DNA of 64,000 nt, from assembly GCA_963818475.1 (NCBI GenBank), contig CAWFSF010000002.1:256001-320000 (forward strand), given 5' to 3'. Made by a program: the position numbers and the translations under genes. Under the pieces are notes generated by a model. That model did not search any database, had not been told where the DNA came from, and was given only the letters and a program-made list of their open reading frames with translations. This stretch comes from Nitrospirota bacterium. Lineage in GTDB: Bacteria; Nitrospirota; UBA9217. Position 1 is the first letter of the stretch. Every line of letters starts with the position of its first letter. Shown here piece by piece: positions 1-64,000 of the stretch.

Positions 1-799
1 CGCCGAGCATAAGCGGGAACTCGATCCAGGGGCTGTCCGCGCCGAACACGGTCTTGGCGAGGAGCATGGCGGCCACGAGGGTCACCGTGTAGGTCTCATA
101 GAGGTCGGCGGCCATACCAGCACAGTCGCCAACGTTGTCGCCAACGTTGTCGGCGATGACGGCCGGGTTGCGCGGGTCGTCTTCGGGGATGTTCTTCTCA
201 ACCTTACCCACAAGGTCGGCGCCCACGTCAGCAGCCTTGGTGTAGATGCCGCCGGCGATACGGGCGAACACGCTCATGAGCGAGCAGCCGAAGCCGAGTC
301 CGATAAGAGCAGTGGATACCTCTTCGGCCGGGGCCATGGATTTCGCGACAAAGTAAAAGCCGGCAAGGCCGATGATGCCGAGACCCACGACCATGATACC
401 GGTCACGGAGCCGCCCTTGAATGCGAGGCTGAGCGCGGCCTGAAGGCCTTTGCTCGCTGCTGCTGCCGTACGCACGTTCGCGCGGAGCGACACCCACATG
501 CCGATGAAACCGGCAAGGGCGGAACCCACGGTGCCGATGATGAATCCTGCTGCTGCCCACATCCCGAGTTTGGGAACGAAGGCCAGGACAAGCACCAGAA
601 CTGCTGCGACCATTGCAACGGTCTTGTACTCGCGCGCCAGGAACGCATTAGCGCCTTCCTTCACCGCATTGGAAATGTCGATCATCTTCTGATTGCCTGC
701 ATCCTGCTTGTTCACCCAGATCGCGGTTATGATGCCGTAAATAACTCCGGCAATGCCGCATCCCAGGGCAAAAAGAATCGTCATACTCATGTTACTCAT
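1..799 (-). CDS. hppA: Membrane-bound H+/Na+-translocating pyrophosphatase (5' part; runs off window)
   Basis: Manual translation from ATG at 799 (RBS AGGAGGAG): MSNMSMTILFALGCG...GGIYTKAADVGADLVGKVEKNIPEDDPRNPAVIADNVGDNVGDCAGMAADLYETY, the H-PPase signature motifs. Not in the ORF track because it is open-ended. Confidence 0.96.
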   Translation of the reverse strand, partial: MSNMSMTILFALGCGIAGVIYGIITAIWVNKQDAGNQKMIDISNAVKEGANAFLAREYKTVAMVAAVLVLVLAFVPKLGMWAAAGFIIGTVGSALAGFIGMWVSLRANVRTAAAASKGLQAALSLAFKGGSVTGIMVVGLGIIGLAGFYFVAKSMAPAEEVSTALIGLGFGCSLMSVFARIAGGIYTKAADVGADLVGKVEKNIPEDDPRNPAVIADNVGDNVGDCAGMAADLYETYTVTLVAAMLLAKTVFGADSPWIEFPLMLG

Positions 800-932
800 T
801 AGTTCTCCTCCTTATAAGATTAGGTTAAACAATGCCCATGGAACATCTATCGAATAAAACTCTTTACCCAGAACTTCCTGCTGACCTGATTCCTCTTCCG
901 GCATCCCCCCTTGCTTCACGTTTAAAACCGGC

Positions 933-1370
933 TTATGCTTCGAATTTTCCGCCGATGAAATCCTTCAGATAATGGTTCTCGGCCTTCAGGTTCTTCACCA
1001 GAACCCGCACCACATCGCGCATGGAGAGGAGGCCCAGCAAACCGTTTTCCTCGATCACGGGCAAGTGACGGATGTTGTTCTGGATCATGATCGCCATGAC
1101 GTAGTCAAGGTCATCAGCCGGTTTCACCACAAGGAGATTGGCGCTCATGACGTCCTTGATCAGGACCTGCTTCATGGCGAGCCCTTCACCAGCAGCGTTC
1201 TTCACAATGTCGCGCTCGGTGACGATCCCGACGAGCGACCCGCGGTCCATGACCAGCAGTGCACCGATATTGCACTCGGCCATTTGCTTGGCCGCTGCCT
1301 GGAGCGTGTCCGAGCTGTTGATGCTGAAGCACTCGAGACCCTTGATGCTTAAGAGTTCTTTGACTTTCAT
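933..1370 (-). CDS. CBS-pair domain protein
   Basis: Two CBS repeats (IGALLVMD..LVGIVTERDI; IRHLPVIE..LLGLLSMRDVV). Confidence 0.9.
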   Translation of the reverse strand: MKVKELLSIKGLECFSINSSDTLQAAAKQMAECNIGALLVMDRGSLVGIVTERDIVKNAAGEGLAMKQVLIKDVMSANLLVVKPADDLDYVMAIMIQNNIRHLPVIEENGLLGLLSMRDVVRVLVKNLKAENHYLKDFIGGKFEA

Positions 1371-1390
1371 GGCTTACTCCGACTTATGCG

Positions 1391-1417
1391 CAGGGGGCAG
1401 GTTTAAAACCTGCCTCT
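1391..1417. repeat. Degenerate REP-like palindrome
   Basis: CAGGGGGCAGGTTTAAAACCTGCCTCT, similar to the element at 14873-14901. Confidence 0.55.
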
Positions 1418-1425
1418 TCGTGTTC

Positions 1426-2586
1426 CTATTTTCGGCCTGACTGCCGTGCGAACACCATTGCCGTGGTGCGATAGAACAGATGCGCGAACTTGGAATAGGG
1501 CGCATAGGCAAACAACGACCAGATGAACACGAGGTGGAAGTAATAGACCAGGTAACCGGCTTCCATATCAGCCAGCCGGAGCGCCCACGAGAGCATGCCC
1601 GTTGCGCCGACGCCGATCACGATGGCGAGGAAGATCCAGTCGAAATAGGAACCCAGACCCGCTTTGCCGGCCTGTGCAAGCCGGTTGATCAGGATGATCA
1701 CAACGCCGACTGCGAAAGCGATGGAACTGGCCAGCGCGAGCATCTTCATGGGATCGCTCATGGGATAGGGCGCTTCGCCGAAATGGAAGGGGCCGAAGGC
1801 CTGGATGCCGAGGAATTCCCAGCCGTAGAGATACGCGATCGCCCAGGTCGTGGTCACGGCAAGTCCGGCAAACGCATAAAAGAGCGCCATGTGGCCCCAC
1901 TGCCGGAGCCGGTTCACGTTGCAGTCTGCGAACTTGGAGTGAGCCAGGATGGTCGTGACGGAAGCGATGATGTCACCGACAAGGCTGCCGCTGGATTTTA
2001 CGTCGCCTGCCTGCGCCTTCATGCCGTTCCAGAGCTTCTTGATGCCAAAAAAGGCTGATACTGCGGCAAAGATCGCCGTGAGGATAAAGACCGTATCGAT
2101 CACCGGCACGGGAACAAATTTGTGATAGGCCATGATGTTGCCTTCAGCCCGCGGGGCGGTAAAGCTGCCGTTCCCCAGCACCGTCAGGATCACATACCAC
2201 AGCGCCATGGGAATGCCGAACAAAAGCCAGATGAGCTTGGGGTCCGTTGCGATCTTCGCGAACAAAGGCACCATGGCCACATGCTTGATGCTCTGTTTGC
2301 GGATAGCGTTCAGCACCTCGCCCGGCTTGGCGCCGCGCGGACAGTAGGCCGTACAGTCGCTGCACTGATGGCAGAGCCAGACATCGGCGCTCGTGATGAG
2401 CTTGTCCTTCTGGCCCCACTGCGCCAGGACCATCTCTTTGCGCGGGAAGGGGTTCCCTTCCGGCGTCACATTGCAGACCACCGAGCAGGTGGCGCACTGG
2501 TAGCACTTCTTCAGCGACTCACCGCCGCCTTTTATGATCTCGTTCACGAATTGTAAATCAGGTTTGATAACTGTTGCTTCTGACAT
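1426..2586 (-). CDS. qmoC: Quinone-interacting membrane-bound oxidoreductase subunit C
   Basis: N-terminal 2x[4Fe-4S] motifs (CYQCATCSVVC; CHQCSDCTAYCP), transmembrane heme-b domain ending YAPYSKFAHLFYR; follows qmoB. Likely start MSEATVIKPD. Confidence 0.93.
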   Translation of the reverse strand: MSEATVIKPDLQFVNEIIKGGGESLKKCYQCATCSVVCNVTPEGNPFPRKEMVLAQWGQKDKLITSADVWLCHQCSDCTAYCPRGAKPGEVLNAIRKQSIKHVAMVPLFAKIATDPKLIWLLFGIPMALWYVILTVLGNGSFTAPRAEGNIMAYHKFVPVPVIDTVFILTAIFAAVSAFFGIKKLWNGMKAQAGDVKSSGSLVGDIIASVTTILAHSKFADCNVNRLRQWGHMALFYAFAGLAVTTTWAIAYLYGWEFLGIQAFGPFHFGEAPYPMSDPMKMLALASSIAFAVGVVIILINRLAQAGKAGLGSYFDWIFLAIVIGVGATGMLSWALRLADMEAGYLVYYFHLVFIWSLFAYAPYSKFAHLFYRTTAMVFARQSGRK

Positions 2587-2625
2587 AGATATCCTCCATA
2601 GATTCGGTTCGGATCGGGTTTTCAT

Positions 2626-2655
2626 TCCGCAATCCGAAATCCGCAATCCGAAATC
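2626..2655. repeat. Heptamer tandem repeat (TCCGCAA/TCCGAAA)
   Basis: TCCGCAATCCGAAATCCGCAATCCGAAATC in the qmoB-qmoC spacer. Confidence 0.85.
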
Positions 2656-2658
2656 GAT

Positions 2659-4893
2659 TTACATGGTCCTAAACGGATTCGGTCCGATCTCTCTGATCCT
2701 GGTAGCAAACTCATTGAGCATGTCAGGCAGTTTATCATACTCGTTGATGGCCACCTGCATAAGCTGGACGCGCTCGGATTCAAGCTGCAGCCGGTTCAGG
2801 GTCTCGCTGACCTTGCTGAAACGGGTGTTCGCGAGCTCGCTCCCCTTGACGAAGTGGCACTGATAGTTCTCCCCGTACCTGCAACCGAGAAGCAGCATAC
2901 CGTCTGCGCCCTTGGACAGCGCGTCGGCAACCCACACCAGGTTCATGCCGCCCAGGCACCGCATGGAAATGAACCGGAATGCCGGGTCGATCTTCTTGCC
3001 GGCAATAGCCGCCGTGTCGAGCGCCGGGTAGGAGTCGTTCTCGCAGACCAGGCAGATGATTGTCGGCTTGTCCTCATCATCGGAGTATTCCACCGCCTTG
3101 AGCATGGAACCCACGATGTCGACGCTGTAGTCCTTGAAGGACACGATGCGCTCGGGGCAGGCGCCCATGCAGGTGCCGCAGCGGCGGCAACGGTTGATGT
3201 TGTAGTTGGGAATGCCCTTCTCGTCCTCGTCGATGGCGCCGAAGGGGCATTCTTCCGTGCACCGCTTGCAGGCCGTGCACTTGATCAAAAGCGGGTCGGG
3301 ATAGGTCGTGTCCCAGGCGCGCGGATGGACCGCTACGCCGCGGGAAACATGGTCGATGGCCTGTATCGCCTTGAAAGCCGCGCCGGCGCCGTCTTCCATG
3401 GCTTCGGCCATGTTCATGGGCTGGTGCACGCCTCCAGCAGCGTAGATGCCGGTCCTGCGGGTCTCGTACTGGAAGCAGATGAAGTTCGAATCGGCAAAGC
3501 CTGACGCCCCTTCGAGGGTCGGGATCTCAGGACCCTGGCGGTAGCCGAGGTTCAGGATATAGTCCGGCTTGGCGGTCTGCTCGAGGTAGTTCTTCTTAGA
3601 TTCATCGCCGCCGCCTGCAGCCTTGGTCAGGCCGTCGGCGTAATCCTGCGGTGCCTTCGAGGTCGGCACCATGCCGGTGGCAAGAACCACGAGATCGGCC
3701 TCCACCTTCACTTTTTCGCCCGTCTTGGTGCCGAAAAGGGTGTTCTCCATCTCGACGAACATGTTGCCGTTGCCGGCATCGGAAACGCCGGTCACATCCG
3801 CCTTCGTGAGCATCACGCCCGGATTGTTCTGGGCCTCTTTGTAGTAGAGCTCGGTCCTGCCCGGGGTCCGGATGTCCTTGTAGAAGATCATGGCAAGCGC
3901 GTCTTCGTTCTGGCGCACATACTGGGACTGCTTGAGCGAGGTGGCGCAGCACATGGACGAGCAATAGGGAAGATGGTTCGGGTCGCGCTGCCCTGCGCAC
4001 TGGACAAAGGCGACCTTCAGGGCGGGCTTGCCGTCTGACGGACGGAGCAGCTTGCCGTTGTTCTTTTTTGCGATCTCTTCGAGCTCGAAGTTCGTGACCA
4101 CGTTCTTCATCTTGCCGTAGCCGAGGTAGTCGAGCTTGTTCGCATCGTAGGGCTTCCAGCCGGAAGCCATGACAATGGCGCCGATCTTCACGGTCTCGCC
4201 GTTCGAGAGCGTCACGTTGTACAGGCCCGGCTGACCGTCGGTCTTGGACACGGTCGTGGACTTGTATACCTTGATGTTCGCGTTGTTCTCGACCTCGGCG
4301 ACGGTCTTGTTGATATCGGTGTCCACAATGAGCGGCTTGTTGATATAGGACCCCGTGGGGATCTTCTTGTAGAGCTTGTTCACGAAACCGCCGAGCTGGG
4401 CGTCCTTCTCGACAAGCACCACCTGCTGGCCGGCGCCTGCTGCCGAGAGCGCCGCGGTCATGCCGGCAATACCGCCGCCGATCACCAGGATCGTGCTGGT
4501 CAGATCAGGAAGGATGTTGGGCTCAGCAAGATCGGACTTCTGGGTCTTGACAATGCCCATGGTGAGGTAATCGTAGGCTGCATCGTTCGTCTCATCCGTA
4601 TTCGGCTCCATGGTCCAGGCAACGAACTCGCGGATGTTGACCCGCTCCACCAGCGCGCCGGGAAACGTGAACTCGGCGGCCTTCGCGCGGGGCGAGCAGG
4701 CGGCGATGATGATCGTATTGATGCCGTCCTTCGCCATATCGTCCTTGATCAGCTGGACGCCTTCAGGGCTGCACAGGGCATCGTGCATCTTGAAATTCTG
4801 TACTTTCTTGGCTGCGCCGGAGAGCTTGTCAACGTCCAGAGCCTCCTTGATGCCGCATCCTTTGCAGATATATACGCAGTATTTCTTCTCCAT
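2659..4893 (-). CDS. qmoB: QmoB (HdrA-like flavoprotein with ferredoxin and MvhD-like domains)
   Basis: GGGIAG FAD motif, CAGQRD..YCSSMCC, SNFICF, two ferredoxin motifs, C-terminal MvhD/FlpD domain (CENDSYPA..RCLG..GC..YQCHF). Confidence 0.95.
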   Translation of the reverse strand: MEKKYCVYICKGCGIKEALDVDKLSGAAKKVQNFKMHDALCSPEGVQLIKDDMAKDGINTIIIAACSPRAKAAEFTFPGALVERVNIREFVAWTMEPNTDETNDAAYDYLTMGIVKTQKSDLAEPNILPDLTSTILVIGGGIAGMTAALSAAGAGQQVVLVEKDAQLGGFVNKLYKKIPTGSYINKPLIVDTDINKTVAEVENNANIKVYKSTTVSKTDGQPGLYNVTLSNGETVKIGAIVMASGWKPYDANKLDYLGYGKMKNVVTNFELEEIAKKNNGKLLRPSDGKPALKVAFVQCAGQRDPNHLPYCSSMCCATSLKQSQYVRQNEDALAMIFYKDIRTPGRTELYYKEAQNNPGVMLTKADVTGVSDAGNGNMFVEMENTLFGTKTGEKVKVEADLVVLATGMVPTSKAPQDYADGLTKAAGGGDESKKNYLEQTAKPDYILNLGYRQGPEIPTLEGASGFADSNFICFQYETRRTGIYAAGGVHQPMNMAEAMEDGAGAAFKAIQAIDHVSRGVAVHPRAWDTTYPDPLLIKCTACKRCTEECPFGAIDEDEKGIPNYNINRCRRCGTCMGACPERIVSFKDYSVDIVGSMLKAVEYSDDEDKPTIICLVCENDSYPALDTAAIAGKKIDPAFRFISMRCLGGMNLVWVADALSKGADGMLLLGCRYGENYQCHFVKGSELANTRFSKVSETLNRLQLESERVQLMQVAINEYDKLPDMLNEFATRIREIGPNPFRTM

Positions 4894-4895
4894 CC

Positions 4896-6146
4896 CTATT
4901 TCCTCCTCAAGCTCTGGATGCTCTTCATGACCACACCCGTTGCATCCTGCGCGGACCGCGCCACATCAACGGGCGTCTTGAGCGTCCCGGTCGCGTAGAT
5001 GCCCTTCGGGAGCGCCGCCTGGTCCACGAATCCGTCGTCGGTCATTGCAACGCCGGCGTTCTTCAGCGATGCCGCGGTGGGCTGCATGCCGGTGGCAAGC
5101 ACGACCATGTCGAAGGTCTCGGTGATCTTGCTGCCGCCGTGAATGTCCTCGGCGGTGACCTTCACGTCGCCGTTCGGTGCCTGCTCGACTTTGGCGACCT
5201 TGCCCTTGAGGAAGGACACGTTCTGATCTTCCTTGATCTTGGTGTAGAACCGGTTCTCGTAGAGTCCGGGGGTGCGGATATCGATGTAGAAGATCTTCAC
5301 CTTGGCATCAGGATAGAGCTCCCTGACATAGGATGCCTGCTTAAGCGAGGCCAGGCAGCAGATGTAGGAGCAATGGGCCAGATGGTTCTCGTCACGCGAA
5401 CCGGCGCACTGTACAAAGGCGACGTTCTTGACCTCTTTGCCGTCGGAGGGACGCACGATCTTGCCCGACGTCGGTCCGTTCGGCGCGGCGAGACGCTCCA
5501 TCATCATGTTGGTGATCACGTTCTGGACCGTGCCGAAGCCGAGGTTGTCCATCTTCGTGGCATCATAGGGATTCCAGCCGGTCGCCATGACCACGGCGCC
5601 GACCTTCACGGTGATGGTCTCAGACTTCATGTCGAGGTGGATCGCGTCGTACTTGCAGGCCTCTGCGCATTTGTTGCAGGCAGCACCCTTGCAGACTTTG
5701 CTGTCGATCACATACTGGAGCGGAAAGGCCTGGTTATGCGGAAGGTAGGCTGCCTTGGTCTTGCTCATGCCGAAATCAAAGTCGTTCGACCGCTCGATCT
5801 CGCACGCTTCCGCGCACTTGTTGCAGCCCGTGCACTTTTCGTTCACGAACCGGGGCTGCGTCTTGATGGTGACCTCGAAGTTCCCCTCGCTGCCGGAGAT
5901 CTTCTCCACTTCAGCCATCGTATAGATCTTGACCTGGCCGTTGTTCTTGATCCGTTTGTACTGGATCTCGAGACCGCAGTTCGGGGGGCACATCTTCCAG
6001 AAATACTTGTTCAGCTGCGTCACCCGGCCGCCGAGGTAGGGGTTCTTCTCAACGATGATGACATCGGAGCCCGCTTCCGCGGCTTCCACTGCCGCCGTGA
6101 GGCCGCTGAAGCCTCCGCCGACAACCAAAATCTTATTTTCCGCCAT
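4896..6146 (-). CDS. qmoA: QmoA (HdrA-like flavoprotein)
   Basis: ILVVGGGFSG, KYFWKMCPPNCG, CAGSRDENHL.HCSYICC; downstream of aprA; RBS AGGAGG before MAENK. Confidence 0.95.
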   Translation of the reverse strand: MAENKILVVGGGFSGLTAAVEAAEAGSDVIIVEKNPYLGGRVTQLNKYFWKMCPPNCGLEIQYKRIKNNGQVKIYTMAEVEKISGSEGNFEVTIKTQPRFVNEKCTGCNKCAEACEIERSNDFDFGMSKTKAAYLPHNQAFPLQYVIDSKVCKGAACNKCAEACKYDAIHLDMKSETITVKVGAVVMATGWNPYDATKMDNLGFGTVQNVITNMMMERLAAPNGPTSGKIVRPSDGKEVKNVAFVQCAGSRDENHLAHCSYICCLASLKQASYVRELYPDAKVKIFYIDIRTPGLYENRFYTKIKEDQNVSFLKGKVAKVEQAPNGDVKVTAEDIHGGSKITETFDMVVLATGMQPTAASLKNAGVAMTDDGFVDQAALPKGIYATGTLKTPVDVARSAQDATGVVMKSIQSLRRK

Positions 6147-6185
6147 GATATACACTTCCTCCTTAAGGCAGTAACCACTTCGCGC

Positions 6186-6273
6186 TTGTAAACTGAAAAT
6201 TGGAAATTTTAAAAGTTAGACCGACAGGAGTGGACCACGTTGTATTTAAAATTTACAATCTACAGGTTACAAG
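6186..6273. repeat. Inverted pair of degenerate heptamer arrays
   Basis: CTTGTAAACTGAAAATTGGAAATTTTAAA ... TTTAAAATTTACAATCTACAGGTTACAAG; the arms are imperfect reverse complements. Confidence 0.7.
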
Positions 6274-6277
6274 AAAA

Positions 6278-6307
6278 TCTCCGGGAAGGGCAAAGCCCTC
6301 CCCGGAG
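6278..6307 (-). terminator. Stem-loop after aprA (terminator or mRNA stabiliser)
   Basis: CTCCGGGAAGGGCAAAGCCCTCCCGGAG hairpin with T-rich tail on the minus strand. Confidence 0.65.
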
Positions 6308-6319
6308 GTGTGAGTGTTC

Positions 6320-8362
6320 TTAGTGTTTTACAGGAGCTGCATCTTCAACCAGCTGAGCGTAGGCGACCTTCTTCACTTCCCACTTGTCAGTCGCAAGGTC
6401 GTACTTCGAGTTCACGAAGCACTTCCAGTTGGTGTCGTCCACCAGGTCGAAGTCGCCGCGATAGTAGTAGCCCGGATACCGGGACTCCTCACGGAACAGG
6501 ATGTGCCGTGCATGGGCCTCCACGGAGAGGATGCGGTGATAGTTCTCCCAGCAGCGCATCAGCTCGTGCAGGTTGCTTGCTGCCATCTTGGAGGCGTCTT
6601 CCTTCAGAACCTGGAGCTGCCTCAGACCTTCGTCGAGCATGGTCTTGGAGGTCATGTACCAGGTGCCGATGCCGCCAAAGTACTCGTCCGAGATCTTCTG
6701 CAGACGGGTCTGGAGCATCTTCGGCTTGATGTAGTTCGGGTTGATCTCTACAGCCGTGGTGTAGGTCTTGTGCTTCTCGTACACCTCGAAGGGCAGATAG
6801 AGCTCGGCGGCCAGATGGTCCTCCGTCTCCTTGATCGTCGGGGTGTAGTTCGGGTTGTCGAGCATGAACGCGATCGCGCTCTTTGCTGCGATGCGGCCCT
6901 CAGCATGCGAGCCCGAGGAGAACTTGTGGCCTGATGCGCCGCAGATGTCGCCGCACATAAAGAGGCCCTTTACGGTGGACGAGCGGTTGTAGTTGCCGGC
7001 CACCCATTTCTTGTTCCACTCTTCCGGCGCGCCGAGATCATCGGGACCGCAGCACCAGAAGCCTGCACAGCCTGCGTGCGAACCGAGGAGATAAGGCTCG
7101 GTCGGCATGATTTCGGAAGGAACTTTATCCGGCTCGATGTTCTTGGCAGCCCAGAGGCCGGCCTGGCCGATGGCCATATCGAGGAAGTCTTCCCATGCTT
7201 CTGCCTCGAGGTGCTTCACCTTCTTGGCGCCCTCTTTGTCGCCGAGCTTCTCCTTGAAGGTCTTGTTGATCGCTTCCATCGCGTGATGGGTGTTCATGAG
7301 GATCGGGCCTTTGCCGAGCTTCATGTCGCGCATCATGAGGTGGTTGCGGATGGCCGTGCCGAGGTTGTCGACATACTTGCCGTACTTGGCCTTGGCTTCT
7401 GCCAAGTGCTTCAGGATTGACGCAATAGTCTTCACCGAGGCTGTTGGTTGCCTTGGCCTTGAAGAACAGGAACCATGCGCCGACCGGGCCGTAACCGTCC
7501 TTGAAGCGGGCGGGCACGAAGCGGTTCTCCATCATGGTCAGCTCTGCGCCGGCCTGGAGGCCGAGAGCGTAACCGGAGCCGGAGTTCCATACCGGGTACC
7601 AGGCGCGGCCCTGGCCTTCCTGGGTCGACCGGGGACGGAACACGTTCACGGCGCCGCCGGCTGCCAGAACCATGGCTTTTGCCTTGAAGATGTAGATCTT
7701 GTTCTCACGGACGCTGAATCCGGCCGCTGCTGCAACGCGATTCGGCTCCTTGGCATCATTGTAGAGCTTCACGATGAACACGCGCTCGTAGTGGTTGGTC
7801 TTGACGCCGGTTGCTGCACGGTTGGTCTCGAGGGCCTTCTTCGCGGCTTCCGCCACGATGACCTTGTAGGACTCGCCGTTGATCATGATCTGCCACTTGC
7901 CTGAACGGACCGGCTTGCCGCCGTCCTTCAGCATGGTCTTTCCTGCTTCCTTTGCCTGGAAACCGTCGAGAGAGAAGCCGTCATCGCCCATCTTCCAGAT
8001 CGGCAGGCCCCACTCCTCGAAGAGCTGCACGGAATCATCAACGTGACGGCCGAGGTCGTAGATCAGGTCCTCACGGACGATGCCCATGAGGTCGTTCCGT
8101 ACCATCTTTACATAGTCCGCCGGATCATTGTCACCCATGTAGGTGTTGATGGCCGACAGACCCATGGCAACGGCGCCGGACCGGTCGGTCGCGGCCTTGT
8201 CAACCATGGTGATCTTGATCTTCTTGGGGTTTGCCCAGCGGGCGCCTTCAAACGCTGCGCCGCAGCACGCCATACCGCCGCCGATCAGGAGGAGATCGGT
8301 TTCGACCGTCTTCGATCTGCAGGCTTCTTGCAGAACGAAAACGTACAGGTTTCTTTTTCCAT
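6320..8362 (-). CDS. aprA: Adenylylsulfate reductase alpha subunit (frameshifts near 8310 and 7410)
   Basis: GGGMACCGAA, RSGAVAMGLSAINTY, SGKWQIMINGESYK, PTEPYLLGSH, GHKFSSGSHAEGR, REESRYPGYYYR. Confidence 0.97.
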
Positions 8363-8376
8363 TTATCGTATCCTCC

Positions 8377-8808
8377 TTATTTCTTGATGACCGGCATCGG
8401 CTTCGACGTGGTGAAGTAGCCAGGCTGTTTGAGTTTTGCCATATCCGCTTCAGGCTTGCCCTTGTAGGGGTCGACCGAGCCTTCGGGGGTGGTCCGGATC
8501 GGGAACTTGAAGCGCTTCAGGATCCCGTTCCGGAACTTGATGGTCCACATGATGGAATCCGTACCCCGCATCGGGATCACGTTCGCGCCCAGGGGGGCGA
8601 AATCCTGGTAGGCCCGGATCTCGATCGCCTGCTGCGGGCAGATCTTGACGCAGTTGTAGCACTCCCAGCACTGCTCCGGCTCCTGGTTGTAGGCCTTCAT
8701 GAGGTCCCTGTTCAGGGCCATGAGGTCGTTCGGGCAGATATACTGGCAAGCAGTCTTATCTTGCGCCTTGCAGCCGTCACACTTCTCGGTAATTACATAA
8801 CTCGGCAT
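8377..8808 (-). CDS. aprB: Adenylylsulfate reductase beta subunit
   Basis: MPSYV..KCDGCK..TACQYICP, CWECYNCVKICPQ, IMWTIKFRNG..KRFKFPIRTTPEG. Confidence 0.97.
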   Translation of the reverse strand: MPSYVITEKCDGCKAQDKTACQYICPNDLMALNRDLMKAYNQEPEQCWECYNCVKICPQQAIEIRAYQDFAPLGANVIPMRGTDSIMWTIKFRNGILKRFKFPIRTTPEGSVDPYKGKPEADMAKLKQPGYFTTSKPMPVIKK

Positions 8809-8875
8809 GTTATTACTTCCTCCTATCTATGGAATGTAGTTAACTGCATCTGCAGTCGTTGAACATCTGGCAACG

Positions 8876-10122
8876 TTACTTATTCTCCGTATGCGTGCCT
8901 TCCGCGTGGCTGTGCATCTTGATCTCCACCTTCGTGGTGAGGCCGGCATAGTACTTCTTGAGGATCTCGAGCACTTCGGGGCGGCTGAAATGATCGGGAA
9001 CGTTCTCGCCCTCGGAGAGCATCTTCCGGAGCTTGGTGCCGGACAGCATGAGCCGGTCTTCCTTGCCGTGGGGGCAGGTCCTCATGGAGGCCATGCCGTC
9101 GCACTTGAAGCAATAGAAGGTGTGGTCGATCTTGAGGGGCTGGGTCTCGAGCGCGCCCTTCGGGATCTCGTCGAAGATCTTCTGCGCATCGAACGGGCCG
9201 TAGTAGTCGCCCACGCCGGCATGGTCGCGGCCGACGATCAGGTGGCTGCAGCCGAAGTTCTGGCGGAAGAGCGCGTGGAGCAGTGCTTCACGCGGACCGG
9301 CATAGCGCATTTCCATGGGATAGCCGCACTGGATGGAAGAGTCCTTCACAAAGTACTTGTCCATGAGGGTGTTGATGGCGTCGGCGCGAACATCGGCCGG
9401 GATATCGCCTTCCTTGAGCTTGCCCAGGATCTGGTGGATCAGAACGCCGTCCATGGTCTCGATGGCGATCTTGGCGAGGTACTCGTGGGAGCGGTGCATG
9501 GGGTTCCGGGTCTGGAATGCCGCGATCGTGCTCCAGCCCTTGTCCTCGAACATCTTGCGGGTCTGCTTCGGGCGTCATGTAGATGCCCTTGAAGGTCTCG
9601 GGGAAATGGGCCTCGGAGAGGACCTTTACCGGACCGGCCAGGTTCACGTCAGGCTGGCCCATGACCTTCTGCACGCCCGGATGACCGGCAACGTCATTGG
9701 TGCGGAAGATCATCTTGCACTCATGTTCCTTGTCGGACTTGGACATGGCGTACTTCTCGGTCACCTTCATGGTGGCCATGATCGTGCCCGACTCTTCGTC
9801 AACCAGGCGTGATCTCTTCGTTCTTCTTGAGCGAATTGGCGAACTCCGGCGTGGCCGAGAGCGTCACCGGGACCGGCCAGAACGTGCCGTCGGCCAGCTT
9901 GAACTTGTCGCTGCAAACGCCCTTCCAGTCCTTCTTGTTCATGAAGCCCGTGAGCGGGGTGAATGCGCCGATGCCCATCATCACGAGGTCTGCGGTCTCG
10001 CGCGAGGAGATCTTGAGCTGCTTCAGGGTCTTGGCCTTCTTGAGCTCTTTCTGAAGGGCCGACCCTTCCAGAAGAAGCGGCATGAGCTTCTTCTTTTTGC
10101 CGTGCGGCTTTACCAGTGCCAT
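8876..10122 (-). CDS. sat: Sulfate adenylyltransferase (frameshifts near 9805 and 9570)
   Basis: [52 protein letters not shown] across three ORF pieces. Confidence 0.96.
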
Positions 10123-10197
10123 AACTAGTTCCTCCTTAAAAGAATTGTAAAGATATATTCCACTGTGGCTGGAGGCCACAACTCTGTCCGCCTCTGC

Positions 10198-10845
10198 TTA
10201 ACCGAGAACGGCCGTCACCTTATTGAAGATGTCGTTGATGCTGCCGACACCCATGACGGTCTTCATGATGTTCTTCTTGGAGTAGTAATCGATGAGCGGC
10301 GCGGTCTGCTGCGTGTATACTTCGAGCCGCTTCTTGATGGTCGCTTCCTTGTCGTCGTCGCGCTGGAACAGCACTCCGCCGCACTTGTCGCAGGTTCCTT
10401 CTTTTTTGGGGGCGGAGAAATAGATATTGTACATCTGCTGGCAGCTTTTGCAGGTCCGGCGGCCGGTGAGCCGCTTCAGGAGGTCGTTCATATCAACGTC
10501 GATATTGAGGGCAATGGTAAGGGGCATGCCCATGCTGGAAAGGATCTTGTCGAGGGCCTCGGCCTGGGCCGTGTTGCGCGGGAAGCCGTCGAGGATGAAT
10601 CCGGCCTTGCAGTCAGGCTGCTTGATGCGCTCTTCAACCAGGCCGAGCACGATCTTGTCGGAAACGAGTCCGCCCGAGTCCATGATCACCTTGGCCTCTT
10701 TGCCGAGCGGCGTGCCGTCGGCAACTGCCTTGCGGAGAATATCGCCCGTTGAGATCTGCGGGATCTTGTACTTGTCGATCAGCATCTTTGCCTGCGTGCC
10801 TTTACCAGCACCAGGAGCACCGAGCAGCACAATCCTTTTAGCCAT
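10198..10845 (-). CDS. adk: Adenylate kinase (Zn-LID type), copy 1
   Basis: GAPGAGKGTQA, ISTGDILR, LDGFPR, CxxC..CxxC LID. Confidence 0.97.
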   Translation of the reverse strand: MAKRIVLLGAPGAGKGTQAKMLIDKYKIPQISTGDILRKAVADGTPLGKEAKVIMDSGGLVSDKIVLGLVEERIKQPDCKAGFILDGFPRNTAQAEALDKILSSMGMPLTIALNIDVDMNDLLKRLTGRRTCKSCQQMYNIYFSAPKKEGTCDKCGGVLFQRDDDKEATIKKRLEVYTQQTAPLIDYYSKKNIMKTVMGVGSINDIFNKVTAVLG

Positions 10846-10995
10846 CGTGGTGAATCCTCCGTTAAGATTATTTTACAGAGATAGAGAGAAGGTGTAAAGG
10901 CGCAATAAATCCTTCGCGACGTTTTAACCGGCCTATAATCGTTGAAATCGAGTTAATATTCAAGTTAAAAATTATAATTTGAATATTAGTTTTGT

Positions 10996-11598
10996 TTATA
11001 AATGAGTCTGCCCATGAAGAAATTCTGCCAGTTTTTCAAGCGCTTTGCCCCTATGGCTAAGCGTATCCTTCTCTTTTCCGGTCATCTCGGCAAAGGTCTT
11101 GTCAAATCCCTGGGGCAGAAACACCGGATCGTAGCCGAATCCGGTATTCCCCTTAGGTTCCAGACCGATACGACCTTTCGCATAGCCAAAAAAGGTCTTC
11201 ACCTTGCCGTCGGGGAAGGCCAGCGCCATGCAGCAGACAAATTGGGCGCCCCGCTTCTCCTCAGGCACATCCTTGAGCTCCTGGAGCAGTTTTTCGTAAT
11301 TTCTTACATCGTTCCCGCTGCCGGTACCGCCCGCATACCGGGCAGAATAGACGCCCGGTGCGCCTTCGAGAGCATCCACCTCAAGGCCCGAATCGTCCGC
11401 CAGAGAAGGCTTGCCCGTGCAGGTGCAGACCTCGACCGCCTTTTTGATCGCATTTCCTTCAAAGGTTTCCTGATCCTCCACGGTTTCCGGACAAGCAGGA
11501 AAATCATCGAGCGAAAGGATCGTGATCGGCAGATCGGCCGTGATCCGCCTGATCTCTTCGACCTTTTTTTTATTTCTCGTGGCGAGAACGATTTCCAT
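10996..11598 (-). CDS. rdgB: Non-canonical purine NTP pyrophosphatase (HAM1/RdgB)
   Basis: [36 protein letters not shown]. Confidence 0.95.
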
Positions 11599-11972
11599 TT
11601 ACTTAGTTTACCCTCCCTTGGCGAAGAAAAGCCTCTGCCTCCGGCGCCGAAACGAGCGGCCACCCTATCATAAAAGACCGGACTTTGCAACCAGAGGATG
11701 CGCATATATCGGGTATGCGGAGAGCCTGAAATTCAGTGCGCGCAGAGGATGCACAAGAGATGTGCCGCATAAAACGGGTTTTTTCGGGTGGTGATTCTCT
11801 TCGTTTAATAGGGTCTCATGCAAATTTTTCATCGACATTGCTAAATGTTCGCTGGACGTTTCCATGCCCATATGCTTTTTTCAAGGTAGGTGCTTCGCGT
11901 TGTTCGCAACAACGGGCTTCAGGACCTCGATGTGAAAAGTGCGCACTGCTGTGAAAATAATATAATAATATA

Positions 11973-12001
11973 TTGACAAGCCTTTTTTTCTGCGGTATAT
12001 T
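11973..12001 (+). promoter_or_regulatory. Sigma70 promoter for rho
   Basis: TTGACA-N17-TATATT, ~320 bp upstream of the rho start. Confidence 0.7.
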
Positions 12002-12321
12002 CTGATCATTCAAGAGATTCCTGATACCTAATCAAACACCCCAGTTATTACCTAATCCAGCATAATAACCAGGAATACATCTTCTACCGTCATGTTCTTT
12101 CTATAACGCAGCAAAGCAGAAAGGTCGTACATCCTTCTTTAGATAACTCACGAGCAGACTGAGTCGTTAGCTTACAAACCTCTCATCCTCATCTCGCACT
12201 TTGATGGAATATGCTCGCCTGCTGACATCACAACTACCGCAATGAAAAAACCTGATCATCCTACCATCTCTAGGAACCATGCCTCATCTGCCCAACAAAC
12301 CACGGGCCAAGGAGCAACCAC

Positions 12322-13571
12322 ATGAATTTAGTAGAACTAAAAGGCAAGGAGCATCGCCGAGCTTACCGCCATGGCGGACGAGCTGAAGATCGAAGGCGTC
12401 AGCGGCTTGCGCAAGCAGGAGCTGATCTTCGCCATCCTGCAGGCCCAGACCGAAAAGAACGGCATGATCTTCGGCGAGGGCGTGCTCGAGATCCTTCCGG
12501 ACGGCTTCGGCTTCCTCCGGGCGCCGGATTACAACTATCTGCCCGGCCCGGACGACATCTACGTATCGCCTTCCCAGATACGCCGGTTCAGCATCCGCAC
12601 CGGCGACACGGTTTCCGGCCAGATCCGGCCGCCCAAGGAAGGCGAACGCTACTTCGCACTGCTCAAGGTTGACGCCATCAACTATGAAGACCCCGAGATA
12701 TCACGGTCCAAGATCCTTTTCGACAACCTGACCCCCTATTATCCTGAAAAAAAGATCAAGCTCGAACATTCACCGACCGACTATACGACCCGCGCCATGG
12801 ACCTCGTTACTCCCATCGGCATGGGCCAGCGCGGCATGATCGTGGCGCCGCCGCGGACCGGCAAGACCATGCTGCTCCAGGCCATTGCCAAGGCCATCCT
12901 GAAGAACCATCCCGACATCAAGCTGATCGTGCTCCTGATCGACGAACGGCCCGAAGAGGTCACGGACTGGGCGCGCCAGGTCAAAGGCCGAGATCATCAG
13001 CTCCACCTTCGACGAACCGCCGCAGCGGCATGTGCAGGTCGCGGACATGGTGAGCGAGCGGGCAAAGCGCCTGGTGGAGCACAAGAAGGACGTGGTGATC
13101 CTGCTCGACAGCATCACCCGCCTTGCCCGGGCGCATAACGCCATCATTCCGGCCTCAGGCAAGGTCCTCTCCGGCGGTCTGGACGCGAATGCGCTCCAGC
13201 GGCCGAAACGGTTCTTCGGCGCCGCCCGCAGCATCGAGAACGGCGGCAGCCTCACGATCCTCGCAACAGCGCTCGTGGACACCGGCAGCCGCATGGACGA
13301 CGTGATCTTCGAAGAATTCAAGGGCACCGGCAACATGGAACTCCACCTCGACCGGAAGCTCGTGGACAAGCGCGTGTTCCCGGCCATCGACATCAACGCC
13401 TCCGGCACCCGCAAAGAAGAGCTGCTCGTGGACAAGGACGACCTGAACCGCATGTGGGTGCTCCGCAAGGTCCTGAACCCCCTGTCCACCGTGGAAAGCA
13501 TGGAGTTCCTGCTGGACAAGCTGAAACAGAACAAAACAAACAGGGATTTCCTGGATTCCATGAACAAGTAG
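12322..13571 (+). CDS. rho: Transcription termination factor Rho (frameshifts near 12348 and 12988)
   Basis: [64 protein letters not shown]. Confidence 0.97.
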
Positions 13572-13673
13572 ATTTTACTTGAAATTCCGTGGTGATTAGT
13601 ATATTATTCCCGCTCTCATCAGCGAGGGCGGTAGTTTTTTGGCTTTCGCAGTCATTCTCAGGAGGATCAGGTC

Positions 13674-13871
13674 ATGAAAGAAGGCATTCATCCCGACTAC
13701 AAGGTGGCAACAGTCAGCTGCGCCTGCGGGGAAAAGTTCACCACCAAGTCGACGAAAGAGACGCTCCGGCTTGACATCTGCTCGGTCTGCCATCCGTTCT
13801 TCACCGGCAAGCAGAAGCTGATCGACACGGAAGGCCGCGTCGACAAGTTCCGGAAAAAATACGCCAAATAG
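13674..13871 (+). CDS. rpmE: 50S ribosomal protein L31 (Zn-binding type)
   Basis: [32 protein letters not shown]. Confidence 0.97.
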
Positions 13872-13936
13872 CATCGCCACCGGCGGCCTTTTGGCCGCCT
13901 TTCTTCTGGAAGAACAAGCCCCGTGAGGTTTCTGCT

Positions 13937-14842
13937 TTGTCCGAAAAAGTGCAAATAGGCGGCCAGGCGGTTCTCGAAGGCGTCATGATGCGCTCTCCCC
14001 ATGCCTATACCGTTGCGGTGCGCAAGGGGGGAAAGCCTGATGCCGAGATCGCCATCTTTCGCCAGACCATCCGGCCCATCGGAGAGCGCTTTCCTTTCCT
14101 GAAGACCAGGATCGTCCGGGGATCGGCTGCGCTCTTTGAGGCCATGTGGCTCGGCATCCGGGCGCTGAACTTTTCGGCGAACGAAGCGCTCGAAAGCGAA
14201 GACGGAAAAAAAGAGGAGATCGGTCCGCTTGCCATGGCCGGCACCATGATCGTGGCGCTCGCCTTTTCTCTCGGACTGTTCCTGGCGCTCCCGCTCCTGC
14301 TCACCAGCCTGCTCGGTGCCCAGTATGCCGCGGTCAACCGGCACAGCATCCTGTTCAACCTCACTGACGGCGCGTTCCGCGTGGTCCTGTTCCTGGGATA
14401 TGTATCCGGCATTTCCTATATGAAGGACATCCGCCGGGTCTTCGAGTATCACGGCGCCGAACACAAGGCCATCGCGACCTTCGAGGCCGGGGTGGAGCTC
14501 ACGGTAGAGAACGCCAGGCCCTACTCCCGCATTCACCCGCGCTGCGGCACCAGCTTTTTGCTGACCGTGGTTGTGATCTCCATTCTCCTGTTCTCGCTCG
14601 TCCCCGGTTCCTGGCCGTTCTGGGCAAAAGCAGCTTCCCGGGTCGTGCTGCTTCCCGTGATCGCCGGCCTGGGATACGAGTTCATAAAATACAGCGCCAA
14701 ACACTGCGGCAACCCGCTGATCCGGAAACTGATGCAGCCGGGCCTCTGGCTGCAGCGCCTCACGACGCGGGAACCGTCGGATGACCAGATAGAAGTGGCC
14801 ATCACGGCGATGCGTGAAGCCCTCGCCATGGAACCCCGCTAA
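13937..14842 (+). CDS. DUF1385 family membrane protein
   Basis: IGGQAVLEGVMMR, FEYHGAEHK, HPRCGTSF, LQRLTTREP; usual rpmE-DUF1385-prfA context. Confidence 0.92.
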   Translation: MSEKVQIGGQAVLEGVMMRSPHAYTVAVRKGGKPDAEIAIFRQTIRPIGERFPFLKTRIVRGSAALFEAMWLGIRALNFSANEALESEDGKKEEIGPLAMAGTMIVALAFSLGLFLALPLLLTSLLGAQYAAVNRHSILFNLTDGAFRVVLFLGYVSGISYMKDIRRVFEYHGAEHKAIATFEAGVELTVENARPYSRIHPRCGTSFLLTVVVISILLFSLVPGSWPFWAKAASRVVLLPVIAGLGYEFIKYSAKHCGNPLIRKLMQPGLWLQRLTTREPSDDQIEVAITAMREALAMEPR

Positions 14843-14872
14843 AGCGGGGTTTTTTGTTGGAACAAAAACACC

Positions 14873-14901
14873 GTAGGGGCGGGTTTTAAACCCGCCCCTA
14901 C
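14873..14901. repeat. GTAG-type REP-like palindrome
   Basis: GTAGGGGCGGGTTTTAAACCCGCCCCTAC, near-perfect palindrome starting with GTAG. Confidence 0.8.
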
Positions 14902-14915
14902 AATTGGTTTTTATT

Positions 14916-15985
14916 ATGCTAAGAAAACTTGAAGCCGTTGCAGAAAAATACGACGAGCTGACCAGGCTCCTGTCCGACCCGGGCGTTGCTGCCAACCACC
15001 AGCAGTACCAGAAGTACTCCCGGGAACGGTCGGATATTGAAGATGTGGTAAACCACTACCGCGCCTACAAGAGACCTGGAAAAACAGATCAGCGAAGCCG
15101 GCGAGATCACCAACGACAAGCAGTCTGACCCCGAACTGCGCACAATGGCCGAAGCAGAGCTCAAGGAGCTTTCGCCTAAAATCGCGCAGATGGAGCAGGA
15201 GCTGCGGCTCATGCTGGTGCCCAAGGACCCGCGCGACGACCGGAACGTCTTTCTCGAGATCCGTGCAGGCGCAGGCGGGCGACGAGGCCGGCCTCTTTGC
15301 TGCGGAGCTTTTCCGCATGTACTCCCGCTATGCTGAAAAGAAGCGATGGAAGCTGACCCTGCTCGATATGAGCACCACCGGCGTGGGCGGAGCCAAGGAA
15401 GTGATCGCCCAGATCCAGGGCAAGGGCGTGTTCAGCAGGCTCAAATACGAAAGCGGCGTGCACCGGGTGCAGCGCGTGCCGGCAACGGAATCCGCCGGCA
15501 GGATCCATACGTCGACGGTGACGGTGGCGGTACTGCCCGAGGTGGACGATGTTGAAGTGAATATCGAACAAAAGGACCTGCGCATCGACACCTACTGCTC
15601 TTCAGGCCCCGGCGGCCAGTGCGTGAACACCACCTACTCTGCGGTCCGCATCACGCACATCCCGACCAACGAGGTCGTCGCGGTCCAGGACGAGCGCTCG
15701 CAGCTCAAGAACCGCGAAAAGGCCATGAAGATCCTGAAGTCCCGTCTGCTCGAAAAAGAACGGGCGCGGCAGGATGCCGAAACCGCCCAGGACCGCAAGT
15801 CCCAGGTCGGGTCCGGCGAACGCAGCGAAAAGATCAGAACGTACAATTTTCCGCAGAGCCGCGTGACCGATCACCGCATCGGGTTGTCGCTTTACCGGCT
15901 CGATGCAGTCATGGACGGCGATCTCGACGAGTTCATCGACGGCCTTACCTCGGCAACGAATGCCGAGCGGCTGAAAAACCTGTAG
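14916..15985 (+). CDS. prfA: Peptide chain release factor 1 (frameshifts near 15070 and 15278)
   Basis: [47 protein letters not shown]. Confidence 0.96.
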
Positions 15986-15990
15986 AACCA

Positions 15991-16068
15991 TTGCGGATTT
16001 CGGATTACGGATTTCGGATTAGCCGCCTATGATCTCACAATCCGCAATCCGAAATCCGCAATCTGCAA
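15991..16068. repeat. Inverted pair of heptamer arrays (TTGCGGA / TCCGCAA)
   Basis: TTGCGGATTTCGGATTACGGATTTCGGATT ... AATCCGCAATCCGAAATCCGCAATCTGCAA. Confidence 0.9.
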
Positions 16069-16075
16069 TTAAACC

Positions 16076-16937
16076 GTGACCATTACTGAAACCATAAACA
16101 GGGCGGCCACGCGGCTGTCGGCGCACAAGGTAGACAACGCGCGCAGGGATGCAGAGGTTGCTTCTCTGCCATGTCCTGGTCCGCGACCGTGCCTGGCTCC
16201 TGGCGCACATACAGGACGAAATCGACGACCAGTCGGTCCGGCAGTATGAACGGATTATTGACCGTCGCGCCGTACGCGAGCCACTCCAGTACATCACCGG
16301 CAGACAGGAATTCTGGGGACTGCCCTTTAAGGTCACTCCTGACGTGCTGATCCCGCGGCCCGAGACCGAGTTCGTCGTCGAAGCAGCGCTCAAAGCCGTC
16401 AGCATGGCCCTGACGCCGGTCATCATCGACCTCTGCACCGGTTCCGGCTGCATTGCTGTCAGCCTGGCAACGGAGCTCCTGAACGCGCAGGTGTTCGCAA
16501 CCGACCGATCGGAGCAGGCTCTTGCAATTGCCCGAGAGAACGCCCGTATGAACCAGGCAGCGGAACGCATCAGATTCCTTGCAGGAGACCTGTTCGCGCC
16601 GGTGGGGGAATTGGACCTTCACGAAAAGGTCGATGTGATCGCCGCGAACCCGCCCTATATACCGGCCGGCGACCTTGCCGGACTTCAGCCCGAGGTCAGG
16701 GATTTCGAACCGGAGATGGCGCTTATAGCCGGGCCCGAGGGTACCGAGACCGGTACAGCGATCATACTGCAGGCGCCGGCATTCCTGAAAAAGGGCGGCA
16801 CGCTCATCATGGAAATGGGCATGGGCCAGACAGCCGCGCTCAGCGCCATCGTTAAAAAGACCGGCAAATACAGGACGCTGGAGATCGTCAAGGACCTGGC
16901 AGGCATAGAGAGGGTCCTGGTAGCAAGAAAGGCATAA
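16076..16937 (+). CDS. prmC: Release factor glutamine methyltransferase (frameshift near 16158)
   Basis: EPLQYITG, VLIPRPETE, DLCTGSGCIA, ANPPYI; GTG start at 16076. Confidence 0.95.
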
Positions 16938-16976
16938 CAGTAAGCAGGATTCTGACCACTGGCTACTGCATTCATC

Positions 16977-18225
<1,249 letters not shown>

Positions 18226-18233
18226 AATATCTA

Positions 18234-18320
18234 TTACGGAGCACGGATGACACGGCGGAAAGCAACGGATTGAAGATTTTGATCCGCATTTCCTCCGTGT
18301 ACATCCGTGTCCTCCGTGAT
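18234..18320. repeat. Inverted pair of ~9-mer arrays (CACGGA.. / ..TCCGTG)
   Basis: TTACGGAGCACGGATGACACGG ... TCCGTGTACATCCGTGTCCTCCGTGAT. Confidence 0.8.
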
Positions 18321-18342
18321 AGATTTTCGAAGGGTTTTTCTC

Positions 18343-19635
18343 ATGAAGATCTTCGATTCACAGCACCAGGACATCGCATCGGAACTCAAACGGATCATCA
18401 ACCGCGGCGAGACCGCGACCGACGAAGTTGCCGTCGTTGTAAAAGAGGTCGTGGAGCGCGTGCGCAAGGAAGGCGATCCGGCCCTGCTCGAATACACGGA
18501 GAAGTTCGACCGGGTGACACTCACGCTCAAGGACATCAAAGTAACGCCGCAAGAGATCAAGGACGCCTATAGCCATGTTGATCCGAAAAAGGTGGATGCC
18601 CTGAAGCTTGCTGCCGCGAACATCCGCTCCTTCCACGAGAAGCAAAAGATCAGCTCCTGGGTGAACCAGGAAGCTGACGGCGTTATCCTGGGCCAGCTCG
18701 CGCGCCCGATCCGGAGCGCAGGCGTTTATGTGCCCGGCGGCAAGGCCTGCTACCCGTCATCAGTGCTCATGAACGTGATCCCGGCCAAGGTCGCGGGCGT
18801 GGAACAGCTCATCATGTGCTCTCCCGTTCCGGGCGGAAATCTGAACCCCTACATCCTTGTCGCAGCCGACATCGCCGGTGTGAGCGAGATCTACAAGATC
18901 GGCGGCGCCCAGGCCATCGCGGCCATGGCCTACGGCACGGCCACGGTCCCGAAGGTCGACAAGATCGTGGGCCCGGGCAACATCTATGTGGCAACGGCAA
19001 AGCGGTACGTCTTCGGCCAGGTGGACATCGATATGATCGCCGGACCGAGCGAGATCCTGGTCATTGCCGACGACAGCGCAGACCCGGCCTTTGTGGCATC
19101 GGATCTGCTCTCGCAGGCCGAGCATGATGAGCTTGCCTCGTCGATCCTGATCACGACCTCCCGCGTTTTGGCGGAACAGGTTAACGCCGAGGTCGAACGC
19201 CAGCTCGCGAACCTCTCGAGAAAAGAGATCGCCCGCAAGGCCATCGACCGCTTCGGAGCGATCGTGCTGGTCAAGACTCTGCAGGAAGCGGCCGAAGCAT
19301 CGAACTCCATTGCACCGGAGCATCTCGAGCTTGCCGTGGAGAAGCCCTTTGACCTTCTGGCGCTGATCAAGAACGCGGGCGCCATTTTCCTCGGCCATTA
19401 CACGCCCGAGTCCGTGGGCGACTATATCGCGGGACCGAACCATGTGCTCCCCACGGGCGGCACTGCCCGTTTCTTCTCGCCTCTGTCCACGGACAGCTTC
19501 ATGAAGAAGTCGAGCCTGATCTTCTATACCAGGGAAGGCCTTGACAAGGTTGCCGAGGCCGTGATGCAGATCGCCGATGTCGAAGGTCTGGAAGCACACG
19601 GGAATACTATCCGGATCAGGATGGCGAAGAAGTAA
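18343..19635 (+). CDS. hisD: Histidinol dehydrogenase
   Basis: YVPGGKA, GPGNIYV, IDMIAGPSE, SQAEHD, APEHLEL, GPNHVLPT. Confidence 0.97.
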   Translation: MKIFDSQHQDIASELKRIINRGETATDEVAVVVKEVVERVRKEGDPALLEYTEKFDRVTLTLKDIKVTPQEIKDAYSHVDPKKVDALKLAAANIRSFHEKQKISSWVNQEADGVILGQLARPIRSAGVYVPGGKACYPSSVLMNVIPAKVAGVEQLIMCSPVPGGNLNPYILVAADIAGVSEIYKIGGAQAIAAMAYGTATVPKVDKIVGPGNIYVATAKRYVFGQVDIDMIAGPSEILVIADDSADPAFVASDLLSQAEHDELASSILITTSRVLAEQVNAEVERQLANLSRKEIARKAIDRFGAIVLVKTLQEAAEASNSIAPEHLELAVEKPFDLLALIKNAGAIFLGHYTPESVGDYIAGPNHVLPTGGTARFFSPLSTDSFMKKSSLIFYTREGLDKVAEAVMQIADVEGLEAHGNTIRIRMAKK

Positions 19636-19650
19636 TAAAACATTGGAGCA

Positions 19651-19734
19651 CAGAAGTCAGGAGTCAGGAGTCAGGAGAAGGCCTTGTTATCAGGCTTTTA
19701 TCCTGTGCATCCTGGCTACTGGCTCCTGACTCCT
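19651..19734. repeat. Inverted pair of heptamer arrays (CAGGAGT / CTCCTGA)
   Basis: CAGAAGTCAGGAGTCAGGAGTCAGGAG ... TCCTGGCTACTGGCTCCTGACTCCT. Confidence 0.85.
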
Positions 19735-19755
19735 TGAAATATACAAGGAGATCTC

Positions 19756-20678
19756 ATGCCTGCAAAAAAGAAGAAAGCCGCCACCGAAGACATCAGCACC
19801 CGCCACTCAGAAGCTCAAGCTCGGCCTGCCCAAGGGCAGCCTGCAGGAATCGACCTTCAAGCTCTTCGGCAAGGCAGGATACCGCGTACAGGTCAGCTCA
19901 CGGAGCTACTATCCGACCATCGACGACCAGAACATCGACTGCACCCTCGTCCGCGCCCAGGAAATGGCGCGCTATGTCGATATCGGGATCTTCGACGTGG
20001 GGCTCACGGGCAAGGACTGGATCCTCGAACAGAACGCCGACGTCGTCGAGGTTGCCGAACTCCGCTACGCAAAGGGCGGCTTGAACCCCGTACGCTGGGT
20101 CGTGGCCGTGCCGGAAGACTCGAAGATCAAGTCCGTCAAGGACCTGAAGGGCAAGCGCATCGCCACGGAGCTCGTGGGCTACACCAAGCGCTATCTCAAA
20201 TCCAAGGGCGTCACTGCAGACATCGAGTTCTCCTGGGGCGCCACCGAGGTAAAGCCTCCCCGCCTGGCCGACGCCATCGTGGAACTCACCGAGACCGGCA
20301 GTTCGCTCCGCGCGAACAATCTCCGCATCGTCGAGGTCATGCTTGAGTCCACCACCCGGCTGATCGCGAACAAGAAGGCCTGGAACGATCCCTGGAAGCG
20401 GAAGAAGATCGAGAGCATGGCCATGCTGCTCCAGGGTGCGCTCGCTGCCGAGGAAAAGGTCGGCCTGAAGATGAACGCGCCCAAGGCGAACCTGAAGGAG
20501 ATCTGCGGCCTCCTCCCCTCGATGCACGCGCCCACGATCTCGCACCAGACCGACCCCGAGTGGGTGAGCCTGGAGGTCATCCTCGACGAAAAAGCTGGCC
20601 CGCGACCTGATCCCCCGGCTTAAGCGCCGCGGCGCTTCGGGGATCGTTGAGTATCCCTTGAACAAGGTCATATCGTAA
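19756..20678 (+). CDS. hisG: ATP phosphoribosyltransferase, long form (frameshifts near 19810 and 20597)
   Basis: [49 protein letters not shown]-terminal [12 protein letters not shown]. Confidence 0.95.
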
Positions 20679-20690
20679 CTGCGATCGAAT

Positions 20691-20721
20691 AAAAAAAGGC
20701 GGCCACTTGGCCGCTTTTTTT
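20691..20721. terminator. Bidirectional intrinsic terminator
   Basis: AAAAAAAGGCGGCCACTTGGCCGCTTTTTTT between convergent genes. Confidence 0.85.
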
Positions 20722-20789
20722 ATTTCAAGAAAATCGAAAATTTATAAATAGTCCCGAATCAACGCAGAGTGGGGCGCAATAGCACAAAA

Positions 20790-21536
20790 TCAATAGAGCT
20801 TCCGGCAGGAAATCCCCGCCTTTTCAAAAGCCGCTCTCAACTCCTCGCCTTTCTCAGTAAAAAAATCTTCCGACCTGGCCTGCTGCATCCCGTGTTCCTT
20901 ATAGACCTGATCGGCATAGTGGTAATTATACCGGTCGATCAGTGCATGATCCACCTTGCCCTTCAGCATACCCGCCAACGCCTCAGCCCCGGGAAGCATC
21001 GGCGCGACCATGACAAAAGTCTGTATCCCCTCTGCATGAAGAATTCCCAATGCCTCGACCCGCTTCGCTATGGGCGGAGCACCCGGTTCGAATATCCTCC
21101 GCACTTTCTCATCGGCAGTAGTTATGGTGAAACCGACTTCTGCGTCCGCTGACCGTTTCAGGATCTCGAGGTCCCGCAGCACTAGCGGCGACTTTGTCTG
21201 GATCGTGACCGGCCATCCCTCTTCAACGAGAATTTCGAGACAGCGCCTGGTGAGCAGATACTTCTTTTCGAGCGGTTGATAGGCGTCACAGACCCCGCTC
21301 ATCCACACCCTCCCCTTCTGTTTTTTCTTCTTTAGCTCCCGAGCCAGAAGCTCAGGCGCACTGACCTTCACATCGACGAACGCTCCCCAGGGTTCCCGAT
21401 GCCCGGTAAACCGTTTCATGAACTTTGCATAACAATAGAGGCACTGATGCTGACACCCGACGTAGGCATTCAAGGCATAGTCGTAGACCAGCGACTTTGA
21501 TAAGATGGACTTTGCCTCGATCTCTTTGACGATCAT
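20790..21536 (-). CDS. Radical SAM protein, spore photoproduct lyase-like family
   Basis: NAYVGCQHQCLYCYA (CxxxCxxC), DAYQPLE, IQTKSPLVLRDL, FEPGAPP. Confidence 0.85.
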   Translation of the reverse strand: MIVKEIEAKSILSKSLVYDYALNAYVGCQHQCLYCYAKFMKRFTGHREPWGAFVDVKVSAPELLARELKKKKQKGRVWMSGVCDAYQPLEKKYLLTRRCLEILVEEGWPVTIQTKSPLVLRDLEILKRSADAEVGFTITTADEKVRRIFEPGAPPIAKRVEALGILHAEGIQTFVMVAPMLPGAEALAGMLKGKVDHALIDRYNYHYADQVYKEHGMQQARSEDFFTEKGEELRAAFEKAGISCRKLY

Positions 21537-21573
21537 AGGTCATTATACCGCGGCAGGCACGGTGGGGAAAAGG

Positions 21574-22761
21574 TCAATAAAGAGAAGAACCGGCAGGACC
21601 TGTCAAGGAATCAGGAGCAGGTCCTGTCTGCGGCGCAGCCGCCGGTTTAATGGCGCCGAAGAGGTTCGGTTCGCCATTGCGAAAACCTGCCGTGAAATAG
21701 AGCGTATCAGAGGGGCCTGCCAGACCGTCATTTCCAAACCCCAGTCCATGGAGCCCGGGAATAATGATCGGAGTTCCTCCCCGCGCTGGCAGGAACCCGG
21801 CAAAGAGACCGCTTTCCTCGTCAAAGGCCGCTATCCTGCCGCTGCCGGAATTTCCCACGAGCAGATGATTGCCGAATTCGCCGAACCTGTCGGGCGCCTG
21901 TGCAATGCCCCAGGGCGCGTTCATCCAGGGCCCCTGCTCAAGCCTCATGACGAGTTCACCCTCGGTATCGAACACATCGACATAACCCGCTCCCTCTCCT
22001 GAAGCGGCATGGCGCGGATCTACGGCCTGGGCTGCAAAGGTGACGTACAGGAGGTTATTGATGTTCTGAATGTTGAAGGGCGCAAATCCGTCAGGAATTC
22101 CAGGATCGGTAAAGGCATGAACGGGAAGAAGGAGCAGGCTGAAGTCCCCATCAAAAACGTCGATCCTGTTTTGACGGAAGTTTACTGCATAGAGCCTGTT
22201 TCCGTCCTCAGCCTGTGCGATGGCGATGCCGGTATAGGCTGCGTCCGCTGAGTTGTCCACGACCAGGACAGCGGAATCGCGGTAGACGTCGCTGTTCCAA
22301 CCCTCGATCGTTCCGTCCCGGGTAGCGACCAGAAATTCTGCCGGATGATCGGGAGCAAGCTCGAAGTCCTTCGTACCGTTATAAACGATGCCCACTGGTG
22401 CCGGGTAGTCGTAGCGGCGGCCGGGATTTTCAGGAATTGAAATGATCAGCGGCGACAATCCTGGAAAGGATACTCCGTCTCCGTTGTAAGGCGTTACGCG
22501 TCCCCTGCCCTCATCAGCTACCCGCCACGGACCGTCAGGCGACCTTGCCATGCCCTGGGGATTCAGAAGGCTCGTATCGAAATTCAGCGTCCAGATCGCG
22601 CTGTTCGAGATAAGATTTATCGCATCGTACGCTGCAGAGGTCGATTGAGCATCTGACCATTTTGGGCTGGCCGCGATGAGCATCGAAATAAAGAAAAGCA
22701 TCAAATGCCGTGCAGTTCGCGCAATCATAACCATAACTCCAGATCGCTTTCGATCGACCAT
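21574..22761 (-). CDS. Exported TIGR03118-like beta-propeller protein
   Basis: Signal peptide; PVGIVYN, TRDGTIEGW, FAPFNIQ, GYVDVFD, MNAPWGIA, LLVGNSGSGRI, LYFTAG. Confidence 0.8.
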   Translation of the reverse strand: MVDRKRSGVMVMIARTARHLMLFFISMLIAASPKWSDAQSTSAAYDAINLISNSAIWTLNFDTSLLNPQGMARSPDGPWRVADEGRGRVTPYNGDGVSFPGLSPLIISIPENPGRRYDYPAPVGIVYNGTKDFELAPDHPAEFLVATRDGTIEGWNSDVYRDSAVLVVDNSADAAYTGIAIAQAEDGNRLYAVNFRQNRIDVFDGDFSLLLLPVHAFTDPGIPDGFAPFNIQNINNLLYVTFAAQAVDPRHAASGEGAGYVDVFDTEGELVMRLEQGPWMNAPWGIAQAPDRFGEFGNHLLVGNSGSGRIAAFDEESGLFAGFLPARGGTPIIIPGLHGLGFGNDGLAGPSDTLYFTAGFRNGEPNLFGAIKPAAAPQTGPAPDSLTGPAGSSLY

Positions 22762-22973
22762 ACTTAATCATACTTATATGATATCACCGAACTCCTATCA
22801 GGTGGTGCCGGATCAGAAATACTGGATAGCAGCAGACGGACAAGCCTTTTTAAGCTCTTTCGTAGGTCTTTAGGCATAGAAAATATGGCGAAAGACGTTT
22901 CCATTATTGATGAGACGACGTTATGGTAGTAAAATATAAGTAAGATAAATATTGGAACGTAAAGGAGCGTGTC

Positions 22974-24212
22974 ATGAAAAAATGGCTGGCCATAATGACG
23001 GCAGCCGGCTTGCTCCTGTATCCTTTCGCGGCCATTGCAGCAGACTACGGGTCGCAGCCCTCGCAAGAACAACAGGTCCCTCCTGTAGCCCAGACGCTGG
23101 TACGCGAAGGCGATTTCGCTATCAAGCTGGCGGCTGAACTCGATCTGGGCAAACCATCCGATGAAGCAACTGCAGAAGATATGCTGACGGCTGCGGGCGT
23201 GGTCCCCGCGAACGGATGGCTCTCGGACTACCCGATGACCCCCGAGATCATCGGCCAACTGAAAGATGCGGTATCCAAAGCAGCTGCAGAAGGCAAGCTG
23301 AAGATGAGCACTGATGAAGCGGTCAAGGGCCTTTATTACCTCACCGCGCAGATGAACCTTCCTACACCGGCCGGATCGGAAAGTCAGTCACAGGAGGGGA
23401 CTTCCGCGGCGCCTCCCGCGGTCGTGAACAACTACTACTACGATCAGGGACCTCCGGTCATAACCTATTACCCGCCGCCCTACGATTACTGGTATCTGTA
23501 CAACTGGGTGCCCTATCCGGTCTTCTGGTTCGGCTTCTGGTTCCCGGGATACTATATCTGCCATAATTTCACCACCGTGGTAGTGAGCCCGGTTTTCTTT
23601 GACCGGAGGGTGGTCACGAACCATGTGATAGACCCGGTGACCCGAAGAGTCGCGATCGTCGATCCCGTCGCGCGGACGAGCAACGGCGTCAGACCAACGA
23701 CCGTTCTTCGAACAGCCGACGGAAGGACATTCGGCAGCCTTTCCGAGATGAGAAGGTCGACGGGCAGCCTGGTTACGAAGCGTCCGGAATCACGGACCAT
23801 GACCAACAGCGCTTACCGGGGTGGAAGTTTTAGTACACGCGAGTCACAGCAAGGTGCTGAAAGCATCTACCGGAGAAGCATCGACCGGACCCATTCCGCA
23901 CCAGCGGGCAGGTTAAGTTCGCAGGATGGCCGGGTCGGATCATACAGCCCGGCAGGACGGAAGATGGGTGAAGGGCAGCGGTACACAGCGCCCGCTCCGT
24001 CGGGGAGATCGTACCACGGACCGACGACCCTGAGGGAACAACGGCAGGCAGCGCCTCGTATGCCGGAGCGATCATATAATAACTATAACTACGGCGGATC
24101 GTGGCAAGGTGGGGACAGATCGTATTCAGCCCCGCGAGTGCCGTCGAGGACCTTCACTGCTCCGGAGCTACGAGGCATGGGGCAGGAAAGAGGTGTAAGG
24201 CGCGGCTTCTAA
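22974..24212 (+). CDS. Exported hypothetical protein with aromatic/Pro-rich core and Arg/Ser/Gly-rich tail
   Basis: RBS AAGGAG, signal peptide, long ORF followed by a terminator. Confidence 0.75.
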   Translation: MKKWLAIMTAAGLLLYPFAAIAADYGSQPSQEQQVPPVAQTLVREGDFAIKLAAELDLGKPSDEATAEDMLTAAGVVPANGWLSDYPMTPEIIGQLKDAVSKAAAEGKLKMSTDEAVKGLYYLTAQMNLPTPAGSESQSQEGTSAAPPAVVNNYYYDQGPPVITYYPPPYDYWYLYNWVPYPVFWFGFWFPGYYICHNFTTVVVSPVFFDRRVVTNHVIDPVTRRVAIVDPVARTSNGVRPTTVLRTADGRTFGSLSEMRRSTGSLVTKRPESRTMTNSAYRGGSFSTRESQQGAESIYRRSIDRTHSAPAGRLSSQDGRVGSYSPAGRKMGEGQRYTAPAPSGRSYHGPTTLREQRQAAPRMPERSYNNYNYGGSWQGGDRSYSAPRVPSRTFTAPELRGMGQERGVRRGF

Positions 24213-24268
24213 AGCACACACAGCAGGTCAGATGTTTGCGTGTTCTAACGAAAACAAATGAGAAGCTA

Positions 24269-24295
24269 AAGGCGGCTACTTGGCTGCCTTTTTTT
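24269..24295 (+). terminator. Intrinsic terminator
   Basis: AAGGCGGCTACTTGGCTGCCTTTTTT. Confidence 0.8.
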
Positions 24296-24591
24296 ATCAC
24301 CGTCTGATATACAGTCCCCAAGTAATGAAATCAACCTGCTCCGGAAAAGCAACCGGCCTCGCTTGCGAACCCGCACAATATTAAGTTGCATTTCATATCA
24401 TTTATGTGATAATTTATTGCATTTAATCGAGCTGGTCAGCTCCGTCTCGGCACCCATGAGAACATTTCCGGGATTTTTGCGCCCGTCATAATCTGAGCAT
24501 AGCTGATTCTCTCCATCTACACCTTTGCAGTAACCATCTGTCCGAACTGCTGTGATAAAGAAAAACCTTCGCAGGCCGTCTCAAAATAAAC

Positions 24592-26525
24592 TTGCCGCAC
24601 AAATTACCAGAACGGAGAAAATTCTTGAAAACATCTGTGAGGATCAGTATCAGTGCCGCCATTACCTTCTGCCTGACTCTATCCGGCGCGCCTGCGCTCG
24701 CGCAAACAGCCGAGGAAAAAAGTTTCCTCTCGTTGTATTTCAGCGAGGAAGAGCTCGTGGTCCAGTCCGCGACCAGGAGCCCGCAGGCGCTGTCGCGGGT
24801 CGCGGAGAACATGACCGTCGTGACCGCGGCAGAGATCGAGCGCATGAACGCGCATACGCTCGCGGATGTGCTGAACACGGTCCCGGGGGTGGAGGTGGCG
24901 ATGATCGCCGGGCCGGGGTCCGCGTCAAGTATCGGTATCCTTGGATCAACGCCTGCTCACGTAACTGTTATTCTCGATGGGGTGGTGATCAATGATCTTT
25001 GGGGACCGAGGGCGGAAATCGGCAATATCCCGGTGCAGAATATCGAGAAGATCGAGATCGTGAAGGGGCCGGCGTCATCAGCATGGGGTTCGGCGCTCGG
25101 CGGCGTGGTGAATGTCATTACCAAGACCGGCAGGGTAGTGGACCAGGGGGGCGTGCTGTCCGGCTCATACGGCAACGCTACATTCGGCGATTTTCGCGCT
25201 GAGGTGCGCGGCAAAGCAGGACAGGTTCGGCTATTACCTGAACGCTGGGCAGGCTCCAGTCCAGGGATTTTACACCCAGCATCGAGCTCTCGAACAATAC
25301 CAATGCCTACGCAAAGCTGTCCTACGACCTCACGGACAAGACGGACATCAGGTTTTCATTCGCATACATACAAAAGAAAGACGAAATCCCCTACCCCGAT
25401 GAAATCGACGTAAATCCAGGGCAAAATCTTCAATCGACCATTGCGCTTAACACCAGCCTGGCAAACAACATGGACCTGAATATTTCCGCATGGGCACTCA
25501 ACAATTATTTAAACTCCCGCTGGATTATCATCAGCACGGGAGAGTCTTCCGATCACAATGCCGCTCTCACAGGCCACGGCGCAAGCGTGCGGCTGACCTG
25601 GAAGACGGGACAGCAGACCATTGTGGTTGGGGGCGAGGCTGATGAAAAGGAAACTTCCGTTCCTCCTTTCGTGCTGAATGGGGTCATTCGGAAGCAGGCG
25701 ATCTATGTGAATGATACGATCGCTTTTGACAAGCTCACGGTGATCCCCGGGATCAGGTTCGAAGACACGAGCTCGACCGGTGGTTTTACCGCCCCGAGTC
25801 TCGGCATCACATACGCCCTGGGGAATGACACCATCTTCCGGACCTCTGTTGCACGCGGGTTTAACACCCCCGGAGCGGGCGCTTCCCTGGCGAGCGCTTC
25901 ATTTACCGATTCGGGTGGCACCACTACCTGGCTGCCGAACCCCGATTTGAAGATGGAGACTGTCTGGTCCTATCAGGCAGGCATCGAATCCGCGGCAAAG
26001 AAATACTTCTGGCTGAAGCTTTCGCTCTTCAGAAACGATATTAGAAACCTGGCGGTGGCGGTGACGCAAGAAACCGCACCCTTTACATTTACAACGCAGT
26101 ACGTTAACTTCGGCCGCAACCGTCAGGAGGGTGTGGTGCTGGAGACCAAAACCATGCCAATCTACCACACCTCTCTGCACGCGGCAGCCGAGGTCCTTAC
26201 GATAAAAGACTTGTATACCGGAGAAACCATCGCGGGCCAGCCGGTGCAGGTTTATGATGTCGGATTGAGCTACGATGACAAGGAGTCGTTCAATGCCGTG
26301 CTTCAGGGAAGACATATCAACTGGAACTTAAAAGATCCAAGCATTCAGACGCGCAAGACCATGATTGTGGACCTTACCGTGAACAAGAGGGTCCATCAGG
26401 TGAAGGCCACCAGTATTTCGATTTTTGCGAGCGGCCACAATCTGCTGAACACAAAGCAGATCTGGTCGACTTCCTGGCCGAACCCGGAACGCTGGTATGA
26501 GGCTGGGCTGAGGTATGATTTCTGA
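24592..26525 (+). CDS. TonB-dependent outer membrane receptor (frameshifts around 25215-25260)
   Basis: Signal peptide; plug domain (VVQSATR..NMTVVTAAEI..LADVLNTVPGV; IEKIEIVKGPASSAWGSALGGVVNVITK); ends WYEAGLRYDF. Confidence 0.93.
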
Positions 26526-26574
26526 TCGAGGCGGCAGCTTTGCCGCTATCTTGTTTTTCTGGGGGGTGACGAAC

Positions 26575-26673
26575 ATGCTGAAACGCATCACTGTTGTAAA
26601 AAGGGGCGTCGGGAAGTTCGGCGGCGCCACAATTGGTTGCTGTATCGCTGGATCAGGACAGAATAAAAAATAG
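26575..26673 (+). CDS. Putative RiPP precursor peptide, 32 aa, geopeptide-like
   Basis: RBS GGGGGTGA; MLKRITVVKRGVGKFGGATIGCCIAGSGQNKK*; lies directly upstream of a radical SAM/SPASM gene; below the ORF-track size cutoff. Confidence 0.85.
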   Translation: MLKRITVVKRGVGKFGGATIGCCIAGSGQNKK

Positions 26674-26689
26674 ACGTCCGCTTTGACCT

Positions 26690-26722
26690 GAAGGAGGGTG
26701 AAAACCCTCCTTCCCCTTTTTC
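26690..26722 (+). terminator. Hairpin between precursor and maturase genes
   Basis: GAAGGAGGGTGAAAACCCTCCTTC followed by CCCTTTTT. Confidence 0.7.
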
Positions 26723-26741
26723 AGGGAGCTATTCATAAACC

Positions 26742-28039
26742 ATGCCTTTCTCGACCTACTCCATACAGATCGATCATCCTGATGACCCTGATCAGGTGGT
26801 CCTTTTCTCGACCAGGACAGCTGCAACCGTCAACCTCCATCGCGACGTAATCAAGGACATCGAGGCAGGGCGCCTTTCTTCCGACGAGCGAGAAACACTC
26901 AGCGAACTCGGCATCGTCGTCCCGGATCTGAAGGACGAACGCGAGGAGATGCGTTCATACGTTGACGATATGAATGCTGCGAGCAAAACGCTTACGGTTA
27001 CCCTGGTCATGAGCCTGGACTGTAATCTTGCGTGCCCCTACTGTTTCGAAGGGACGCGCAAAGGGAAATATTATCTGTCTGAAGAAACTGCTAATGATTT
27101 TCTTCGCTTCATCGGCAACAGGCTTACGGAACTGGATGAACTTAATATCAGATTTTATGGCGGCGAACCTCTTCTGAGCTTCGACATGATCTACCGCATC
27201 GCCCGGGAGCTGTCAAAGTCCGCGTGCGAAGCACAAGGTAACATTCAGCTTCGGTTTCGTCACAAACGGAACGCTCTTGACTCGACCTGTTGTGGAGAAA
27301 CTTAAACCTCTCGGACTGAAGTCCGCATATGTCACTCTCGACGGACCACGGGAGATGCACGACATGTCGCGGCCCTTCAAAAACGGCAGCGGGTCGTTCA
27401 ATACGATCATCGGCAATCTCCGGAACGTCTCCGACCTGATCGAGCTCCATCTCGGCGGGAATTATTTGCAGGCGAATTACCGGGAGTTCCCGCGCATGCT
27501 CGACTTCCTGATTGCGCAACGGCTTGGGCCTGACGTGGTCTCCTTAATGAGCTTCAGCCCCATCATGAATGAGGATGCGAAGTTCTGCCCCGATTATCAC
27601 GACGGCTGCTCGAATGAAAACGAACCCTGGGTCGCGGAGGCCGGGCTTTACCTCAGGCGGGAAATACTTGCCCGCGGCTATCGCACCGATGAAGTGCTGC
27701 CAACAGTCTGCATGCTTGAACGTCACGATCATCTGGTCGTCAACTGGGACGGCGTGCCTGTACAAATGCCCGGGCTTGATCGGGCGAAAGGAATATGGCG
27801 CCGGCACGCTAAAATCGGGTTTGCTTGACTACACCGCGACTCACGACCTCGGAAACTGGAAGAACGAGGAATGTCTTAGCTGCAAGTATCTTCCGCTCTG
27901 CTTCGGCGGATGCAGACAAACGAAATTGATCTGCGAGGGCACGATGAAAGGCATTGAGTGCAAAAAAGAATTTTTCGACAAGACGCTTGAAGCGCTTGTG
28001 CTGCAGGACATAGAATACAGCAAGGCACCCGAAAGTTAA
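26742..28039 (+). CDS. Radical SAM/SPASM peptide maturase, geopeptide-maturase-like (frameshifts near 27225 and 27755)
   Basis: N-terminal RRE-like region, CNLACPYC, FYGGEPLL, TLDG..HD..R, SPASM motifs (C..KCPG..ECLSCKYLPLCFGGC..C). Confidence 0.9.
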
Positions 28040-28101
28040 TCGTATTTTCGACTGGTGGATTCTACCACTTTTTGGTATGATACCTCTGTGGTTATTCCCT
28101 C

Positions 28102-29023
28102 ATGAATATCGTTTCCCGGAACACGCTTCAACCTTCCCCTGAAAACGCTGCTTATCGCAGCCCCGCTCGTGGTGCGTCTGTTCGCTGCCCCGCTCCCAGC
28201 CCTTGCCTCTGACGTTCTTATTATAAAAGACGCCGACATAAAACTCTACCAGGAGGCCATCCAGGGGTTCCAAAAAACGTGCGACTGCAGCGTGCGCGAA
28301 ATGGATCTTTCGGACCTGGATGCGATCGAGACGGCTCTCAAAGCGAAGCCGGACGCTGTTGTTGCTTTGGGTACGCAGGCGCTCAGAAGAACCAGGACGA
28401 TCAGGAATGTTCCGCTGATCTATGCCATGGTGATGCCCTCCGAGGCCGCCGAAGCCACCGGAGGGAATGTGTCCGGCGTAAGCATGGACATTGCTCCGGC
28501 AGAATACCTCGCCGCCATGGCAGGCCTGTTCCCCGACGCAAAAAGGATCGGAGTACTCTTTAACCCGGACCAGACCGGTCCGTACGTCAAGGATGCTTCG
28601 CTTGCTGCGCGTAAAAATGATATCTCGCTGATCCTGAAGCCGGTCAGCAATGCGCGCAAGGCGCCTGCGCTTCTCAATGAACTGCGGGGAAAGATAGACG
28701 TCTTGTGGATGCTGCCGGACACGACGATCTTGAATTCCGAAATGGTCGATGCCATACTGCTGTTTTCCTTCCAGCATAACGTTCCGGTATTTTCCTTTTC
28801 AAAAAAATATGTGCAAATGGGCGCTGTGGCTGCACTAACCATCGACGCCCGGACTATAGGCAAACAGGCAGGTGAACTGGCCCGGAGCCTGCTCCAGAAT
28901 GGCAACGGTCCCCTGCGGGCCTATGCCACGAACCCCCGTCTGATCGTAAACACGAAAGTCGGCGCAAAATTAGGAGTACGGATCAATGGCGAACTTTTCC
29001 AAAATGCTGAAAAAGTGGAGTAA
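28102..29023 (+). CDS. ABC-type periplasmic substrate-binding protein, sensor-associated (probable 5' frameshift)
   Basis: KPDAVVALGTQA, GVSMDIAP, KRIGVLFNP, LWMLPDTT, KYVQMGAVAAL, IGKQAGELA. Confidence 0.85.
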
Positions 29024-29027
29024 CGGC

Positions 29028-30407
29028 ATGCATGTTTTCGGCAGAAACAGCCTGGGTTTCAGGCTGATCAGCGTATTCATTGCCATTATCGTGATCGTGA
29101 TCTTGTCGATTTCGGTTTTCTCCATCGCCCGATGGAGGAACAACGCGCTTGCGACGCTCAGAAGCAAGGGCGCGACCATGACCAGGCTCCTTTCTGTGAG
29201 CGCGCGGATCGGCATTTTTTCCGAGAACGTAGACCAGCTCAAAGAAGCTGCGGACAGCTATATCGCAGTACGGGATGTTCTTTTTATCGGCATCTACAAT
29301 GCCGACAGGAAGCCGCTGTACCTCTCCGATCCGGCTTTTCCCGGCAGCGACACCATTTCGGAAAGCGGAGCAAAACCTCGAAGGGAGCCGGCTGCGCAAA
29401 CTGAAGGCCTGACACAGGAATTCTCAAGGCCGGTAACGCTCACCCTGTTTTCGAATGAAGCAGCGTCGCTCTACCTCGGCGACGGCGATACGGGTTCGAA
29501 AGAGCAGGTGATAGGATACGTTAAGCTCGTGCTGGGCCAGGAATCCTTGCGCCATGAGATCAATAGGATCCTGGTGCAAAATGCGATCATCGCCCTTCTC
29601 TTCATCTGCCTGAGCATCGTGATCGTGTCCCTCTGGGTGAAGAAGATCACGAAACCTCTTGAAACGCTGACACGGGAAGTCAAGGCCCTGGGCAAGGGAA
29701 GCGATGTCCCGTACGTGCCGGTCCAGAGCATGGATGAGGTCGGCAGGCTCGCAACCGAGTTCAACTCCATGCTCGATGAACGAAAGATCGCGGAACAAAC
29801 TCGCAAAAATATCCTGAGAGACCTGCATGACGGCGTCGGCGGCATGATGACGAACATCGTCATCCTCTCGGAGATCAACCGGGCCAAGCCGCTGCCCGAG
29901 GAGATCGCCAAAGCATTCGCCACGATTTCCGCGCTGTCACGCGACGGTATTGCCGAGATCAGGAGCCTGATCTATAGTCTCGACCGGAACGATCTGAACT
30001 GGCCCTCGCTTATCGCGGAGATGAGAAGCCTGGGCTATAAGATGACTGAACCCCATGCGATCGTTTTCGAAATGACCTCGAAGGTGGAAGAAGGTGTCGC
30101 CGAGCCGGGAAGTTTACTTTGTATGCACCTTTTCAAGATCTATCGCGAGTCGCTCACCAACGCCATCAAACATGCTCAAGCAGCGAAGATCCGCGTGGAA
30201 ATGTCCGTCAGGAATGAGCGGATCCTGCTCGCTGTCCGTGACGACGGGCGGGGCTGCAATACCGCAGAACTGTCCGCTGAAGGCAGGGGCTTCGCCAATA
30301 TGAGATCGCGCGCTGCTGAGATCGGCGGTACCGTGACGATTAACGGCGGCAACGGCACCTGTGTTTCCGTCGACATACCGCTTCCGATAACGTCCGGGCC
30401 GCACTAG
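29028..30407 (+). CDS. HAMP-domain sensor histidine kinase (HisKA_3 type)
   Basis: Two transmembrane segments, HAMP (KPLETL..DEVGRLATEFN), RDLHDGVG, ESLTNAIKHA, DDGRG, GRGFANMRSRA. Confidence 0.92.
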   Translation: MHVFGRNSLGFRLISVFIAIIVIVILSISVFSIARWRNNALATLRSKGATMTRLLSVSARIGIFSENVDQLKEAADSYIAVRDVLFIGIYNADRKPLYLSDPAFPGSDTISESGAKPRREPAAQTEGLTQEFSRPVTLTLFSNEAASLYLGDGDTGSKEQVIGYVKLVLGQESLRHEINRILVQNAIIALLFICLSIVIVSLWVKKITKPLETLTREVKALGKGSDVPYVPVQSMDEVGRLATEFNSMLDERKIAEQTRKNILRDLHDGVGGMMTNIVILSEINRAKPLPEEIAKAFATISALSRDGIAEIRSLIYSLDRNDLNWPSLIAEMRSLGYKMTEPHAIVFEMTSKVEEGVAEPGSLLCMHLFKIYRESLTNAIKHAQAAKIRVEMSVRNERILLAVRDDGRGCNTAELSAEGRGFANMRSRAAEIGGTVTINGGNGTCVSVDIPLPITSGPH

Positions 30408-30511
30408 CCGGCGTGCGCTAACCAGCGGGTCCTGAACGACGCTCATAAACCGCGCCATGACCCTGGGCAAACAAGGATCATCGGGAATGGGAGATTTCAA
30501 ATACTGAGTTC

Positions 30512-32359
30512 CTAGTTATTTTTTTCCTTCAGCTCCAGAAACCGCTTCAGCTCTCCCTTCAATTTCCGGGGAACTGTTATCGGCTTCGAGCACCGCTTGC
30601 CGGCGCAGAGATACGCTGCTTCCCTCTTCGGATATCCCAGCTTTTTTATCAGATCACCATCTTTTGCGATCGAAAGCACTCTGACAGATTTTTTCGGCAC
30701 GTAAACGCCTCTGATCGCTGCAAGGTATGCTCTTGCTGTTTTTCCTTTCGCGATGACCGCTATCTCGACCGGGTCCTCCACTGCCCACAGGAGCGCGTTG
30801 CCATAGGCAGCGGCATTCGGCGTAAAGTCCTGAGCGGTCCCGCGTAAAACAGCAAGCGCCTCATCGCGGATCTTTTTTTGTTCCTGAATCTCCTCAACAA
30901 AGAGCATCCTTCCGAGAAACCGGAGAGCCCGATAGTTGGCAAGATCATCGTTCACCTTTGACAAAACACCGGGAGCGATCGGCGCGGCGATCGGTGCAGC
31001 AAGCGACTGCCGGAATCGCTTCGCATTTGCATCATAGAACCTGCTCAGGATAAGCACGTTGATCTCTTTAGCCGCCTGCAAGTAGCGCCTCTCGCCTGTT
31101 GCGCCATACAGGTCGAGCAGGGCCGATCCGGCGAGCGCGTTGTCGGACAAAAGACCGTCAAGGTGGCCCGTTCCGTTGCGGGCGAAATGATAAACTCCCG
31201 CGTCTTTGCCAAACAGCTTTTCCAGCAGATAGTCTGCGCCCTTCCTTGCCATGTCAAGATATTGTTGCTCGCCAACGGCACCATGCGCCGCGACCAGTGC
31301 GCTGATCATGAGCGACGACGAATCGGCATACACCGTCCTGTCGACAGCAGGCTTCTCCATTCCCTTCCGCTTCCGGCTCTGGTAGTACGCTTCGTCGGCA
31401 TCCTGGCTGCCGAAGAACGCACCGCTTGCCGCGTCATAGAGGTTCAGCCGGACGTACCGGATGCACTTCCGGGCGATCTTCTTATATTCGCTGCTTTCGA
31501 AGACCAGGGAGGCTTCCGCATAGTTCCTGATCATGCCGGCATTCACCTCGAGCATCTTTTCATAGTGCGGTTCCGACCAGTCCGGTATCGTGGCATAGCG
31601 AAAGAACCCGCCTTCGACATGGTCAAAGAGCCCGCCCTGTGCCATATGATCGAGGGTCGTGGTCACGATCCGTTTGACCAAGGGGTTCTTTCGCTCCGCA
31701 TATCGCGCAAGAAGAAGATCGATAGACTCCGGACTGGGGAACTTCTGGCCTGTGCCAAAACCGCCATGCTTTTCATCAAAAGCATCTGCAACAACCATGA
31801 CGATCGCCCGCAGGTCTTCTTCGCCGGGTGCGCTTGCGGCCTCTGCCGCGGGAAGCTCGTGCTGCGCCATGGCAGTCCTTGTTTCCTCGATCCAGCCCGT
31901 GATAGTGCCGCGGTCATTTTCGAAGATGTCGGAGAGCCGCTTCAATCTCCCGAGCATGTCGTCCGGTGTGATATAGGTGCCTCCGGTGAGGACCTCACCC
32001 TGCGGCGTCATGATCACCGTGCTGGGCCAGCCTCCCTGGTTGTACAGGGCATCGATGTCGGGCCGCATGTCCGAGTCGACCCTGATGGGAATGAAATGCT
32101 CGTTGATGAACGCGATGATCTCCTCGTTCGAATAGGTGGTCTCGTCCATGACATGGCACCAGTGGCACCAGATTGCACTGAGCGAAAGCAGGACCATGCG
32201 ATCCTGCTTCTTTGCCTCGTCCAGCGCGTCCTGTCCCCAGGCCCGCCAATGGATCAGGTGCGCCTTGTTCGGATTGGGCGAAAAGCGGAGATCCGACGCA
32301 GAAAGGGGAAGCGGCGTCAGGAGAACGCAGCAGCAGACGAGAAGGAGAAGGCGTTTCAT
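30512..32359 (-). CDS. YyaL/DUF255 thioredoxin-domain protein with alpha/alpha-barrel, signal-peptide-like N-terminus
   Basis: WCHWCHVMD, RPDID..Y..GGWP, GGFG..KFP, GGFFRYA, PHYEKML, SQDADE. Confidence 0.9.
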   Translation of the reverse strand: MKRLLLLVCCCVLLTPLPLSASDLRFSPNPNKAHLIHWRAWGQDALDEAKKQDRMVLLSLSAIWCHWCHVMDETTYSNEEIIAFINEHFIPIRVDSDMRPDIDALYNQGGWPSTVIMTPQGEVLTGGTYITPDDMLGRLKRLSDIFENDRGTITGWIEETRTAMAQHELPAAEAASAPGEEDLRAIVMVVADAFDEKHGGFGTGQKFPSPESIDLLLARYAERKNPLVKRIVTTTLDHMAQGGLFDHVEGGFFRYATIPDWSEPHYEKMLEVNAGMIRNYAEASLVFESSEYKKIARKCIRYVRLNLYDAASGAFFGSQDADEAYYQSRKRKGMEKPAVDRTVYADSSSLMISALVAAHGAVGEQQYLDMARKGADYLLEKLFGKDAGVYHFARNGTGHLDGLLSDNALAGSALLDLYGATGERRYLQAAKEINVLILSRFYDANAKRFRQSLAAPIAAPIAPGVLSKVNDDLANYRALRFLGRMLFVEEIQEQKKIRDEALAVLRGTAQDFTPNAAAYGNALLWAVEDPVEIAVIAKGKTARAYLAAIRGVYVPKKSVRVLSIAKDGDLIKKLGYPKREAAYLCAGKRCSKPITVPRKLKGELKRFLELKEKNN

Positions 32360-32466
32360 AGGCCAATAATACATCATTTTTATAAAGAAAAGAACAGCGT
32401 TCATGCATTTGGCTTCGCAATTTTCCCTTGTACATCGTTGCCGATTCTTGTATATTCCTCACTATT

Positions 32467-33559
32467 ATGAACACCCTCCCGCGCAGGAACAAGGATATAA
32501 TCAGGCTCGTCAAACCGCAAATACGCAAGCTCGCAGCCTATCACATCGATGAAACGCCCTGCCGCATCAAGCTCGACGCCATGGAGAACCCCTTCTCGTT
32601 GCCGGCTGCGGTGCAGCGCGAACTGTCGAAAGCCGTAAGCAGCGCATCGATCAACCGCTACCCCGATCCCTCGGCCAAAGAGCTGAAAAAGGCGATCGCC
32701 GGCCTCTGGGGCATGAAGCCCGCGAACATGATCCTCGGCAACGGTTCCGACGAACTGATCCAGGCGATCCTGCTCGCCTTCGGCGGGCCCACGCTCATCC
32801 CGGTGCCGACCTTTGCCATGTACGACATCACGTCGCGCGCGCTGTCGCAAAGGGTCGTGACCGTGCCGCTTGGACAAGAACTTCGATCTCGATGCGGACC
32901 TGCTGCTCAGAAAGGCAAAAGAGAGCAAAGCAAAGGTCATCTTCCTTGCCTGCCCGAACAATCCCACGGGAAACCGGTTCTCGGACAAGGCCGTGCGTAA
33001 AATACTGGACAGGGCCGATGCAGCCGTGGTCATCGACGAAGCCTACTTCAGCTTCTCCGGCAAGAGCTACTGAACGCCTTTTGGAGAAATACCCGAACAT
33101 GATCGTGCTGCGCACGCTGTCGAAGATCGGCTTTGCCGGCCTCCGCATCGGCGTGCTTGCCGCGTCGCCGGCGATCGTCGCGGAGCTGAACAAGATCCGG
33201 CTGCCTTACAACATCAACACCCTGTCCCAGGTCGGCCGCTGTTGCCGCGCTGAAGCACCGGGACATCATCGACCGCCAGATTTCCCTGTTGATTTCAGAG
33301 CGGGAAAACCTATATAATGCGCTTGGCGCAGATGACGGGCGTCACAGCCTATCCGTCCGAAACAAACTTCATCCTGTTCAGGACCGCCACCGACGCGACA
33401 GCGGTCTATGGGAAGCTGAAGAAGGCCGGCATCCTGATCAAGAATCTGAACAAGCCGGGGCCGCTCAGGAACTGTTTGCGCGTGACCATCGGGACACCGG
33501 AAGAGAACCGGGAATTCCTGAAAACGTTAAAAAGAATATTGGACACTGACACACCCTGA
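32467..33559 (+). CDS. hisC: Histidinol-phosphate aminotransferase (about four frameshifts)
   Basis: [55 protein letters not shown]. Confidence 0.94.
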
Positions 33560-33577
33560 GAACAAAACAGTTATCCT

Positions 33578-33668
33578 GCCACGAAGACACTAAGACTCGA
33601 AGAACATTTAGTCGGTGATCAGACCTTACAATCAATAAGTATTTCTCCGTGCCTCAGTGCCTCGTGGC
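33578..33668. repeat. Inverted pair of 8-9-mer arrays
   Basis: GCCACGAAGACACTAAGACTCGAAG ... CTCCGTGCCTCAGTGCCTCGTGGC. Confidence 0.8.
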
Positions 33669-33704
33669 AAAAAGATTTGCGCATCCGGTGTTAGGGAGAA
33701 CGGC

Positions 33705-34295
33705 ATGTCTCGCAAAGCAACGATCGAACGCAAGACCAAAGAAACGGACATCAAGATATCCCTGGACCTCGACGGCACGGGCGTGTACAGCATCAAGACC
33801 TCGGTGCCGTTCATGGACCACATGTTCTCGCACATCGCCAAGCACGGCTTCTTCGACCTCACGATCAAGGCCAAGGGCGATATCGAGATCGACGACCACC
33901 ACACGGTCGAGGACCTGGGCATCGCCTTCGGCCAGGCGCTCAAAAAAGCGCTGGGCGACAGCAAGGGCATCCGGCGGTACGGCGATGCGACGGTGCCCAT
34001 GGACGAGACCCTGGCGCAGGTGGTGATGGACCTCTCGGGCAGGCCTTTCCTGGCTTACCAGGTCGATCTGCCGAAGAAGTACAAGCTCAAGGACTTCGAC
34101 CCCGGACTTGCAGAGGATTTTTTTCAGTCCGTTGCGAACCATGCCGGCATGAACCTGCATATCCGCCTCCATTACGGCCGCGATGTCCACCACATGCTCG
34201 AAGGCATCTTCAAGGCCTTCGGCCGCGCCCTGGACCAGGCCACCAGCCTCGATCCGAGGATCAAGGGCGTGCTCTCGACGAAAGGCAAAATCTAA
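33705..34295 (+). CDS. hisB: Imidazoleglycerol-phosphate dehydratase
   Basis: [49 protein letters not shown]. Confidence 0.97.
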
Positions 34296-34377
34296 ATCGG
34301 TGAATAGGGTGAGTAGGTGAAGAGGTGAATCGGTCAAGGAGTTTTCCCTCCGATTAACCCATTCACCGATTAACCGT
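34295..34377. repeat. Inverted pair of 8-mer arrays (AATCGGTG / CACCGATT)
   Basis: AATCGGTGAATAGGGTGAGTAGGTGAAGAGGTGAATCGG ... CCGATTAACCCATTCACCGATTAACCG. Confidence 0.8.
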
Positions 34378-34393
34378 TTCGCCAGATATTATT

Positions 34394-35031
34394 ATGATCG
34401 CAATTATCGATTACGGAATGGGCAACTTACGGAGCGTTCAGAAGGGCTTTGAACGCGTGGGCCGCGAGGCCGTGGTCACGAGCGACGCAAAGACGATCTT
34501 AAGCGCAGGCAAGGTCGTGCTGCCCGGCGTCGGCGCGTTCCCGGACTGCATGCGGAACCTGGAGCAGAACGGCCTGATCGACGTGGTACACGAGACCATC
34601 AGATCCGGCAAACCCTTTCTCGGCATCTGCCTGGGGCTCCAGCTCCTGTTCACCGAGAGCGAAGAGTTCGGACTTTCAAAAGGACTGGATATCATCAAAG
34701 GCCGCGTGGTCCGGTTCAAGGGTCCTCAGTTCGAAACGCAGGATCCGAACGCGAAACATTGAAGGTCCCCCACATGGGCTGGAATTCCATTTCGATCAAG
34801 CGGCGGCCACCGGCGCTCCAGGATGTTCCTGACAACAGCCATGTCTATTTCGTGCATTCCTTCCATGTCGTGCCTGACGACAAGAACGTGATCGCCACGA
34901 CAACGGACTACGGCATCGAGTTCGTCTCGAGCATCTGGAAGGACAATATCTTCGCGGTCCAGTTCCACCCGGAGAAGAGCCAGACCCTGGGGTTGTCGAT
35001 ATTGAAGCGCTTCGGAGAACAGAAATCGTAG
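34394..35031 (+). CDS. hisH: Imidazole glycerol phosphate synthase glutaminase subunit (frameshift near 34758)
   Basis: IDYGMGNLRSV, LPGVGAF, LGICLGLQ, VPHMGWN, YFVHSF, QFHPEKS. Confidence 0.96.
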
Positions 35032-35035
35032 ATCC

Positions 35036-35160
35036 ACCACGGAGACACAGAGTCACAGAGAAGGCAAATTTAATCACAAGTTGACACAGATAACACGGTA
35101 ACAAGCTGATCAAGTCGCTTCTATTTCTAGCTTTCCTCCGTGCCTCTGTGTCTCCGTGGT
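35036..35160. repeat. Inverted pair of 8-9-mer arrays (CACAGAG / CTCTGTG)
   Basis: ACCACGGAGACACAGAGTCACAGAG ... CTCCGTGCCTCTGTGTCTCCGTGGT. Confidence 0.88.
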
Positions 35161-35179
35161 AAAAAGTTTTGAGGTTTTC

Positions 35180-35925
35180 ATGCTGATCATTCCCGCAATC
35201 GATCTTCAAAGAAGGCAAATGCGTCCGGCTCGAACAGGGGCTCATGGACAAGGCCACGGTCTACTCCGATGATCCCGGCACCACGGCAAAGCACTGGGAA
35301 GCGCAGGGCGCCGAGCTGCTGCATGTGGTCGACCTGAACGGCGCGTTCGCCGGCGTGCCCAAGAACCTCGACGCCATCAAGGCCATCCGGGCCGCCATCA
35401 GGATCCCGATCGAAGTGGGCGGCGGCATCCGCGACATCGCAACGATCGAGACCCTCGTCTCGATCGGCATCGACCGGATCATCCTCGGCACCGCGGCCAT
35501 CGAGAACCCGCGTTCGTCGGCGAGGCCTGCAGGAAGTTCCCGGGCAGGATCATCGTGGGCATCGACGCCAAGGAAGGCCTCGTGGCGATCAAGGGCTGGG
35601 CAGAGGTCACGAAGGTGCAGGCCGTCGACCTCGCCAGGCAGATGCAGGACCACGGCGTTATCGCGATCATCTACACGGACATCAAGCGGGACGGCATGCT
35701 GTCGGGCCCGAACATCGAAGCGACCAAGGCGCTCGCGAAAGCGCTCACCATCCCGGTCATCGCCTCGGGCGGCGTGCATACCATGAAGGACATCGAGAAC
35801 CTGCTGACCGTCAGGCACTCCGGCGTCTCCGGGGTGATCACCGGCAAGGCGATCTACACGGCTCGCTCGATCTGAAGGAAGCGATCACGTTCGTCAAGAT
35901 GAACGACAACCGCTGCGCACGGTAG
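35180..35925 (+). CDS. hisA: ProFAR isomerase (about three frameshifts)
   Basis: [54 protein letters not shown]. Confidence 0.95.
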
Positions 35926-35928
35926 GAT

Positions 35929-36068
35929 CAATTTCCAAATGACAAGCATCAAATCTCAGAATAAACTCCAAATGCCAAAAACCAATCATGAAACTTACTT
36001 CATTTTTAATTTCGGTCATTGGATCTTTGCATATTATTTGCGATTTGTTATTTGTAATTTGTGATTTG
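35929..36068. repeat. Inverted pair of AT-rich heptamer arrays (CAAAT.. / ..ATTTG)
   Basis: AATTTCCAAATGACAAGCATCAAAT..CAAATGCCAAAAACCAAT ... ATTTGCGATTTGTTATTTGTAATTTGTGATTTG. Confidence 0.78.
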
Positions 36069-36085
36069 CTTTATTTAGGAGTCCC

Positions 36086-36944
36086 ATGCTTAACCAAACG
36101 AATCATACCCTGTCTCGACGTAAAAGCCGGCCGCGTGGTAAAAGGCGTCAGCTTCGTGAACCTGCGCGACGCCGGGGACCCGGTCGAGATCGCAAAGGCC
36201 TATGACGAACAGGGCGCCGACGAGCTCACGTTCCTGGACATCACCGCCTCGCACGAGGAGCGCGGCATCATCCTCGACATCGTGCGCCGCACTGCGGAGC
36301 AGGTCTTCATGCCGCTCACGGTCGGCGGCGGCATCAAGGTGCTCGACGACATCAGGAACCTCCTGCTTGCCGGGTGCGACAAGGTCTCGATCAACACCAC
36401 GGCGGTCCACGACCCGGAGTTCATCAAGGCCGCCTCGACCCGCTTCGGCAGCCAGTGCATCGTCGTCGCCATCGACGCCAAGCAGGTGATAGCGCACGAC
36501 CCGGACTTCAAATCGCCCTTGAAATGGGCCGACGACCCGAAGTATAAGTCTCTGCTTCTTTCGCAATCCGCAATCCGCAATCCGCAATCCGAAATTACAT
36601 GGGAGGTCTACACCCACGGCGGCAGAAAGCCCATGGGCATCGATGCCGTGGCCTGGGCGCGGATGATGGCGGAGTACGGCGCGGGCGAGATCCTGCTCAC
36701 GAGCATGGACCAGGACGGACAGAAGAACGGCTACGACCTGGAGCTGACGCGCGCCGTTGCCGAGGCGGTCTCCATACCGGTCATCGCATCAGGCGGCGTG
36801 GGGAACCTGGAACATATATATCAGGGATTGACGACGGGCAAGGCTGATGCTGCGCTGGCTGCTTCGATCTTTCACTTCAAGGAATACACCATCAGGCAGG
36901 CAAAAGAATATTTAAAGGAACGCGGCGTGCCGGTGCGGTTGTAG
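36086..36944 (+). CDS. hisF: Imidazole glycerol phosphate synthase cyclase subunit with ~35-aa insertion (frameshift just after ATG)
   Basis: [58 protein letters not shown]. Confidence 0.96.
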
Positions 36945-36982
36945 CGAACTGGAAACGTGTTGTTCTGCTCCGCTCTTCTGCT

Positions 36983-37372
36983 TTAAAACCTATACCCTCC
37001 CAGAAACGTGCAGACCGTCTTGATGAGCTCGACCTGATTCACCGGTTTGGTGAGATAACCGTTCGCTCCGAGCGCCATCCCCATTTCCCGGTCCTTTACT
37101 TCCCCCTTGGTCGTGATCACGATGATCGGCATGTTGCTGTTCAGCCCGGTGCGCACCCACCTGACCAGCTCGGCGCCGTTCATTTCCGGCATGTTCATGT
37201 CGGTCAGCAGAAGATCGAAGGTGCCGCTCTTCAGCTTGGCAAGGGCGTCGAGCCCGTTCACCGCTTCCGTAATATTGATCTTGAGCATGCGCTTCAGGTT
37301 CATGACAAGGAACATCCGCATGATCGCCGAATCATCCGTCACGAGTATGGATTTATCTGAATAGTTAAACAT
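36983..37372 (-). CDS. Single-domain (CheY-like) response regulator
   Basis: LVTDDS, LLTDMNMPEMNG, IVITT, YLTKP. Confidence 0.92.
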   Translation of the reverse strand: MFNYSDKSILVTDDSAIMRMFLVMNLKRMLKINITEAVNGLDALAKLKSGTFDLLLTDMNMPEMNGAELVRWVRTGLNSNMPIIVITTKGEVKDREMGMALGANGYLTKPVNQVELIKTVCTFLGGYRF

Positions 37373-37487
37373 CCCTGCGATCTTCCTTTTCGCCTGCCGG
37401 GGTTAGAAAAAGCGGGAAGAGGCTCCCGCCATGTCTTTCTTGCGCCTGATTATAGCATGGTCCGCGCTGGTCCGCCAGACCGGAAGC

Positions 37488-40400
37488 TTACCATCCGGCG
37501 AACCACTTCACCGCTTCCGCAGCGGAGAGCTGATCGAACTTCATCCTGAGCTTGACGAAGAATCCACGGCTCGTGAACTCGGCACGGGAGAAGTCCCGGT
37601 CATTGAATCCCTCGAAATTATAGCCGATGCTGATCCAGAGGTTCTTTGCAGCGGTATAACCCACTGAGGCCTGGCTTCCATAGCTTTTCTGATCGAGGCC
37701 CCAGGAATGCAGCATGCTGCCGCGGAGCCCAACGTCCCAGGACGTGGTGATATCGTATCGCCCTTCGATCCCGATCAGGTCCGTGTATCCGCGGTAGTCG
37801 TCCTGGTCGATCGTCTCCTGCACATACTTGGACCCGTACTGGAATGAGAGCTGGGTGCGGCTGTCCGCCCGATGGTTCAAGACGAGATTGTTCACCAGCC
37901 GCTGGTTCTCGAAGGATACCGCAGCGCTCTGCTGGTCCGTGCGAATGTAGTCGAAGCGGTCCAGAAGGATGATCCGGGTCTCGAATGGCCGGTAAGCGAA
38001 ACCGATCCGGAAGTCTCCGTTGAAATTCTCCGTTCCCGTTGCCGCGACGCTTCGATAGGTTTGCAGACCCGCGGCAAGCCCCAGGCCGCGCCGCACCTCG
38101 CCTACCGCGCCGGTCGTGAAGCTCACCCGCTCCTCGCTTTCAGAAACGCGGCGCTCTGCGCGGCCGGTCCAGGACCACTTCTCCTGGCGGTATCCTGCGC
38201 CGAGCGAAATGGCGGTGAAGTCCTCGGTGCTGCCCGACGCAGGCGGAACATTCGTATTCACCGAGTACGTTCCGCTGTTGCGGATCGTCGCGGTGCGGTC
38301 CACGCCGCCGTCGAGCGACCAGGCCTTCGTGAGCTGCCAGGTCTGCTTCAGCCCCAGGGTGGAGAAAAGCCGCAGGCCGTTCCCGGTCTCCAGCTGCTCC
38401 ATGGTGGAGCTCATCTGGCCGCCGGTCCAGGGCGACGCCCGCAAACCGATCCGGGTGGTCGCCGTGTCAGCCTGCTTGCCTTGGGTAAGCTCCTGATCGG
38501 CAAAGAACGTCGCGGTCGGGTTCAGCCGGTACTCCATGCCCATGGTCGTCCGCGTCGGAAAATCGATGTTGTCGCTGCTGCCGATGGACTGGTCGTGCTG
38601 GACCCTGCCGAAGAAGCGCTCCGTGAACTGATAACGCATGCTGGTATAGATCTGGTCGGACTGGTGCGTTTCACCTCCAGCCAGCGCATCCTCGGCCTGA
38701 CGCAGGCCGGCTGTCACGTCGTATTTCGTTCCCGTGTACCGTCCCCAGAGCTCGGCAAGGTTGCGCGTTGCGTTCGTGGAGAGGTTCTCCTGACGGAAGG
38801 CCTCGCCGCCCACGGACCAGGGCTGGTCAAGCCGGTAGAGCAGGCCTGCGCCCGTCTTCCGGGTGCCGGTTTCGCTGCCGTTCTGCTGGCCCAGGCCGAA
38901 ACCAGTCTCCTGCTCCCGCACGTAGGCCTTGCCGTCCATCCGGTCGCTCTGGTGCTGGACCTCTGCCAGGTATGCGGAACCCTCGGTCGTGACGCCGGCC
39001 TGCTCCGTCTTCGTGGTCGCCGCCTCTGCCCGGACCTTCGTTGCAGGACCGAGCTTCAGTGTGGCATCGACGCCTTCGAGGTTCCCTTCGCCGCCGACCC
39101 TGCCCTCATGCACGTGCGAGACCCCCACTTCCAGCGTCTGATCCAGAAGCTTCAGGGCGCCGCGGCCGCCGTAGGTGTACGACGTATCTGACGAATCATT
39201 GGACTCGTAGGCTGCCACGATGAAGATGGGGTTGAAGCTGCCATCCCTGCTGAATACGGGCGACTTGAAAAAGACCGTCCCCGCCTCGTAATCAATGGTG
39301 TAATCAAGAAAGCGCGTCAGCTGCAGCCGCGAGACAATGACCTCGCTCTTGAACCGGTCCCGGGTCTCGATGGTTATGCTCTCGGAATTGGCCGCGATGT
39401 TCCTGCGCGAGAGCCGGTAGAGGCCCGAGGTGCCGTCTCCCTGGATCTCATCCCTGACATAAGCCTGGTCCGTGTCCGCCAGGAACAGACTGTACTCGAA
39501 GTTCTCGCCCTTCATCTCGGATTTAAAACCCGTGAAGGTGCGGCTGTACCGAGACAGGTCGGTCACGGTCAGACCGGTGTCATAGTCGCCGAACAGGGCG
39601 TAGAACTGGTCGCGTTCCAGCTTGACATAGATGTTCTTCGCGCTCGCCGCATCGTATTGCTGCTCGCCGGCGTCACCGTAGAGGAGGTAATACTTGTTCG
39701 GATCGATGGTCTGGTAGAGGTCCCGTTTCTTGCTGCCGCTCTTTTTGCTGTCATAGGCAGCCGTGATCAGCCACTCTCCCTTGATCATGCCTTTGGCATA
39801 GAACGCCAGCCTGCCCTCTTCAGAGAAGCCGTCGCCGCCCGGCAGCGTCTCCATGTTGCCCGTTACCGTGTCGTAGCCCACCGTGCCCTCGGCAAGGCCC
39901 ACCAGGACCCAGTCGCGGGTCTCGGGTCTGAGCCAGACGCGGATCTCCTGCACCCCCTGTGCGAGCGGGATCCGGACAACCGCCTCCCCGGTGCGCGTGG
40001 TGGCCGCAAGTTCGATGAGCGCCACGCCGTCCTCACTCACCTCATACCTGAACCGTTCGCGCGGTCTGAGCGGTGAGCGGCGCCTGCTGCAGCTCCGTTG
40101 CGCGCTGCTGCGGCAGATAGGGCGGGTCAATGCTGAATTCGCCGAGCGCTCCCTGGCGCGCCGGATGGCCGTCCCGGTCAAGGAGCCGGACAGCGATGAT
40201 CGCCGGGTTCCTGCCGTCGGCAACAAGCCGCGATCGCCCGGGCTCCAGAACAGCCTGCAAGGGAGGGCCTGAATAGTGCATCGAACGCTCCATGCGGCTG
40301 ACCTCGGCGCCTGACGGGTCAAGGACCACCAGCTCGAACCGGTTATCACCGTCAACGAGGTGAATGCCGCGCCAGATGCTGACCCCGACGGTATGGTCGT

Positions 40401-43350
40401 TCTTCTTCACCGTTCCGTCGAAATAGAGCGCATCCACCGGAACGCCGTTCTGGAGGAGCCGCACCGTCATGCTCGGGTCATGCTTGATCGCGATCTTCGT
40501 GCTCGCGATGGCGGGATGGTCGCTGTCAGGCGGCCAGAGCCAGGCAGTACCGGGCTCTGCTGTGTCGAGCCAGGCAGCAGTGTAGGCCGGCATGCTCTTG
40601 TTGTCCGAAACAGCGGCTGTTCCCTTTTCCGGAGCCCAGACCTCACCGGGCCGGAGCCCGATCGTTGCCACGGCCTTCATGCCGCTGGCCGGGCCGCTCT
40701 TGAGGGCGGGGACTACGAGGACCTGCAGAGGCGGCCGCACCTTGAGTTCCACGCGGCGGTTCCGGGTCCGGCCCTGCTCCGTTGCGTTGCTTGCCACCGG
40801 CTCGTCGGGCCCTTTGCCCTCATAGGTGACTTGGTCAGGTGCAAGTCCCAGCGCGTCGGCGAGGTACGACCCGACCGCTGCCGCGCGCTCGAACGACAGG
40901 GCGTGGTTGTCGGGATACCGCGCTTGCAGTCTGCGGCTGATCGGCCGCGAGTCCGTATGGCCGGTGACCGTAATGTGCTGCACGCGCACCTTTCCGAGCC
41001 GGACAAGGAGACGGTCCAGTTCCTTTTTATCATTCCCGGTCAGGACCGCACTGCCGCTCGAGAACTTCGGATGGAGCACGATGTCCGGCACGGGCTGGAG
41101 CTCCTCGCGGGTGCCAATAACGAGCGCGGTGTTCACCGCCGGCGTCCGGTTGTTCCTGGCCTCGGGCGAATCCGACGTAAGCACGGCTCCGGTAGGCAGC
41201 TGCCGGCCTTCGGGACCTTCGAGCGGCACCGCCGCGTCGAACTTGACCATCCCTTCCCAGTTCGCAGGGACCTCAGCGAAACGGAAGGTCAGCGCTCCCG
41301 CGGTTTCCTGAGGCTCGCCGATGGGGATAACGACCGGGGAGGCTCCGGTCGCCGCTCCGTCAACGATTCTGCCGGAAAAGATCACACTGCCCTTCCGGTA
41401 AGATGCCCCCTCAGGGAGCATGATCGAAAGCTTGAGGTTGCGCGCCGGCACCATGCCCACATGCATCGGCATCGTGTACTCAATGAGGTCCTTCCCAGCA
41501 CCCGCGCCCGGTGCGCCGTCTGCGGACCGCTTCGGAGCCGTGGCGATCTCGATGCTTACCTCGCCGGCAGCCTTCGGTTTGAGGCCGAGGTGGAAGTCCG
41601 CACGCCAGAGCGTCCCGCCCTGCAGATCCGCGAACCGGGAGAAGGGGTTCCCGGCAGAGCGGGTGTTCTCTTCACAGGGCAGGATCTCGTATTTCTCGGG
41701 CACGGTCGCAGTGTCAAGCTGAACCACGTGCGTGCCCGGCTTCACCGCAGCGAAGTGGAACATGCCCTGCTCGTCCGTCACCACGTAGGTGCCGTCCTCC
41801 AGGAAGATCCGGACCTGAGCCAGGCCGGCGCCGATGCTCCGGTCAGGATCGCCGCACCCGTCTATGGCCACACGGCCCGCGATGGTCGCCGTGGAGCGGA
41901 ACAGGTCCTCGATGACCAGCACCGTGGCAGTGGCGGCGTTCGATGCAGAGCCGATCACGGTCGTGGCTACAGCCGTGTTAACGGCCTTGCCGGGATTGGC
42001 GCCTGCTCCGACCGACGCCACATAGGCAACCAGTGCCCTGCCTGACGGTCCCAGGTCGCCGACGGAGAAGGTAAGCCCCCGGCCGTCAGGGGTAACCGTG
42101 GGATCGGCCAGCCGCACGCCGTTCAGCCGGGCCGAGCCTTTCTCGTAGCGGAATCCCGCGGGGCAGCCGGTCCGTGACACCGACACCCGGCGCAAACGCC
42201 GTCGTATCGGCGTTCTCCACCGTAAGAGTATAGGGAACGAAATCTCCTACAGCTGCGGTCGCCTTTGCCGCGGTCTTCTGGAGCCAGAGCCCGGTTCCCA
42301 CGGGGTCCACAGGAATGTCGATATGGAGCGCCGGACCGGGGTTCACCACGAATTCCTCGCCTCTTGATCCGGGATCCACCATGGCAAAGGGGCTGCCCGG
42401 CAGCGCCTGGATCGTCGAGGTGGGCACTGCCGAAGGGGCCCGGTACGCAGCCGGCGGGACAACATCGAGGCGGTAGCGTCCGGGCGCGATATAGGGGAAC
42501 CGGAAACCGCCGGCGGCAAAAGTGTAGCTCGCGCCGCCGCTGTCCATGGCTGTGCCGCCGGAAGTGACCGAGGCCGGGAATGCTGACACGCCGTCATCGC
42601 CATACACCGTGGCAGGCAGGCCGGTCGTTGTGTCAACGAGGGTGACCGTGGCCCCGTCCACGGGCAGGCCGGTCGTGCTGTTGAAGACCAAACCATAGGG
42701 ATCGACCAGAGCAAGGTCGACGCGGCTGTCGGTGCTGTCGGCCACGTCCACGTAGGAGCCGTTGATCCGGGAATTGACGGCAACGCTCAGGATCCCGTTC
42801 CCGCTCACGGCGGGCCCGGGACCGGTCTGGATGTAGCCGGTGAATACGCCCGTGTTCGGGCCGGTCTCGCGAAGACGCAGAACCTCTATGTCATTGGTGG
42901 CGCTGACTCCGACCGTCACCAGGACGGTCTCGATGGCCGCAGGATCGAGGTCCTGGTCAAGGTCGGTCAGGCGGATGAAGAGCGGTTCGCCGGTATGGTA
43001 TGTGCTTCCTGGCACCAGCGGGACAGGCGCGCTGAGGTTGATCGGCGCGGTGCTCGGGAACTGTACCGGATCGGGCAGAACGGCAAAAGGACCTGCGCTC
43101 GTGCGGTAGTCCGTCAGTGAAATGACCGTCGGACGGCTGACGGCGACGCCGGGGCATACTGCAGGAACTCAAGGACCGACGGCGTGCGCGTTGCCACGGT
43201 GGTGATCCGCACCAGGTTGGAACTGGAGGCTACGCCGGCGCCGTCCACGGTATAGGCCGCCGTGGCCGTATTATCGATAAGGGTCCCCGGCGGCACTGCC
43301 CAAAGAGATGAGGACGAAAGAATAAGAATGAAAAGGACCAGGATTGCCAT
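37488..43350 (-). CDS. Very large outer-membrane protein (~1950 aa): N-terminal strand, Ig-like/DUF11 domains, OmpA-like peptidoglycan-binding domain, C-terminal beta-barrel (frameshifts near 43130, 42160, 40045; start uncertain)
   Basis: Joined from ORFs 43114-43500, 42086-43015, 40042-42195, 37488-40355. Signal peptide then VPPGTLIDNTA; DUF11 (LQK..YTLTVEN..TDRLP..VNTA); OmpA (GHTDS..N..LS..RA..V..GKGP..PVASN..GR..NRRVE); long amphipathic beta-strand C-terminus. Confidence 0.85.
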
Positions 43351-43537
43351 CAGTCCCGATGATGCTGCCCGGGAAAAACAAGCAGCCGCAGGAGCGCATT
43401 CCGCGCCCCTGCGGCTGATGATCGAATTCTTTTCCAAGCAGCAGACGCAGCCCGTCCGTGCTGCCCATGCTCCGGGCAACCGGTCTGACGACTGCATCAC
43501 TGTTGCGGGAAAAGTGGTTCATACTGCGAACTGCTCC

Positions 43538-44656
43538 TTACTGGACCACGACCTGGAACTTGATCACTGCCGATGACGAGAGTGGGATCGTAAGCCCGCT
43601 CACCGTCACGGTATTGGCAGTGAAGTTCGCCCCGTCTCCGTCTGCGTTCGTGTTGGTCTTGCATCCGCCGTTCACCACGATGCCCTCCCCTGCGACGCAG
43701 GTGATCGTAACGCCGTCATTGAACTGCGTGTTAAAGGCCAATCTGCCTGCAGCGATCTCAGCAGCAAGGCTGTCGGTGATGGACACATTATCGGCTTGAG
43801 AACCGGTCGCGCCGTTCGTCACCGTAATGGTGTAGGTGATGACCGCTCCGGGGATCATCTTGGGATTTGACGAGCTGAACGGATCGGAATAGACCACTGC
43901 GGTTTTGGTGATCGTCAGGGCTGCTGCGGTCACCCGGTACGCGCTCCGGTCGGAACCCTCTCCGTCATATTGCGTGTCCGTCCCCACGCTGGCGTTGGCT
44001 GCATCGGCAAAGACCACGTCCACGCCGAGCAGGTTGTTCGCGGCACCGGAGGAGTCCGCCGTCAGCGCGCCAAGACCCGCTCCGCCCGCGTTATGCGTTG
44101 TAGCAATAAGAGCGTAGGCGGCTATATCATTGGTGGCCTGGCCTGCGGGAATGTCTGCCACGATGTAGACCGTCGCGGTTGCATCGGAGACCAGTTCGTC
44201 AATGATAGTCGCAGTGTCCGCACCCGCCTGGTATCCCGCTGTTCCGTTGGTCTCAACAAAGACCTGAACGTTCGCGGCGTCGAAGGAATCGGCCGCATCT
44301 CCGTTGAAGGGATCAGTGGCAGCTGCCGCCGCGAGACTATAGTCCTGCGTTGCGTTGCCATTGTTCCTCACCGTAAAGGTCTGCACCTGCGAGGTTGAAC
44401 TGGGTGCCGTGCTCACATAACTGCCGTCCGTGGTCGTCACGGTGAGGTTGACCTTTGTGTCAACCGCAAAGGTCGCCGTGGGGCCCGTGCTGAGCGGAGT
44501 CTGTGCCACGCCGCTGACCTCGTAGTTGACCGTGGCGCTGTTGGTGATCAGTGTTCCTGAAGCCGTGCCCGCGGCCTCTGCCGACAGCGGGGCGACGATG
44601 GCGATTGCCGCGATCAGCAGCAGCGCCATAAATCTGTAGATCCTGTTCGTATTCAT
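43538..44656 (-). CDS. Exported DUF11-family protein, 372 aa, candidate major pilin
   Basis: Strong RBS AAGGAGG, 165-bp upstream spacer, signal peptide ending AEA; mature N-terminus AGTASGTLITNSATVNY; C-terminal incomplete DUF11 ending VIKFQVVVQ. Confidence 0.85.
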   Translation of the reverse strand: MNTNRIYRFMALLLIAAIAIVAPLSAEAAGTASGTLITNSATVNYEVSGVAQTPLSTGPTATFAVDTKVNLTVTTTDGSYVSTAPSSTSQVQTFTVRNNGNATQDYSLAAAAATDPFNGDAADSFDAANVQVFVETNGTAGYQAGADTATIIDELVSDATATVYIVADIPAGQATNDIAAYALIATTHNAGGAGLGALTADSSGAANNLLGVDVVFADAANASVGTDTQYDGEGSDRSAYRVTAAALTITKTAVVYSDPFSSSNPKMIPGAVITYTITVTNGATGSQADNVSITDSLAAEIAAGRLAFNTQFNDGVTITCVAGEGIVVNGGCKTNTNADGDGANFTANTVTVSGLTIPLSSSAVIKFQVVVQ

Positions 44657-44821
44657 GTAATTCCTCCTTCGTAGTACTTCACCATTTCGTTCAGGTAGTT
44701 TATTCTGCTGCACGTGTTCTTCGCTTCTTATCAGTTTAATATCTGCAGTTGCACCACACTCCTTTCAACAATCAGTTTTATCAAGTCTTGTGAACTTGCT
44801 TGCATAGATATAAAAACCTTC

Positions 44822-45317
44822 TCATTTCACCATGGCCCGGAACGAAACGCTGCCTTTGCCGCCCGGAGCCAGCGGTTTGCCCAGGGTCCAGCGTATATGC
44901 GTATAATCCCCGGCCGTGGCCCGCTTCGACACTCCCTTGGCATCGGTCTTCGTCAGCTTATCCGGGGCTGCATAGCGCTTTCCCCTGGTCCACGGAGAAT
45001 TCGATCTTCATGCCCTGGCCCTCGGCGCTGTTCTCGACGTAGACAACGTGTTCGGACACGGGATTCGTTATCACGACATTCTCTACAGGCTTTTTGTCGA
45101 TGTTCGCATACTGCGTGGTGAATATGACCACATCGCCCGGTATGACCTTGGCTGCTGCGGCATCCACCCGCGTCACCTCTTTTTCACCTTTGGTGTTCGT
45201 TGCGGTGACCTCGACCTCGGAAATTGATATCAGTTCAAGGCTCCCTTTTTTCTGCGCTGTTGCAATCGTCGGCAGCAGCAGAACCAGCAGCACCATGCTC
45301 ACAACCGTTTTTGTCAT
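44822..45317 (-). CDS. Small exported DUF11-like single-domain protein (frameshift near 44980)
   Basis: Signal peptide; VIPGDVVIFTTQYAN..VVITNPV..FSVDQGK then, frame-corrected, RYAAPDKL..YTHIRWTL..APGGKGSVSFRAMVK*. Confidence 0.82.
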
Positions 45318-45341
45318 TATCGTATGCCCTCCTTGTAGTGC

Positions 45342-46380
45342 TCAATTTATTTTCACGTCAAACGTAATGGTCTGGACCGGGGAAGACGCGCTGTTCAGGT
45401 CCCCGAGCCTCACCGTCACCGTCCCGGCGGTCGTTACGTTCACGTCTCCTGCGTCGGCATCCGCGGCATCGGTCAACAGGCTGTTGTTCAGCCTGAGCGT
45501 TCCGGCCACAGAGGTCGTATTTGTCGGAACCGGGTCCGAGATCACCACACCGGTTGCCGTGCCCGACCCGGACACGGTCACGGTGATGGTATACCGGATG
45601 GTTGCACCGGTGACGGGCTGACCGCCTGCGGAGGTCACCACTGCGCTTTTCAAGAAGCGAGACCATTGCGCTGGCAACACGATAAGCTGACGCTGCCGAG
45701 TGCGCGCTGTCCCTGATCCCGTCGGCAACACCTGCTCCATCGGCAAACACGGTGTCCACCGCAGCCTGGGTGTTCGGCCCAACAGTCTCCGGGACCACGC
45801 CACCCAGTACGCCGACGACGCCGCCGGACCGGGCTGTTGCGACGAGGCTCAGCGCGGAGACATCGCCGCTCACCTGGGCTCCCGGCATGTCGGCAACGAT
45901 ATAGACCGTGCGCACGGCGTCAGCTGCCAGCTCGTCAAGATAGGTCCCCGTGTCCTCCGCAGCCTGATACCCTGCGGTCACGCCGCTCTCAGCGAATACC
46001 TGCGGATTCGCTGCATCGAAGTTGTCGGTCCCTCCGAAGGGGTCAGCAGCAGGGACCGCTGCAAGGGCGAAATCCTGCACGCTGTTGCCGGTGTTCGTCA
46101 CCGTGAAGGTCAGCACCTGAGAAGCTGCACCGGGAGTGACGCTCACAGGGACGCCGTTCGTTGTCGCTGCGATGAGATTGATCTTTTGGTCGACCACCAG
46201 GCTGGTCAAGGCAGTGATCGGGGGCTGGGGGCTTCCGCCATAGTCATACGTGGCGATCGCCAGGCTCGATATGGTCACCCCCGCGGGCGTGCCGGCGGCG
46301 CGGGCGGAGCGCTCCATGATCGTCACCAATACAGTCAGGGCGATGAATGCCGCCAGAACATATTGTGCTGTTTTCTTCAT
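45342..46380 (-). CDS. Exported DUF11-family protein, paralog of 43538-44656, candidate minor pilin (frameshift near 45655)
   Basis: Signal peptide then AGTPAGVTISSLAIATY; shared middle domain (TFTVTNTGN..DELAADA..TVYIVAD..DTVFAD); C-terminus LKS..IRYTITV..ISDPVP..TITFDVKIN. Confidence 0.85.
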
Positions 46381-46403
46381 AGCGAGCGCCCTTGTGCTCC
46401 TCA

Positions 46404-49400
46404 TCACTTCACCCTCACCCGGAACTGCAGCGCAAAGGAGGGAGTGTTCGTGCCGCTCGCACCGTTGAACGTTCCGCTCAGGGATATTTTGATATTCGTA
46501 ACACTGCCGTCGAAACCGTTCACGTCGGGAACCGGCAGGTAGTCGTAGGTTGCACCGTTGTTGCTCGAGAACGAGATGCTGTCAAAAATATTCGACAGGC
46601 CTCCAAAGGCGTAACTGAGCCCGCTCGCTATGGCGCCGTCCGAGAATGCAATGGGGCCGGAACCGGCGACACCGAAGTCACCGGCAAAGAACTCGGTTAA
46701 GGATGGAAGGGGATCGGTCACTACCACAGTCCCTGCAGCGCCTCCCCCGGTATTCGTGGCCAGGATCGTGTACTGCATGCTCGATCCGGGGATGGCCTTG
46801 GGACTGGTGGTGCCGTTCACCGGGTCGGAGTAGGTATTCACGGACTTGACCATCACGATATTGGGGTGGCTTACTGAGGTGAACAGCACACTGGAACTAT
46901 TGTTGGCCATATTCGGATCGGTCTGGTCGTTGGCCGTAATGCTTGCGCTATTGGTAATGGTCACTCCGCCCGCGGTCACCATGGCGGTTATGTTCAGCGC
47001 TTTTGTCGCATCCTTGGCCACGCTGCCCGCCGTCCAAACGCCGGTCCCGCTGTTGTAGGCGCCGCCGCCGTTGTCCGACACATAGGTGACACCCGCGGGC
47101 AGCAGATCGGAAACCATTATGCCGGTCGCATTGTTCGGACCGCTGTTCCCGATGGTGAGCGTATAGACGACGGTGGTTCCCTGGTTTGGCGTTGAGTTGC
47201 TCACGGTCTTGGTGATGTAGAGGTCGGTGCTCTGCACGGTGATCACCGCGCTGGCGGTGTTGTTGGAACTGTTGGTGTCCCCCTGATCCGCCGACGTCCT
47301 CACGGCCGTGTTCGTGATGGTGCTCCCTGCCGTGCCGGTATTGACCGTGGCGTTGATGGTCAGCGTTGCCGTTGCTCCGCTGTTCAGGGCGGCGATGCTC
47401 CAGATGCCGGTCACGCTGGTATAGGTGCCTGCGGTCGCAACGGACGACGTCAAGGTCAACTCCGCGGGCAAGAGATCGGTCACCACGACCGTTGTTGCGT
47501 TGTTCGGGCCGTTGTTCCTGAGCCCGACGGTGTACACGACCGCGCCCCCTTCGTTGGGCGTTGCATTGTCCACCGTCTTGGTCACTGCCAGGTCCGTCGC
47601 GCCAACCACAAGGGACGCGCTCGCTGAATCGTCGGCTGGATTGATGTCGCTCTGGGTCACGGCGGTGATCGACGCCATGTTGTTGATCGTCTGACCCATG
47701 GTACCTGCGTTGACAGTGGCCGCCAGCAGCATGGTGGCCGTCGCTCCCGAGTTGAGCGGGCCAACGGTCCAGGCGCCCGAACCGCTGTTGTAACCGCCTT
47801 GCGTCACCGACGATCCTCCGGCAGCGTAGGTGAGTCCCGCGGGAAGCGCGTCGCTCACGGTTACGTTCGTGGCATTGGTCAGGGACGGATTGCTGATCAC
47901 GATTGTGTAGGTGACGGTCGCGCCGATTGCCGGCGATGTATTGTTCACGGACTTCGTGACCGCAAGGTCCGTGATCCCCACGCCGACCACCAGCGAATTG
48001 ATCGACGAGTTGTTCGCGTTCACCGGATCCGCCTGGGCTGCTGACACGATCTCGGCCATATTGTGAACGGTGGTGCCGTTCGCTGTTGCATTCTTCACGG
48101 TCACATTGATGGTGAGGGCCGCGCTCGCACCGCTCGCGATCGGCCCGGCTATGGTCCAGGTGAGCGTCGGCGCGGAATAGGTCACGGACCCGGTGGTGGC
48201 CGATGCCGAATTGTACGTAAGGTTCCCGGTGTCGATCACGTCCCGCACCGCGATGTTCGTTGCAGGGTGCGGACCGTTGTTGGTGAGCACCACGGAATAG
48301 GAATAGGCTTCGTTCTTGTTCGGCGAGGGGTTGCTCGAAGTCTTGGCCACGGATAGGTCTGCACGCTGCACCGTGATCGACGCGTTCGCCGTGTTGTTCG
48401 CCGTGTTGGGGTCGCCGACGCTCGCGCCGTTGATGGAGGCCATATTCGTGATCGTCATGCCGTTCGTGCCCGCGTTGACCGTGGCAGTGATGGTCCTGAC
48501 CGCGGACCCGCCTGCCATGATGGTGCCTGCGGACCAGAGACCGCTCCCGCTCACGTAGGTGCCGGTGCCTGCGGACGAGACATAGGTCAAGCCGGCGGCG
48601 AGCAGGTCCGAGACCGTGACCGAACCTGCGCTGTAGAGCCCGTTGTTTGTGACGGTAATCGTATAGGTTATGGAATTGGCCTCGTTCGGTGCCGCATTAT
48701 CGACTGTCTTGGACAGGGACAGATCAACGCCGCTGATGAAGACCGAAACGCTGGCACTATTGTTCGCGGTCATGGGATCTGCCTGATCGGATGTTGCCAC
48801 CACCGCCGTGTTGGTCGCTGTTGTACCCATGGCACCATCCACATCCGCCGTGATGCTGAGCGTTGTGGTCGCGCCGCTCGCGAGGTTGCCGACGGTCCAC
48901 GTGCCGCTGTTGTAGGACCCTTGGGTGGCGCTGGACGTCGAATACGTCAGTCCCGAGGAAAGGACGTCGGTCACCGTCACGCCTGTAGCGAGGGAGGAGC
49001 CCAGGTTTTGGAGCGTGACCGTGAAGACCACGCTCCCGCCGGTCGGAGGAGAAGTGTTGTTCACGGTCTTGAAAAGGGCGAGATCCGCGCCGCCGATCGT
49101 GAGCGAATTGCTTGCCGTATTATTGCCGCTCACCGGATCATAGATGGCCGAAGCGGTGATGCTGGCGGAATTGGCAAAGGTCGCTCCCTGGGTGCCCGCA
49201 TTCACGGTCACGGTGATGGTCAGCGATGCGTTCGCGTTGTTCGCGAGCGAGGGCACTTCCCACACACCCGTGGTGCGGTTATAGGTCCCGGCCCCGCTGT
49301 CCGAGACCCAGGTCACGCCAGCCGGAAGCATATCGGTCACCTGGATGCCGGTCGAGTTGTTCGGTCCGTTGTTCGTGACCGTAAGCGTGTAGGTCACGGT

Positions 49401-50573
49401 CTCCCCTTCTGCGGGCGTGGTTTTGTCCGCCGTCTTGGCCATGCTCAGGTCTGCGGCCTTCTGCACGGTCAGTGTGTCGGTCCTAAGTTGATTGGTGTGG
49501 TAGGAGGCGTCGATTGAGTCGAGATAGGTGACGGTCACTGTCTCGATGGCTGTCACCTGGAGCGAGCCGTTCCCGGTAACCGGCGCGCCCGTTGCTGTTG
49601 TGAGAGACCCGGTGAAGATGCCCGTATTAACGTCGGTTTCGGTCAGCGTCACGGTCTCGCTGTCGCCGGTCGGGCTAGTTACCGAGACCGTAAGAGTCTG
49701 GACCGCGGCGTGATTGGTGTTCACATCCTGGTCCGTCATGTTTATGTAAAGGGTTTGGCCGGAATTGAGCTGGGTCACGTCGCCGGTTCCGGCAAGGTTC
49801 GAGACGAACGTGACCGTACCGGTGGCGGGATAGGTGCCCAACGGCGTGACCGCATCGGTGGCATTGGCAGGCATGCACTGGGAGAGATTTGTTGAGCACG
49901 TATTGGATATATCAACGAGGTCCGCCGAGAGAGACTGGGCGCTGTTCGAGCTCCCAATGAAGAATCTGATGGGAGAGGTATCGGTCAGGCCTGTTTTGGC
50001 TTTAAAGGTGGCGTAAGGGATGCGGAAATCGAGGAAATAGTCCCGCCCACCATTCGTCGACGAGTCTGCGGTAACGGTCCGGAAATTGACGTTCAACTGC
50101 CACTGCTCGGACCAGACGGTGACTTCAGTCTTGTCGGACGGGTCACCCAGCGTCCCCTGAGAGGTGTTCTGACCGATCTCGATCGTATCGGGATTATCAA
50201 TGCCGTTCAGCATCACCATCCACTCATAGTCGCTGAAGTCATTGTCCGTATCGATCAGGAACCCCCAGCCGAACGGCTGAAGGCCGGTACCCTGATTATT
50301 CAACGCGTCCCCATCCACACGAATACGATAGAACATATAGGTGCCGTCATTAAACAGGTAAGCTGAGGGATAGGTCGACGTATTGGTGACGATGTCCCGG
50401 GGGTCGTTGGCTCCGCCTTGGGAGTCACTGATGATGTCCGTAAGGCCGGACATGGTTTTCGTCAAAACGATCCACTCGGAGTCCAGCGGCCAGGCAAAGA
50501 GATATGCCGGATAAAGGCAGATGGCCAGAAGGGTGATGATGAGTATTTTTTTTAAGTTCCTCATGAAATTCAT
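46404..50573 (-). CDS. Large exported adhesin-like protein with seven complete and one incomplete DUF11 repeats
   Basis: Signal peptide, unique N-terminal domain, repeats DLxxxK..YT.TV.N.GP..V.D.LP..N.A..DP..NN.AS; last domain ends FALQFRVRVK. Confidence 0.93.
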   Translation of the reverse strand: MNFMRNLKKILIITLLAICLYPAYLFAWPLDSEWIVLTKTMSGLTDIISDSQGGANDPRDIVTNTSTYPSAYLFNDGTYMFYRIRVDGDALNNQGTGLQPFGWGFLIDTDNDFSDYEWMVMLNGIDNPDTIEIGQNTSQGTLGDPSDKTEVTVWSEQWQLNVNFRTVTADSSTNGGRDYFLDFRIPYATFKAKTGLTDTSPIRFFIGSSNSAQSLSADLVDISNTCSTNLSQCMPANATDAVTPLGTYPATGTVTFVSNLAGTGDVTQLNSGQTLYINMTDQDVNTNHAAVQTLTVSVTSPTGDSETVTLTETDVNTGIFTGSLTTATGAPVTGNGSLQVTAIETVTVTYLDSIDASYHTNQLRTDTLTVQKAADLSMAKTADKTTPAEGETVTYTLTVTNNGPNNSTGIQVTDMLPAGVTWVSDSGAGTYNRTTGVWEVPSLANNANASLTITVTVNAGTQGATFANSASITASAIYDPVSGNNTASNSLTIGGADLALFKTVNNTSPPTGGSVVFTVTLQNLGSSLATGVTVTDVLSSGLTYSTSSATQGSYNSGTWTVGNLASGATTTLSITADVDGAMGTTATNTAVVATSDQADPMTANNSASVSVFISGVDLSLSKTVDNAAPNEANSITYTITVTNNGLYSAGSVTVSDLLAAGLTYVSSAGTGTYVSGSGLWSAGTIMAGGSAVRTITATVNAGTNGMTITNMASINGASVGDPNTANNTANASITVQRADLSVAKTSSNPSPNKNEAYSYSVVLTNNGPHPATNIAVRDVIDTGNLTYNSASATTGSVTYSAPTLTWTIAGPIASGASAALTINVTVKNATANGTTVHNMAEIVSAAQADPVNANNSSINSLVVGVGITDLAVTKSVNNTSPAIGATVTYTIVISNPSLTNATNVTVSDALPAGLTYAAGGSSVTQGGYNSGSGAWTVGPLNSGATATMLLAATVNAGTMGQTINNMASITAVTQSDINPADDSASASLVVGATDLAVTKTVDNATPNEGGAVVYTVGLRNNGPNNATTVVVTDLLPAELTLTSSVATAGTYTSVTGIWSIAALNSGATATLTINATVNTGTAGSTITNTAVRTSADQGDTNSSNNTASAVITVQSTDLYITKTVSNSTPNQGTTVVYTLTIGNSGPNNATGIMVSDLLPAGVTYVSDNGGGAYNSGTGVWTAGSVAKDATKALNITAMVTAGGVTITNSASITANDQTDPNMANNSSSVLFTSVSHPNIVMVKSVNTYSDPVNGTTSPKAIPGSSMQYTILATNTGGGAAGTVVVTDPLPSLTEFFAGDFGVAGSGPIAFSDGAIASGLSYAFGGLSNIFDSISFSSNNGATYDYLPVPDVNGFDGSVTNIKISLSGTFNGASGTNTPSFALQFRVRVK

Positions 50574-50930
50574 ACCATCTCGGGAACGACCGAGACCGTC
50601 CCACTAAACTGAAATATCTTTGTAATACGCCACCATAGTAGCTCGTTTACTGTAAAATCAACGACTTATGCGATAAGAAATAATGAGCCAATGCTACTCA
50701 CTTATAGCATTTATAGGTACAAAGTACTAAAAATAGATTTTTTTGTCAATACAAAAAATATTATTCTTCGCGGCTTTTGGGAGTTGTTCCGGGATGGCCT
50801 GCAAGAGGGAAATCGTCAGTTCAGAGGGTGGACGGCATTGTGAAACGAACACGAGGGAATTTTTCCTGACAGGCGGGTAGAACATGGGTGATGTTCTTTG
50901 TATCTGCACAGACCGGATGCTTGAGCGTAA

Positions 50931-50961
50931 CGAAAAAAGGCGGGACCAATTCGTCCCGCCT
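50931..50961 (-). terminator. Intrinsic terminator after adk copy 2
   Basis: Minus strand AGGCGGGACGAATTGGTCCCGCCTTTTTT. Confidence 0.8.
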
Positions 50962-51000
50962 CGTACCATTCTTGAAATCGATAAGCGCTGCTTCCTGAAA

Positions 51001-51654
51001 CTACTTCTTTGCCGCAATCCCGTTCTTGATCGCATTTACGACGCCGTCGCTGCTTGGCTCGCTGATCTTGAGCAGCATGCCCTTCTTCTCATAGTAGCCG
51101 ATGAGCGGAGCGGTCTTCTCGTTGTAGACGTCGAGCCGTTTGCTGATCGCTTCCACGGTCTCGTCGGCGCGCTGGATCGTGGGGCTGCCGCACTTTTTGC
51201 ACTTGTCGCCTGCTGCCGGCGGGTTGCTCTTGATGTTGTAGATCTCCTGGCAGGATGGGTTGGAGCAGGTCCGGCGCGTGGTCAAGCGGTCAAGGATCAC
51301 GTCGCGCGGCACTTCGATGCTCGCCACGAGGTCGAGCTTGATATTGAGCTTCTTCATCAAGGCATCGAGCGAATCGGCCTGCGAGATGGTCCTCGGAAAG
51401 CCGTCGAGCAGGAAGCCCTTCTGGCAGTCCGGCTCCTGAAGCCGCTGTTCCATGATGCCCATGATGAGCGAATCGGGAACCAGGTCGCCCCGGTCCATGA
51501 AGCCCTGTGCCTCTTTGCCGAGCGGCGTTCCAGCCTTTACGGCGCCGCGCAGAATATCACCGGTCGAGATCTGCACCGAGCCGTCCAGTGCGGTTAACAG
51601 TTTTGATACCGTGCCCTTGCCGGCGCCCGGCGCCCCTAACAAAATAATTTTCAT
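51001..51654 (-). CDS. adk: Adenylate kinase, copy 2
   Basis: GAPGAGKGT, ISTGDILR, LDGFPRT, LID CSNPSC..CKKC. Confidence 0.95.
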   Translation of the reverse strand: MKIILLGAPGAGKGTVSKLLTALDGSVQISTGDILRGAVKAGTPLGKEAQGFMDRGDLVPDSLIMGIMEQRLQEPDCQKGFLLDGFPRTISQADSLDALMKKLNIKLDLVASIEVPRDVILDRLTTRRTCSNPSCQEIYNIKSNPPAAGDKCKKCGSPTIQRADETVEAISKRLDVYNEKTAPLIGYYEKKGMLLKISEPSSDGVVNAIKNGIAAKK

Positions 51655-51745
51655 GGAAAGAACCTCCTTAGGATATGTGGTGATGCATCAAGTCGGCCAT
51701 TATCGTATGAACCGCTGAAAAAATCAAGAAAAAAGGTGTTCAGAG

Positions 51746-53092
51746 TCAGGCGAGGTTGTACTTTTTGAGCTTCTCGTGCAGCGTGGACCGCGACATGCCG
51801 AGGATCTTTGCGGCGGTGCTGCGGTTGCCCCCCTCTGCATGCAATACCTTGAGAATATATTCCCGCTCCATCTCCGCCAGCGGCCGATAGCCTTCGCTGC
51901 CGGCCTGCCTCCCTGCATCGCCCCTGTCGCGCTCTTCACCGGTGATCTCCCGCGGCAGGAGGTCGACCGGGACCAGGCTGCTGCGCGACAGCACTATGGC
52001 ACGCTCGACGATGTTCTTGAGCTCCCGAACGTTCCCCGGCCAGGCATAGGCCTGCATAAGCTCCAGCGCCCGGGGAGAGAAACCGGTGACGTGCTGCTTC
52101 AACGTGGCGTTGAACTGCCGCACGAAATAATCGATCAGCACCGGAATATCCTCGGGGCGTTCGCGCAGCGGCGGCATGGTCACAGGGAAGACCTTGAGCC
52201 GGTAGTAGAGGTCCTCGCGGAAACGCCCTTCCGCCACAGCCCGCTCCAGGTCCCGGTTGGTCGCCGCGATGACGCGCACATTGACCGCAATGTCCCGCGT
52301 GCCGCCCACCCGTTTGAAGCGCTGCGTTTCGAGCACGCGGAGCAGCTTCGGCTGAACTGCCAGCGGCATATCGCCCACCTCATCGAGCAGCACCGTGCCG
52401 CCGTCAGCCACCTCGAAGAGGCCCTGCTTCTGCTCCCGCGCATCCGTGAAGGCCCCCCGCTCATGGCCGAACATCTCGCTCTCCAGCAGCGTCTCCGAGA
52501 GCACGGCGCAGTTGATATCGAGGAACGGCCGGTCGCTCCGTGCACTCCTTCGATGGATCTCCCGTGCCGCCAGTTCCTTGCCCGTGCCGCTTTCGCCGAG
52601 CAGCAGGGTTGTCGTCTCGGCATTCTCGGCCATCAGATCGATCATATGGTGCAGTGTCTGGATCGCCATGGACGTGCCGACCAGGGGGTGGTCCAGCAGC
52701 TGCCGGTAGTAGCGGTTCTCGATCCGCAGTTTCCGCGTCTCGAGGATCCGGTTGATCAGCGCCGACAGCTCGAGGAGCTGGGCCGGTTTGGTGAGATACT
52801 GCTCGGCGCCGAGCTTGATCGCCTCGACCGCGTTCCCGATGGAACCCCAGCCGGTCATGACCACCACCGATGCCCGGCATCCCTGATCTTTCAGACGCCG
52901 CAGCACATCGAGCCCGGCCATGTCCGGAAGCTTCATGTCAAGCAGGACCACATCCGGCGCAAAGCTCTCGGCAAGCGTAAGCGCATCGCTCCCGGTCTCC
53001 GCGTGCGCTGCGTCCCAGTTCAGCGATTTGAAGTAATGGAGCAGCGGCGTTATTACGGGGCGTTCGTCGTCTACCAGCAGGATCCTCGGCAT
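51746..53092 (-). CDS. Sigma54-dependent response regulator (REC-AAA+-Fis HTH)
   Basis: LLDMKLPD, GESGTGKE, ESEMFGHERGAFTDA, GRFREDLYYRL, WPGNVREL, AAKILGMSRSTL. Confidence 0.95.
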   Translation of the reverse strand: MPRILLVDDERPVITPLLHYFKSLNWDAAHAETGSDALTLAESFAPDVVLLDMKLPDMAGLDVLRRLKDQGCRASVVVMTGWGSIGNAVEAIKLGAEQYLTKPAQLLELSALINRILETRKLRIENRYYRQLLDHPLVGTSMAIQTLHHMIDLMAENAETTTLLLGESGTGKELAAREIHRRSARSDRPFLDINCAVLSETLLESEMFGHERGAFTDAREQKQGLFEVADGGTVLLDEVGDMPLAVQPKLLRVLETQRFKRVGGTRDIAVNVRVIAATNRDLERAVAEGRFREDLYYRLKVFPVTMPPLRERPEDIPVLIDYFVRQFNATLKQHVTGFSPRALELMQAYAWPGNVRELKNIVERAIVLSRSSLVPVDLLPREITGEERDRGDAGRQAGSEGYRPLAEMEREYILKVLHAEGGNRSTAAKILGMSRSTLHEKLKKYNLA

Positions 53093-53429
53093 ACTGCGCG
53101 TTCTGCTCCTTTCCTAACGGAATCGCTGACCCGGACAGGCTGCGGACCGACTTGCTCTGCTCGTTACAATCCCTGAGCCGCGAAAGCCGGGTGAAAAAAG
53201 ACCCGGGGTCTTTTCATGTTTTTTCCGCACATTTTTCGCGTACTTTCGGGGACACGGTATTGATACTATACCAGCCCAGCCGGAGGGTCAACCAGAAAAA
53301 CATGGTGTGCGGCATCGCGGGCGAGCACCCTTGCTCATAAAAAAACCGGGGCCCGCTAATGATTAGAAGAAATCTGCAATTGCGAAAGGTTGAAATACTA
53401 TGATAAGTTATCGCCTCGGGAAAAGCATT

Positions 53430-53465
53430 TGATTATTTTTTAAGCACATGCCTATTTTGTTATCA
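53430..53465. promoter_or_regulatory. Tandem 17-bp NtrC-like enhancer sites upstream of GSIII
   Basis: TGATTATTTTTTAAGCA-CA-TGCCTATTTTGTTATCA; a similar pair lies upstream of glnB. Confidence 0.6.
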
Positions 53466-53593
53466 CTGTTCATTTAAAATATGGCTTTTCCCCACGCAGG
53501 GTCAGCTGAGTTAGAGCGGTTCTTTTTTTAGAACGGTCAATATTACAAACTGTTAACTTTGCCTACGGCTTGCACTCTCCATATTCATAAAAT

Positions 53594-53609
53594 GGGCACA
53601 TATATTGCT
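53594..53609 (+). promoter_or_regulatory. Sigma54 (-24/-12) promoter
   Basis: GGGCACATATATTGCT = GG-N10-GC, close to consensus TGGCAC-N5-TTGC. Confidence 0.75.
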
Positions 53610-53718
53610 TTTATATGGGAGTTGTCTTTGAAGCAATAATCTGCTAAAACTACTAAAACTAATTGCAGCTCCAAGAGCTGTATAAATCCACAACACAACG
53701 ACAAGGAGCGAGAACAAA

Positions 53719-55806
53719 ATGGAGATTTTCGGTAAGAATGTATTCAATCAAGAGGTAATGAGAGAAAAACTGCCAAAGGCTGTTTACAAAAATCTGAAAA
53801 AAACCATAGATGAAGGTTTGCCGCTGGACCCGTCCATTGCCGATGTGGTTGCTACCGCCATGAAAGATTGGGCTGTTGAAAGAGGCGCAACACATTTCAC
53901 CCATTGGTTCCAGCCGATGACCGGTATCACCGCGGAAAAGCATGACTCGTTCATCACACCGACCGACAATGGTATCTTAATGGAGTTCTCAGGCAAAGAG
54001 CTGATCAAGGGCGAGCCGGATGCATCCTCCTTCCCGAGCGGCGGTTTGAGATCAACATTCGAAGCCAGGGGCTATACTGCCTGGGACTGCACTTCTCCCG
54101 CATTCCTGAGGGAAGAAGCGGATGTCATTACACTCTGCATCCCTACCGCCTTCTGTTCCTATACCGGCGAGGCGCTGGACAAGAAGACTCCACTGCTTCG
54201 CTCCATGGAGGCAATTTCGACCCAGGCGATGCGGATGCTCAGACTCTTCGGGAACACGAGTGCAACAAGGGTAACGTCAACCGTCGGCCCTGAGCAGGAA
54301 TATTTCCTGATCGATAAGTCCTATTTCCTCGACAGGCTCGACCTGCTTTTGGCCGGCAGGACGCTGTTCGGCGCCATGCCCCCCAAGGGGCAGGAGATGG
54401 AAGATCACTATTTCGGCAGCATCAAGGAAAGAGTTATTTCCTACATGAAGGAAGTCAATACCGAGCTCTGGAAGCTTGGCGTTACCGCCAAAACCCAGCA
54501 CAACGAGGTTGCCCCCGGACAGTTTGAACTCGCCCCGATCTTCGAAACGACCAACATTGCAACCGACCACAATCAGATGGTTATGGATGTGCTCAAGCGC
54601 ATCGCGATCAGGCATGATATGATCTGTCTGCTGCATGAAAAACCGTTTGCCGGCGTGAACGGCTCCGGCAAGCACAACAACTGGTCCATGAGCTCCAATG
54701 ACGGACAGAATCTGCTCGAGCCGGGTCACACCCCGCACGATAATATGCAGTTCCTGACCTTCCTGATGGCCACCATCAAGGCTGTTGATGAGCATGCCGG
54801 GCTGCTGCGGGTGTCCTGCGCGAATGCGGGCAACGACCACCGTCTGGGCGCGAATGAGGCGCCTCCGGCCATCATCTCCATGTTCCTTGGCGACCAGCTT
54901 GCCGACATCGTCGATCAGATCGAAAAAGGCGGGGCAAAATCCTCCACCAAGAGCGGGGAAATGAAGATCGGCGTGACGACGCTCCCCGCACTGCCGAAGG
55001 ACACGACCGACCGAAACAGGACCTCTCCCTTCGCCTTTACCGGCAACAAGTTCGAGTTCCGGATGGTCGGCTCCTCCTTCTCCATCGCGGGCCCGAATGT
55101 CGTTATCAACACCATCATTGCTGATGCACTCAAGCAATTTGCCGACAAACTGGAAAAATCGAAGGATTTCTCCGGCGACCTGCAGAAGCTGCTTCAGGAG
55201 ACCGCCAAGAAACACAAGCGCATCATCTTCAACGGCAACAACTATTCCGATGCATGGGTCAAGGAAGCCGAGAAGCGCGGCCTGAAGAATATCCCGAACA
55301 CCCCCGAAGCGCTCAAGGAGCTGGTGACGAAGGAAGCGGTCGAGCTGTTCGCTACCCACAAGGTCTTCACGGAAAAGGAAATTCATTCCCGCTACGAGAT
55401 CATGGTCGAGCAGTATATCAAGACCCTCAATATAGAAGCCCTGACCATGATCGACATGGCCAAGCACAGCATCATGCCTGCCGCCACTTCCTTTGCAACG
55501 GAAGTCGCCCAGTCTCTTTCCGCGGTTGCCGCCGTATCCGATAAGATCGATGTGTCAGCCCAGAGAGAGCTGCTGGAAAATATCTCCAACAAACTGTCCT
55601 CGATGAACAAGAACGTCAAGGCGCTTGAGAAGACCCTTGATACCACGTTGAAGATCTCTGACGTCGCTGAACAGGCCGCTGCTTTCAGGAAAAACGTGTT
55701 CGCCCAAATGCTCGCATTGCGAGCGGACGGCGATGCACTGGAAAAGATCATTTCCGCGGATCAGTGGCCTCTGCCGACCTATGCGGAAATGCTGTTCAAC
55801 CTCTAA
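53719..55806 (+). CDS. Glutamine synthetase type III
   Basis: [75 protein letters not shown]. Confidence 0.96.
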
Positions 55807-55834
55807 AACTCTGCAACAAACAGATGCGAACACA

Positions 55835-55866
55835 AAAAGGAGCCCTGAAATCAGGGCTCCTTTTTT
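55835..55866 (+). terminator. Intrinsic terminator
   Basis: AAAAGGAGCCCTGAAATCAGGGCTCCTTTTTT. Confidence 0.88.
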
Positions 55867-55963
55867 ATTGCTATTCTCCTGCGTCTGGATCGTGATACGC
55901 ATCGACAGCGCCCCTATTGAAATTGCCCTTGTTATTATAACGCTATGTGTTACACTGTTCCTC

Positions 55964-56007
55964 ATGATTGTGAACTTCGGCGACATGAAGTGATTGACTA
56001 TCATTAA
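55964..56007 (+). pseudogene. higB: Internally deleted HigB-type toxin remnant
   Basis: ATG ATT GTG AAC TTC GGC GAC (MIVNFGD) joined out of frame to GAA GTG ATT GAC TAT CAT TAA (EVIDYH*), directly before higA. Confidence 0.7.
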
Positions 56008-56020
56008 GGAGAGTATCACG

Positions 56021-56227
56021 ATGTTTCAAGTAAAGAGACCCCCGACGCATCCCGGCGTAATATTGAAAGAAGATTTCCTGTCGCCTCTCGGGACCACGCA
56101 GACCGAGCTTGCGAAGGCGCTCAAGACTTCCTTTCGGACCATCAACGAAATCCTGAACGAGAAACGGAGCATAAGCCCGGACATGGCGCTTCGTCTGTCC
56201 CGTTATTTCGGGACCACGCCGGAATAG
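56021..56227 (+). pseudogene. higA: HigA-family antitoxin, C-terminally truncated
   Basis: PPTHPGVILKEDFL..TQTELAKAL..INEI..KRSISPDMALRLSRYFGTTPE then stop; lacks the usual W-x-N-L-Q helix. Confidence 0.8.
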
Positions 56228-56277
56228 GTTAAGAACTTTCACCGCTGAGGGCGCGAAGAGCGCAGAGGAAAAAGAGA

Positions 56278-56530
56278 ATGAAAGATAAGTCTCTTGCCAT
56301 TTTTGAAAACTACAACATCCGCAGAATCTACGATGAGGAAGCGGAAACCTGGTATTTCTCCGTTGTGGACATCATGCAGGCCTTGATCCAGCAACCCGAT
56401 TATCAAACTGCGCGGAAATACTGGAACAAGCTGAAGGAGAGGCTGAAAAGAGGGCAGCAAGTCGGTGACAAATTGTCACCGACTCAAGCTGGAGGCGGCC
56501 GACGGGAAAAAATATATGACCGATGTCGCT
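56278..56530 (+). pseudogene. Bro-N domain protein fragment
   Basis: AIFENYNIRR..WYFSVVDI..ARKYWNKLKERL; after a frameshift VTNCHRLKLEAADGKKYMTDVA, then similarity appears to end. Confidence 0.75.
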
Positions 56531-56785
56531 CTCAACGCATCAAACTTGCTAGACATGTTATCCTCCGTGAGACAAACATATCATTCGTCACTGCCAACTG
56601 TATGGCAGTCTAGAAAATAGCATTGTTCGGGATAAAATAACAAGGATATTGTTCATTTATCCTGCTAACAAGAATACATAGCCAACAAATAAAAAGGGAC
56701 CTGGATGACCAGACCCCTTATGCCCGTACTTTTTTCGTTGAAGCTGCTTGTCCAGCCTGCTTCAGGATGAAACCCACTCCAGGCT

Positions 56786-57073
56786 TTAAACCGTTCTCTT
56801 TGCCTTCAGCGTGATGAACAACTCGGCGTCCAGGGCGTTCGCGATCTTCTTGAGCGTTGCAAGATTCGGCAGGCCGTGGGTCAACCCCTCGATCCGGGCG
56901 ATTGTGGGCTGAGGCATGCCGGTTTTATCCGCGACATCCTGCTGCGTCATTTTCTTTTTCAGTCGCTGATTGATAATGCTCCGCGCCAGTTCGTACTCGG
57001 GCTGCATGTTTTCATGAGCGGCCTTAACCGTTTTGTCCTTGAGCAATTCTTTTCTGTGCGTTTTGTAGTTCAT
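56786..57073 (-). CDS. XRE-family HTH antitoxin
   Basis: RLKKKMTQQDVADKTGMPQPTIARIE..TLKKIANAL; overlaps the toxin stop by 4 nt. Confidence 0.88.
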   Translation of the reverse strand: MNYKTHRKELLKDKTVKAAHENMQPEYELARSIINQRLKKKMTQQDVADKTGMPQPTIARIEGLTHGLPNLATLKKIANALDAELFITLKAKRTV

Positions 57074-57435
57074 GATCCCGCCTGCCCCCTTCTTGAAAGG
57101 TATTCCTTCATCCGTTTTTCCGCTATCTCGATCTCACGGTGAGGCGTCTTGTCCGTCTTCTTCGTGAATCCGTGCAGGAGAACCAGCTTCCTGCCGGTAA
57201 ATGCAAAATAGAAAATGCGGTGTATGTTCTGTTTGTCCTTGATCCGTAGCTCGAAAAGCTTTCGCGTCCCGGTAATGGGCTTCACGTAGGGCTCCCGCAC
57301 ATTCAAGCCGTACTCGGTGAGAAGGTCCGCGATAAAGATAAACTTCGCCTTGCTGTCCGGCGAAAGAGCGTCGATGAACTCCTTTATCGGTGATCGGTCT
57401 CCATCGGAAACGAAATACTCTATCGCCCATTCCAT
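57070..57435 (-). CDS. RelE/ParE-superfamily toxin (Gp49/DUF891-like)
   Basis: SPIKEFI, REPYVKPI, LFELR, RIFYF, VLLHGFTKKTDKTP.REIEIA. Confidence 0.9.
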   Translation of the reverse strand: MEWAIEYFVSDGDRSPIKEFIDALSPDSKAKFIFIADLLTEYGLNVREPYVKPITGTRKLFELRIKDKQNIHRIFYFAFTGRKLVLLHGFTKKTDKTPHREIEIAEKRMKEYLSRRGQAGS

Positions 57436-57444
57436 GACCCAGTA

Positions 57445-57462
57445 TATAGCATTAATGCTATA
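57445..57462. promoter_or_regulatory. Perfect palindromic operator of the TA pair
   Basis: TATAGCATTAATGCTATA, 9 bp upstream of the toxin ATG. Confidence 0.75.
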
Positions 57463-57599
57463 AGCGCAAGTAAAAAGACCTCCGGTTTCTCAGGGGTCTT
57501 ATGCCCGTTTTATGCCCGTCAGACCGGAGAATCTGCCAAATTACCGTATCTACTGCCAAAAGCGAGCGAAGATAAGCCTTTATTTCCACAAGGATTACG

Positions 57600-58032
57600 T
57601 TGTATTATTGAGCATCTCGCAGAGCGGCCCGCTCCGTTAGTCTCGCTCTGCCTGAATGAAATTTTTGACCCGTCTAAGGCCACATCCGCTCGATCGCGCA
57701 AACTCGGCCTCCCCGACCTCGTCGGGACAGGTCGGCCTCAGACAGTGCGCGCTCACCCTTGCGGGACGCTTCTTTAGGCCAAGACGGGTGCACAAAAATT
57801 TCATAGGGCCGCTCCGTGGACATGCGGGGTTGGTTTAAAGACGTTTCACTAAAAGCTTCCCATGCGAAAATCTAGGCATGCGACCGAGTCCGTAGGGTTA
57901 AACATTTCAGACTGTCTGAGCCCGAAGGGCGAGTTTCTGAAATGTACCGAAGGACGACCGAGCATGCCGTTAAAGATTTCCGCCGGGTGCCCTTCTTTCG
58001 GTTACCTTTCTTGGGCAAGCAAGAAAGGTGAC
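57600..58032. repeat. Highly structured non-coding element (nested hairpins, MITE-like)
   Basis: ATGAAATTTTTG.ACCCGTCT pairs with AGACGGGT..CAAAAATTTCAT; AAACTCG-hairpin-CTCAGACAG recurs inverted; ends TTACCTTTCTTGGGCAAGCAAGAAAGGTGAC. Confidence 0.65.
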
Positions 58033-58126
58033 AGAAAATGCGAAGAATGGCGTAAATACTGCTTAATAAATCATATAGGCGCTTGTTCACACCCACATGA
58101 AAGCCTGAAGACCCACATAATCTAAC

Positions 58127-58159
58127 AAAAAAACCGGGACCCCTGTTCGAGGTCCCGGT
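58127..58159 (-). terminator. Intrinsic terminator after glnA
   Basis: Minus strand ACCGGGACCTCGAACAGGGGTCCCGGTTTTTTT. Confidence 0.85.
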
Positions 58160-58186
58160 CGCTGGTGTTCACCTGGTTAGAGTGAT

Positions 58187-59603
58187 CTATATGTCGTAGT
58201 ACAGGAAGAACTCGTAGGGATGGGGCCGCAGACGGAGCGCGTCCACTTCCTTGGTCCGCTTGTAGTCGATCCACTTCTCGATGGCGTCCTTGGTGAACAC
58301 ATCGCCCTTCAGCAGGAAGCTGTGGTCCGCTTCGAGGTTGTCCAGCGCTTCTTCGAGCGAACCCGGCATGGACGGAACCGATGCCAGTTCTTCGGGCGCC
58401 ATATCGTAGATGTCCTTGTCCAGCGGCTGGCCCGGATCGATCTTGTTCTCGATGCCGTCGAGACCTGCCATCAGCATGGCCGCGAACGCGAGATAGGGGT
58501 TGCACGACGGGTCGGGGAAGCGGACCTCGACGCGCTTTGCTTTCGGATTGGCGCTGTACATGGGGATGCGGATCGAGGCCGAGCGGTTCCGGCTGGAGTA
58601 GGCCAGGTTCACCGGCGCTTCGAAGCCCGGGGTCAGACGCTTGTAGGAGTTCATGGTCGGGTTGGTGAAGGCCGCGATGACCTTCGCATGCTTCAGGATG
58701 CCGCCGATGTAGTGCAGCGCCATCTGGGACATGCCGGCATACTGGTCGCCGTGGAACAGGGGCTTGCCGCCCTTCCAGATGGACTGGTGGCAGTGCATGC
58801 CCGAGCCGTTGTCGCCGAAGAGCGGCTTCGGCATGAAGGTCACGGTCTTGTTGTGGCGCTTGGCCACGTTCTTGATGATGTACTTGAAATACATGACCTG
58901 GTCTGCGCACTTCACGAGCGGGATTGAAGCGGATGTCGATCTCGGCCTGGCCGGCGGTCGCCACTTCGTGGTGCTGACGCTCGACGTAGATGCCGACCTT
59001 CTGCATCTCCATGCACATCTCGGTGCGGATGTCCTCCTGGGAGTCGATGGGCGGCACCGGGAAGTAGCCTTCCTTGTGGCGCGGCTTGTAGCCGAGGTTC
59101 GGCTTTTCATCACGGCCGGTGTTCCAGACGCCTTCCGAGCTGTCGATGTGATAATAGCCTTCATGGGAGTTCTGATCAAAGCGGACGTCGTCGAAGATGA
59201 AGAATTCCGGCTCGGGGCCGAAGAAAGCGGTGTCGCCGATGCCGGTGGACTTGAGGTATGCCTCTGCTTTCTGGGCGATGAAGCGCGGGTCGCGGGAATA
59301 GCGCTCCTTGGTGATCGGGTCGACGATGTTGCAGATGAGCGAGAGCGTCGGGTACTGCGTGAAGGGGTCCATCACCGCGGTTTCCGGATCAGGCACGACC
59401 AGCATGTCGCTCGTGTGAATGGACTGCCAGCCGCGGATGCTGGAACCGTCGAACCCGAGGCCTTCCTCGAAGATGCCCTCGGTCAGCTCGTCGACCGGCA
59501 CGGAAAAGTGCTGCCAGAGCCCCGGGAAATCCATGAACTTGAAGTCCACCATTAAAGCCTTGTTGTCCTTTGCCATCTTTACTACGTCTTTCGGTGTCGC
59601 CAT
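58187..59603 (-). CDS. glnA: Glutamine synthetase type I-beta (frameshift near 58922)
   Basis: [66 protein letters not shown]. Confidence 0.97.
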
Positions 59604-59687
59604 GTTGCTTCCTCCTCAAATGAGAATTTAGCGGTCAGGAGTCAGAGCAGAAGATTTCGCGTTCCCACTCGCTCCAGTATTCTTTCT

Positions 59688-60086
<399 letters not shown>

Positions 60087-60120
60087 TCAGCAGGTTATTT
60101 TCCGGGGAAATGGAGGCAGC

Positions 60121-60156
60121 TGCATTATATTTAATCAGCTGCACAAACTATAGGCA
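60121..60156. promoter_or_regulatory. Tandem 17-bp NtrC-like sites upstream of glnB-glnA
   Basis: TGCATTATATTTAATCA-GC-TGCACAAACTATAGGCA. Confidence 0.62.
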
Positions 60157-60158
60157 GG

Positions 60159-63100
60159 TCATTGTTTTACTTTCTCGTTTTTTCTGTTCTTTTCCTGGCG
60201 TTCGATCTTCTCTCCCTCCTGGAAGAACTTGGCGGAAATATCCCGCTCGATGTCGTTCTTCAGCTGGTCCATGGAAACGTACTGGCCTTGCTGGAGATCC
60301 TGGAGCTTCGAGGCTGCGTCACGATACCCCTGATTCGCATTGTATACTTCCTGGAACTCGGCGAGCGCGGACTCAACATCACCCGACCCCTGGTAGGCAA
60401 GACCGAGGTCGTAGTGCATATCAATGCGTTCGTCCGCGCTGCCGCGGTAGGTCATGGAATAGTTCAGGGCATTATTGAGCTCCGTGATCGCTCCCTGATA
60501 GTCCCCCTGCTCCATGTAGCAGAGCCCGAGCAGATAGCGGCTCTGCACGAATTTCGTCTCTCCCTCGGGCGTCAGAATGAACTCGGCAATGGCATCGTCA
60601 AGGAGCCCCATTTCCTTATAGGAAACACCGAGATTATAGTGCGTATCGGCATCCTGCTTCCCTTCCTGCGCCTCAACACCCTTCTTGAAGTCCTCAAAGA
60701 TATCATCCAGGGTCTGCTCCTCGGCCGCTGCTGCCGGCTGCGGCGAGACCGAAACGGTGCTCAACTCGTCCCTGAGTTCGGCAGCAAGATCGAAGAAATC
60801 GTCCGTAGGCGGCGCCGGTTTCGGGGCCGCTGCCGGCGTTGACATCTTGCCCAGCTCTTCGCCGAGATCGAAGTAATCCTCTTCTGCAGACGCGGCCGGC
60901 GGCGCAGGTGGCGCTGCTCGCCGATCATCCCTGGGAACTGCCGGCTTCGAGAACGGCGTTTTGGGCGGCGACGGCGCGGCCGCTCTCGGCGGCGCTGGTT
61001 TCAGTGTTTTTTCGAGGGGAGGGACAACAGCTGCCGGCCTCTTCGGCGGGACCGGCTTTTGCAGCGTCTGGATCTCCTGCATCAGGTTCCGGACCGCCTC
61101 TTCATCGGACTCGCTCGACGCGAGCTCACCGTCGAGCGACCCTGACGGCATAAAATCCTCGAGGTCCTCGACCGCTTCGGCCAGCTGCGAAAACTCCTGC
61201 GATTCTTCGGCCTCGCGGGAGATCTCGGTCAACCGCGCGATGGCCCGCATGTCGCCGGGATTAAGCTGGATAATCCTGGCGTAGTGCTTCTTCGCCTCAT
61301 TGAACAGACCCTGCTGGTAGAAGAACTCCGCTTCGGCCCAGACCTCGCTGATATCGATATCTGCGAGCGGCTCCCCTCCGTCCAGGGATTCTTCTGCCGC
61401 TTCCGGTTCCGGCTGTTCTTCCTCGTAGGGCGGCTCTTCTTCAACAGGAGATGCGGCATAGGGCTGTTCCTGCCGTTGTGCGATGTCCGGGACATACTCG
61501 GTCCTCAGTTGCCTGGACAGTGGTTGCTCAACAGCGGGAGTTGCCTGAATGGGTGGCTTGTTGACCGGCGGCTCAACAGCGGGCTGTTCCACAGCCGGGG
61601 CCTCTTCATACTGCAGGGCCTCGTCAGGAGCGAAGTCGGTCATGAACGGCTCAGGCAGTTCCGGCGCTCCCAGCTCGATCGCCTCGCCGGGTGCTTCCGC
61701 GAGGCTGTCCATGGGCTCAACGTGCGCATCCAGACCGCCCAGATCAAAGTTCGCATGTTCAGACTGAAACGCCGGGTCTTCTGTCAGCAAATCGTCGGCA
61801 AAAACCGGCGGGGGCATCTCCTCCGTTTCAGCGGCAGCTGACGGAGCCAGGCCGAGGCGCGCTCGTATGGCCGTGCTTTCCGGGAACATCTCCAGAGCAG
61901 CACGGAGAGACATCTCCGCACGCTCGGACATGCCCTCGCGGTCGTACAGCGCTGCCAGTGCCAGCACATGCTCAACGGCCTTCCCGGCATTGCCCCCTTC
62001 CTGGTAGAGATCGCGCAAACGTGCATGTACCTGCGGACTGTTCGGAAAGCGCTCCGACAATCCCTCGAGCTGCTCGATCGCCTTTACCGCAAGGCCGTAT
62101 TTCATGAGCACTTCCACTTCGGCGAAAGCCTCGGTCAGGGCAGGGGGCGCTTCGAATGCGGACGGTTTTGCCGCTGCGGGTGCTGCGGGTGTTTCGGGTG
62201 CTTCGGGGCTGTCGGATGTTTCGAATGCTGCGGGCGCTTCGAGTGCTTCTATTGCTTCAGGCACTTCAGGTTCCGCAGCCGGAACGTGAGGCATCTCGAT
62301 CGCGGGAGCAGCAGGCCGCTGCAGGCTTTCGAGGCGGCTCTGCGCTCCGGCATGGGCCGGCGCCAGCCCGACGGCCCGGGCAAGAAGATTTTTGGCGCCT
62401 TCCCGGTCGCCGTCCTCGATCAGGATCTCAGCGGCCTGCACAAGCTCGTCAGCCGCATTGTTCGGCTTGCCGATGTTCTGATAGAATTCGGACAGCTTGC
62501 AGCGACCGTCAATGCTGCGGGGGTCTTCCGCAACAAATCCCTTCAGAATCTCTTCGGCGGCATCGAATTCCTTGCTCTCGATGCGGACGGCAGCTATGGC
62601 TCCTGCTTCGGACAGCGCCTTGTCAAAATCTTTTTTTGCGAGATAGAGGCGGTAGAGCTTGTCGCGCAGATCGATCCGTCCGGGGTCCTGGGACAGCAGC
62701 TTTTTATAGATCTCTTCAGCGTCGGCATCGCGTCCGGCCTTGGAAAGGGATTCAAGATACAGTTCGAGCAGTTCCTGGTTGGAGGGATCGGCATCGAAGG
62801 CAGGCTTGAGGGCCTTGCACGCGTCATTGAACTTGCCTTCCTTATGATAGATGACACCGGCCTTTTGGTAGACCGCCTTGTTGTCCGGATCGAGAGCGAG
62901 CACTTTCTGGAAGATCTCGCGGGCATCCGGGAAAGCGTTCTGGGACACATGGACATCGGCAGCAGCAAGATAGGCACGGGACGCTTCGTTCTTCATCCCC
63001 TCCTTGGCGTACATGTCCGCCAATCTGAGCCGGAGGGCGATGTCCGCCGGCTTCATGTCCGCCATTTTTTGTAAAATTTCGAGGGACTTGGCCACCTGCT

Positions 63101-63479
63101 TGTGCTTCGTATAATGGCTGTAGACGAATTTGTAGTTTTCGAGGGCGTTGCCGATGAGGCCCTTTTCCGCGTTCATATCGCCGAGTATGATATGAACGTC
63201 GATCTGGGAAGGATCGATGTTCAGGACCTTCTTGTAGAGAGCAATGGCTTTTGAGGTGAATCCGTCGGCGGCAAGAAGGTCGCCGGCCCGTTTATACGCT
63301 TCAACCGCTTCTTTCTTGGAGTCCTTCTTAAGGCACAGGTCTCCTATCGTATTGAAAAGATTGGGATCGTTCGGTGACTCCTTGACGATCTTCTTCCACT
63401 CCGCGATGGCCTTATCGAACTGGCCCTTGGCAGCAAACTTCTGCGCCTCTTTCGCTATCGCGTTTTTGTCGATTGCCAT
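60159..63479 (-). CDS. Large TPR protein with acidic/Pro-rich linker (architecture resembles SgmX-type pilus regulators)
   Basis: N-terminal TPR array, E/P/A-rich middle, C-terminal TPRs (DADTHYNLGVSYKEMGLLDDAIAEF). Confidence 0.8.
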   Translation of the reverse strand: MAIDKNAIAKEAQKFAAKGQFDKAIAEWKKIVKESPNDPNLFNTIGDLCLKKDSKKEAVEAYKRAGDLLAADGFTSKAIALYKKVLNIDPSQIDVHIILGDMNAEKGLIGNALENYKFVYSHYTKHKQVAKSLEILQKMADMKPADIALRLRLADMYAKEGMKNEASRAYLAAADVHVSQNAFPDAREIFQKVLALDPDNKAVYQKAGVIYHKEGKFNDACKALKPAFDADPSNQELLELYLESLSKAGRDADAEEIYKKLLSQDPGRIDLRDKLYRLYLAKKDFDKALSEAGAIAAVRIESKEFDAAEEILKGFVAEDPRSIDGRCKLSEFYQNIGKPNNAADELVQAAEILIEDGDREGAKNLLARAVGLAPAHAGAQSRLESLQRPAAPAIEMPHVPAAEPEVPEAIEALEAPAAFETSDSPEAPETPAAPAAAKPSAFEAPPALTEAFAEVEVLMKYGLAVKAIEQLEGLSERFPNSPQVHARLRDLYQEGGNAGKAVEHVLALAALYDREGMSERAEMSLRAALEMFPESTAIRARLGLAPSAAAETEEMPPPVFADDLLTEDPAFQSEHANFDLGGLDAHVEPMDSLAEAPGEAIELGAPELPEPFMTDFAPDEALQYEEAPAVEQPAVEPPVNKPPIQATPAVEQPLSRQLRTEYVPDIAQRQEQPYAASPVEEEPPYEEEQPEPEAAEESLDGGEPLADIDISEVWAEAEFFYQQGLFNEAKKHYARIIQLNPGDMRAIARLTEISREAEESQEFSQLAEAVEDLEDFMPSGSLDGELASSESDEEAVRNLMQEIQTLQKPVPPKRPAAVVPPLEKTLKPAPPRAAAPSPPKTPFSKPAVPRDDRRAAPPAPPAASAEEDYFDLGEELGKMSTPAAAPKPAPPTDDFFDLAAELRDELSTVSVSPQPAAAAEEQTLDDIFEDFKKGVEAQEGKQDADTHYNLGVSYKEMGLLDDAIAEFILTPEGETKFVQSRYLLGLCYMEQGDYQGAITELNNALNYSMTYRGSADERIDMHYDLGLAYQGSGDVESALAEFQEVYNANQGYRDAASKLQDLQQGQYVSMDQLKNDIERDISAKFFQEGEKIERQEKNRKNEKVKQ

Positions 63480-63583
63480 AGTTTTTTAAAATACCATAAA
63501 GCTTCGAGTGGAAGTCAACAGTATCATGGCTTGGGCATCTTATACCTTGATTTTATATATCAATCATGTTACATATGAAAATC

Positions 63584-64000
63584 ATGGCACTTCGAGACAT
63601 TTGCACCTATCCTGACCCCGTGCTCAGGACCAAAACAGCCCGCGTGGGCGCCATCGACAACACTATCAACCGGCTGATCGACGACATGATCGAGACCATG
63701 CATGCAGCTCCGGGAGTAGGCCTGGCAGCGAACCAGGTCGGCGTGTCGCTCCAGCTCGCGGTGATCGACCTGAGCCAGGTGGAGGACGAAGCCCGGCGCC
63801 ATCCGCTCCTGGTCCTGATCAACCCCGAGGTCCTGTCCCTGGAAGGCTCGGTGACCGAGGAGGAAGGCTGCCTCAGCATCCCCGAGTACGCCGAGACCGT
63901 GAAACGCGCGGCAAAGGTCAAGGTGCGGGCGCTCGACCGCTCCGGCAAAAACATTCGAACTGGAAGCCCAGGGACTGCTCGCCAAGGCCCTTCAGCATGA
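63584..64000 (+). CDS. def: Peptide deformylase (partial)
   Basis: YPDPVLR, GVGLAANQVG, LINPE, EEGCLSIP; start of the QHE motif at the window edge after a frameshift. Confidence 0.95.
   Translation: MALRDICTYPDPVLRTKTARVGAIDNTINRLIDDMIETMHAAPGVGLAANQVGVSLQLAVIDLSQVEDEARRHPLLVLINPEVLSLEGSVTEEEGCLSIPEYAETVKRAAKVKVRALDRSGKNIRTGSPGTARQGPSA

Follow-up and report, generated by a model that had tools for sequence, protein, structure and literature searches.

The window analysed here, a stretch of 64,000 nucleotides from an uncultured Nitrospirota-like anaerobe, carries a cassette of five co-oriented genes on the plus strand (24592-30407). In order, these encode a TonB receptor, a short peptide with adjacent cysteines, a radical SAM/SPASM enzyme, a PF04392 binding protein and a histidine kinase. 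Domain and family searches recovered all five functions where an earlier sequence-only reading had placed them, although that reading overlooked frame breaks in the receptor and radical SAM genes. The cassette is one of three paralogous cassettes in the genome (the other two are termed A and B). Upstream lies an unrelated gene (22974-24212) whose 412-residue product matches no family. A terminator-like hairpin on the plus strand (24268-24291; a 10-pair stem, then a T run) comes after it and marks the cassette off as its own transcription unit. The downstream neighbor of the kinase gene is a DUF255 gene on the minus strand. As had been noted before, no permease, ATPase, protease, exporter or regulator gene adjoins the cassette in the window, and no immunity gene was found at the locus.

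Genes and features of the cassette

The receptor gene (24592-26525, plus strand) encodes a signal peptide, a Plug domain (PF07715, 76.3 bits) and then a beta-barrel (PF00593, 112 bits), the arrangement by which TonB-dependent receptors are recognized. As assembled, it occupies three frames: two listed open reading frames and a short middle-frame stretch. The barrel is of the 22-strand type and the protein is small, about the size of BtuB; no substrate-specific NCBIfam model comes near its own cut-off for this receptor. A terminator-like hairpin (26530-26547, plus strand) stands right after the stop codon.

The peptide gene (26575-26673, plus strand) follows a G-rich ribosome-binding stretch and specifies 32 amino acids, MLKRITVVKRGVGKFGGATIGCCIAGSGQNKK, with the leader motif I-x-V-V-x-x-G, a Cys-Cys motif nine residues before the C-terminus and no signal peptide. 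The peptides of the window and of cassettes A and B share a leader of the form I-x-V-[VL]-x-x-G and the placement of the cysteine pair. By our own working definition, a precursor is a short open reading frame directly upstream of the maturase gene whose product combines a conserved leader with a Cys-Cys core, and the window peptide fits this description. Small Cys-Cys reading frames also lie upstream of the enzyme gene in 68 of 78 related loci, and 58 of these 68 have the leader motif too. Just 3′ of the peptide gene is a strong terminator-like hairpin (26690-26713, plus strand) with 10 pairs, six of them G-C, followed by CCCTTTTT. Similar hairpins follow the peptide genes of cassettes A and B, and the window hairpin is likely to be an attenuator between precursor and enzyme.

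The maturase gene (26742-28039, plus strand) is split as assembled into three open reading frames in different frames. These match TIGR04280, the geopeptide-type radical SAM/SPASM maturase family, with 164.5, 204.5 and 120.9 bits at profile positions 1-164, 180-345 and 337-427, by far the best fit of any maturase family for all three. The cut-off of 400 bits applies to the whole protein, and no single piece reaches it; the simple sum is ∼490 bits. The genome also encodes two intact paralogs, which clear this cut-off at 584.6 and 562.5 bits. The radical SAM motif CxxxCxxC is present in the first piece as CNLACPYC (PF04055, 29.6 bits), and the C-terminal SPASM cysteine motif is found in the third (TIGR04085, 34.5 bits; cut-off 27). 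By analogy with named relatives that form thioethers, the enzyme most likely cross-links the peptide cysteines. The geopeptide system (TIGR04229 plus TIGR04280) thus named resembles the cassette in the best-fitting enzyme family and in the short Cys-Cys peptide encoded directly upstream. In contrast, TIGR04229, a 22-position model with a cut-off of 30 bits, does not match the window peptide even at E≤10 and gives the cassette A peptide 13.7 bits (E 0.042). Geopeptide maturases and precursors are known as a database definition only: TIGR04280 is a hypothetical equivalog, named but unstudied, and a full-text literature search returned nothing on “geopeptide” or TIGR04280.

The binding protein (28139-29023, plus strand; PF04392, 89.4 bits; cut-off 25.9) has its first canonical start at GTG 28169. 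The open frame continues upstream to CTG 28139 and there encodes a signal-peptide-like stretch, so that which of the two is the true start is uncertain. Its best PDB sequence matches are 3lkv, 3lft and 6hni, namely VC_1101, SP1069 and CD0873, which share its Pfam family and fold. These relatives serve ABC importers, with free Tyr, Phe or Trp as ligand (PMC6816091). The cassette protein differs in having no transporter partner and in scoring only 71.8 bits with the TrpX equivalog NF041285, whose cut-off is 390 bits. The missing transporter partner had been noted in the earlier reading, and this absence extends beyond the window, as no inner-membrane permease or ATPase gene is conserved across the 80 loci described below.

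The kinase (28986-30407, plus strand) comprises a first transmembrane segment, a periplasmic domain of ∼150 amino acids, a second transmembrane segment, and HAMP (30.1 bits), HisKA_3 (37 bits) and HATPase_c (47.9 bits) domains, the last two being the combination typical of NarL-class kinases. The periplasmic domain is weakly sCache_4-like, at 20 bits and below the cut-off of 22.1. The previously described 4-bp gap between binding protein and kinase holds for an alternative ATG at 29028, as the binding-protein stop codon ends at 29023; the earlier in-frame ATG at 28986 would make the genes overlap. No NarL-type regulator gene follows the window kinase or was found anywhere on its contig. Cassettes A and B have receptor, Cys-Cys peptide, radical SAM enzyme, binding protein and kinase in the same order and then a REC+GerE regulator, so the cognate regulator that the sequence-only reading proposed to locate was found for these sister cassettes but not for the window copy. 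The nearest paralog of the kinase core (46% identity) lies beside a NarL-type regulator on another contig, C1, which offers a candidate partner as a lead only.

Conserved linkage and a predicted periplasmic complex

To survey the neighborhood, we kept the best 80 of 177 related loci in public genome contigs. Unbiased clustering of neighboring proteins in these best 80 loci yields only four recurrent clusters: the radical SAM enzyme (79), the receptor (74), the binding protein (64) and the kinase/regulator (62). The next cluster occurs in 12 loci. From the recurrence of this gene set in the best 80 of the 177 loci, the grouping is far beyond chance. In 32 loci the flanks extend for 6.5 kb or more on both sides; in every one of these, receptor, binding protein and kinase genes all lie within 7 kb of the enzyme gene, and the binding-protein gene is directly upstream of the kinase gene in 31. 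The earlier reading would have been undermined had the peptide/radical SAM pair rarely accompanied the sensor genes; in these 32 loci the pair never occurs without them. The linkage persists across three gene orders and two phyla, with order and strand varying among Nitrospirota, Desulfobacterales-type and Geobacter-type loci, and the receptor gene immediately precedes the peptide gene in most loci. The kinases of these lineages have the periplasmic domain and HAMP in common but differ in their output modules (HisKA_3, HisKA with an NtrC-type regulator, or a hybrid kinase).

No exporter or leader protease is conserved near the best 80 loci, an MFS gene being present in just 12. Because the peptide also lacks a signal peptide, its release from the cell is unexplained. 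In the loci with NtrC-type regulators, a sigma-54-like promoter was found 3′ of the regulator gene, directed at a LuxR-family gene; only in two loci is it aimed at the receptor or peptide gene. Autoinduction is therefore not supported.

A structural model of the binding protein with the kinase periplasmic domain favors contact between them. The ipSAE is 0.76 (0.81, 0.76 and 0.75 in separate runs) and the best control reaches 0.01. Contacts are reproduced between runs to at least 96%, with a partner pLDDT of at least 78. In calibration, 58 of 80 solved complexes and two of 110 mismatched pairs attained this ipSAE mark; these rates are only roughly valid here since our own alignments were used. 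The modeled interface coincides with the residues that are best conserved in each of the two families. The model supports direct contact of the binding protein with the kinase periplasmic domain as a prediction, and a PDB search found no sequence relative whose name suggests such a complex.

In the model, kinase residues 111-116 (consensus E-E-x-L-Y-F) are set opposite residues 170, 198 and 214 of the binding protein. Two of these, 198 and 214, correspond in the alignment to the CD0873 pocket residues Glu-263 and Tyr-279, where the cassette protein has Ser and Ala, and residue 170 is one position after those aligned with Val-235/Pro-236 (pocket positions as given in PMC6816091). The model thus brings the conserved Leu-Tyr-Phe loop of the kinase to the part of the binding protein that corresponds by alignment to the aromatic amino-acid pocket in solved relatives, and with the loop there no obvious peptide site is left. 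The ligands of solved family members are free Tyr, Phe and Trp only (PMC6816091; PMC10443332, Table 1). The loop is not conserved in distant binding-protein/kinase pairs that lack a radical SAM gene. Covariation of interface residues with the variable peptide tails was not seen; these residues are conserved instead. One might imagine that the binding protein holds the Leu-Tyr-Phe loop as a tethered pseudo-ligand, and that an imported, TonB-gated peptide, whose tail is often aromatic, displaces the loop and switches the kinase, but we consider this specific mechanism rather unlikely.

A proposed import-and-sense circuit and competing explanations

The best explanation of the cassette is an import-and-sense circuit, to which we give an even chance of being correct. 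It builds on the observed gene identities, conserved linkage and conserved interface motifs. The short Cys-Cys-core precursor and its radical SAM/SPASM maturase would form a producer half, and the TonB receptor, the transporter-less binding protein and the membrane kinase, contacted through its periplasmic domain, would form a receiver half. Once matured, the peptide itself or some small product or complex arising from it would get outside the cell by some form of export, and the receptor would then pump it back across the outer membrane. There it might alter the state of the binding-protein/kinase complex as a ligand, and the kinase would signal through a NarL-type regulator of the kind encoded beside the kinase in the sister cassettes and absent here. 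The sign of the response and the targets of the circuit are matters that we infer. The import-and-sense proposal in the sequence-only reading is thus strengthened by the linkage in 32 of 32 loci and by the modeled kinase contact, and weakened by the lack of a conserved exporter and by binding-protein/kinase pairs that occur without the enzyme. Its further suggestion of quorum or kin sensing rather than an antibiotic is a guess.

Parts of such a circuit have precedents. In Pseudomonas aeruginosa, the TonB receptor PfeA imports ferric enterobactin, which a two-component kinase senses in the periplasm (PfeS-PfeR). The cassette would likewise couple TonB-gated entry into the periplasm to two-component sensing, but it adds a separate binding protein, its presumed ligand is the cell's own ribosomal peptide, and no link to iron was seen. 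LuxP-LuxQ and TorT-TorS are binding-protein-dependent kinases, and the cassette similarly has a transporter-less binding protein beside a membrane kinase, modeled as docking on its periplasmic domain. Unlike these systems, it uses the PF04392 family and a weakly sCache_4-like sensor fold, includes a TonB receptor in the set, and has a kinase loop modeled in the pocket region and not on the outer faces of the lobes. If the rather unlikely loop-displacement mechanism described above is true, the cassette would represent a three-compartment peptide signaling channel in diderm anaerobes, with entry to the periplasm only by a dedicated TonB-powered gate. Each of the three diverged cassettes of this genome would in that case serve a private channel of its own, and the many receiver-only modules of other genomes would be eavesdroppers.

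A competing possibility, unlikely in our estimation, is that the cassette makes a shared carrier of metal or cofactor, built like the peptide-derived methanobactin and recaptured by the receptor and binding protein, with the kinase merely tuning production to supply. Methanobactin operons encode a precursor, the MbnB/MbnC maturases, the TonB receptor MbnT and the binding protein MbnE, and have metal-responsive control and a sigma/anti-sigma pair. The layout of a RiPP precursor beside its own TonB receptor and periplasmic binding protein is the same in the cassette, two adjacent cysteines could bind metal, and producer-less receiver modules resemble receptors for foreign siderophores. Conversely, the cassette differs in maturase chemistry (radical SAM/SPASM) and binding-protein family, has no exporter, and carries a kinase in place of the sigma/anti-sigma pair. 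If the enzyme forms thioethers as its named relatives do, no free thiols would be left. The binding protein is also tied to the kinase gene in nearly every locus and modeled as kinase-bound, and no inner-membrane permease or ATPase is conserved. Fur-box-like sites are not enriched over background in 58 regions upstream of the receptor gene, a weak test that used an E. coli consensus. MbnB/MbnC maturases and metal-responsive control, the defining features of methanobactin-type metallophores, are not found in the cassette, the latter on the strength of this weak test.

It is doubtful, too, that the ligand sensed by the receiver half comes from outside and is unrelated to the peptide (an aromatic amino acid, say, or some other TonB substrate), and that the peptide is merely switched on in response, to work elsewhere as an antimicrobial or inside the cell. 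The amino-acid ligands of solved family members would fit this idea, and since no exporter or immunity gene was found at the locus there is no sign that the peptide returns to the cell. None of 20 sampled binding-protein/kinase pairs had a radical SAM gene nearby, and about half had a TonB receptor nearby; sensing geopeptides is therefore not an intrinsic property of the receiver module. Across 401 genomes of the phylum, the binding-protein family occurs in 175 and the enzyme in 54 at E≤1e-60 or 43 above its cut-off. However, the producer genes are always accompanied by the receiver genes in the 32 testable loci, the receptor gene stands immediately before the peptide gene in most loci, and at the pocket positions the cassette protein departs from the amino-acid binders. 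Moreover, the enzyme is also present in 37 of 41 genomes with a binding protein of at least 290 bits, a partly circular figure because our own profile was built from cassette copies.

YfiR, a periplasmic protein of P. aeruginosa, acts by directly binding the periplasmic domain of YfiN, a membrane signaling enzyme with a HAMP domain. The cassette protein could by analogy be a ligand-independent kinase partner whose pocket permanently holds the kinase loop, the signal acting on the kinase or the receptor. The modeled position of residues 111-116 and an interface that is conserved and not co-varying are consistent with this, and the YfiR fold is described as one lobe of 3LFT/3LKV (PMC4655355). 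We nevertheless regard it as very unlikely: the arrangement is taken from the model, the loop is not kept in the distant pairs, and the link of binding protein and kinase to the TonB receptor and peptide would go unexplained. YfiR itself is one-lobed and belongs to DUF4154, YfiN is a diguanylate cyclase, and neither a peptide nor a TonB receptor is part of that system.

Frame breaks in the receptor and maturase genes

The receptor and radical SAM genes are each broken by two one-base insertions, giving four breaks within 3.5 kb (extra letters at 25213 and 25245/6 in the receptor gene, and at 27234 and 27760 in the radical SAM gene). In contigs from other public runs, whose DNA is 90-99% similar, precisely these four letters are missing, and one related contig piece has a single other difference in 151 bases. 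Dropping the four letters by script restores uninterrupted frames of 643 amino acids for the receptor and 431 for the radical SAM enzyme. A housekeeping aminotransferase gene in the window (32428-33317) is likewise split into three frames, and further breaks affect other genes in cassettes A and B. Because relatives are without the four letters and the aminotransferase gene is split as well, the breaks are most likely to be assembly errors and not decay. That the window copy is a decaying pseudogene cassette with four real frameshifts and a lost regulator is highly improbable: the clustering of two breaks in each of two genes, the kinase without the following regulator of cassettes A and B, and the atypical peptide tail that fails TIGR04229 would suit such decay, but the letters missing from related contigs and the breaks outside this gene set speak against it, and the nearest relative, L024, is intact, yet also has no regulator gene after its kinase.

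Gene content of the cassette and its paralogues

The cassette spans 24592-30407 on the forward strand. It comprises a TonB-dependent receptor gene that starts at 24592 (Plug, 76.3 bits; barrel, 112 bits), a small peptide ORF of 32 codons, a radical SAM/SPASM gene recognized by profile matches, a gene for a PF04392 periplasmic binding protein (89.4 bits) whose stop codon ends at 29023, and a membrane kinase gene with HAMP, HisKA_3 and HATPase_c domains that ends at 30407. The sequence-only reading had placed a 4-base gap between the last two genes, and this is confirmed by the kinase ATG at 29028; an earlier in-frame ATG at 28986 is an alternative start that would overlap the binding-protein gene. 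Terminator-like hairpins follow an unrelated upstream gene (24268-24291), the receptor (26530-26547), the peptide (26690-26713, the strongest of the four) and the enzyme. In the upstream flank, a 412-aa protein (22974-24212, forward strand) combines a signal peptide with a central region rich in Tyr, Pro and Trp and has zero Pfam or NCBIfam matches; a terminator-like hairpin sets its gene apart from the cassette, and this gene is not a conserved neighbor of related cassettes. A DUF255 gene on the minus strand forms the downstream flank.

As assembled, the radical SAM gene is in three pieces, which score 164.5, 204.5 and 120.9 bits against TIGR04280 (“geopeptide radical SAM maturase”) at profile positions 1-164, 180-345 and 337-427. 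This family far outscores other maturase families for all three pieces, the third of which holds the SPASM domain. Position and motif, and not the curated 22-position precursor model TIGR04229, identify the window peptide as a geopeptide-like precursor; it has zero match to that model, and the peptide of cassette A, one of two paralogous cassettes in the same genome, reaches 13.7 bits against a cut-off of 30. A leader, M-K-x-R-I-x-V-[VL]-x-K-G-V, and a Cys-Cys pair are common to the peptides of the window and of cassettes A and B, and their tails differ. No signal peptide is present in the window peptide. NCBIfam names both the enzyme and the peptide families. Full-text literature searches on geopeptide or TIGR04280 returned nothing, a search combining RiPP, radical SAM, Geobacter and TonB gave zero matches, and one on radical SAM, TonB receptor, precursor, kinase and SPASM listed none on this system, judged by title and abstract of the matches listed.

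Cassettes A and B carry intact TIGR04280 paralogues (584.6 and 562.5 bits, cut-off 400) and different Cys-Cys peptides, and lie at G000:C6:244491-251765 and G000:C6:853049-859568 (loci L089 and L090) on one contig of the source genome. Their gene order is receptor, small peptide, enzyme, binding protein, kinase and a REC+GerE (NarL-type) regulator. Components of the window cassette share 31-58% identity with those of A or B. For every component the nearest relatives are found at the same loci (L024, L020 and L021 for the window; L009-L011 for A), and thus duplication and divergence involved the cassettes as whole units. The only other PF04392 gene in the genome (contig C2:392757-393701) is distant and adjoins different large sensor proteins.

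Linkage of producer and receiver modules

A genome_contigs scan of one genome per species yielded at least 177 loci with a relative of the enzyme, from which the best 80 were kept; by record title, these belong to Nitrospirota, Geobacteraceae, Desulfobacterales and others. When neighboring ORFs of these 80 loci were clustered without prior labels, only four clusters recurred: enzyme (79), receptor (74), binding protein (64) and kinase/regulator (62). The next, an MFS transporter fragment, occurs at 12 of the 80. It lies directly 3′ of the maturase (for example, L032:11215-11874), is the sole exporter candidate seen and is missing from the window; no conserved exporter or protease emerged among the neighbor clusters of these best 80 of at least 177 loci. 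Because contig ends cut many loci, linkage was scored on the 32 loci whose flanks reach at least 6.5 kb in both directions. The synteny on which the sequence-only reading depended holds throughout: in 32 of 32 loci a receptor, a binding protein and a kinase are encoded no more than 7 kb from the enzyme, and in 31 the binding protein comes directly before the kinase. The gene set is kept through three arrangements. It is colinear in Nitrospirota; in Desulfobacterales-type loci the kinase and binding-protein genes run divergently from those for receptor, peptide and enzyme; and in Geobacter-type loci it is divided between the two flanks of the enzyme gene.

The precursor follows the same pattern. 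Of 78 testable loci, 68 have a small Cys-Cys ORF 5′ of the enzyme, 58 of them with the leader motif as well, and 7-14 residues come after the Cys-Cys pair. A long lysine-rich repeat of the A/T-K-K-K type replaces the short leader at L019, L020, L021, L024, L027, L036, L037, L040-L042, L055 and L063, and tandem identical precursor genes precede a single maturase at L058 (9642, 9835) and L071 (9358, 9515).

Within the phylum of the window, the enzyme is over the cut-off in 43 of 401 sampled genomes and reaches E≤1e-60 in 54. At the latter threshold it is present in 22 of the 63 genomes from the family to which the window belongs; its distribution is thus patchy. The binding-protein profile reaches E≤1e-30 in 175 of the 401, and in one family, where 0 of 76 genomes have the enzyme, it is found in 63. 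We sampled 20 stretches (L091-L110, one truncated at the edge of its contig) from genomes that lack an enzyme match. In every one of the 20, the gene directly after that for the binding protein encodes the cassette-type sensor domain; a radical SAM match is found in none, and a TonB receptor is present in about half. One such stretch, L101, encodes a receptor that closely resembles those of the cassettes (629 bits), with neither peptide nor enzyme. On the strength of these receiver-only stretches and family counts, the receiver module (receptor, binding protein and kinase) is older and wider than the producer module (precursor and maturase). Dependence is one-way, such that producer implies receiver. 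Of the 41 genomes with binding proteins scoring at least 290 bits, 37 also have the enzyme, a count that is partly circular because the profile was built from cassette copies.

Predicted contact between binding protein and kinase

Kinases across lineages keep the periplasmic domain, which is weakly sCache_4-like, together with HAMP. Their cytoplasmic outputs are HisKA_3 with NarL-type regulators, HisKA with NtrC-type sigma-54 activators, or hybrids with receiver domains. From our own alignments of 62 binding proteins and 45 kinase periplasmic domains, the binding protein is predicted to contact the kinase periplasmic domain with a score of 0.76 (runs of 0.81, 0.76 and 0.75; best control 0.01). 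The runs share at least 96% of contacts, and partner pLDDT is at least 78. When the tool was calibrated, this mark was attained by 58 of the 80 solved complexes and by 2 of the 110 mismatched pairs, counts that are only rough here due to the use of our own alignments. PDB sequence matches are to the free-standing relatives 3lkv, 3lft and 6hni and some one-lobe proteins, with one weak kinase-domain match; since these relatives are free-standing, recall of a solved complex by the model seems unlikely.

The modeled contacts sit on the most conserved residues of both families. On the kinase side these form two motifs, R-x-G-V-F-A-E-N, with Glu invariant in 45 of 45 sequences, and E-E-x-L-Y-F (Leu in 40, Tyr in 34 and Phe in 34 of 45). 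The binding-protein side comprises Pro13, Tyr14, Gly55, Met74, Met93, Pro170, Phe197, Ser198, Lys200 and Asp213. The contact stands as a prediction, and covariation across the modeled interface adds no independent support, the residues being conserved rather than co-varying. No co-variation was detected between interface residues and peptide tails.

Available descriptions of PF04392 relatives place an aromatic amino acid in the ligand pocket. The tyrosine pocket of CD0873 is described as Val-235/Pro-236, Glu-263 and Tyr-279, with VC_1101 and SP1069 holding Phe and Trp likewise (PMC6816091), and the structure ligands tabulated for the family are L-Trp, L-Tyr and L-Phe only (PMC10443332, Table 1). 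In a pairwise alignment, where chain index plus 21 gives the published CD0873 residue names, this pocket aligns with residues 168-169, 198 and 214 of the window binding protein in complex-model numbering. The tightest modeled contacts join kinase Leu114, Tyr115 and Leu116 to binding-protein residues 170, 197-198 and 214. From these contacts and the alignment, we infer that the conserved aromatic loop of the kinase would occupy the pocket that in relatives accommodates an aromatic amino acid. The Leu-Tyr-Phe loop is kept in cassette-type kinases and not in distant enzyme-less pairs, and the first motif is kept in both.

Signal, output and alternative readings

Peptide signaling is textbook material in Gram-positive bacteria but is barely known in bacteria with an outer membrane, a barrier through which a peptide needs a gate to reach a membrane kinase. 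PfeA/PfeS-PfeR, methanobactin, LuxP-LuxQ and TorT-TorS are systems for comparison. We give an even chance to the reading that the cassette joins a producer module to an uptake-and-sense module in an import-and-sense circuit. The matured peptide or a derivative would re-enter through the TonB receptor and would then alter the binding-protein/kinase complex. Weighing against a sensor dedicated to the peptide are the receiver-only modules, the lack of a conserved exporter or protease, a peptide with no signal peptide, and interface residues that do not co-vary with the tails.

A metallophore- or cofactor-like public good is the strongest of the alternatives, though we consider it unlikely. The cassette has its own TonB receptor; by a weak test, Fur boxes are not enriched in the regions 5′ of receptor genes. 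Were the product a metal or cofactor carrier, it would open a new class of public goods derived from peptides in anaerobes that cycle iron and sulfur. Somewhat less probable again is a receiver that senses an unrelated ligand and does no more than control the peptide; enzyme-less genomes keep the receiver pair, and at all 32 testable loci the enzyme is accompanied by the receptor. It is improbable that the binding protein is a ligand-independent, YfiR-like partner of the kinase. YfiR, the periplasmic regulator of the YfiBNR system, is described as having the fold of one lobe of 3LFT/3LKV (PMC4655355), and this likeness provides a precedent for the fold in periplasmic signaling; at cassette loci the pair stands with a receptor, peptide and maturase.

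On the import-and-sense reading, the cassette is a concrete and widespread candidate for peptide signaling across the outer membrane. It offers testable parts: an enzyme that would act on a Cys-Cys motif, a dedicated TonB receptor, and a binding protein and kinase for which a specific interface is predicted. Among the best 80 of at least 177 loci, culturable carriers include Citrifermentans bremense R1 and Geobacter argillaceus records, and hence the question can be taken to the bench.

Output was traced by scanning the 80 loci (2.34 Mb, both strands) for sigma-54 −24/−12-type sites, of which 78 were found. At 10 of 13 loci with an NtrC-type regulator gene (L017, L023, L029, L031, L033, L041, L042, L043, L055 and L063), a sigma-54-like site lies just after that gene and faces a LuxR-family gene, for example Autoind_bind plus GerE at L023:6030-6842 and GerE only at L029:15556-15960. 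This placement suggests a regulatory cascade leaving the cassette. A perfect site just 5′ of the peptide gene occurs only at two related loci, L018 and L025, and site positions therefore give no general support for autoinduction. No regulator adjoins the kinase in the window cassette or in its nearest relative, L024, and no NarL-type regulator was found on the whole contig of the window cassette. The closest paralogue of the window kinase core is a 956-aa multi-pass kinase (46% identity; G000:C1:54735-58263) followed by a NarL-type regulator, and it is possible that this pair is a shared or cross-talking partner of the orphan kinase. A TTGCAT repeat upstream of the window receptor is not common to L024, A or B. 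Footprinting upstream of the cassette A receptor, where only A and L011 align, revealed a promoter-like stretch with no clear regulator site.

Frame breaks and assembly quality

As assembled, three frames are needed to read the receptor, and the radical SAM gene falls into three overlapping ORFs, breaks that had escaped the sequence-only reading. Contigs from four public runs were aligned to 24592-28100, giving pieces that are 90-99% alike. By shared sequence words, run X1 covers 0.33 of the stretch and the other runs small shares of it. One letter is absent from the related pieces at each of 25213 (two runs), 25245/6 (two runs), 27234 (two runs, one piece being 151 bases with a single other difference) and 27760 (one run), and these pieces show zero further insertions or deletions. 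Omission of the four letters by script restores continuous frames of 643 aa (receptor) and 431 aa (radical SAM). In the sister cassettes other genes are broken: A has a disrupted receptor gene, and B has disrupted genes for the binding protein and the kinase. We conclude that one-base assembly errors are pervasive in this 7-contig assembly (91% completeness) and that the window cassette is probably intact in the organism; with such errors frequent, apparent pseudogenes in the assembly should not be trusted, and a decayed cassette or strain-specific pseudogene is very improbable.

A signal-peptide-like stretch (28103-28169) lies upstream of the first ATG, GTG or TTG of the binding-protein gene, where it needs CTG at 28139 or an out-of-frame ATG at 28103. 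The 5′ end of this gene is consequently uncertain and may mark a fifth one-base error. An Aminotran_1_2 gene at 32428-33317 (forward strand) is likewise split into three ORFs, in different frames and covering consecutive stretches of the Pfam profile, a sign of frequent one-base assembly errors. This class I/II aminotransferase lies in a histidine-biosynthesis-like neighborhood, with hisG at 19964-20623.

Follow-up and report, generated by a model that had tools for sequence, protein, structure and literature searches.

In chaperone–usher pili, the tip adhesin is purely an acceptor, shaft subunits combine an N-terminal extension with a groove, and a subunit at one end is missing one of the two halves. 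The Ig-like CnaA/CnaB domains of sortase pili, SpyTag/SpyCatcher and SnoopTag/SnoopCatcher carry Lys–Asn/Asp isopeptides, and split domains of this type, as in the two Tag/Catcher pairs, re-form the bond between two chains; in Gram-positive pili the intersubunit bonds are enzyme-made. Type V pili are built of lipoprotein pilins that an arginine protease matures and that exchange strands at the surface.

Donor-strand exchange followed by a spontaneous isopeptide lock has precedents in other protein families. In BsaA of Clostridium perfringens, the N-terminal strand is described as inserting into the next monomer's sheet, and a spontaneous Asn–Lys isopeptide forms with an acidic catalyst (N35, K74, E56); mutating the bond residues abolishes oligomers, yet N35A keeps SDS-stable ones (bioRxiv 10.1101/2024.11.04.621531). 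The archaeal thread Saci_0406 joins its subunits head to tail by N-terminal donor-strand complementation with proposed intermolecular isopeptides, Asn57 bonding the alpha-amino group of Asp24 in subunit n+2, and a neighbouring gene encodes a putative cap protein (Nat Commun 2022, PMC9715654). The bonds of DUF11 or CLIPPER domains (PF01345), formed by Lys715, Asp748 and Asn806 in the solved domain 9IFR, are described as intramolecular, within single polypeptides (Protein Sci 2025, PMC12617251).

Here we describe a five-gene operon of a Nitrospirota bacterium which, judged from its sequence and from structure models, looks like a surface fibre of a kind seemingly without prior description; the full-text literature search called for by a first-pass annotation found no earlier account of a split-DUF11 fibre.

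Layout of the operon and the split DUF11 domain

The five genes, A to E, lie at 37488-50573 of the window (the whole 64,000-nucleotide stretch analysed), all on the minus strand and all encoding secreted proteins (Table 1). Their reading as one operon stands, but three of the five (B, C and E) are split in the present assembly by five 1-base frameshifts, which the first-pass annotation had read through silently. These look like assembly errors, since hisH and hisA are likewise broken, homologues are intact (those of E are single ORFs of 1447-1965 aa), and short-read contigs have one base fewer at four of the five sites (45652 in B, 44982 in C, 42164 and 40059/40060 in E). The start previously given for D remains the likely one. 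A Pfam scan of all locus pieces returned only DUF11-type families, OmpA and CarboxypepD_reg.

Table 1. Features of the operon (window coordinates; residue numbers refer to the D protein).
Feature	Position	Strand	Remarks
Gene A	46404-50573	minus	1389 aa, intact; putative tip or fibrillar adhesin
Complete DUF11/CLIPPER repeats of A	about 46866-49457	minus	7 repeats; Pfam, repeat alignment
Truncated acceptor domain of A	about 46407-46865	minus	Lys ('IVMVKSV'), Asp ('VVVTDPLP')
Gene B	45342-46407	minus	frame change near 45646-45656; putative minor pilin paralogue, donor and acceptor
Donor motif of B	46246-46281	minus	pattern search; Ser in Asn position
Gene C	44822-45317	minus	frame change near 44964-44986; small secreted protein, single DUF11-like domain
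Gene D	43538-44713	minus	391-aa ORF, intact; likely start 44656; putative major pilin
Donor strands of D	residues 48-87	minus	motif 44522-44557
Donor motif of D	44522-44557	minus	pattern search
Middle Ig-like domain of D	between donor strands and acceptor	minus	
Truncated DUF11 acceptor of D	residues about 263-391	minus	
Asn58 codon of D	44540..44542	minus	proposed isopeptide Asn, donor strand; in modelled interface
Lys270 codon of D	43904..43906	minus	proposed isopeptide Lys, acceptor's first strand; in modelled interface
Asp314 codon of D	43772..43774	minus	proposed catalytic Asp; contacts partner-chain residue 60 in model
Gene E	37488-43500	minus	about 2000 aa; four ORF pieces
Frame changes of E	near 43126-43156, 42152-42165, 40049-40117	minus	
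Donor motif of E	43252-43287	minus	pattern search
Complete DUF11 of E	about 41926-42295	minus	Pfam
OmpA-like domain of E	40756-41064	minus	PF00691
C-terminal barrel of E	37542..39230	minus	about 32 long antiparallel strands in model

Protein A consists of a signal peptide, a variable head, seven complete DUF11/CLIPPER repeats and a truncated eighth domain at the C-terminus, and has no N-terminal donor. The seven repeats (DLxxxK ... VTD.LP ... NAGT.G.TI.N.A), already recognized in the first-pass annotation, were recovered both by Pfam, in eight stretches, and by repeat alignment; each holds Lys, Asp and Asn within one domain of one chain. Domains throughout the locus belong to the CLIPPER family (PF01345, TIGR01451) and have its Lys, Asp and Asn positions, with scores of 682 bits over eight stretches for A, 29.9 bits (cut-off 24.6) for the C-terminal part of B against PF01345, 29.9 bits for D against TIGR01451 and 27.6 bits for the internal domain of E. 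A's repeats resemble ordinary intramolecular CLIPPER domains, the K-to-D and K-to-N spacings being 34 and 88 compared with 33 and 91 in 9IFR (PMC12617251).

What sets B, D and A's final domain apart from that family is an Asn strand placed on a different protein, at its N-terminus. The final domains of A, B and D do not hold all three residues in one chain: they stop ahead of the Asn strand, at position 83-84 of the 114 in the DUF11 profile. Pfam coverage spans positions 9-84 in the last domain of B and 9-83 in a D homologue, compared with 1-113 for the repeats of A and 3-96 for the DUF11 inside E. The missing Asn stands at the mature N-terminus of the donor proteins B, D and E (as Ser in this B). 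A six-frame search of the window (127,996 codons) with the donor pattern G[TV].[IVLAF].[NS].[AL][STAVI][VAIL].[YW] gave three matches, one each in B, D and E and each directly following the signal peptide. With a profile made from A's own repeats, positions 2-54 match the C-terminal domains and positions 82-102 match, weakly (i-E 0.51), the N-terminus of D. At the level of sequence, the donor/acceptor split is real and specific.

Its distribution is polar, as first annotated, with only the acceptor in A, both halves in B and D and only the donor in E. The survey of homologous loci, also called for earlier, revealed the same split and polarity across phyla. Donor-like motifs were found in none of 27 A-like tips (Lys in 26, Asp in 25; one of the two tips without Asp also lacks Lys). 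Among E proteins, 62 of 63 open with a donor. Asn, Lys and Asp occur in 31, 32 and 32 of 32 B-type proteins and in 41, 42 and 42 of 42 D-type proteins. The gene order is the same, tip-B-C-D-E, in Nitrospirota, Sphingomonadales, Methylotenera, Burkholderiales and a gammaproteobacterium, some loci (e.g. L020) having two D-type genes in tandem. Since the tips keep Lys and Asp without a donor, and E starts with a donor although its own DUF11 is complete, the orphan halves would require pairing in trans.

Two genes depart from the pattern as first read. All three donor sites proposed to follow a signal peptide were found, but that of B has Ser instead of Asn, so that a covalent bond is impossible at one junction or more in this locus; Nitrospirota B-type proteins that have lost the Asn retain Lys and Asp. 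Similarly, the truncated shape assigned to four proteins holds, C ending where the acceptors end (..SVSFRAMVK, then stop), but C is not a covalent acceptor: it has neither the Lys/Asp pair nor a donor, 'VE' and 'TNP' replace its Lys and Asp in at least 90% of 45 C homologues, and none of 41 C-like ORFs in related loci has a donor-like motif. The joint absence of the triad residues from C indicates a linked chemical role for them. C probably takes up a donor strand in a reversible manner, perhaps serving as a non-covalent cap, an initiator or a chaperone for donor strands.

Structure models of D and of the E barrel

Signal-peptide cleavage of D, between AEA and AGTASGTLITN..., leaves a mature protein beginning at Ala48. 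Across D and its 115 homologues (116 members), Lys270 and Asp314 are present in every sequence and Asn58 in 107 (the exceptions being four gaps, three Ser and two other); Asn58 is invariant in the 82-row alignment A1. The conservation of the triad that the first-pass annotation had anticipated thus extends across phyla.

A two-copy model of mature D gave an ipSAE of 0.61 (runs 0.61, 0.65, 0.58; best control 0.00). Among proteins whose solved structures are pairs of one chain, 20 of 30 attained that mark, as did one of 23 solved single-chain, a calibration that holds only roughly here because the model was built on a custom alignment. At least 85% of contacts agree between runs, with a partner pLDDT of at least 88. 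The copies meet head to tail in an open interface, formed by residues 263-325, 376 and 390-391 in copy 1 and residues 48-87, 120, 222-236 and 249 in copy 2, so that the N-terminal strands of one copy lie in the C-terminal domain of the other, as had been predicted for such a model. Among the closest pairs listed are 314–60, 270–76 and 270–80; K270-N58 is not one of them. Resemblance to intact DUF11 folds may explain the complex score, the modelled pair being in effect the two halves of a split domain. Among the weak fold matches of the D model are SafDAA-dsc (5y9h_B) and CfaB fusions (3f85), at a TM-score by query of about 0.25.

The AF2 monomer of mature D (pLDDT 96.2, pTM 0.84) docks the N-terminal segment (residues 1-40, pLDDT 93-96) on its own chain, by 2-residue bridges only, and self-complementation in cis therefore seems sterically possible. 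Folding of this strand into its own chain had been named in advance as evidence against a fibre; it appears in part, in the monomer, whereas the two-copy model chose the trans arrangement.

Protein E runs from a signal peptide and an orphan donor strand through Ig-like domains, including the complete DUF11, then through CarboxypepD_reg-like and OmpA-like domains and a conserved beta-rich stretch to the giant C-terminal barrel. The PF00691 match (56.1 bits, cut-off 27.2) covers residues 378-480 of the third E piece, and no such domain was found in the three intact E homologues scanned (L017, L035, L020; E <= 0.01). The 'OmpA/barrel' description first given thus fits the source lineage alone, to which the OmpA domain is, on these sequences, special. 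Pfam gave no match across 955 aa of E's C-terminal part. The barrel was modelled with AF2 on alignment A2 (pLDDT 74.3, pTM 0.60) and has only generic barrel matches among solved structures, with TM-scores by query of at most 0.30: SlpA entries are best (0.28-0.30) and the likeness to FimD is generic (9fy9_D, 0.23). Language-model features gave an SprA_N hint (0.88), under the tool's own lead threshold. In size the barrel recalls those of Deinococcus SlpA/SDBC (8ae1, 7zgx), LptD and the type 9 protein SprA, and the source-lineage E has a peptidoglycan-binding module before its barrel, as SlpA has its SLH domain; the TM-scores are too low for membership of any of these families. The model thus suggests that E ends in an outer-membrane barrel of about 32 strands without a close solved relative.

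Comparison with known fibre machinery

The locus shares the polarity logic of chaperone–usher pili (type 1, P). It differs in having subunits of about 345 aa with two domains instead of a single pilin domain, in its proposed covalent lock and in an anchor, E, fused to its own barrel. The absence of PapC and PapD matches, earlier claimed for the locus along with that of sortase, was borne out there and extends to the whole genome (91% complete), in which PapC usher (PF00577), PapD chaperone (PF00345) and sortase (PF04203) each gave zero matches; the controls, E. coli for usher and chaperone, were positive. This speaks against a chaperone–usher pilus. It also speaks against a sortase-dependent one, for which the LPXTG signal is absent as well, the proteins ending ..FQVVVQ, ..FDVKIN and ..FRVRVK. 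The chemistry proposed for the operon is that of the split SpyTag/SpyCatcher and SnoopTag/SnoopCatcher domains, except that here the split would be natural and would serve polymerisation.

A Type V pilus (Bacteroidia) is disfavoured because none of the five signal peptides is followed by a lipobox Cys and no FimA/Mfa-type Pfam family was found, and a BsaA/TasA-type fibre because the Pfam scan contained no TasA-type family and the triad is N-D-K in a CnaA-like domain, not N-E-K. BsaA resembles the proposed fibre in strand insertion followed by an Asn–Lys lock; as described, it differs in its unrelated TasA/camelysin-like fold, SipW processing, Gram-positive host, Glu catalyst and lack of an outer-membrane anchor (bioRxiv 10.1101/2024.11.04.621531). 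The archaeal thread, as described, has no Lys–Asn bond between neighbours, no Pfam domain and no outer membrane (PMC9715654).

A proposed fibre and its alternatives

Sequence and models together point, with fair probability, to a diderm surface fibre: a donor-strand, isopeptide-locked pilus made from a split DUF11 (CLIPPER) domain. In a complete DUF11, an intramolecular isopeptide bond forms between the Lys of the first strand and the Asn of the penultimate strand, with the help of a catalytic Asp. The gene split would amount to a cut in the loop before the Asn strand, such that the acceptors A, B and D end just before this strand and the donors B, D and E begin with it once the signal peptide is cleaved. 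The N-terminal strands of one subunit would complete the last domain of the next in trans, and the donor Asn would react with the acceptor Lys, Asp assisting, to give a covalent chain in the order E (anchor), D repeated n times, possibly B, then A (adhesin tip). E would anchor the fibre by its barrel, which may double as a route across the membrane, and the source-lineage E would add peptidoglycan binding through its OmpA-like domain. We infer that strands are complemented in trans in the cell, that subunits homopolymerise, that the bond is covalent and that the fibre lies on the surface, and likewise the direction in which it grows and what C and the barrel do. The tip-shaft-anchor fibre of the first-pass annotation gains from the split, polarity, triad and trans model, and loses from the cis docking of the monomer.

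A more far-reaching reading, to which we give tentative credence as a whole (somewhat short of even), is a new class of diderm pilus free of usher, sortase, type IV machinery and protease. A natural split isopeptide domain, in effect a Tag/Catcher pair, would drive irreversible, chaperone-free polymerisation; monomers would rest closed and self-complemented until opened one by one by an orphan half, acting from the base (the donor of E) or from the tip (the acceptor of A or of C). E would combine the parts of initiator or terminator, of anchor and of an approximately 32-strand translocon passing folded Ig-like subunits, and C a new 'reverse' chaperone or cap, accepting a strand instead of donating one.

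Three simpler explanations compete with the fibre. One copy each of A, B, D and E, strand-linked once and anchored in E's barrel as a stalk of fixed stoichiometry with no repeating shaft, would account for the polarity equally well, and the tandem D-type genes of some loci look as if gene number set the length; D's donor nevertheless pairs with D's acceptor in the two-copy model, in an open-ended geometry, and D has both halves and the invariant triad with no sequence feature blocking self-addition, which makes such a stalk unlikely. B and D might instead be circularly permuted DUF11 proteins, stable envelope monomers with an intramolecular isopeptide, leaving only A and E, if any, to pair in trans. 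The confident docking in the monomer model agrees with this, as does the ability of donor-strand pilins such as FimA to fold self-complemented (PMC6615685). We regard it as distinctly unlikely: it gives B and D no role in serving the orphan acceptors of the 27 tips or the orphan donors of the 62 of 63 E proteins, B-type proteins without their own Asn retain Lys and Asp, and long strand pairing was obtained in trans, the arrangement chosen by the two-copy model, against the short bridges of the monomer.

Finally, the fibre could be held by donor strands alone, with K, D and N kept for folding and hydrogen bonding and no interchain isopeptide. The triad is indeed missing at some junctions, namely at the donor of the present B, in C and in 2 of 27 tips; the BsaA N35A mutant offers a parallel. 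Invariance of K, D and N at the exact bonding positions of the solved CLIPPER domain, and the loss of Lys and Asp together in C, make a wholly non-covalent fibre improbable in our judgement, and strongly so.

On the more far-reaching reading of a new pilus class, the system would be widespread, the barrel family of E comprising 2,223 clusters at E <= 1e-30; its hosts include culturable Sphingomonas, Novosphingobium and Sphingopyxis.

A DUF11 domain divided among the operon's proteins

The operon at 37488-50573 consists of five minus-strand genes, each encoding a protein with a Sec-type signal peptide: A, the presumed tip; B, a putative minor pilin; C, a small DUF11-like protein; D, the putative major pilin; and E, the presumed barrel anchor. 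Its best-supported interpretation, drawn from sequence patterns and structural models, is that it probably encodes a fibre assembled by donor-strand exchange and locked by isopeptide bonds. The split-DUF11 observation on which the first-pass annotation based such a pilus is confirmed, and is extended by the donor motifs of the window, a 116-member family and the best 80 of 183 related loci.

Eight DUF11 stretches were found in A (682 bits, Pfam); its seven complete repeats, of 120-130 aa each, run in the order DLxxxK, VTD.LP, NAGT.G.TI.N.A and a final strand. DUF11 has been renamed 'CLIPPER' in a 2025 Protein Science survey (PMC12617251), which presents a solved domain, 9IFR, whose Lys715 and Asn806 are joined by an isopeptide bond within the chain, with Asp748 as catalyst. 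The repeats of A have a K-to-D spacing of 34 and a K-to-N spacing of 88, as against 33 and 91 in 9IFR, and so appear compatible with its bond geometry; this mapping of the triad uses the residue numbers of PMC12617251 and the spacing, not an alignment. A sequence search of A against the PDB gave no matches, and a profile of D matched only DSCAM entries (E about 0.8), which we took as chance.

The acceptors, which close the chains of A, B and D, possess the strands with Lys and Asp but end before the Asn strand, with Pfam DUF11 coverage stopping at profile position 83-84 of 114, just where the first-pass annotation had placed the break. The absent strand, the donor, is found at the start of mature B, D and E; in D the signal peptidase site, between AEA and AGT, coincides exactly with the loop that leads into 'AGT.G.TI.N.A' in the complete repeats. 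Across the six frames of the 64-kb window (127,996 codons) the donor pattern occurs three times, always at the N-termini of B, D and E, in agreement with the earlier claim that these proteins begin with the missing element after the signal peptide. A profile of the A repeats matched the donor of D at the expected profile positions, so weakly (i-E 0.51) that the match is not evidence by itself.

Features of the operon, its surroundings and related loci (L0xx, loci fetched in the survey of relatives)
Feature	Position	Strand	Remarks
Gene A	46404-50573	-	1389 aa, intact
Gene B	45342-46407	-	frame change near 45646-45656 (tblastn with intact homologues)
Gene C	44822-45317	-	frame change near 44964-44986 (tblastn with intact homologues)
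Gene D	43538-44713	-	intact; start probably 44656
Gene E	37488-43500	-	frame changes near 43126-43156, 42152-42165 and 40049-40117 (tblastn)
OmpA-like domain of E	40756-41064	-	56 bits (Pfam)
Beta-rich region of E	37491-40100	-	about residues 100-300 of this piece
hisH	34394-35031		two overlapping ORFs split by a frame change
hisA	35244-35875		two overlapping ORFs split by a frame change
hisF ORF	35988-36944	+	His_biosynth Pfam match begins at residue 38
CheY-like receiver	36983-37372	-	stand-alone, directly downstream of E
Sigma-54-dependent response regulator	51746-53092	-	upstream of A, past adk
Tandem tip genes	L055:15736-16776 and 16871-18637		two genes
Tandem D-type pilin genes	L020:3969-5177 and 5315-6574		two genes

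We read the frame changes in B, C and E as probable assembly errors, since hisH and hisA of the window are split likewise, the genome assembly is in 7 contigs and 91% complete, homologues in better assemblies are single ORFs (for E, 1447-1965 aa in 63 loci among the best 80 of 183 relatives), and contigs of relatives, assembled from the short reads of four metagenome runs, are exactly one base shorter at four of the five sites (45652, 44982, 42164 and 40059/40060). No indel is listed in those contigs at the fifth, about 43126-43156. The runs with matching reads (shares of at most 0.11, all from relatives) served for indel inspection only, stretches that they leave uncovered being uninformative, and no RNA dataset matching the window was among the sequencing runs listed. 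Programmed frameshifting was rejected, as were pseudogenes, because hisH and hisA are also broken, the homologues are intact and the contigs are one base shorter. The hisH and hisA splits point to indel errors throughout the assembly, and the genome's gene calls should be taken with caution.

The operon is flanked by hisB, hisH, hisA, hisF, a CheY-like receiver, adenylate kinase, a sigma-54 response regulator and glutamine synthetase III; the receiver and the response regulator are possible regulators of the operon. The first 35 or so aa of the hisF ORF are an unusual extension with many Cys, Leu and Ile, and the true start probably lies further downstream. G+C is 0.59-0.66 over the operon (38001-50000 of the window) and 0.54-0.57 in the flanks, which could be due to proteins rich in Ala, Gly and Thr or to gain of the operon by transfer, a possibility in line with its patchy occurrence among phyla. 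A second, paralogous copy of the entire system lies at about 8.4-18 kb of contig C1 of the same genome (L083-L092, L095), with an E-like barrel (45% identity, 8 stops within the match), pilin-like, C-like and tip-like genes, and many frame changes too.

Conservation of the two halves in relatives

Searching a collection of 5.8 billion proteins with D returned 115 homologues (E <= 0.001). Lys270 and Asp314 of the acceptor (numbering of D) are kept in all 116 aligned sequences, as is Tyr294, and Asn58 of the donor, the proposed partner of Lys270, in 107, the remainder being four gaps in truncated entries, three Ser and two other residues. The triad is conserved throughout for Lys and Asp and mostly for Asn; the sequences with Ser or Gly instead of Asn58 are B-type paralogues of the Nitrospirota group, including the window's own B, with Lys and Asp retained.

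With each GTDB species represented by one genome, a scan gave 183 relatives, and the best 80 of these loci were taken. They come chiefly from Sphingomonadales (Sphingomonas, Novosphingobium, Sphingopyxis, Allosphingosinicella, Qipengyuania), isolates and complete genomes among them, with two Nitrospirota, one Methylotenera, one Burkholderiales and one gammaproteobacterium. When pieces of the window were compared by BLAST with the 6,396 ORFs of these loci, the order [tip] B, C, D, E proved common to relatives, with the tip gene downstream of E in some loci and two different tips or two D-type genes in others.

The polarity described earlier, with acceptor-only tips, pilins carrying both halves and a donor-only anchor, recurs across phyla in these 80 loci. 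The A-like tips (n=27) have unrelated heads and share the truncated last domain, in which Lys is kept in 26 and Asp in 25; none carries a donor-like motif. The triad is nearly invariant in both pilin types (Asn in 31, Lys in 32 and Asp in 32 of 32 B-type proteins; 41, 42 and 42 of 42 D-type proteins), and E-like proteins have 'TISN.A...W' after the signal peptide in 62 of 63 cases, the odd one being apparently truncated. In one subfamily of tips (L026, L055) the acceptor Asp is missing, and in that of L055 Lys is missing as well; such tips would be joined non-covalently.

Four truncated C-terminal domains had been described, and those of A, B and D have the residues of acceptors. The fourth protein, C, conserved between B and D, is acceptor-shaped but chemically inert, with 'VE' and 'TNP' at the Lys and Asp positions in at least 90% of 45 C-like proteins; no donor was found in the 41 C-like proteins of the best 80 loci. 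An Atlas look-up placed C only in unnamed 'conserved repeat domain' clusters. Capping, nucleation or chaperoning of a donor strand are possible roles for C.

Predicted pairing of D and barrel of E

An 82-row alignment, of D and 81 of its 115 homologues, was used to model mature D (residues 48-391) in two copies; B-type paralogues and clearly truncated or over-long entries were left out. The ipSAE was 0.61 (0.61, 0.65 and 0.58 in separate runs; best control 0.00); the mark used is reached by 20 of 30 proteins solved as one-chain pairs and 1 of 23 solved as single chains, a calibration that holds roughly here, where the alignment was our own. At least 85% of contacts were common to the runs, and partner pLDDT was at least 88. 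In this asymmetric interface copy 1 contributes its C-terminal domain (263-325, 376, 390-391) and copy 2 its N-terminal strands (48-87) and parts of its middle domain, with 58-68 paired with 305-316 (314 with 60) and 79-87 lying beside 266-274 (270 with 76 and 80). Reciprocal contact is absent from the model, and the predicted geometry matches a polymer with open ends rather than a swapped dimer. In the model the N-terminal strands thus sit head to tail in the neighbour's C-terminal domain, as had been anticipated, although a prediction given a DUF11 domain in two pieces may reproduce the fold of the uncut one.

The strand of D might also act in cis, completing the last domain of its own chain. 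An AF2 monomer of mature D (pLDDT 96.2, pTM 0.84) indeed docks the first 40 residues on their own chain with pLDDT 93-96, an outcome that the first-pass annotation had counted against its own proposal; by DSSP these residues show 2-residue bridges only. Donor-strand pilins are known elsewhere as self-complemented monomers, so this self-docking is not decisive, and cis folding is kept as a rival reading. What favours pairing in trans over cis is the existence of orphan halves: tips with a conserved reactive acceptor and no donor, and E with a donor and a complete DUF11 domain of its own (profile positions 3-96), fit trans only. Fold searches with the D monomer returned integrin legs, Saf/CfaB pilins and Gram-positive adhesins (query TM-score <=0.35), and no family was assigned.

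The last 870 aa of E, modelled by AF2 with 43 homologues (pLDDT 74.3, pTM 0.60), form a predicted barrel of about 32 long antiparallel strands over residues 291-853. Foldseek found generic barrels only (TonB-dependent receptors, LptD, SlpA, SprA, FimD) with query TM-scores <=0.35, the top values of 0.28-0.30 belonging to Deinococcus SlpA entries; assignment to a family was rejected on these scores, and E's C-terminal part has no Pfam match. Its size suggests that the barrel may be an export channel. Its profile matched 4,521 cluster representatives among 1.84 billion searched at E <= 0.001 (3,458 at 1e-10, 2,223 at 1e-30), and in this family the barrel is C-terminal in proteins of about 1,500-2,800 aa. 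Full-length proteins make up 123 of the best 150 matches, and in 71 of those the donor pattern lies within 140 aa; of the 25 first-listed misses, 17 carry a looser I/V-x-N motif after the leader and eight do not.

The description of E as an OmpA/barrel protein holds for the modelled barrel, whereas the OmpA-like domain was not found in the three intact homologues scanned, from Sphingomonas (L017), a gammaproteobacterium (L035) and Methylotenera (L020), which suggests that peptidoglycan binding is an addition of this Nitrospirota lineage. Conservation in E is highest not in the barrel but in the beta-rich region immediately preceding it, where many Tyr, Asp, Gly and Arg are invariant (alignment A2 of the E C-terminal region). 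No family match was found for it, SprA_N scoring 0.88 in the Atlas look-up, under the tool's threshold; it may serve as a plug or for docking in the periplasm.

Proposed assembly and relation to known fibres

In the proposed fibre the donor of E would enter the acceptor of a D subunit, whose donor would enter the next D, and so onward to the tip acceptor, with every N-terminus directed outward. Assembly might start from the tip, like that of chaperone-usher pili, with A or C opening the first pilin and the donor of E terminating and anchoring the fibre; or from the base, like that of curli, with the exposed donor of E opening the first secreted D and A or C capping the end. Both orders fit the evidence equally well. 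The closed monomer predicted by AF2 leads us to speculate on a domino mechanism: on meeting an orphan half, a subunit would lose its own strand from the fold, and that strand would then be available to the subunit after it.

Searches of the entire 91%-complete genome found no usher, PapD_N or sortase (control genomes were positive), extending to the genome what had been stated for the locus. Precedents for donor-strand exchange with a spontaneous isopeptide lock do exist: BsaA of C. perfringens, of the TasA family, with N35, K74 and E56 and oligomers lost in mutants (bioRxiv 10.1101/2024.11.04.621531), and an archaeal thread in which Asn57 is bonded to the N-terminal Asp24 of subunit n+2 (PMC9715654). 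Models of Tat-fimbriae include donor strands and a switch from a closed to an open state (PMC11821415). All three differ from the present system in having neither DUF11 nor an outer-membrane barrel anchor and in hosts that are not diderm. A full-text literature search, with most subscription journals and supplements outside its scope, found no earlier description of a split DUF11 pilus; three candidate precedents were irrelevant, namely an S. meliloti DUF1137 paper, a Synechococcus paper (signal peptide use only) and the Litorilinea grappling hook (49 DUF11 in a single chain).

The principle of a donor-strand, isopeptide-locked fibre is thus known; what would be new is its use with an unrelated domain family and an anchor of its own, in a system that occurs widely and lies within reach of experiment. 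Direct tests are feasible, since cultivable Sphingomonadales carry intact operons and the K/D/N triad offers clean mutants and a mass-spectrometric signature. Because the donors of B, D and E are not alike, new orthogonal Tag/Catcher-like pairs could follow. If the interpretation is true, the split-isopeptide trick of protein engineering pre-exists naturally for assembly, the short list of Gram-negative fibre types would gain a widespread covalent pilus, and roles would emerge for a large uncharacterised family of giant outer-membrane barrel proteins (1,500-2,700 aa) and for the small 'conserved repeat domain' proteins.

Follow-up and report, generated by a model that had tools for sequence, protein, structure and literature searches.

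A triad-lacking, acceptor-only DUF11-like protein as a possible end piece of a donor-strand fibre in Nitrospirota

Gene S lies in the 64,000-nucleotide stretch of Nitrospirota DNA that was analysed (the window) and encodes a small exported protein made of one incomplete DUF11-like domain. It stands in an operon of four genes, A-S-B-O, and the reading preferred here is that a donor-strand fibre made by this operon has S as its distal cap or initiator, an acceptor-only subunit that carries no payload and is joined non-covalently. A probability of about 0.45 is given to this reading. All the support for it, and for the readings that compete with it, is in silico.

Gene S is read in two frames, and its features in the window are the following.

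44822-45317, minus strand: gene S, coding for an exported protein of 164 aa with a single DUF11/CLIPPER-like domain, read from 45317 to 44958 and then, in a second frame, to the stop codon at 44822-44824
45252-45317, minus strand: signal peptide of S, residues 1-22, ending A-T-A before QKK (predicted by eye)
45328-45333, minus strand: ribosome-binding site of S, AGGAGG, 10 nt 5' of the ATG
44979-44985, minus strand: frame break in S, where a G4/A3 run is one base longer than in the orthologous DNA of loci L001 and L002

The ORF at 44958-45317 (minus strand) encodes 119 aa, and its translation contains the motifs LELISISE and VVITNPV; past this ORF, the reading resumes in the second frame at about 44990. 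Judged by eye, the N-terminus runs from a basic through a hydrophobic segment to an A-x-A motif, and the signal peptide lacks a lipobox Cys. A scan for promoters and terminators around S returned nothing above chance.

A database search with the 119-aa piece gave 51 candidates, of which 24 reached E<=0.001. The window's own product is among these 24; the remaining 23 are intact, are 158-166 aa long and share 39-87% identity with the piece. Both pieces of the window gene align with these 23 orthologs, whose C-terminal 50 residues correspond to the window's second frame, and each piece shows 81-91% identity to orthologs, with no further damage. The extra base relative to L001 falls within the run CCAGGGGAAAGCGC (on the coding strand, G4 at 44982-44985 and A3 at 44979-44981), and a contig of about 92% identity, from run X3, has one base fewer at 44982. 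As intact orthologs match both frames and a single extra base separates the window from L001, the corrected gene of about 165 aa can be taken as real, which confirms the exported, once-frameshifted protein of this length proposed in the first-pass annotation. The break itself has most likely arisen in assembly and not in the organism, since the orthologs are intact and two further genes of the window are also split, each into a pair of overlapping ORFs.

12371-13138 and 13032-13571, plus strand: rho, split, with positions 2-67 of the ATP-synt_ab profile in one ORF and 96-211 in the next
16977-17756 and 17716-18225, plus strand: EPSP-synthase-family gene, split, with positions 2-252 and 252-417 of the Pfam profile in its two parts

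These splits suggest that scattered assembly indels are the simplest reading of the frame breaks in the window. Among public sequencing runs, none containing this stretch was found, the best share of sampled words being 0.14. Programmed frameshifting in S was also considered and ruled out: it would need a +1 shift, the ortholog frames are uninterrupted, and housekeeping genes of the window are broken too.

By profile search, S is a member of a large family of ~165-aa proteins. A profile of the 23 intact orthologs, run against 1.84 billion representatives, gave 9139 matches at E<=0.001 (515 at E<=1e-30); in the best 150 of these 9139, about 90 are full-length single-domain proteins of 157-180 aa and the others are giants with many DUF11 repeats, each repeat being matched separately. 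The databases assign no function to the family, and a search of the protein atlas gave only unnamed or 'conserved repeat domain' clusters. Several unusual members were seen: P0071 has two S-like domains in tandem, the first hairpin of P0074 is duplicated, and P0069 joins a response-regulator receiver domain in frame to an S-like protein that follows it, so that the signal peptide lies in mid-chain, which is probably a gene-call fusion.

The domain assignment comes from intact orthologs. The DUF11 model PF01345 matches the window's 119-aa piece at E=0.0098 and 16.6 bits, under the cut-off of 24.6; two of three intact orthologs pass that cut-off (P0010 at 31.5 and P0022 at 26.4; P0003 reaches 20.8), and all three pass the threshold of TIGR01451. 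The Pfam match spans only profile positions 8-57/64 of 114, and the domain is incomplete: it ends at ...FRA.VK, level with the last residue of the giant protein encoded nearby, and the strands after the F strand are missing. The motif GT.I.N.A, which marks a donor strand in the neighbouring proteins, is absent after the signal peptide of S, and no donor strand is present in its mature N-terminus. The proposal that S is a single incomplete DUF11-like domain devoid of a donor strand is thus borne out.

In DUF11/CLIPPER domains, an intramolecular isopeptide bond can link a first-strand Lys to a late-strand Asn with the assistance of an Asp (Lys715, Asn806 and Asp748 in 9IFR), and some DUF11 domains lack the bond, according to the available part of PMC12617251. 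S lacks this triad. At the Asp column, 90 of the 107 family members carry Asn, 14 retain Asp and three have some other residue; of the 34 copies of S in operon loci, 32 carry Asn. Lys is found in at most 35% of members at every candidate first-strand column (n=107), the equivalent column being uncertain as a hairpin insert of 18-20 residues lies there; the window's S has no Lys in its own first strand. The Asn strand of the triad is also absent from S. The first-pass annotation had noted a first strand (LELISISE) without Lys and an Asn in place of the conserved Asp (VVITNPV), and had raised the question of whether orthologs consistently lack both residues. Both motifs are present as described, and across the family Lys is not conserved and Asp is mostly replaced.

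An AlphaFold2 monomer model of P0008, the S protein of L001 (81% identical to that of the window), has a mean pLDDT of 88 and a pTM of 0.75. Its mature part exceeds a pLDDT of 90 and is predicted to be a single, all-beta domain of about ten strands. A fold search of the PDB with this model gave no match at E<=0.001; the best hits were generic Ig-like domains (TTHA1873, 9IFR and RrgB), with the CLIPPER structure 9IFR matched at a probability of 1.0 and a TM of 0.52 on the target. A sequence search of the PDB with the S profile returned only a weak match to FlgE (E=0.0027); it covers residues 217-316 of 9yee chain Ce, an inserted region of the hook protein with the pattern FS.D....FAAP..LT..D.DG, and may be due to chance. 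The most conserved block of S, SA.G ... EFSVDGG ... DYTHIRW, spans residues 94-144 (P0008 numbering; about 44885-45040 of the window, minus strand) and is partly common to the terminal module of the giant protein. Between the window and Gammaproteobacteria, S is ~40% identical, about as much as the barrel of O, while B and the N-terminal part of A are at about 30-35%.

The proteins encoded around S supply the context in which an acceptor-only domain would work.

46404-50573, minus strand: giant protein, 1389 aa, with 8 DUF11 repeats, no donor motif and a truncated acceptor module at its end
46407-46931, minus strand: C-terminal acceptor module of the giant, Lys and Asp kept, the closest relative of S
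45342-46407, minus strand: subunit A, two overlapping ORFs (frame break near 45654); donor region at the N-terminus, truncated DUF11 domain with Lys and Asp at the C-terminus
46240-46296, minus strand: donor-strand region of A, AGTPAGVTISSLAIATYDY, with the usual Asn missing
43538-44713, minus strand: subunit B, intact; donor region at the N-terminus, truncated DUF11 domain with Lys (LTITK) and Asp (SITD) at the C-terminus
44522-44572, minus strand: donor strand of B, AGTASGTLITNSATVNY, the peptide already named in the first-pass annotation
37488-43500, minus strand: protein O, ~2000 aa, in at least four ORFs here, with a donor motif, DUF11, an OmpA-like domain and a C-terminal beta-barrel of ~30 strands
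43246-43293, minus strand: donor motif of O, PPGTLIDNTATAAYTV, immediately after the signal peptide

The order A (~340-400 aa), S, B (~360-430 aa), O (~1960-2140 aa) recurs across loci. In a set of 42 loci from Nitrospirota, Thermodesulfobacteriota ('Deltaproteobacteria') and Gammaproteobacteria, many of the last from Woeseiaceae, A was recovered 35 times, B 34 times and O 32 times; contig ends truncate four of the loci, another is a variant, and in six S stands by itself. S is present in every operon-type locus. O is one open frame in intact loci (for example, L001:6012-12092), and a giant multi-DUF11 gene lies just upstream of A in seven of the 42 loci, as well as in the window and in the diverged second operon that contig C1 carries. 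This copy (about 8480-17830, minus strand) comprises the end of a giant, A, S, B and O, with many frame changes; its S paralog is 51% identical and is broken after ...GKL.

A model of the last 900 residues of O shows ~30 long antiparallel strands, with a pLDDT of 70-87 there and 65 overall. Its PDB neighbours (Deinococcus SlpA, SprA, LptD, MtrB and the FimD usher) were found at E values of 1e-7 to 1e-5 with low TM scores, and all are large outer-membrane barrels. A and B are acidic (pI 4.1-4.3), with 0.3-2.7% Lys and 23-33% Thr+Ala; in the A and B of the window and in their orthologs alike, the conserved first-strand Lys is one of the few lysines of these proteins. S had been described as basic and Lys-rich, unlike these structural subunits. 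This holds for the close clade in Nitrospirota and Thermodesulfobacteriota (pI 9.2-9.9, Lys 9-15%) and fails for the family as a whole (n=107), of which 71 members lie below pI 6. The charge of S is therefore not a family property, given a family median pI of 5.1 and acidic gammaproteobacterial members.

Six of the 42 loci (L013, L036, L039, L040, L041 and L042) hold orphan S-like genes with no A, B or O nearby. A search of these genomes for O was negative in all six (four of four positive controls were recovered), as was a search for A, run without a control, in the five tested. Two of the six genomes are complete chromosomes, and their two S-like proteins are the most divergent. Several orphans lie directly upstream of a DinG-like helicase gene and tsaB, the genes that follow O in full operons (L007 and L012).

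The mature N-termini of A, B and O share a pattern, GT.AGT.I.N.A.V.[YF] ... SN.V..V, which follows directly on the signal peptide. Nearly all of these proteins have its Asn (A, 28 of 31; B, 25 of 26; O, 27 of 28). In the C-terminal acceptor domains, Asp is kept throughout (33 of 33 A and 34 of 34 B proteins) and Lys in most cases (28 of 33 A and 32 of 34 B proteins). Inside the repeats of the giant, a Lys strand is followed ~90 residues on by the motif T[IVLFA].N.A.[IVLR]; it occurs eight times, seven of them at a spacing of ~120 aa, whereas 1000 shuffles averaged 0.17 occurrences and never had more than 2. The last domain of the giant keeps Lys and Asp in five of five copies, and the protein stops just before the expected Asn strand. 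The C-termini of S, A, B and the giant all stop at this same point of the domain.

By eye, the two post-signal strands of A, B and O (GT.I.N.A.V.Y ... SN.V..V) resemble the strands that are missing from the C-terminal DUF11 domains of A, B and the giant, and they may be those missing strands supplied in trans, a claim based solely on motif and position. Profile tests left homology to the last DUF11 strands unconfirmed, which weighs against the end-piece reading: none of eight donor 50-mers was matched in a Pfam search, and aligning the donors to a complete DUF11 repeat with hhalign gave a probability of 2.4%. Because O has a donor and no terminal acceptor, and S and the giant have an acceptor and no donor, the strands are inferred to act between molecules and not to fold back on the chain that bears them. 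Each donor would then complete the domain of the preceding subunit, and where an acceptor with Lys and Asp meets a donor with Asn, an isopeptide bond could seal the joint. As a barrel protein with an OmpA-like domain, O would be the base of the fibre and probably its pore. Having the acceptor half only, S could sit solely on a free donor end, by a joint that would be non-covalent, as Lys is absent and Asn replaces Asp. The order of the chain would be S <= A/B ... <= O.

Donors (A, B and O) and acceptors (A, B and S) number three each in the minimal operon. This balance, together with the closeness of S to the terminal attachment module of the giant, favours the cap. In hhalign, the S profile matches that module at a probability of 87.8% (E=3.3e-6, 101 columns reaching to its last residue), compared with 35% for the acceptor of A (43 columns) and 54% for that of B (54 columns). 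S thus looks, from its profile, like the attachment module of the giant without the payload. The donor of A provides a further, weak hint. Its Asn, otherwise almost invariant, is lost only in three Nitrospirota-type loci, those of the window (46240-46296, minus strand), L001 (3292-3441) and L002 (8605-8754), where the strand reads ISSLAIATY, ISSPAIATF and ISGQATATY; such a donor would pair, by elimination, with S, the only acceptor that lacks both Lys and Asp. The hint is weak as the loss is a single lineage event and the A protein of the C1 paralog keeps its Asn.

The binding of a donor by S was modelled with P0008 residues 24-165 (an alignment of 23 rows) and the first 50 mature residues of A (26 rows). 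Scores of 0.83, 0.83 and 0.82 were obtained for the complex, with 0.00 for the best of three controls; when the tool was calibrated, 58 of 80 solved complexes and two of 110 mismatched pairs attained this mark. The models have 106-109 contacts and a partner pLDDT of 80-81, and at least 95% of the contacts are common to the runs. The VVITN strand of S (residues 79-87) is paired with donor residues 13-18, and S residues 26-34 with donor residues 27-38; one face of the S strand at 65-71 is covered. These models support the binding of a donor by S, and the peptide-binding groove on which the first-pass annotation had staked its proposal is predicted in them, with the N-terminal strands of A docked into it. 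The models are equally compatible with A, B or O as partner and with cap or chaperone as role, and they may simply reproduce a learned, intact Ig/DUF11 fold, which counts against the end-piece reading. So does the interface, which holds only four of the 21 most conserved positions of S and excludes the block at 94-144, and so does the confident monomer model, as S may possess a stable fold that needs no partner.

The same observations were weighed against three other readings. S could be an inverse chaperone: in the periplasm it would hold the Asn-bearing donors of A, B and O non-covalently and release them to acceptors with Lys and Asp. An irreversible isopeptide bond at the acceptor would make the hand-over one-way, S being a natural 'dead catcher' with a role opposite to that of PapD, and a covalent ratchet would drive the ordered assembly of the fibre across the outer membrane without ATP. 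The absence of Lys and the Asn found in 90 of 107 members would make such a complex reversible, and the predicted donor binding, the occurrence of S in every operon-type locus and its conservation, at about the level of the O barrel, are all consistent with it. An engineered precedent exists in SpyDock, a non-reactive SpyCatcher that binds SpyTag reversibly, as reported in the consulted portion of PMC7844731. Known donor-strand chaperones, however, donate a strand to an acceptor groove, and the acceptor-only S cannot shield the open domains of A and B. The conserved Asn needs no selection for reversibility either, as Asn is a simple neutral substitute for a buried Asp that has lost its partners. 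Moreover, S is most similar to a structural part, the terminal module of the giant adhesin, and orphan copies occur where A or O is missing. The inverse chaperone is considered unlikely. 'Chaperone or cap' had been the original suggestion, with the inverse chaperone as the role inferred; its acceptor-only, triad-lacking premise stands, and of its two halves the logic of the operon favours the cap.

The orphans bear on the end-piece reading as well, and weigh against it: with S-like genes in six of 42 loci in genomes where O or A was not detected, some members of the family work, or persist, without this fibre. They also speak for S as a stand-alone Ig-like envelope protein with another job (the binding of a ligand, peptidoglycan, a polysaccharide or O), its likeness to an acceptor being incidental. 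The orphans beside the DinG-like helicase gene and tsaB, the confident monomer and a most conserved block that lies outside the modelled interface all fit this account. Against it stand the position of S between A and B, strictly kept in about 35 loci of three phyla, a complex model with clean controls, and a C-terminus that stops exactly where the acceptors of A, B and the giant stop; it too is considered unlikely. A further reading is that S and much of the operon are true pseudogenes in this organism and that S is not made. The cluster has at least five frame breaks (one in A, one in S and at least three in O), the C1 copy is broken many times, its S paralog included, and rpoB and rpoC are intact. 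Yet rho and the EPSP-synthase-family gene are split too, which points to scattered indels in a MAG of seven contigs (91% complete); the break in S falls within a homopolymer run, and its pieces, at 81-91% identity to orthologs, are otherwise undamaged. Loss of the gene is considered very unlikely, and S as the end piece of a donor-strand fibre is retained as the preferred reading.

If the end-piece model holds, the product of A-S-B-O is a surface fibre of a kind not yet described, made by double-membraned bacteria; the operon occurs in Nitrospirota, in Thermodesulfobacteriota and in many marine Gammaproteobacteria. The subunits would be joined through a split DUF11/CLIPPER domain, by strand donation and possibly a covalent lock, a barrel protein of ~2000 aa would serve as base and pore in one chain, and S would be the member built not to lock. 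Whether S is cap, starter or chaperone bears on how such a fibre could be ordered without ATP, and the system might yield natural tag/catcher and tag/dock pairs for protein engineering. A literature search, run without supplementary files, found no description of the operon. The Litorilinea grappling hooks, which are DUF11 fibres, and the haloarchaeal tafi are different systems from A-S-B-O.

The closest likeness of S is to the DUF11/CLIPPER domain (PF01345, TIGR01451 and 9IFR), an Ig-like sandwich of CnaA type whose HMM thresholds its orthologs pass as given above. The bond of that domain is intramolecular (Lys715/Asp748/Asn806) in the part of PMC12617251 that could be consulted, whereas S has neither the Lys nor the Asp; S also stops before the Asn strand and adds an extra hairpin and an FSVDGG insert. 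In its proposed working, S is more like a tip pilin.

The pilin domains of FimH and PapG are acceptor-only, with an incomplete Ig fold and no N-terminal extension; they take up the strand of the next subunit and so occupy the distal end. S would work alike, although its sequence is unrelated and it has no adhesin payload. The same tip-subunit logic of chaperone-usher pili, acceptor-only and at the distal end, is given in the portion of the review PMC11821415 that was available. The fibre proposed here differs from such pili in that its other joints may be covalent and in that O, of ~2000 aa and with a donor of its own, is not an usher of FimD type.

The chaperones PapD and FimC keep subunits from polymerising too early by donating a strand to the unstable groove of an acceptor. 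S could only accept one; it is a single domain where PapD has two Ig domains, and searches of Pfam and NCBIfam gave no PapD-like chaperone match. ElrE, another donor-strand chaperone, holds subunits before polymerisation by strand complementation in the accessible text of 10.64898/2026.10.17.759780, and differs from S in the same way.

Donor-strand complementation and inter-subunit isopeptide bonds are combined in the thread filament of Sulfolobus acidocaldarius, as described in the available sections of PMC9715654. That filament is archaeal, has no outer-membrane component and is built from another protein family, and a triad-less cap is not described for it in those sections. For the lost reactivity of S, the nearest parallel is SpyDock, in which, from the excerpt of PMC7844731 at hand, a split isopeptide domain is no longer reactive and binds its tag reversibly. 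SpyDock was engineered from the CnaB2 domain of a Gram-positive adhesin; S would be its natural counterpart, derived from a CnaA-like domain.
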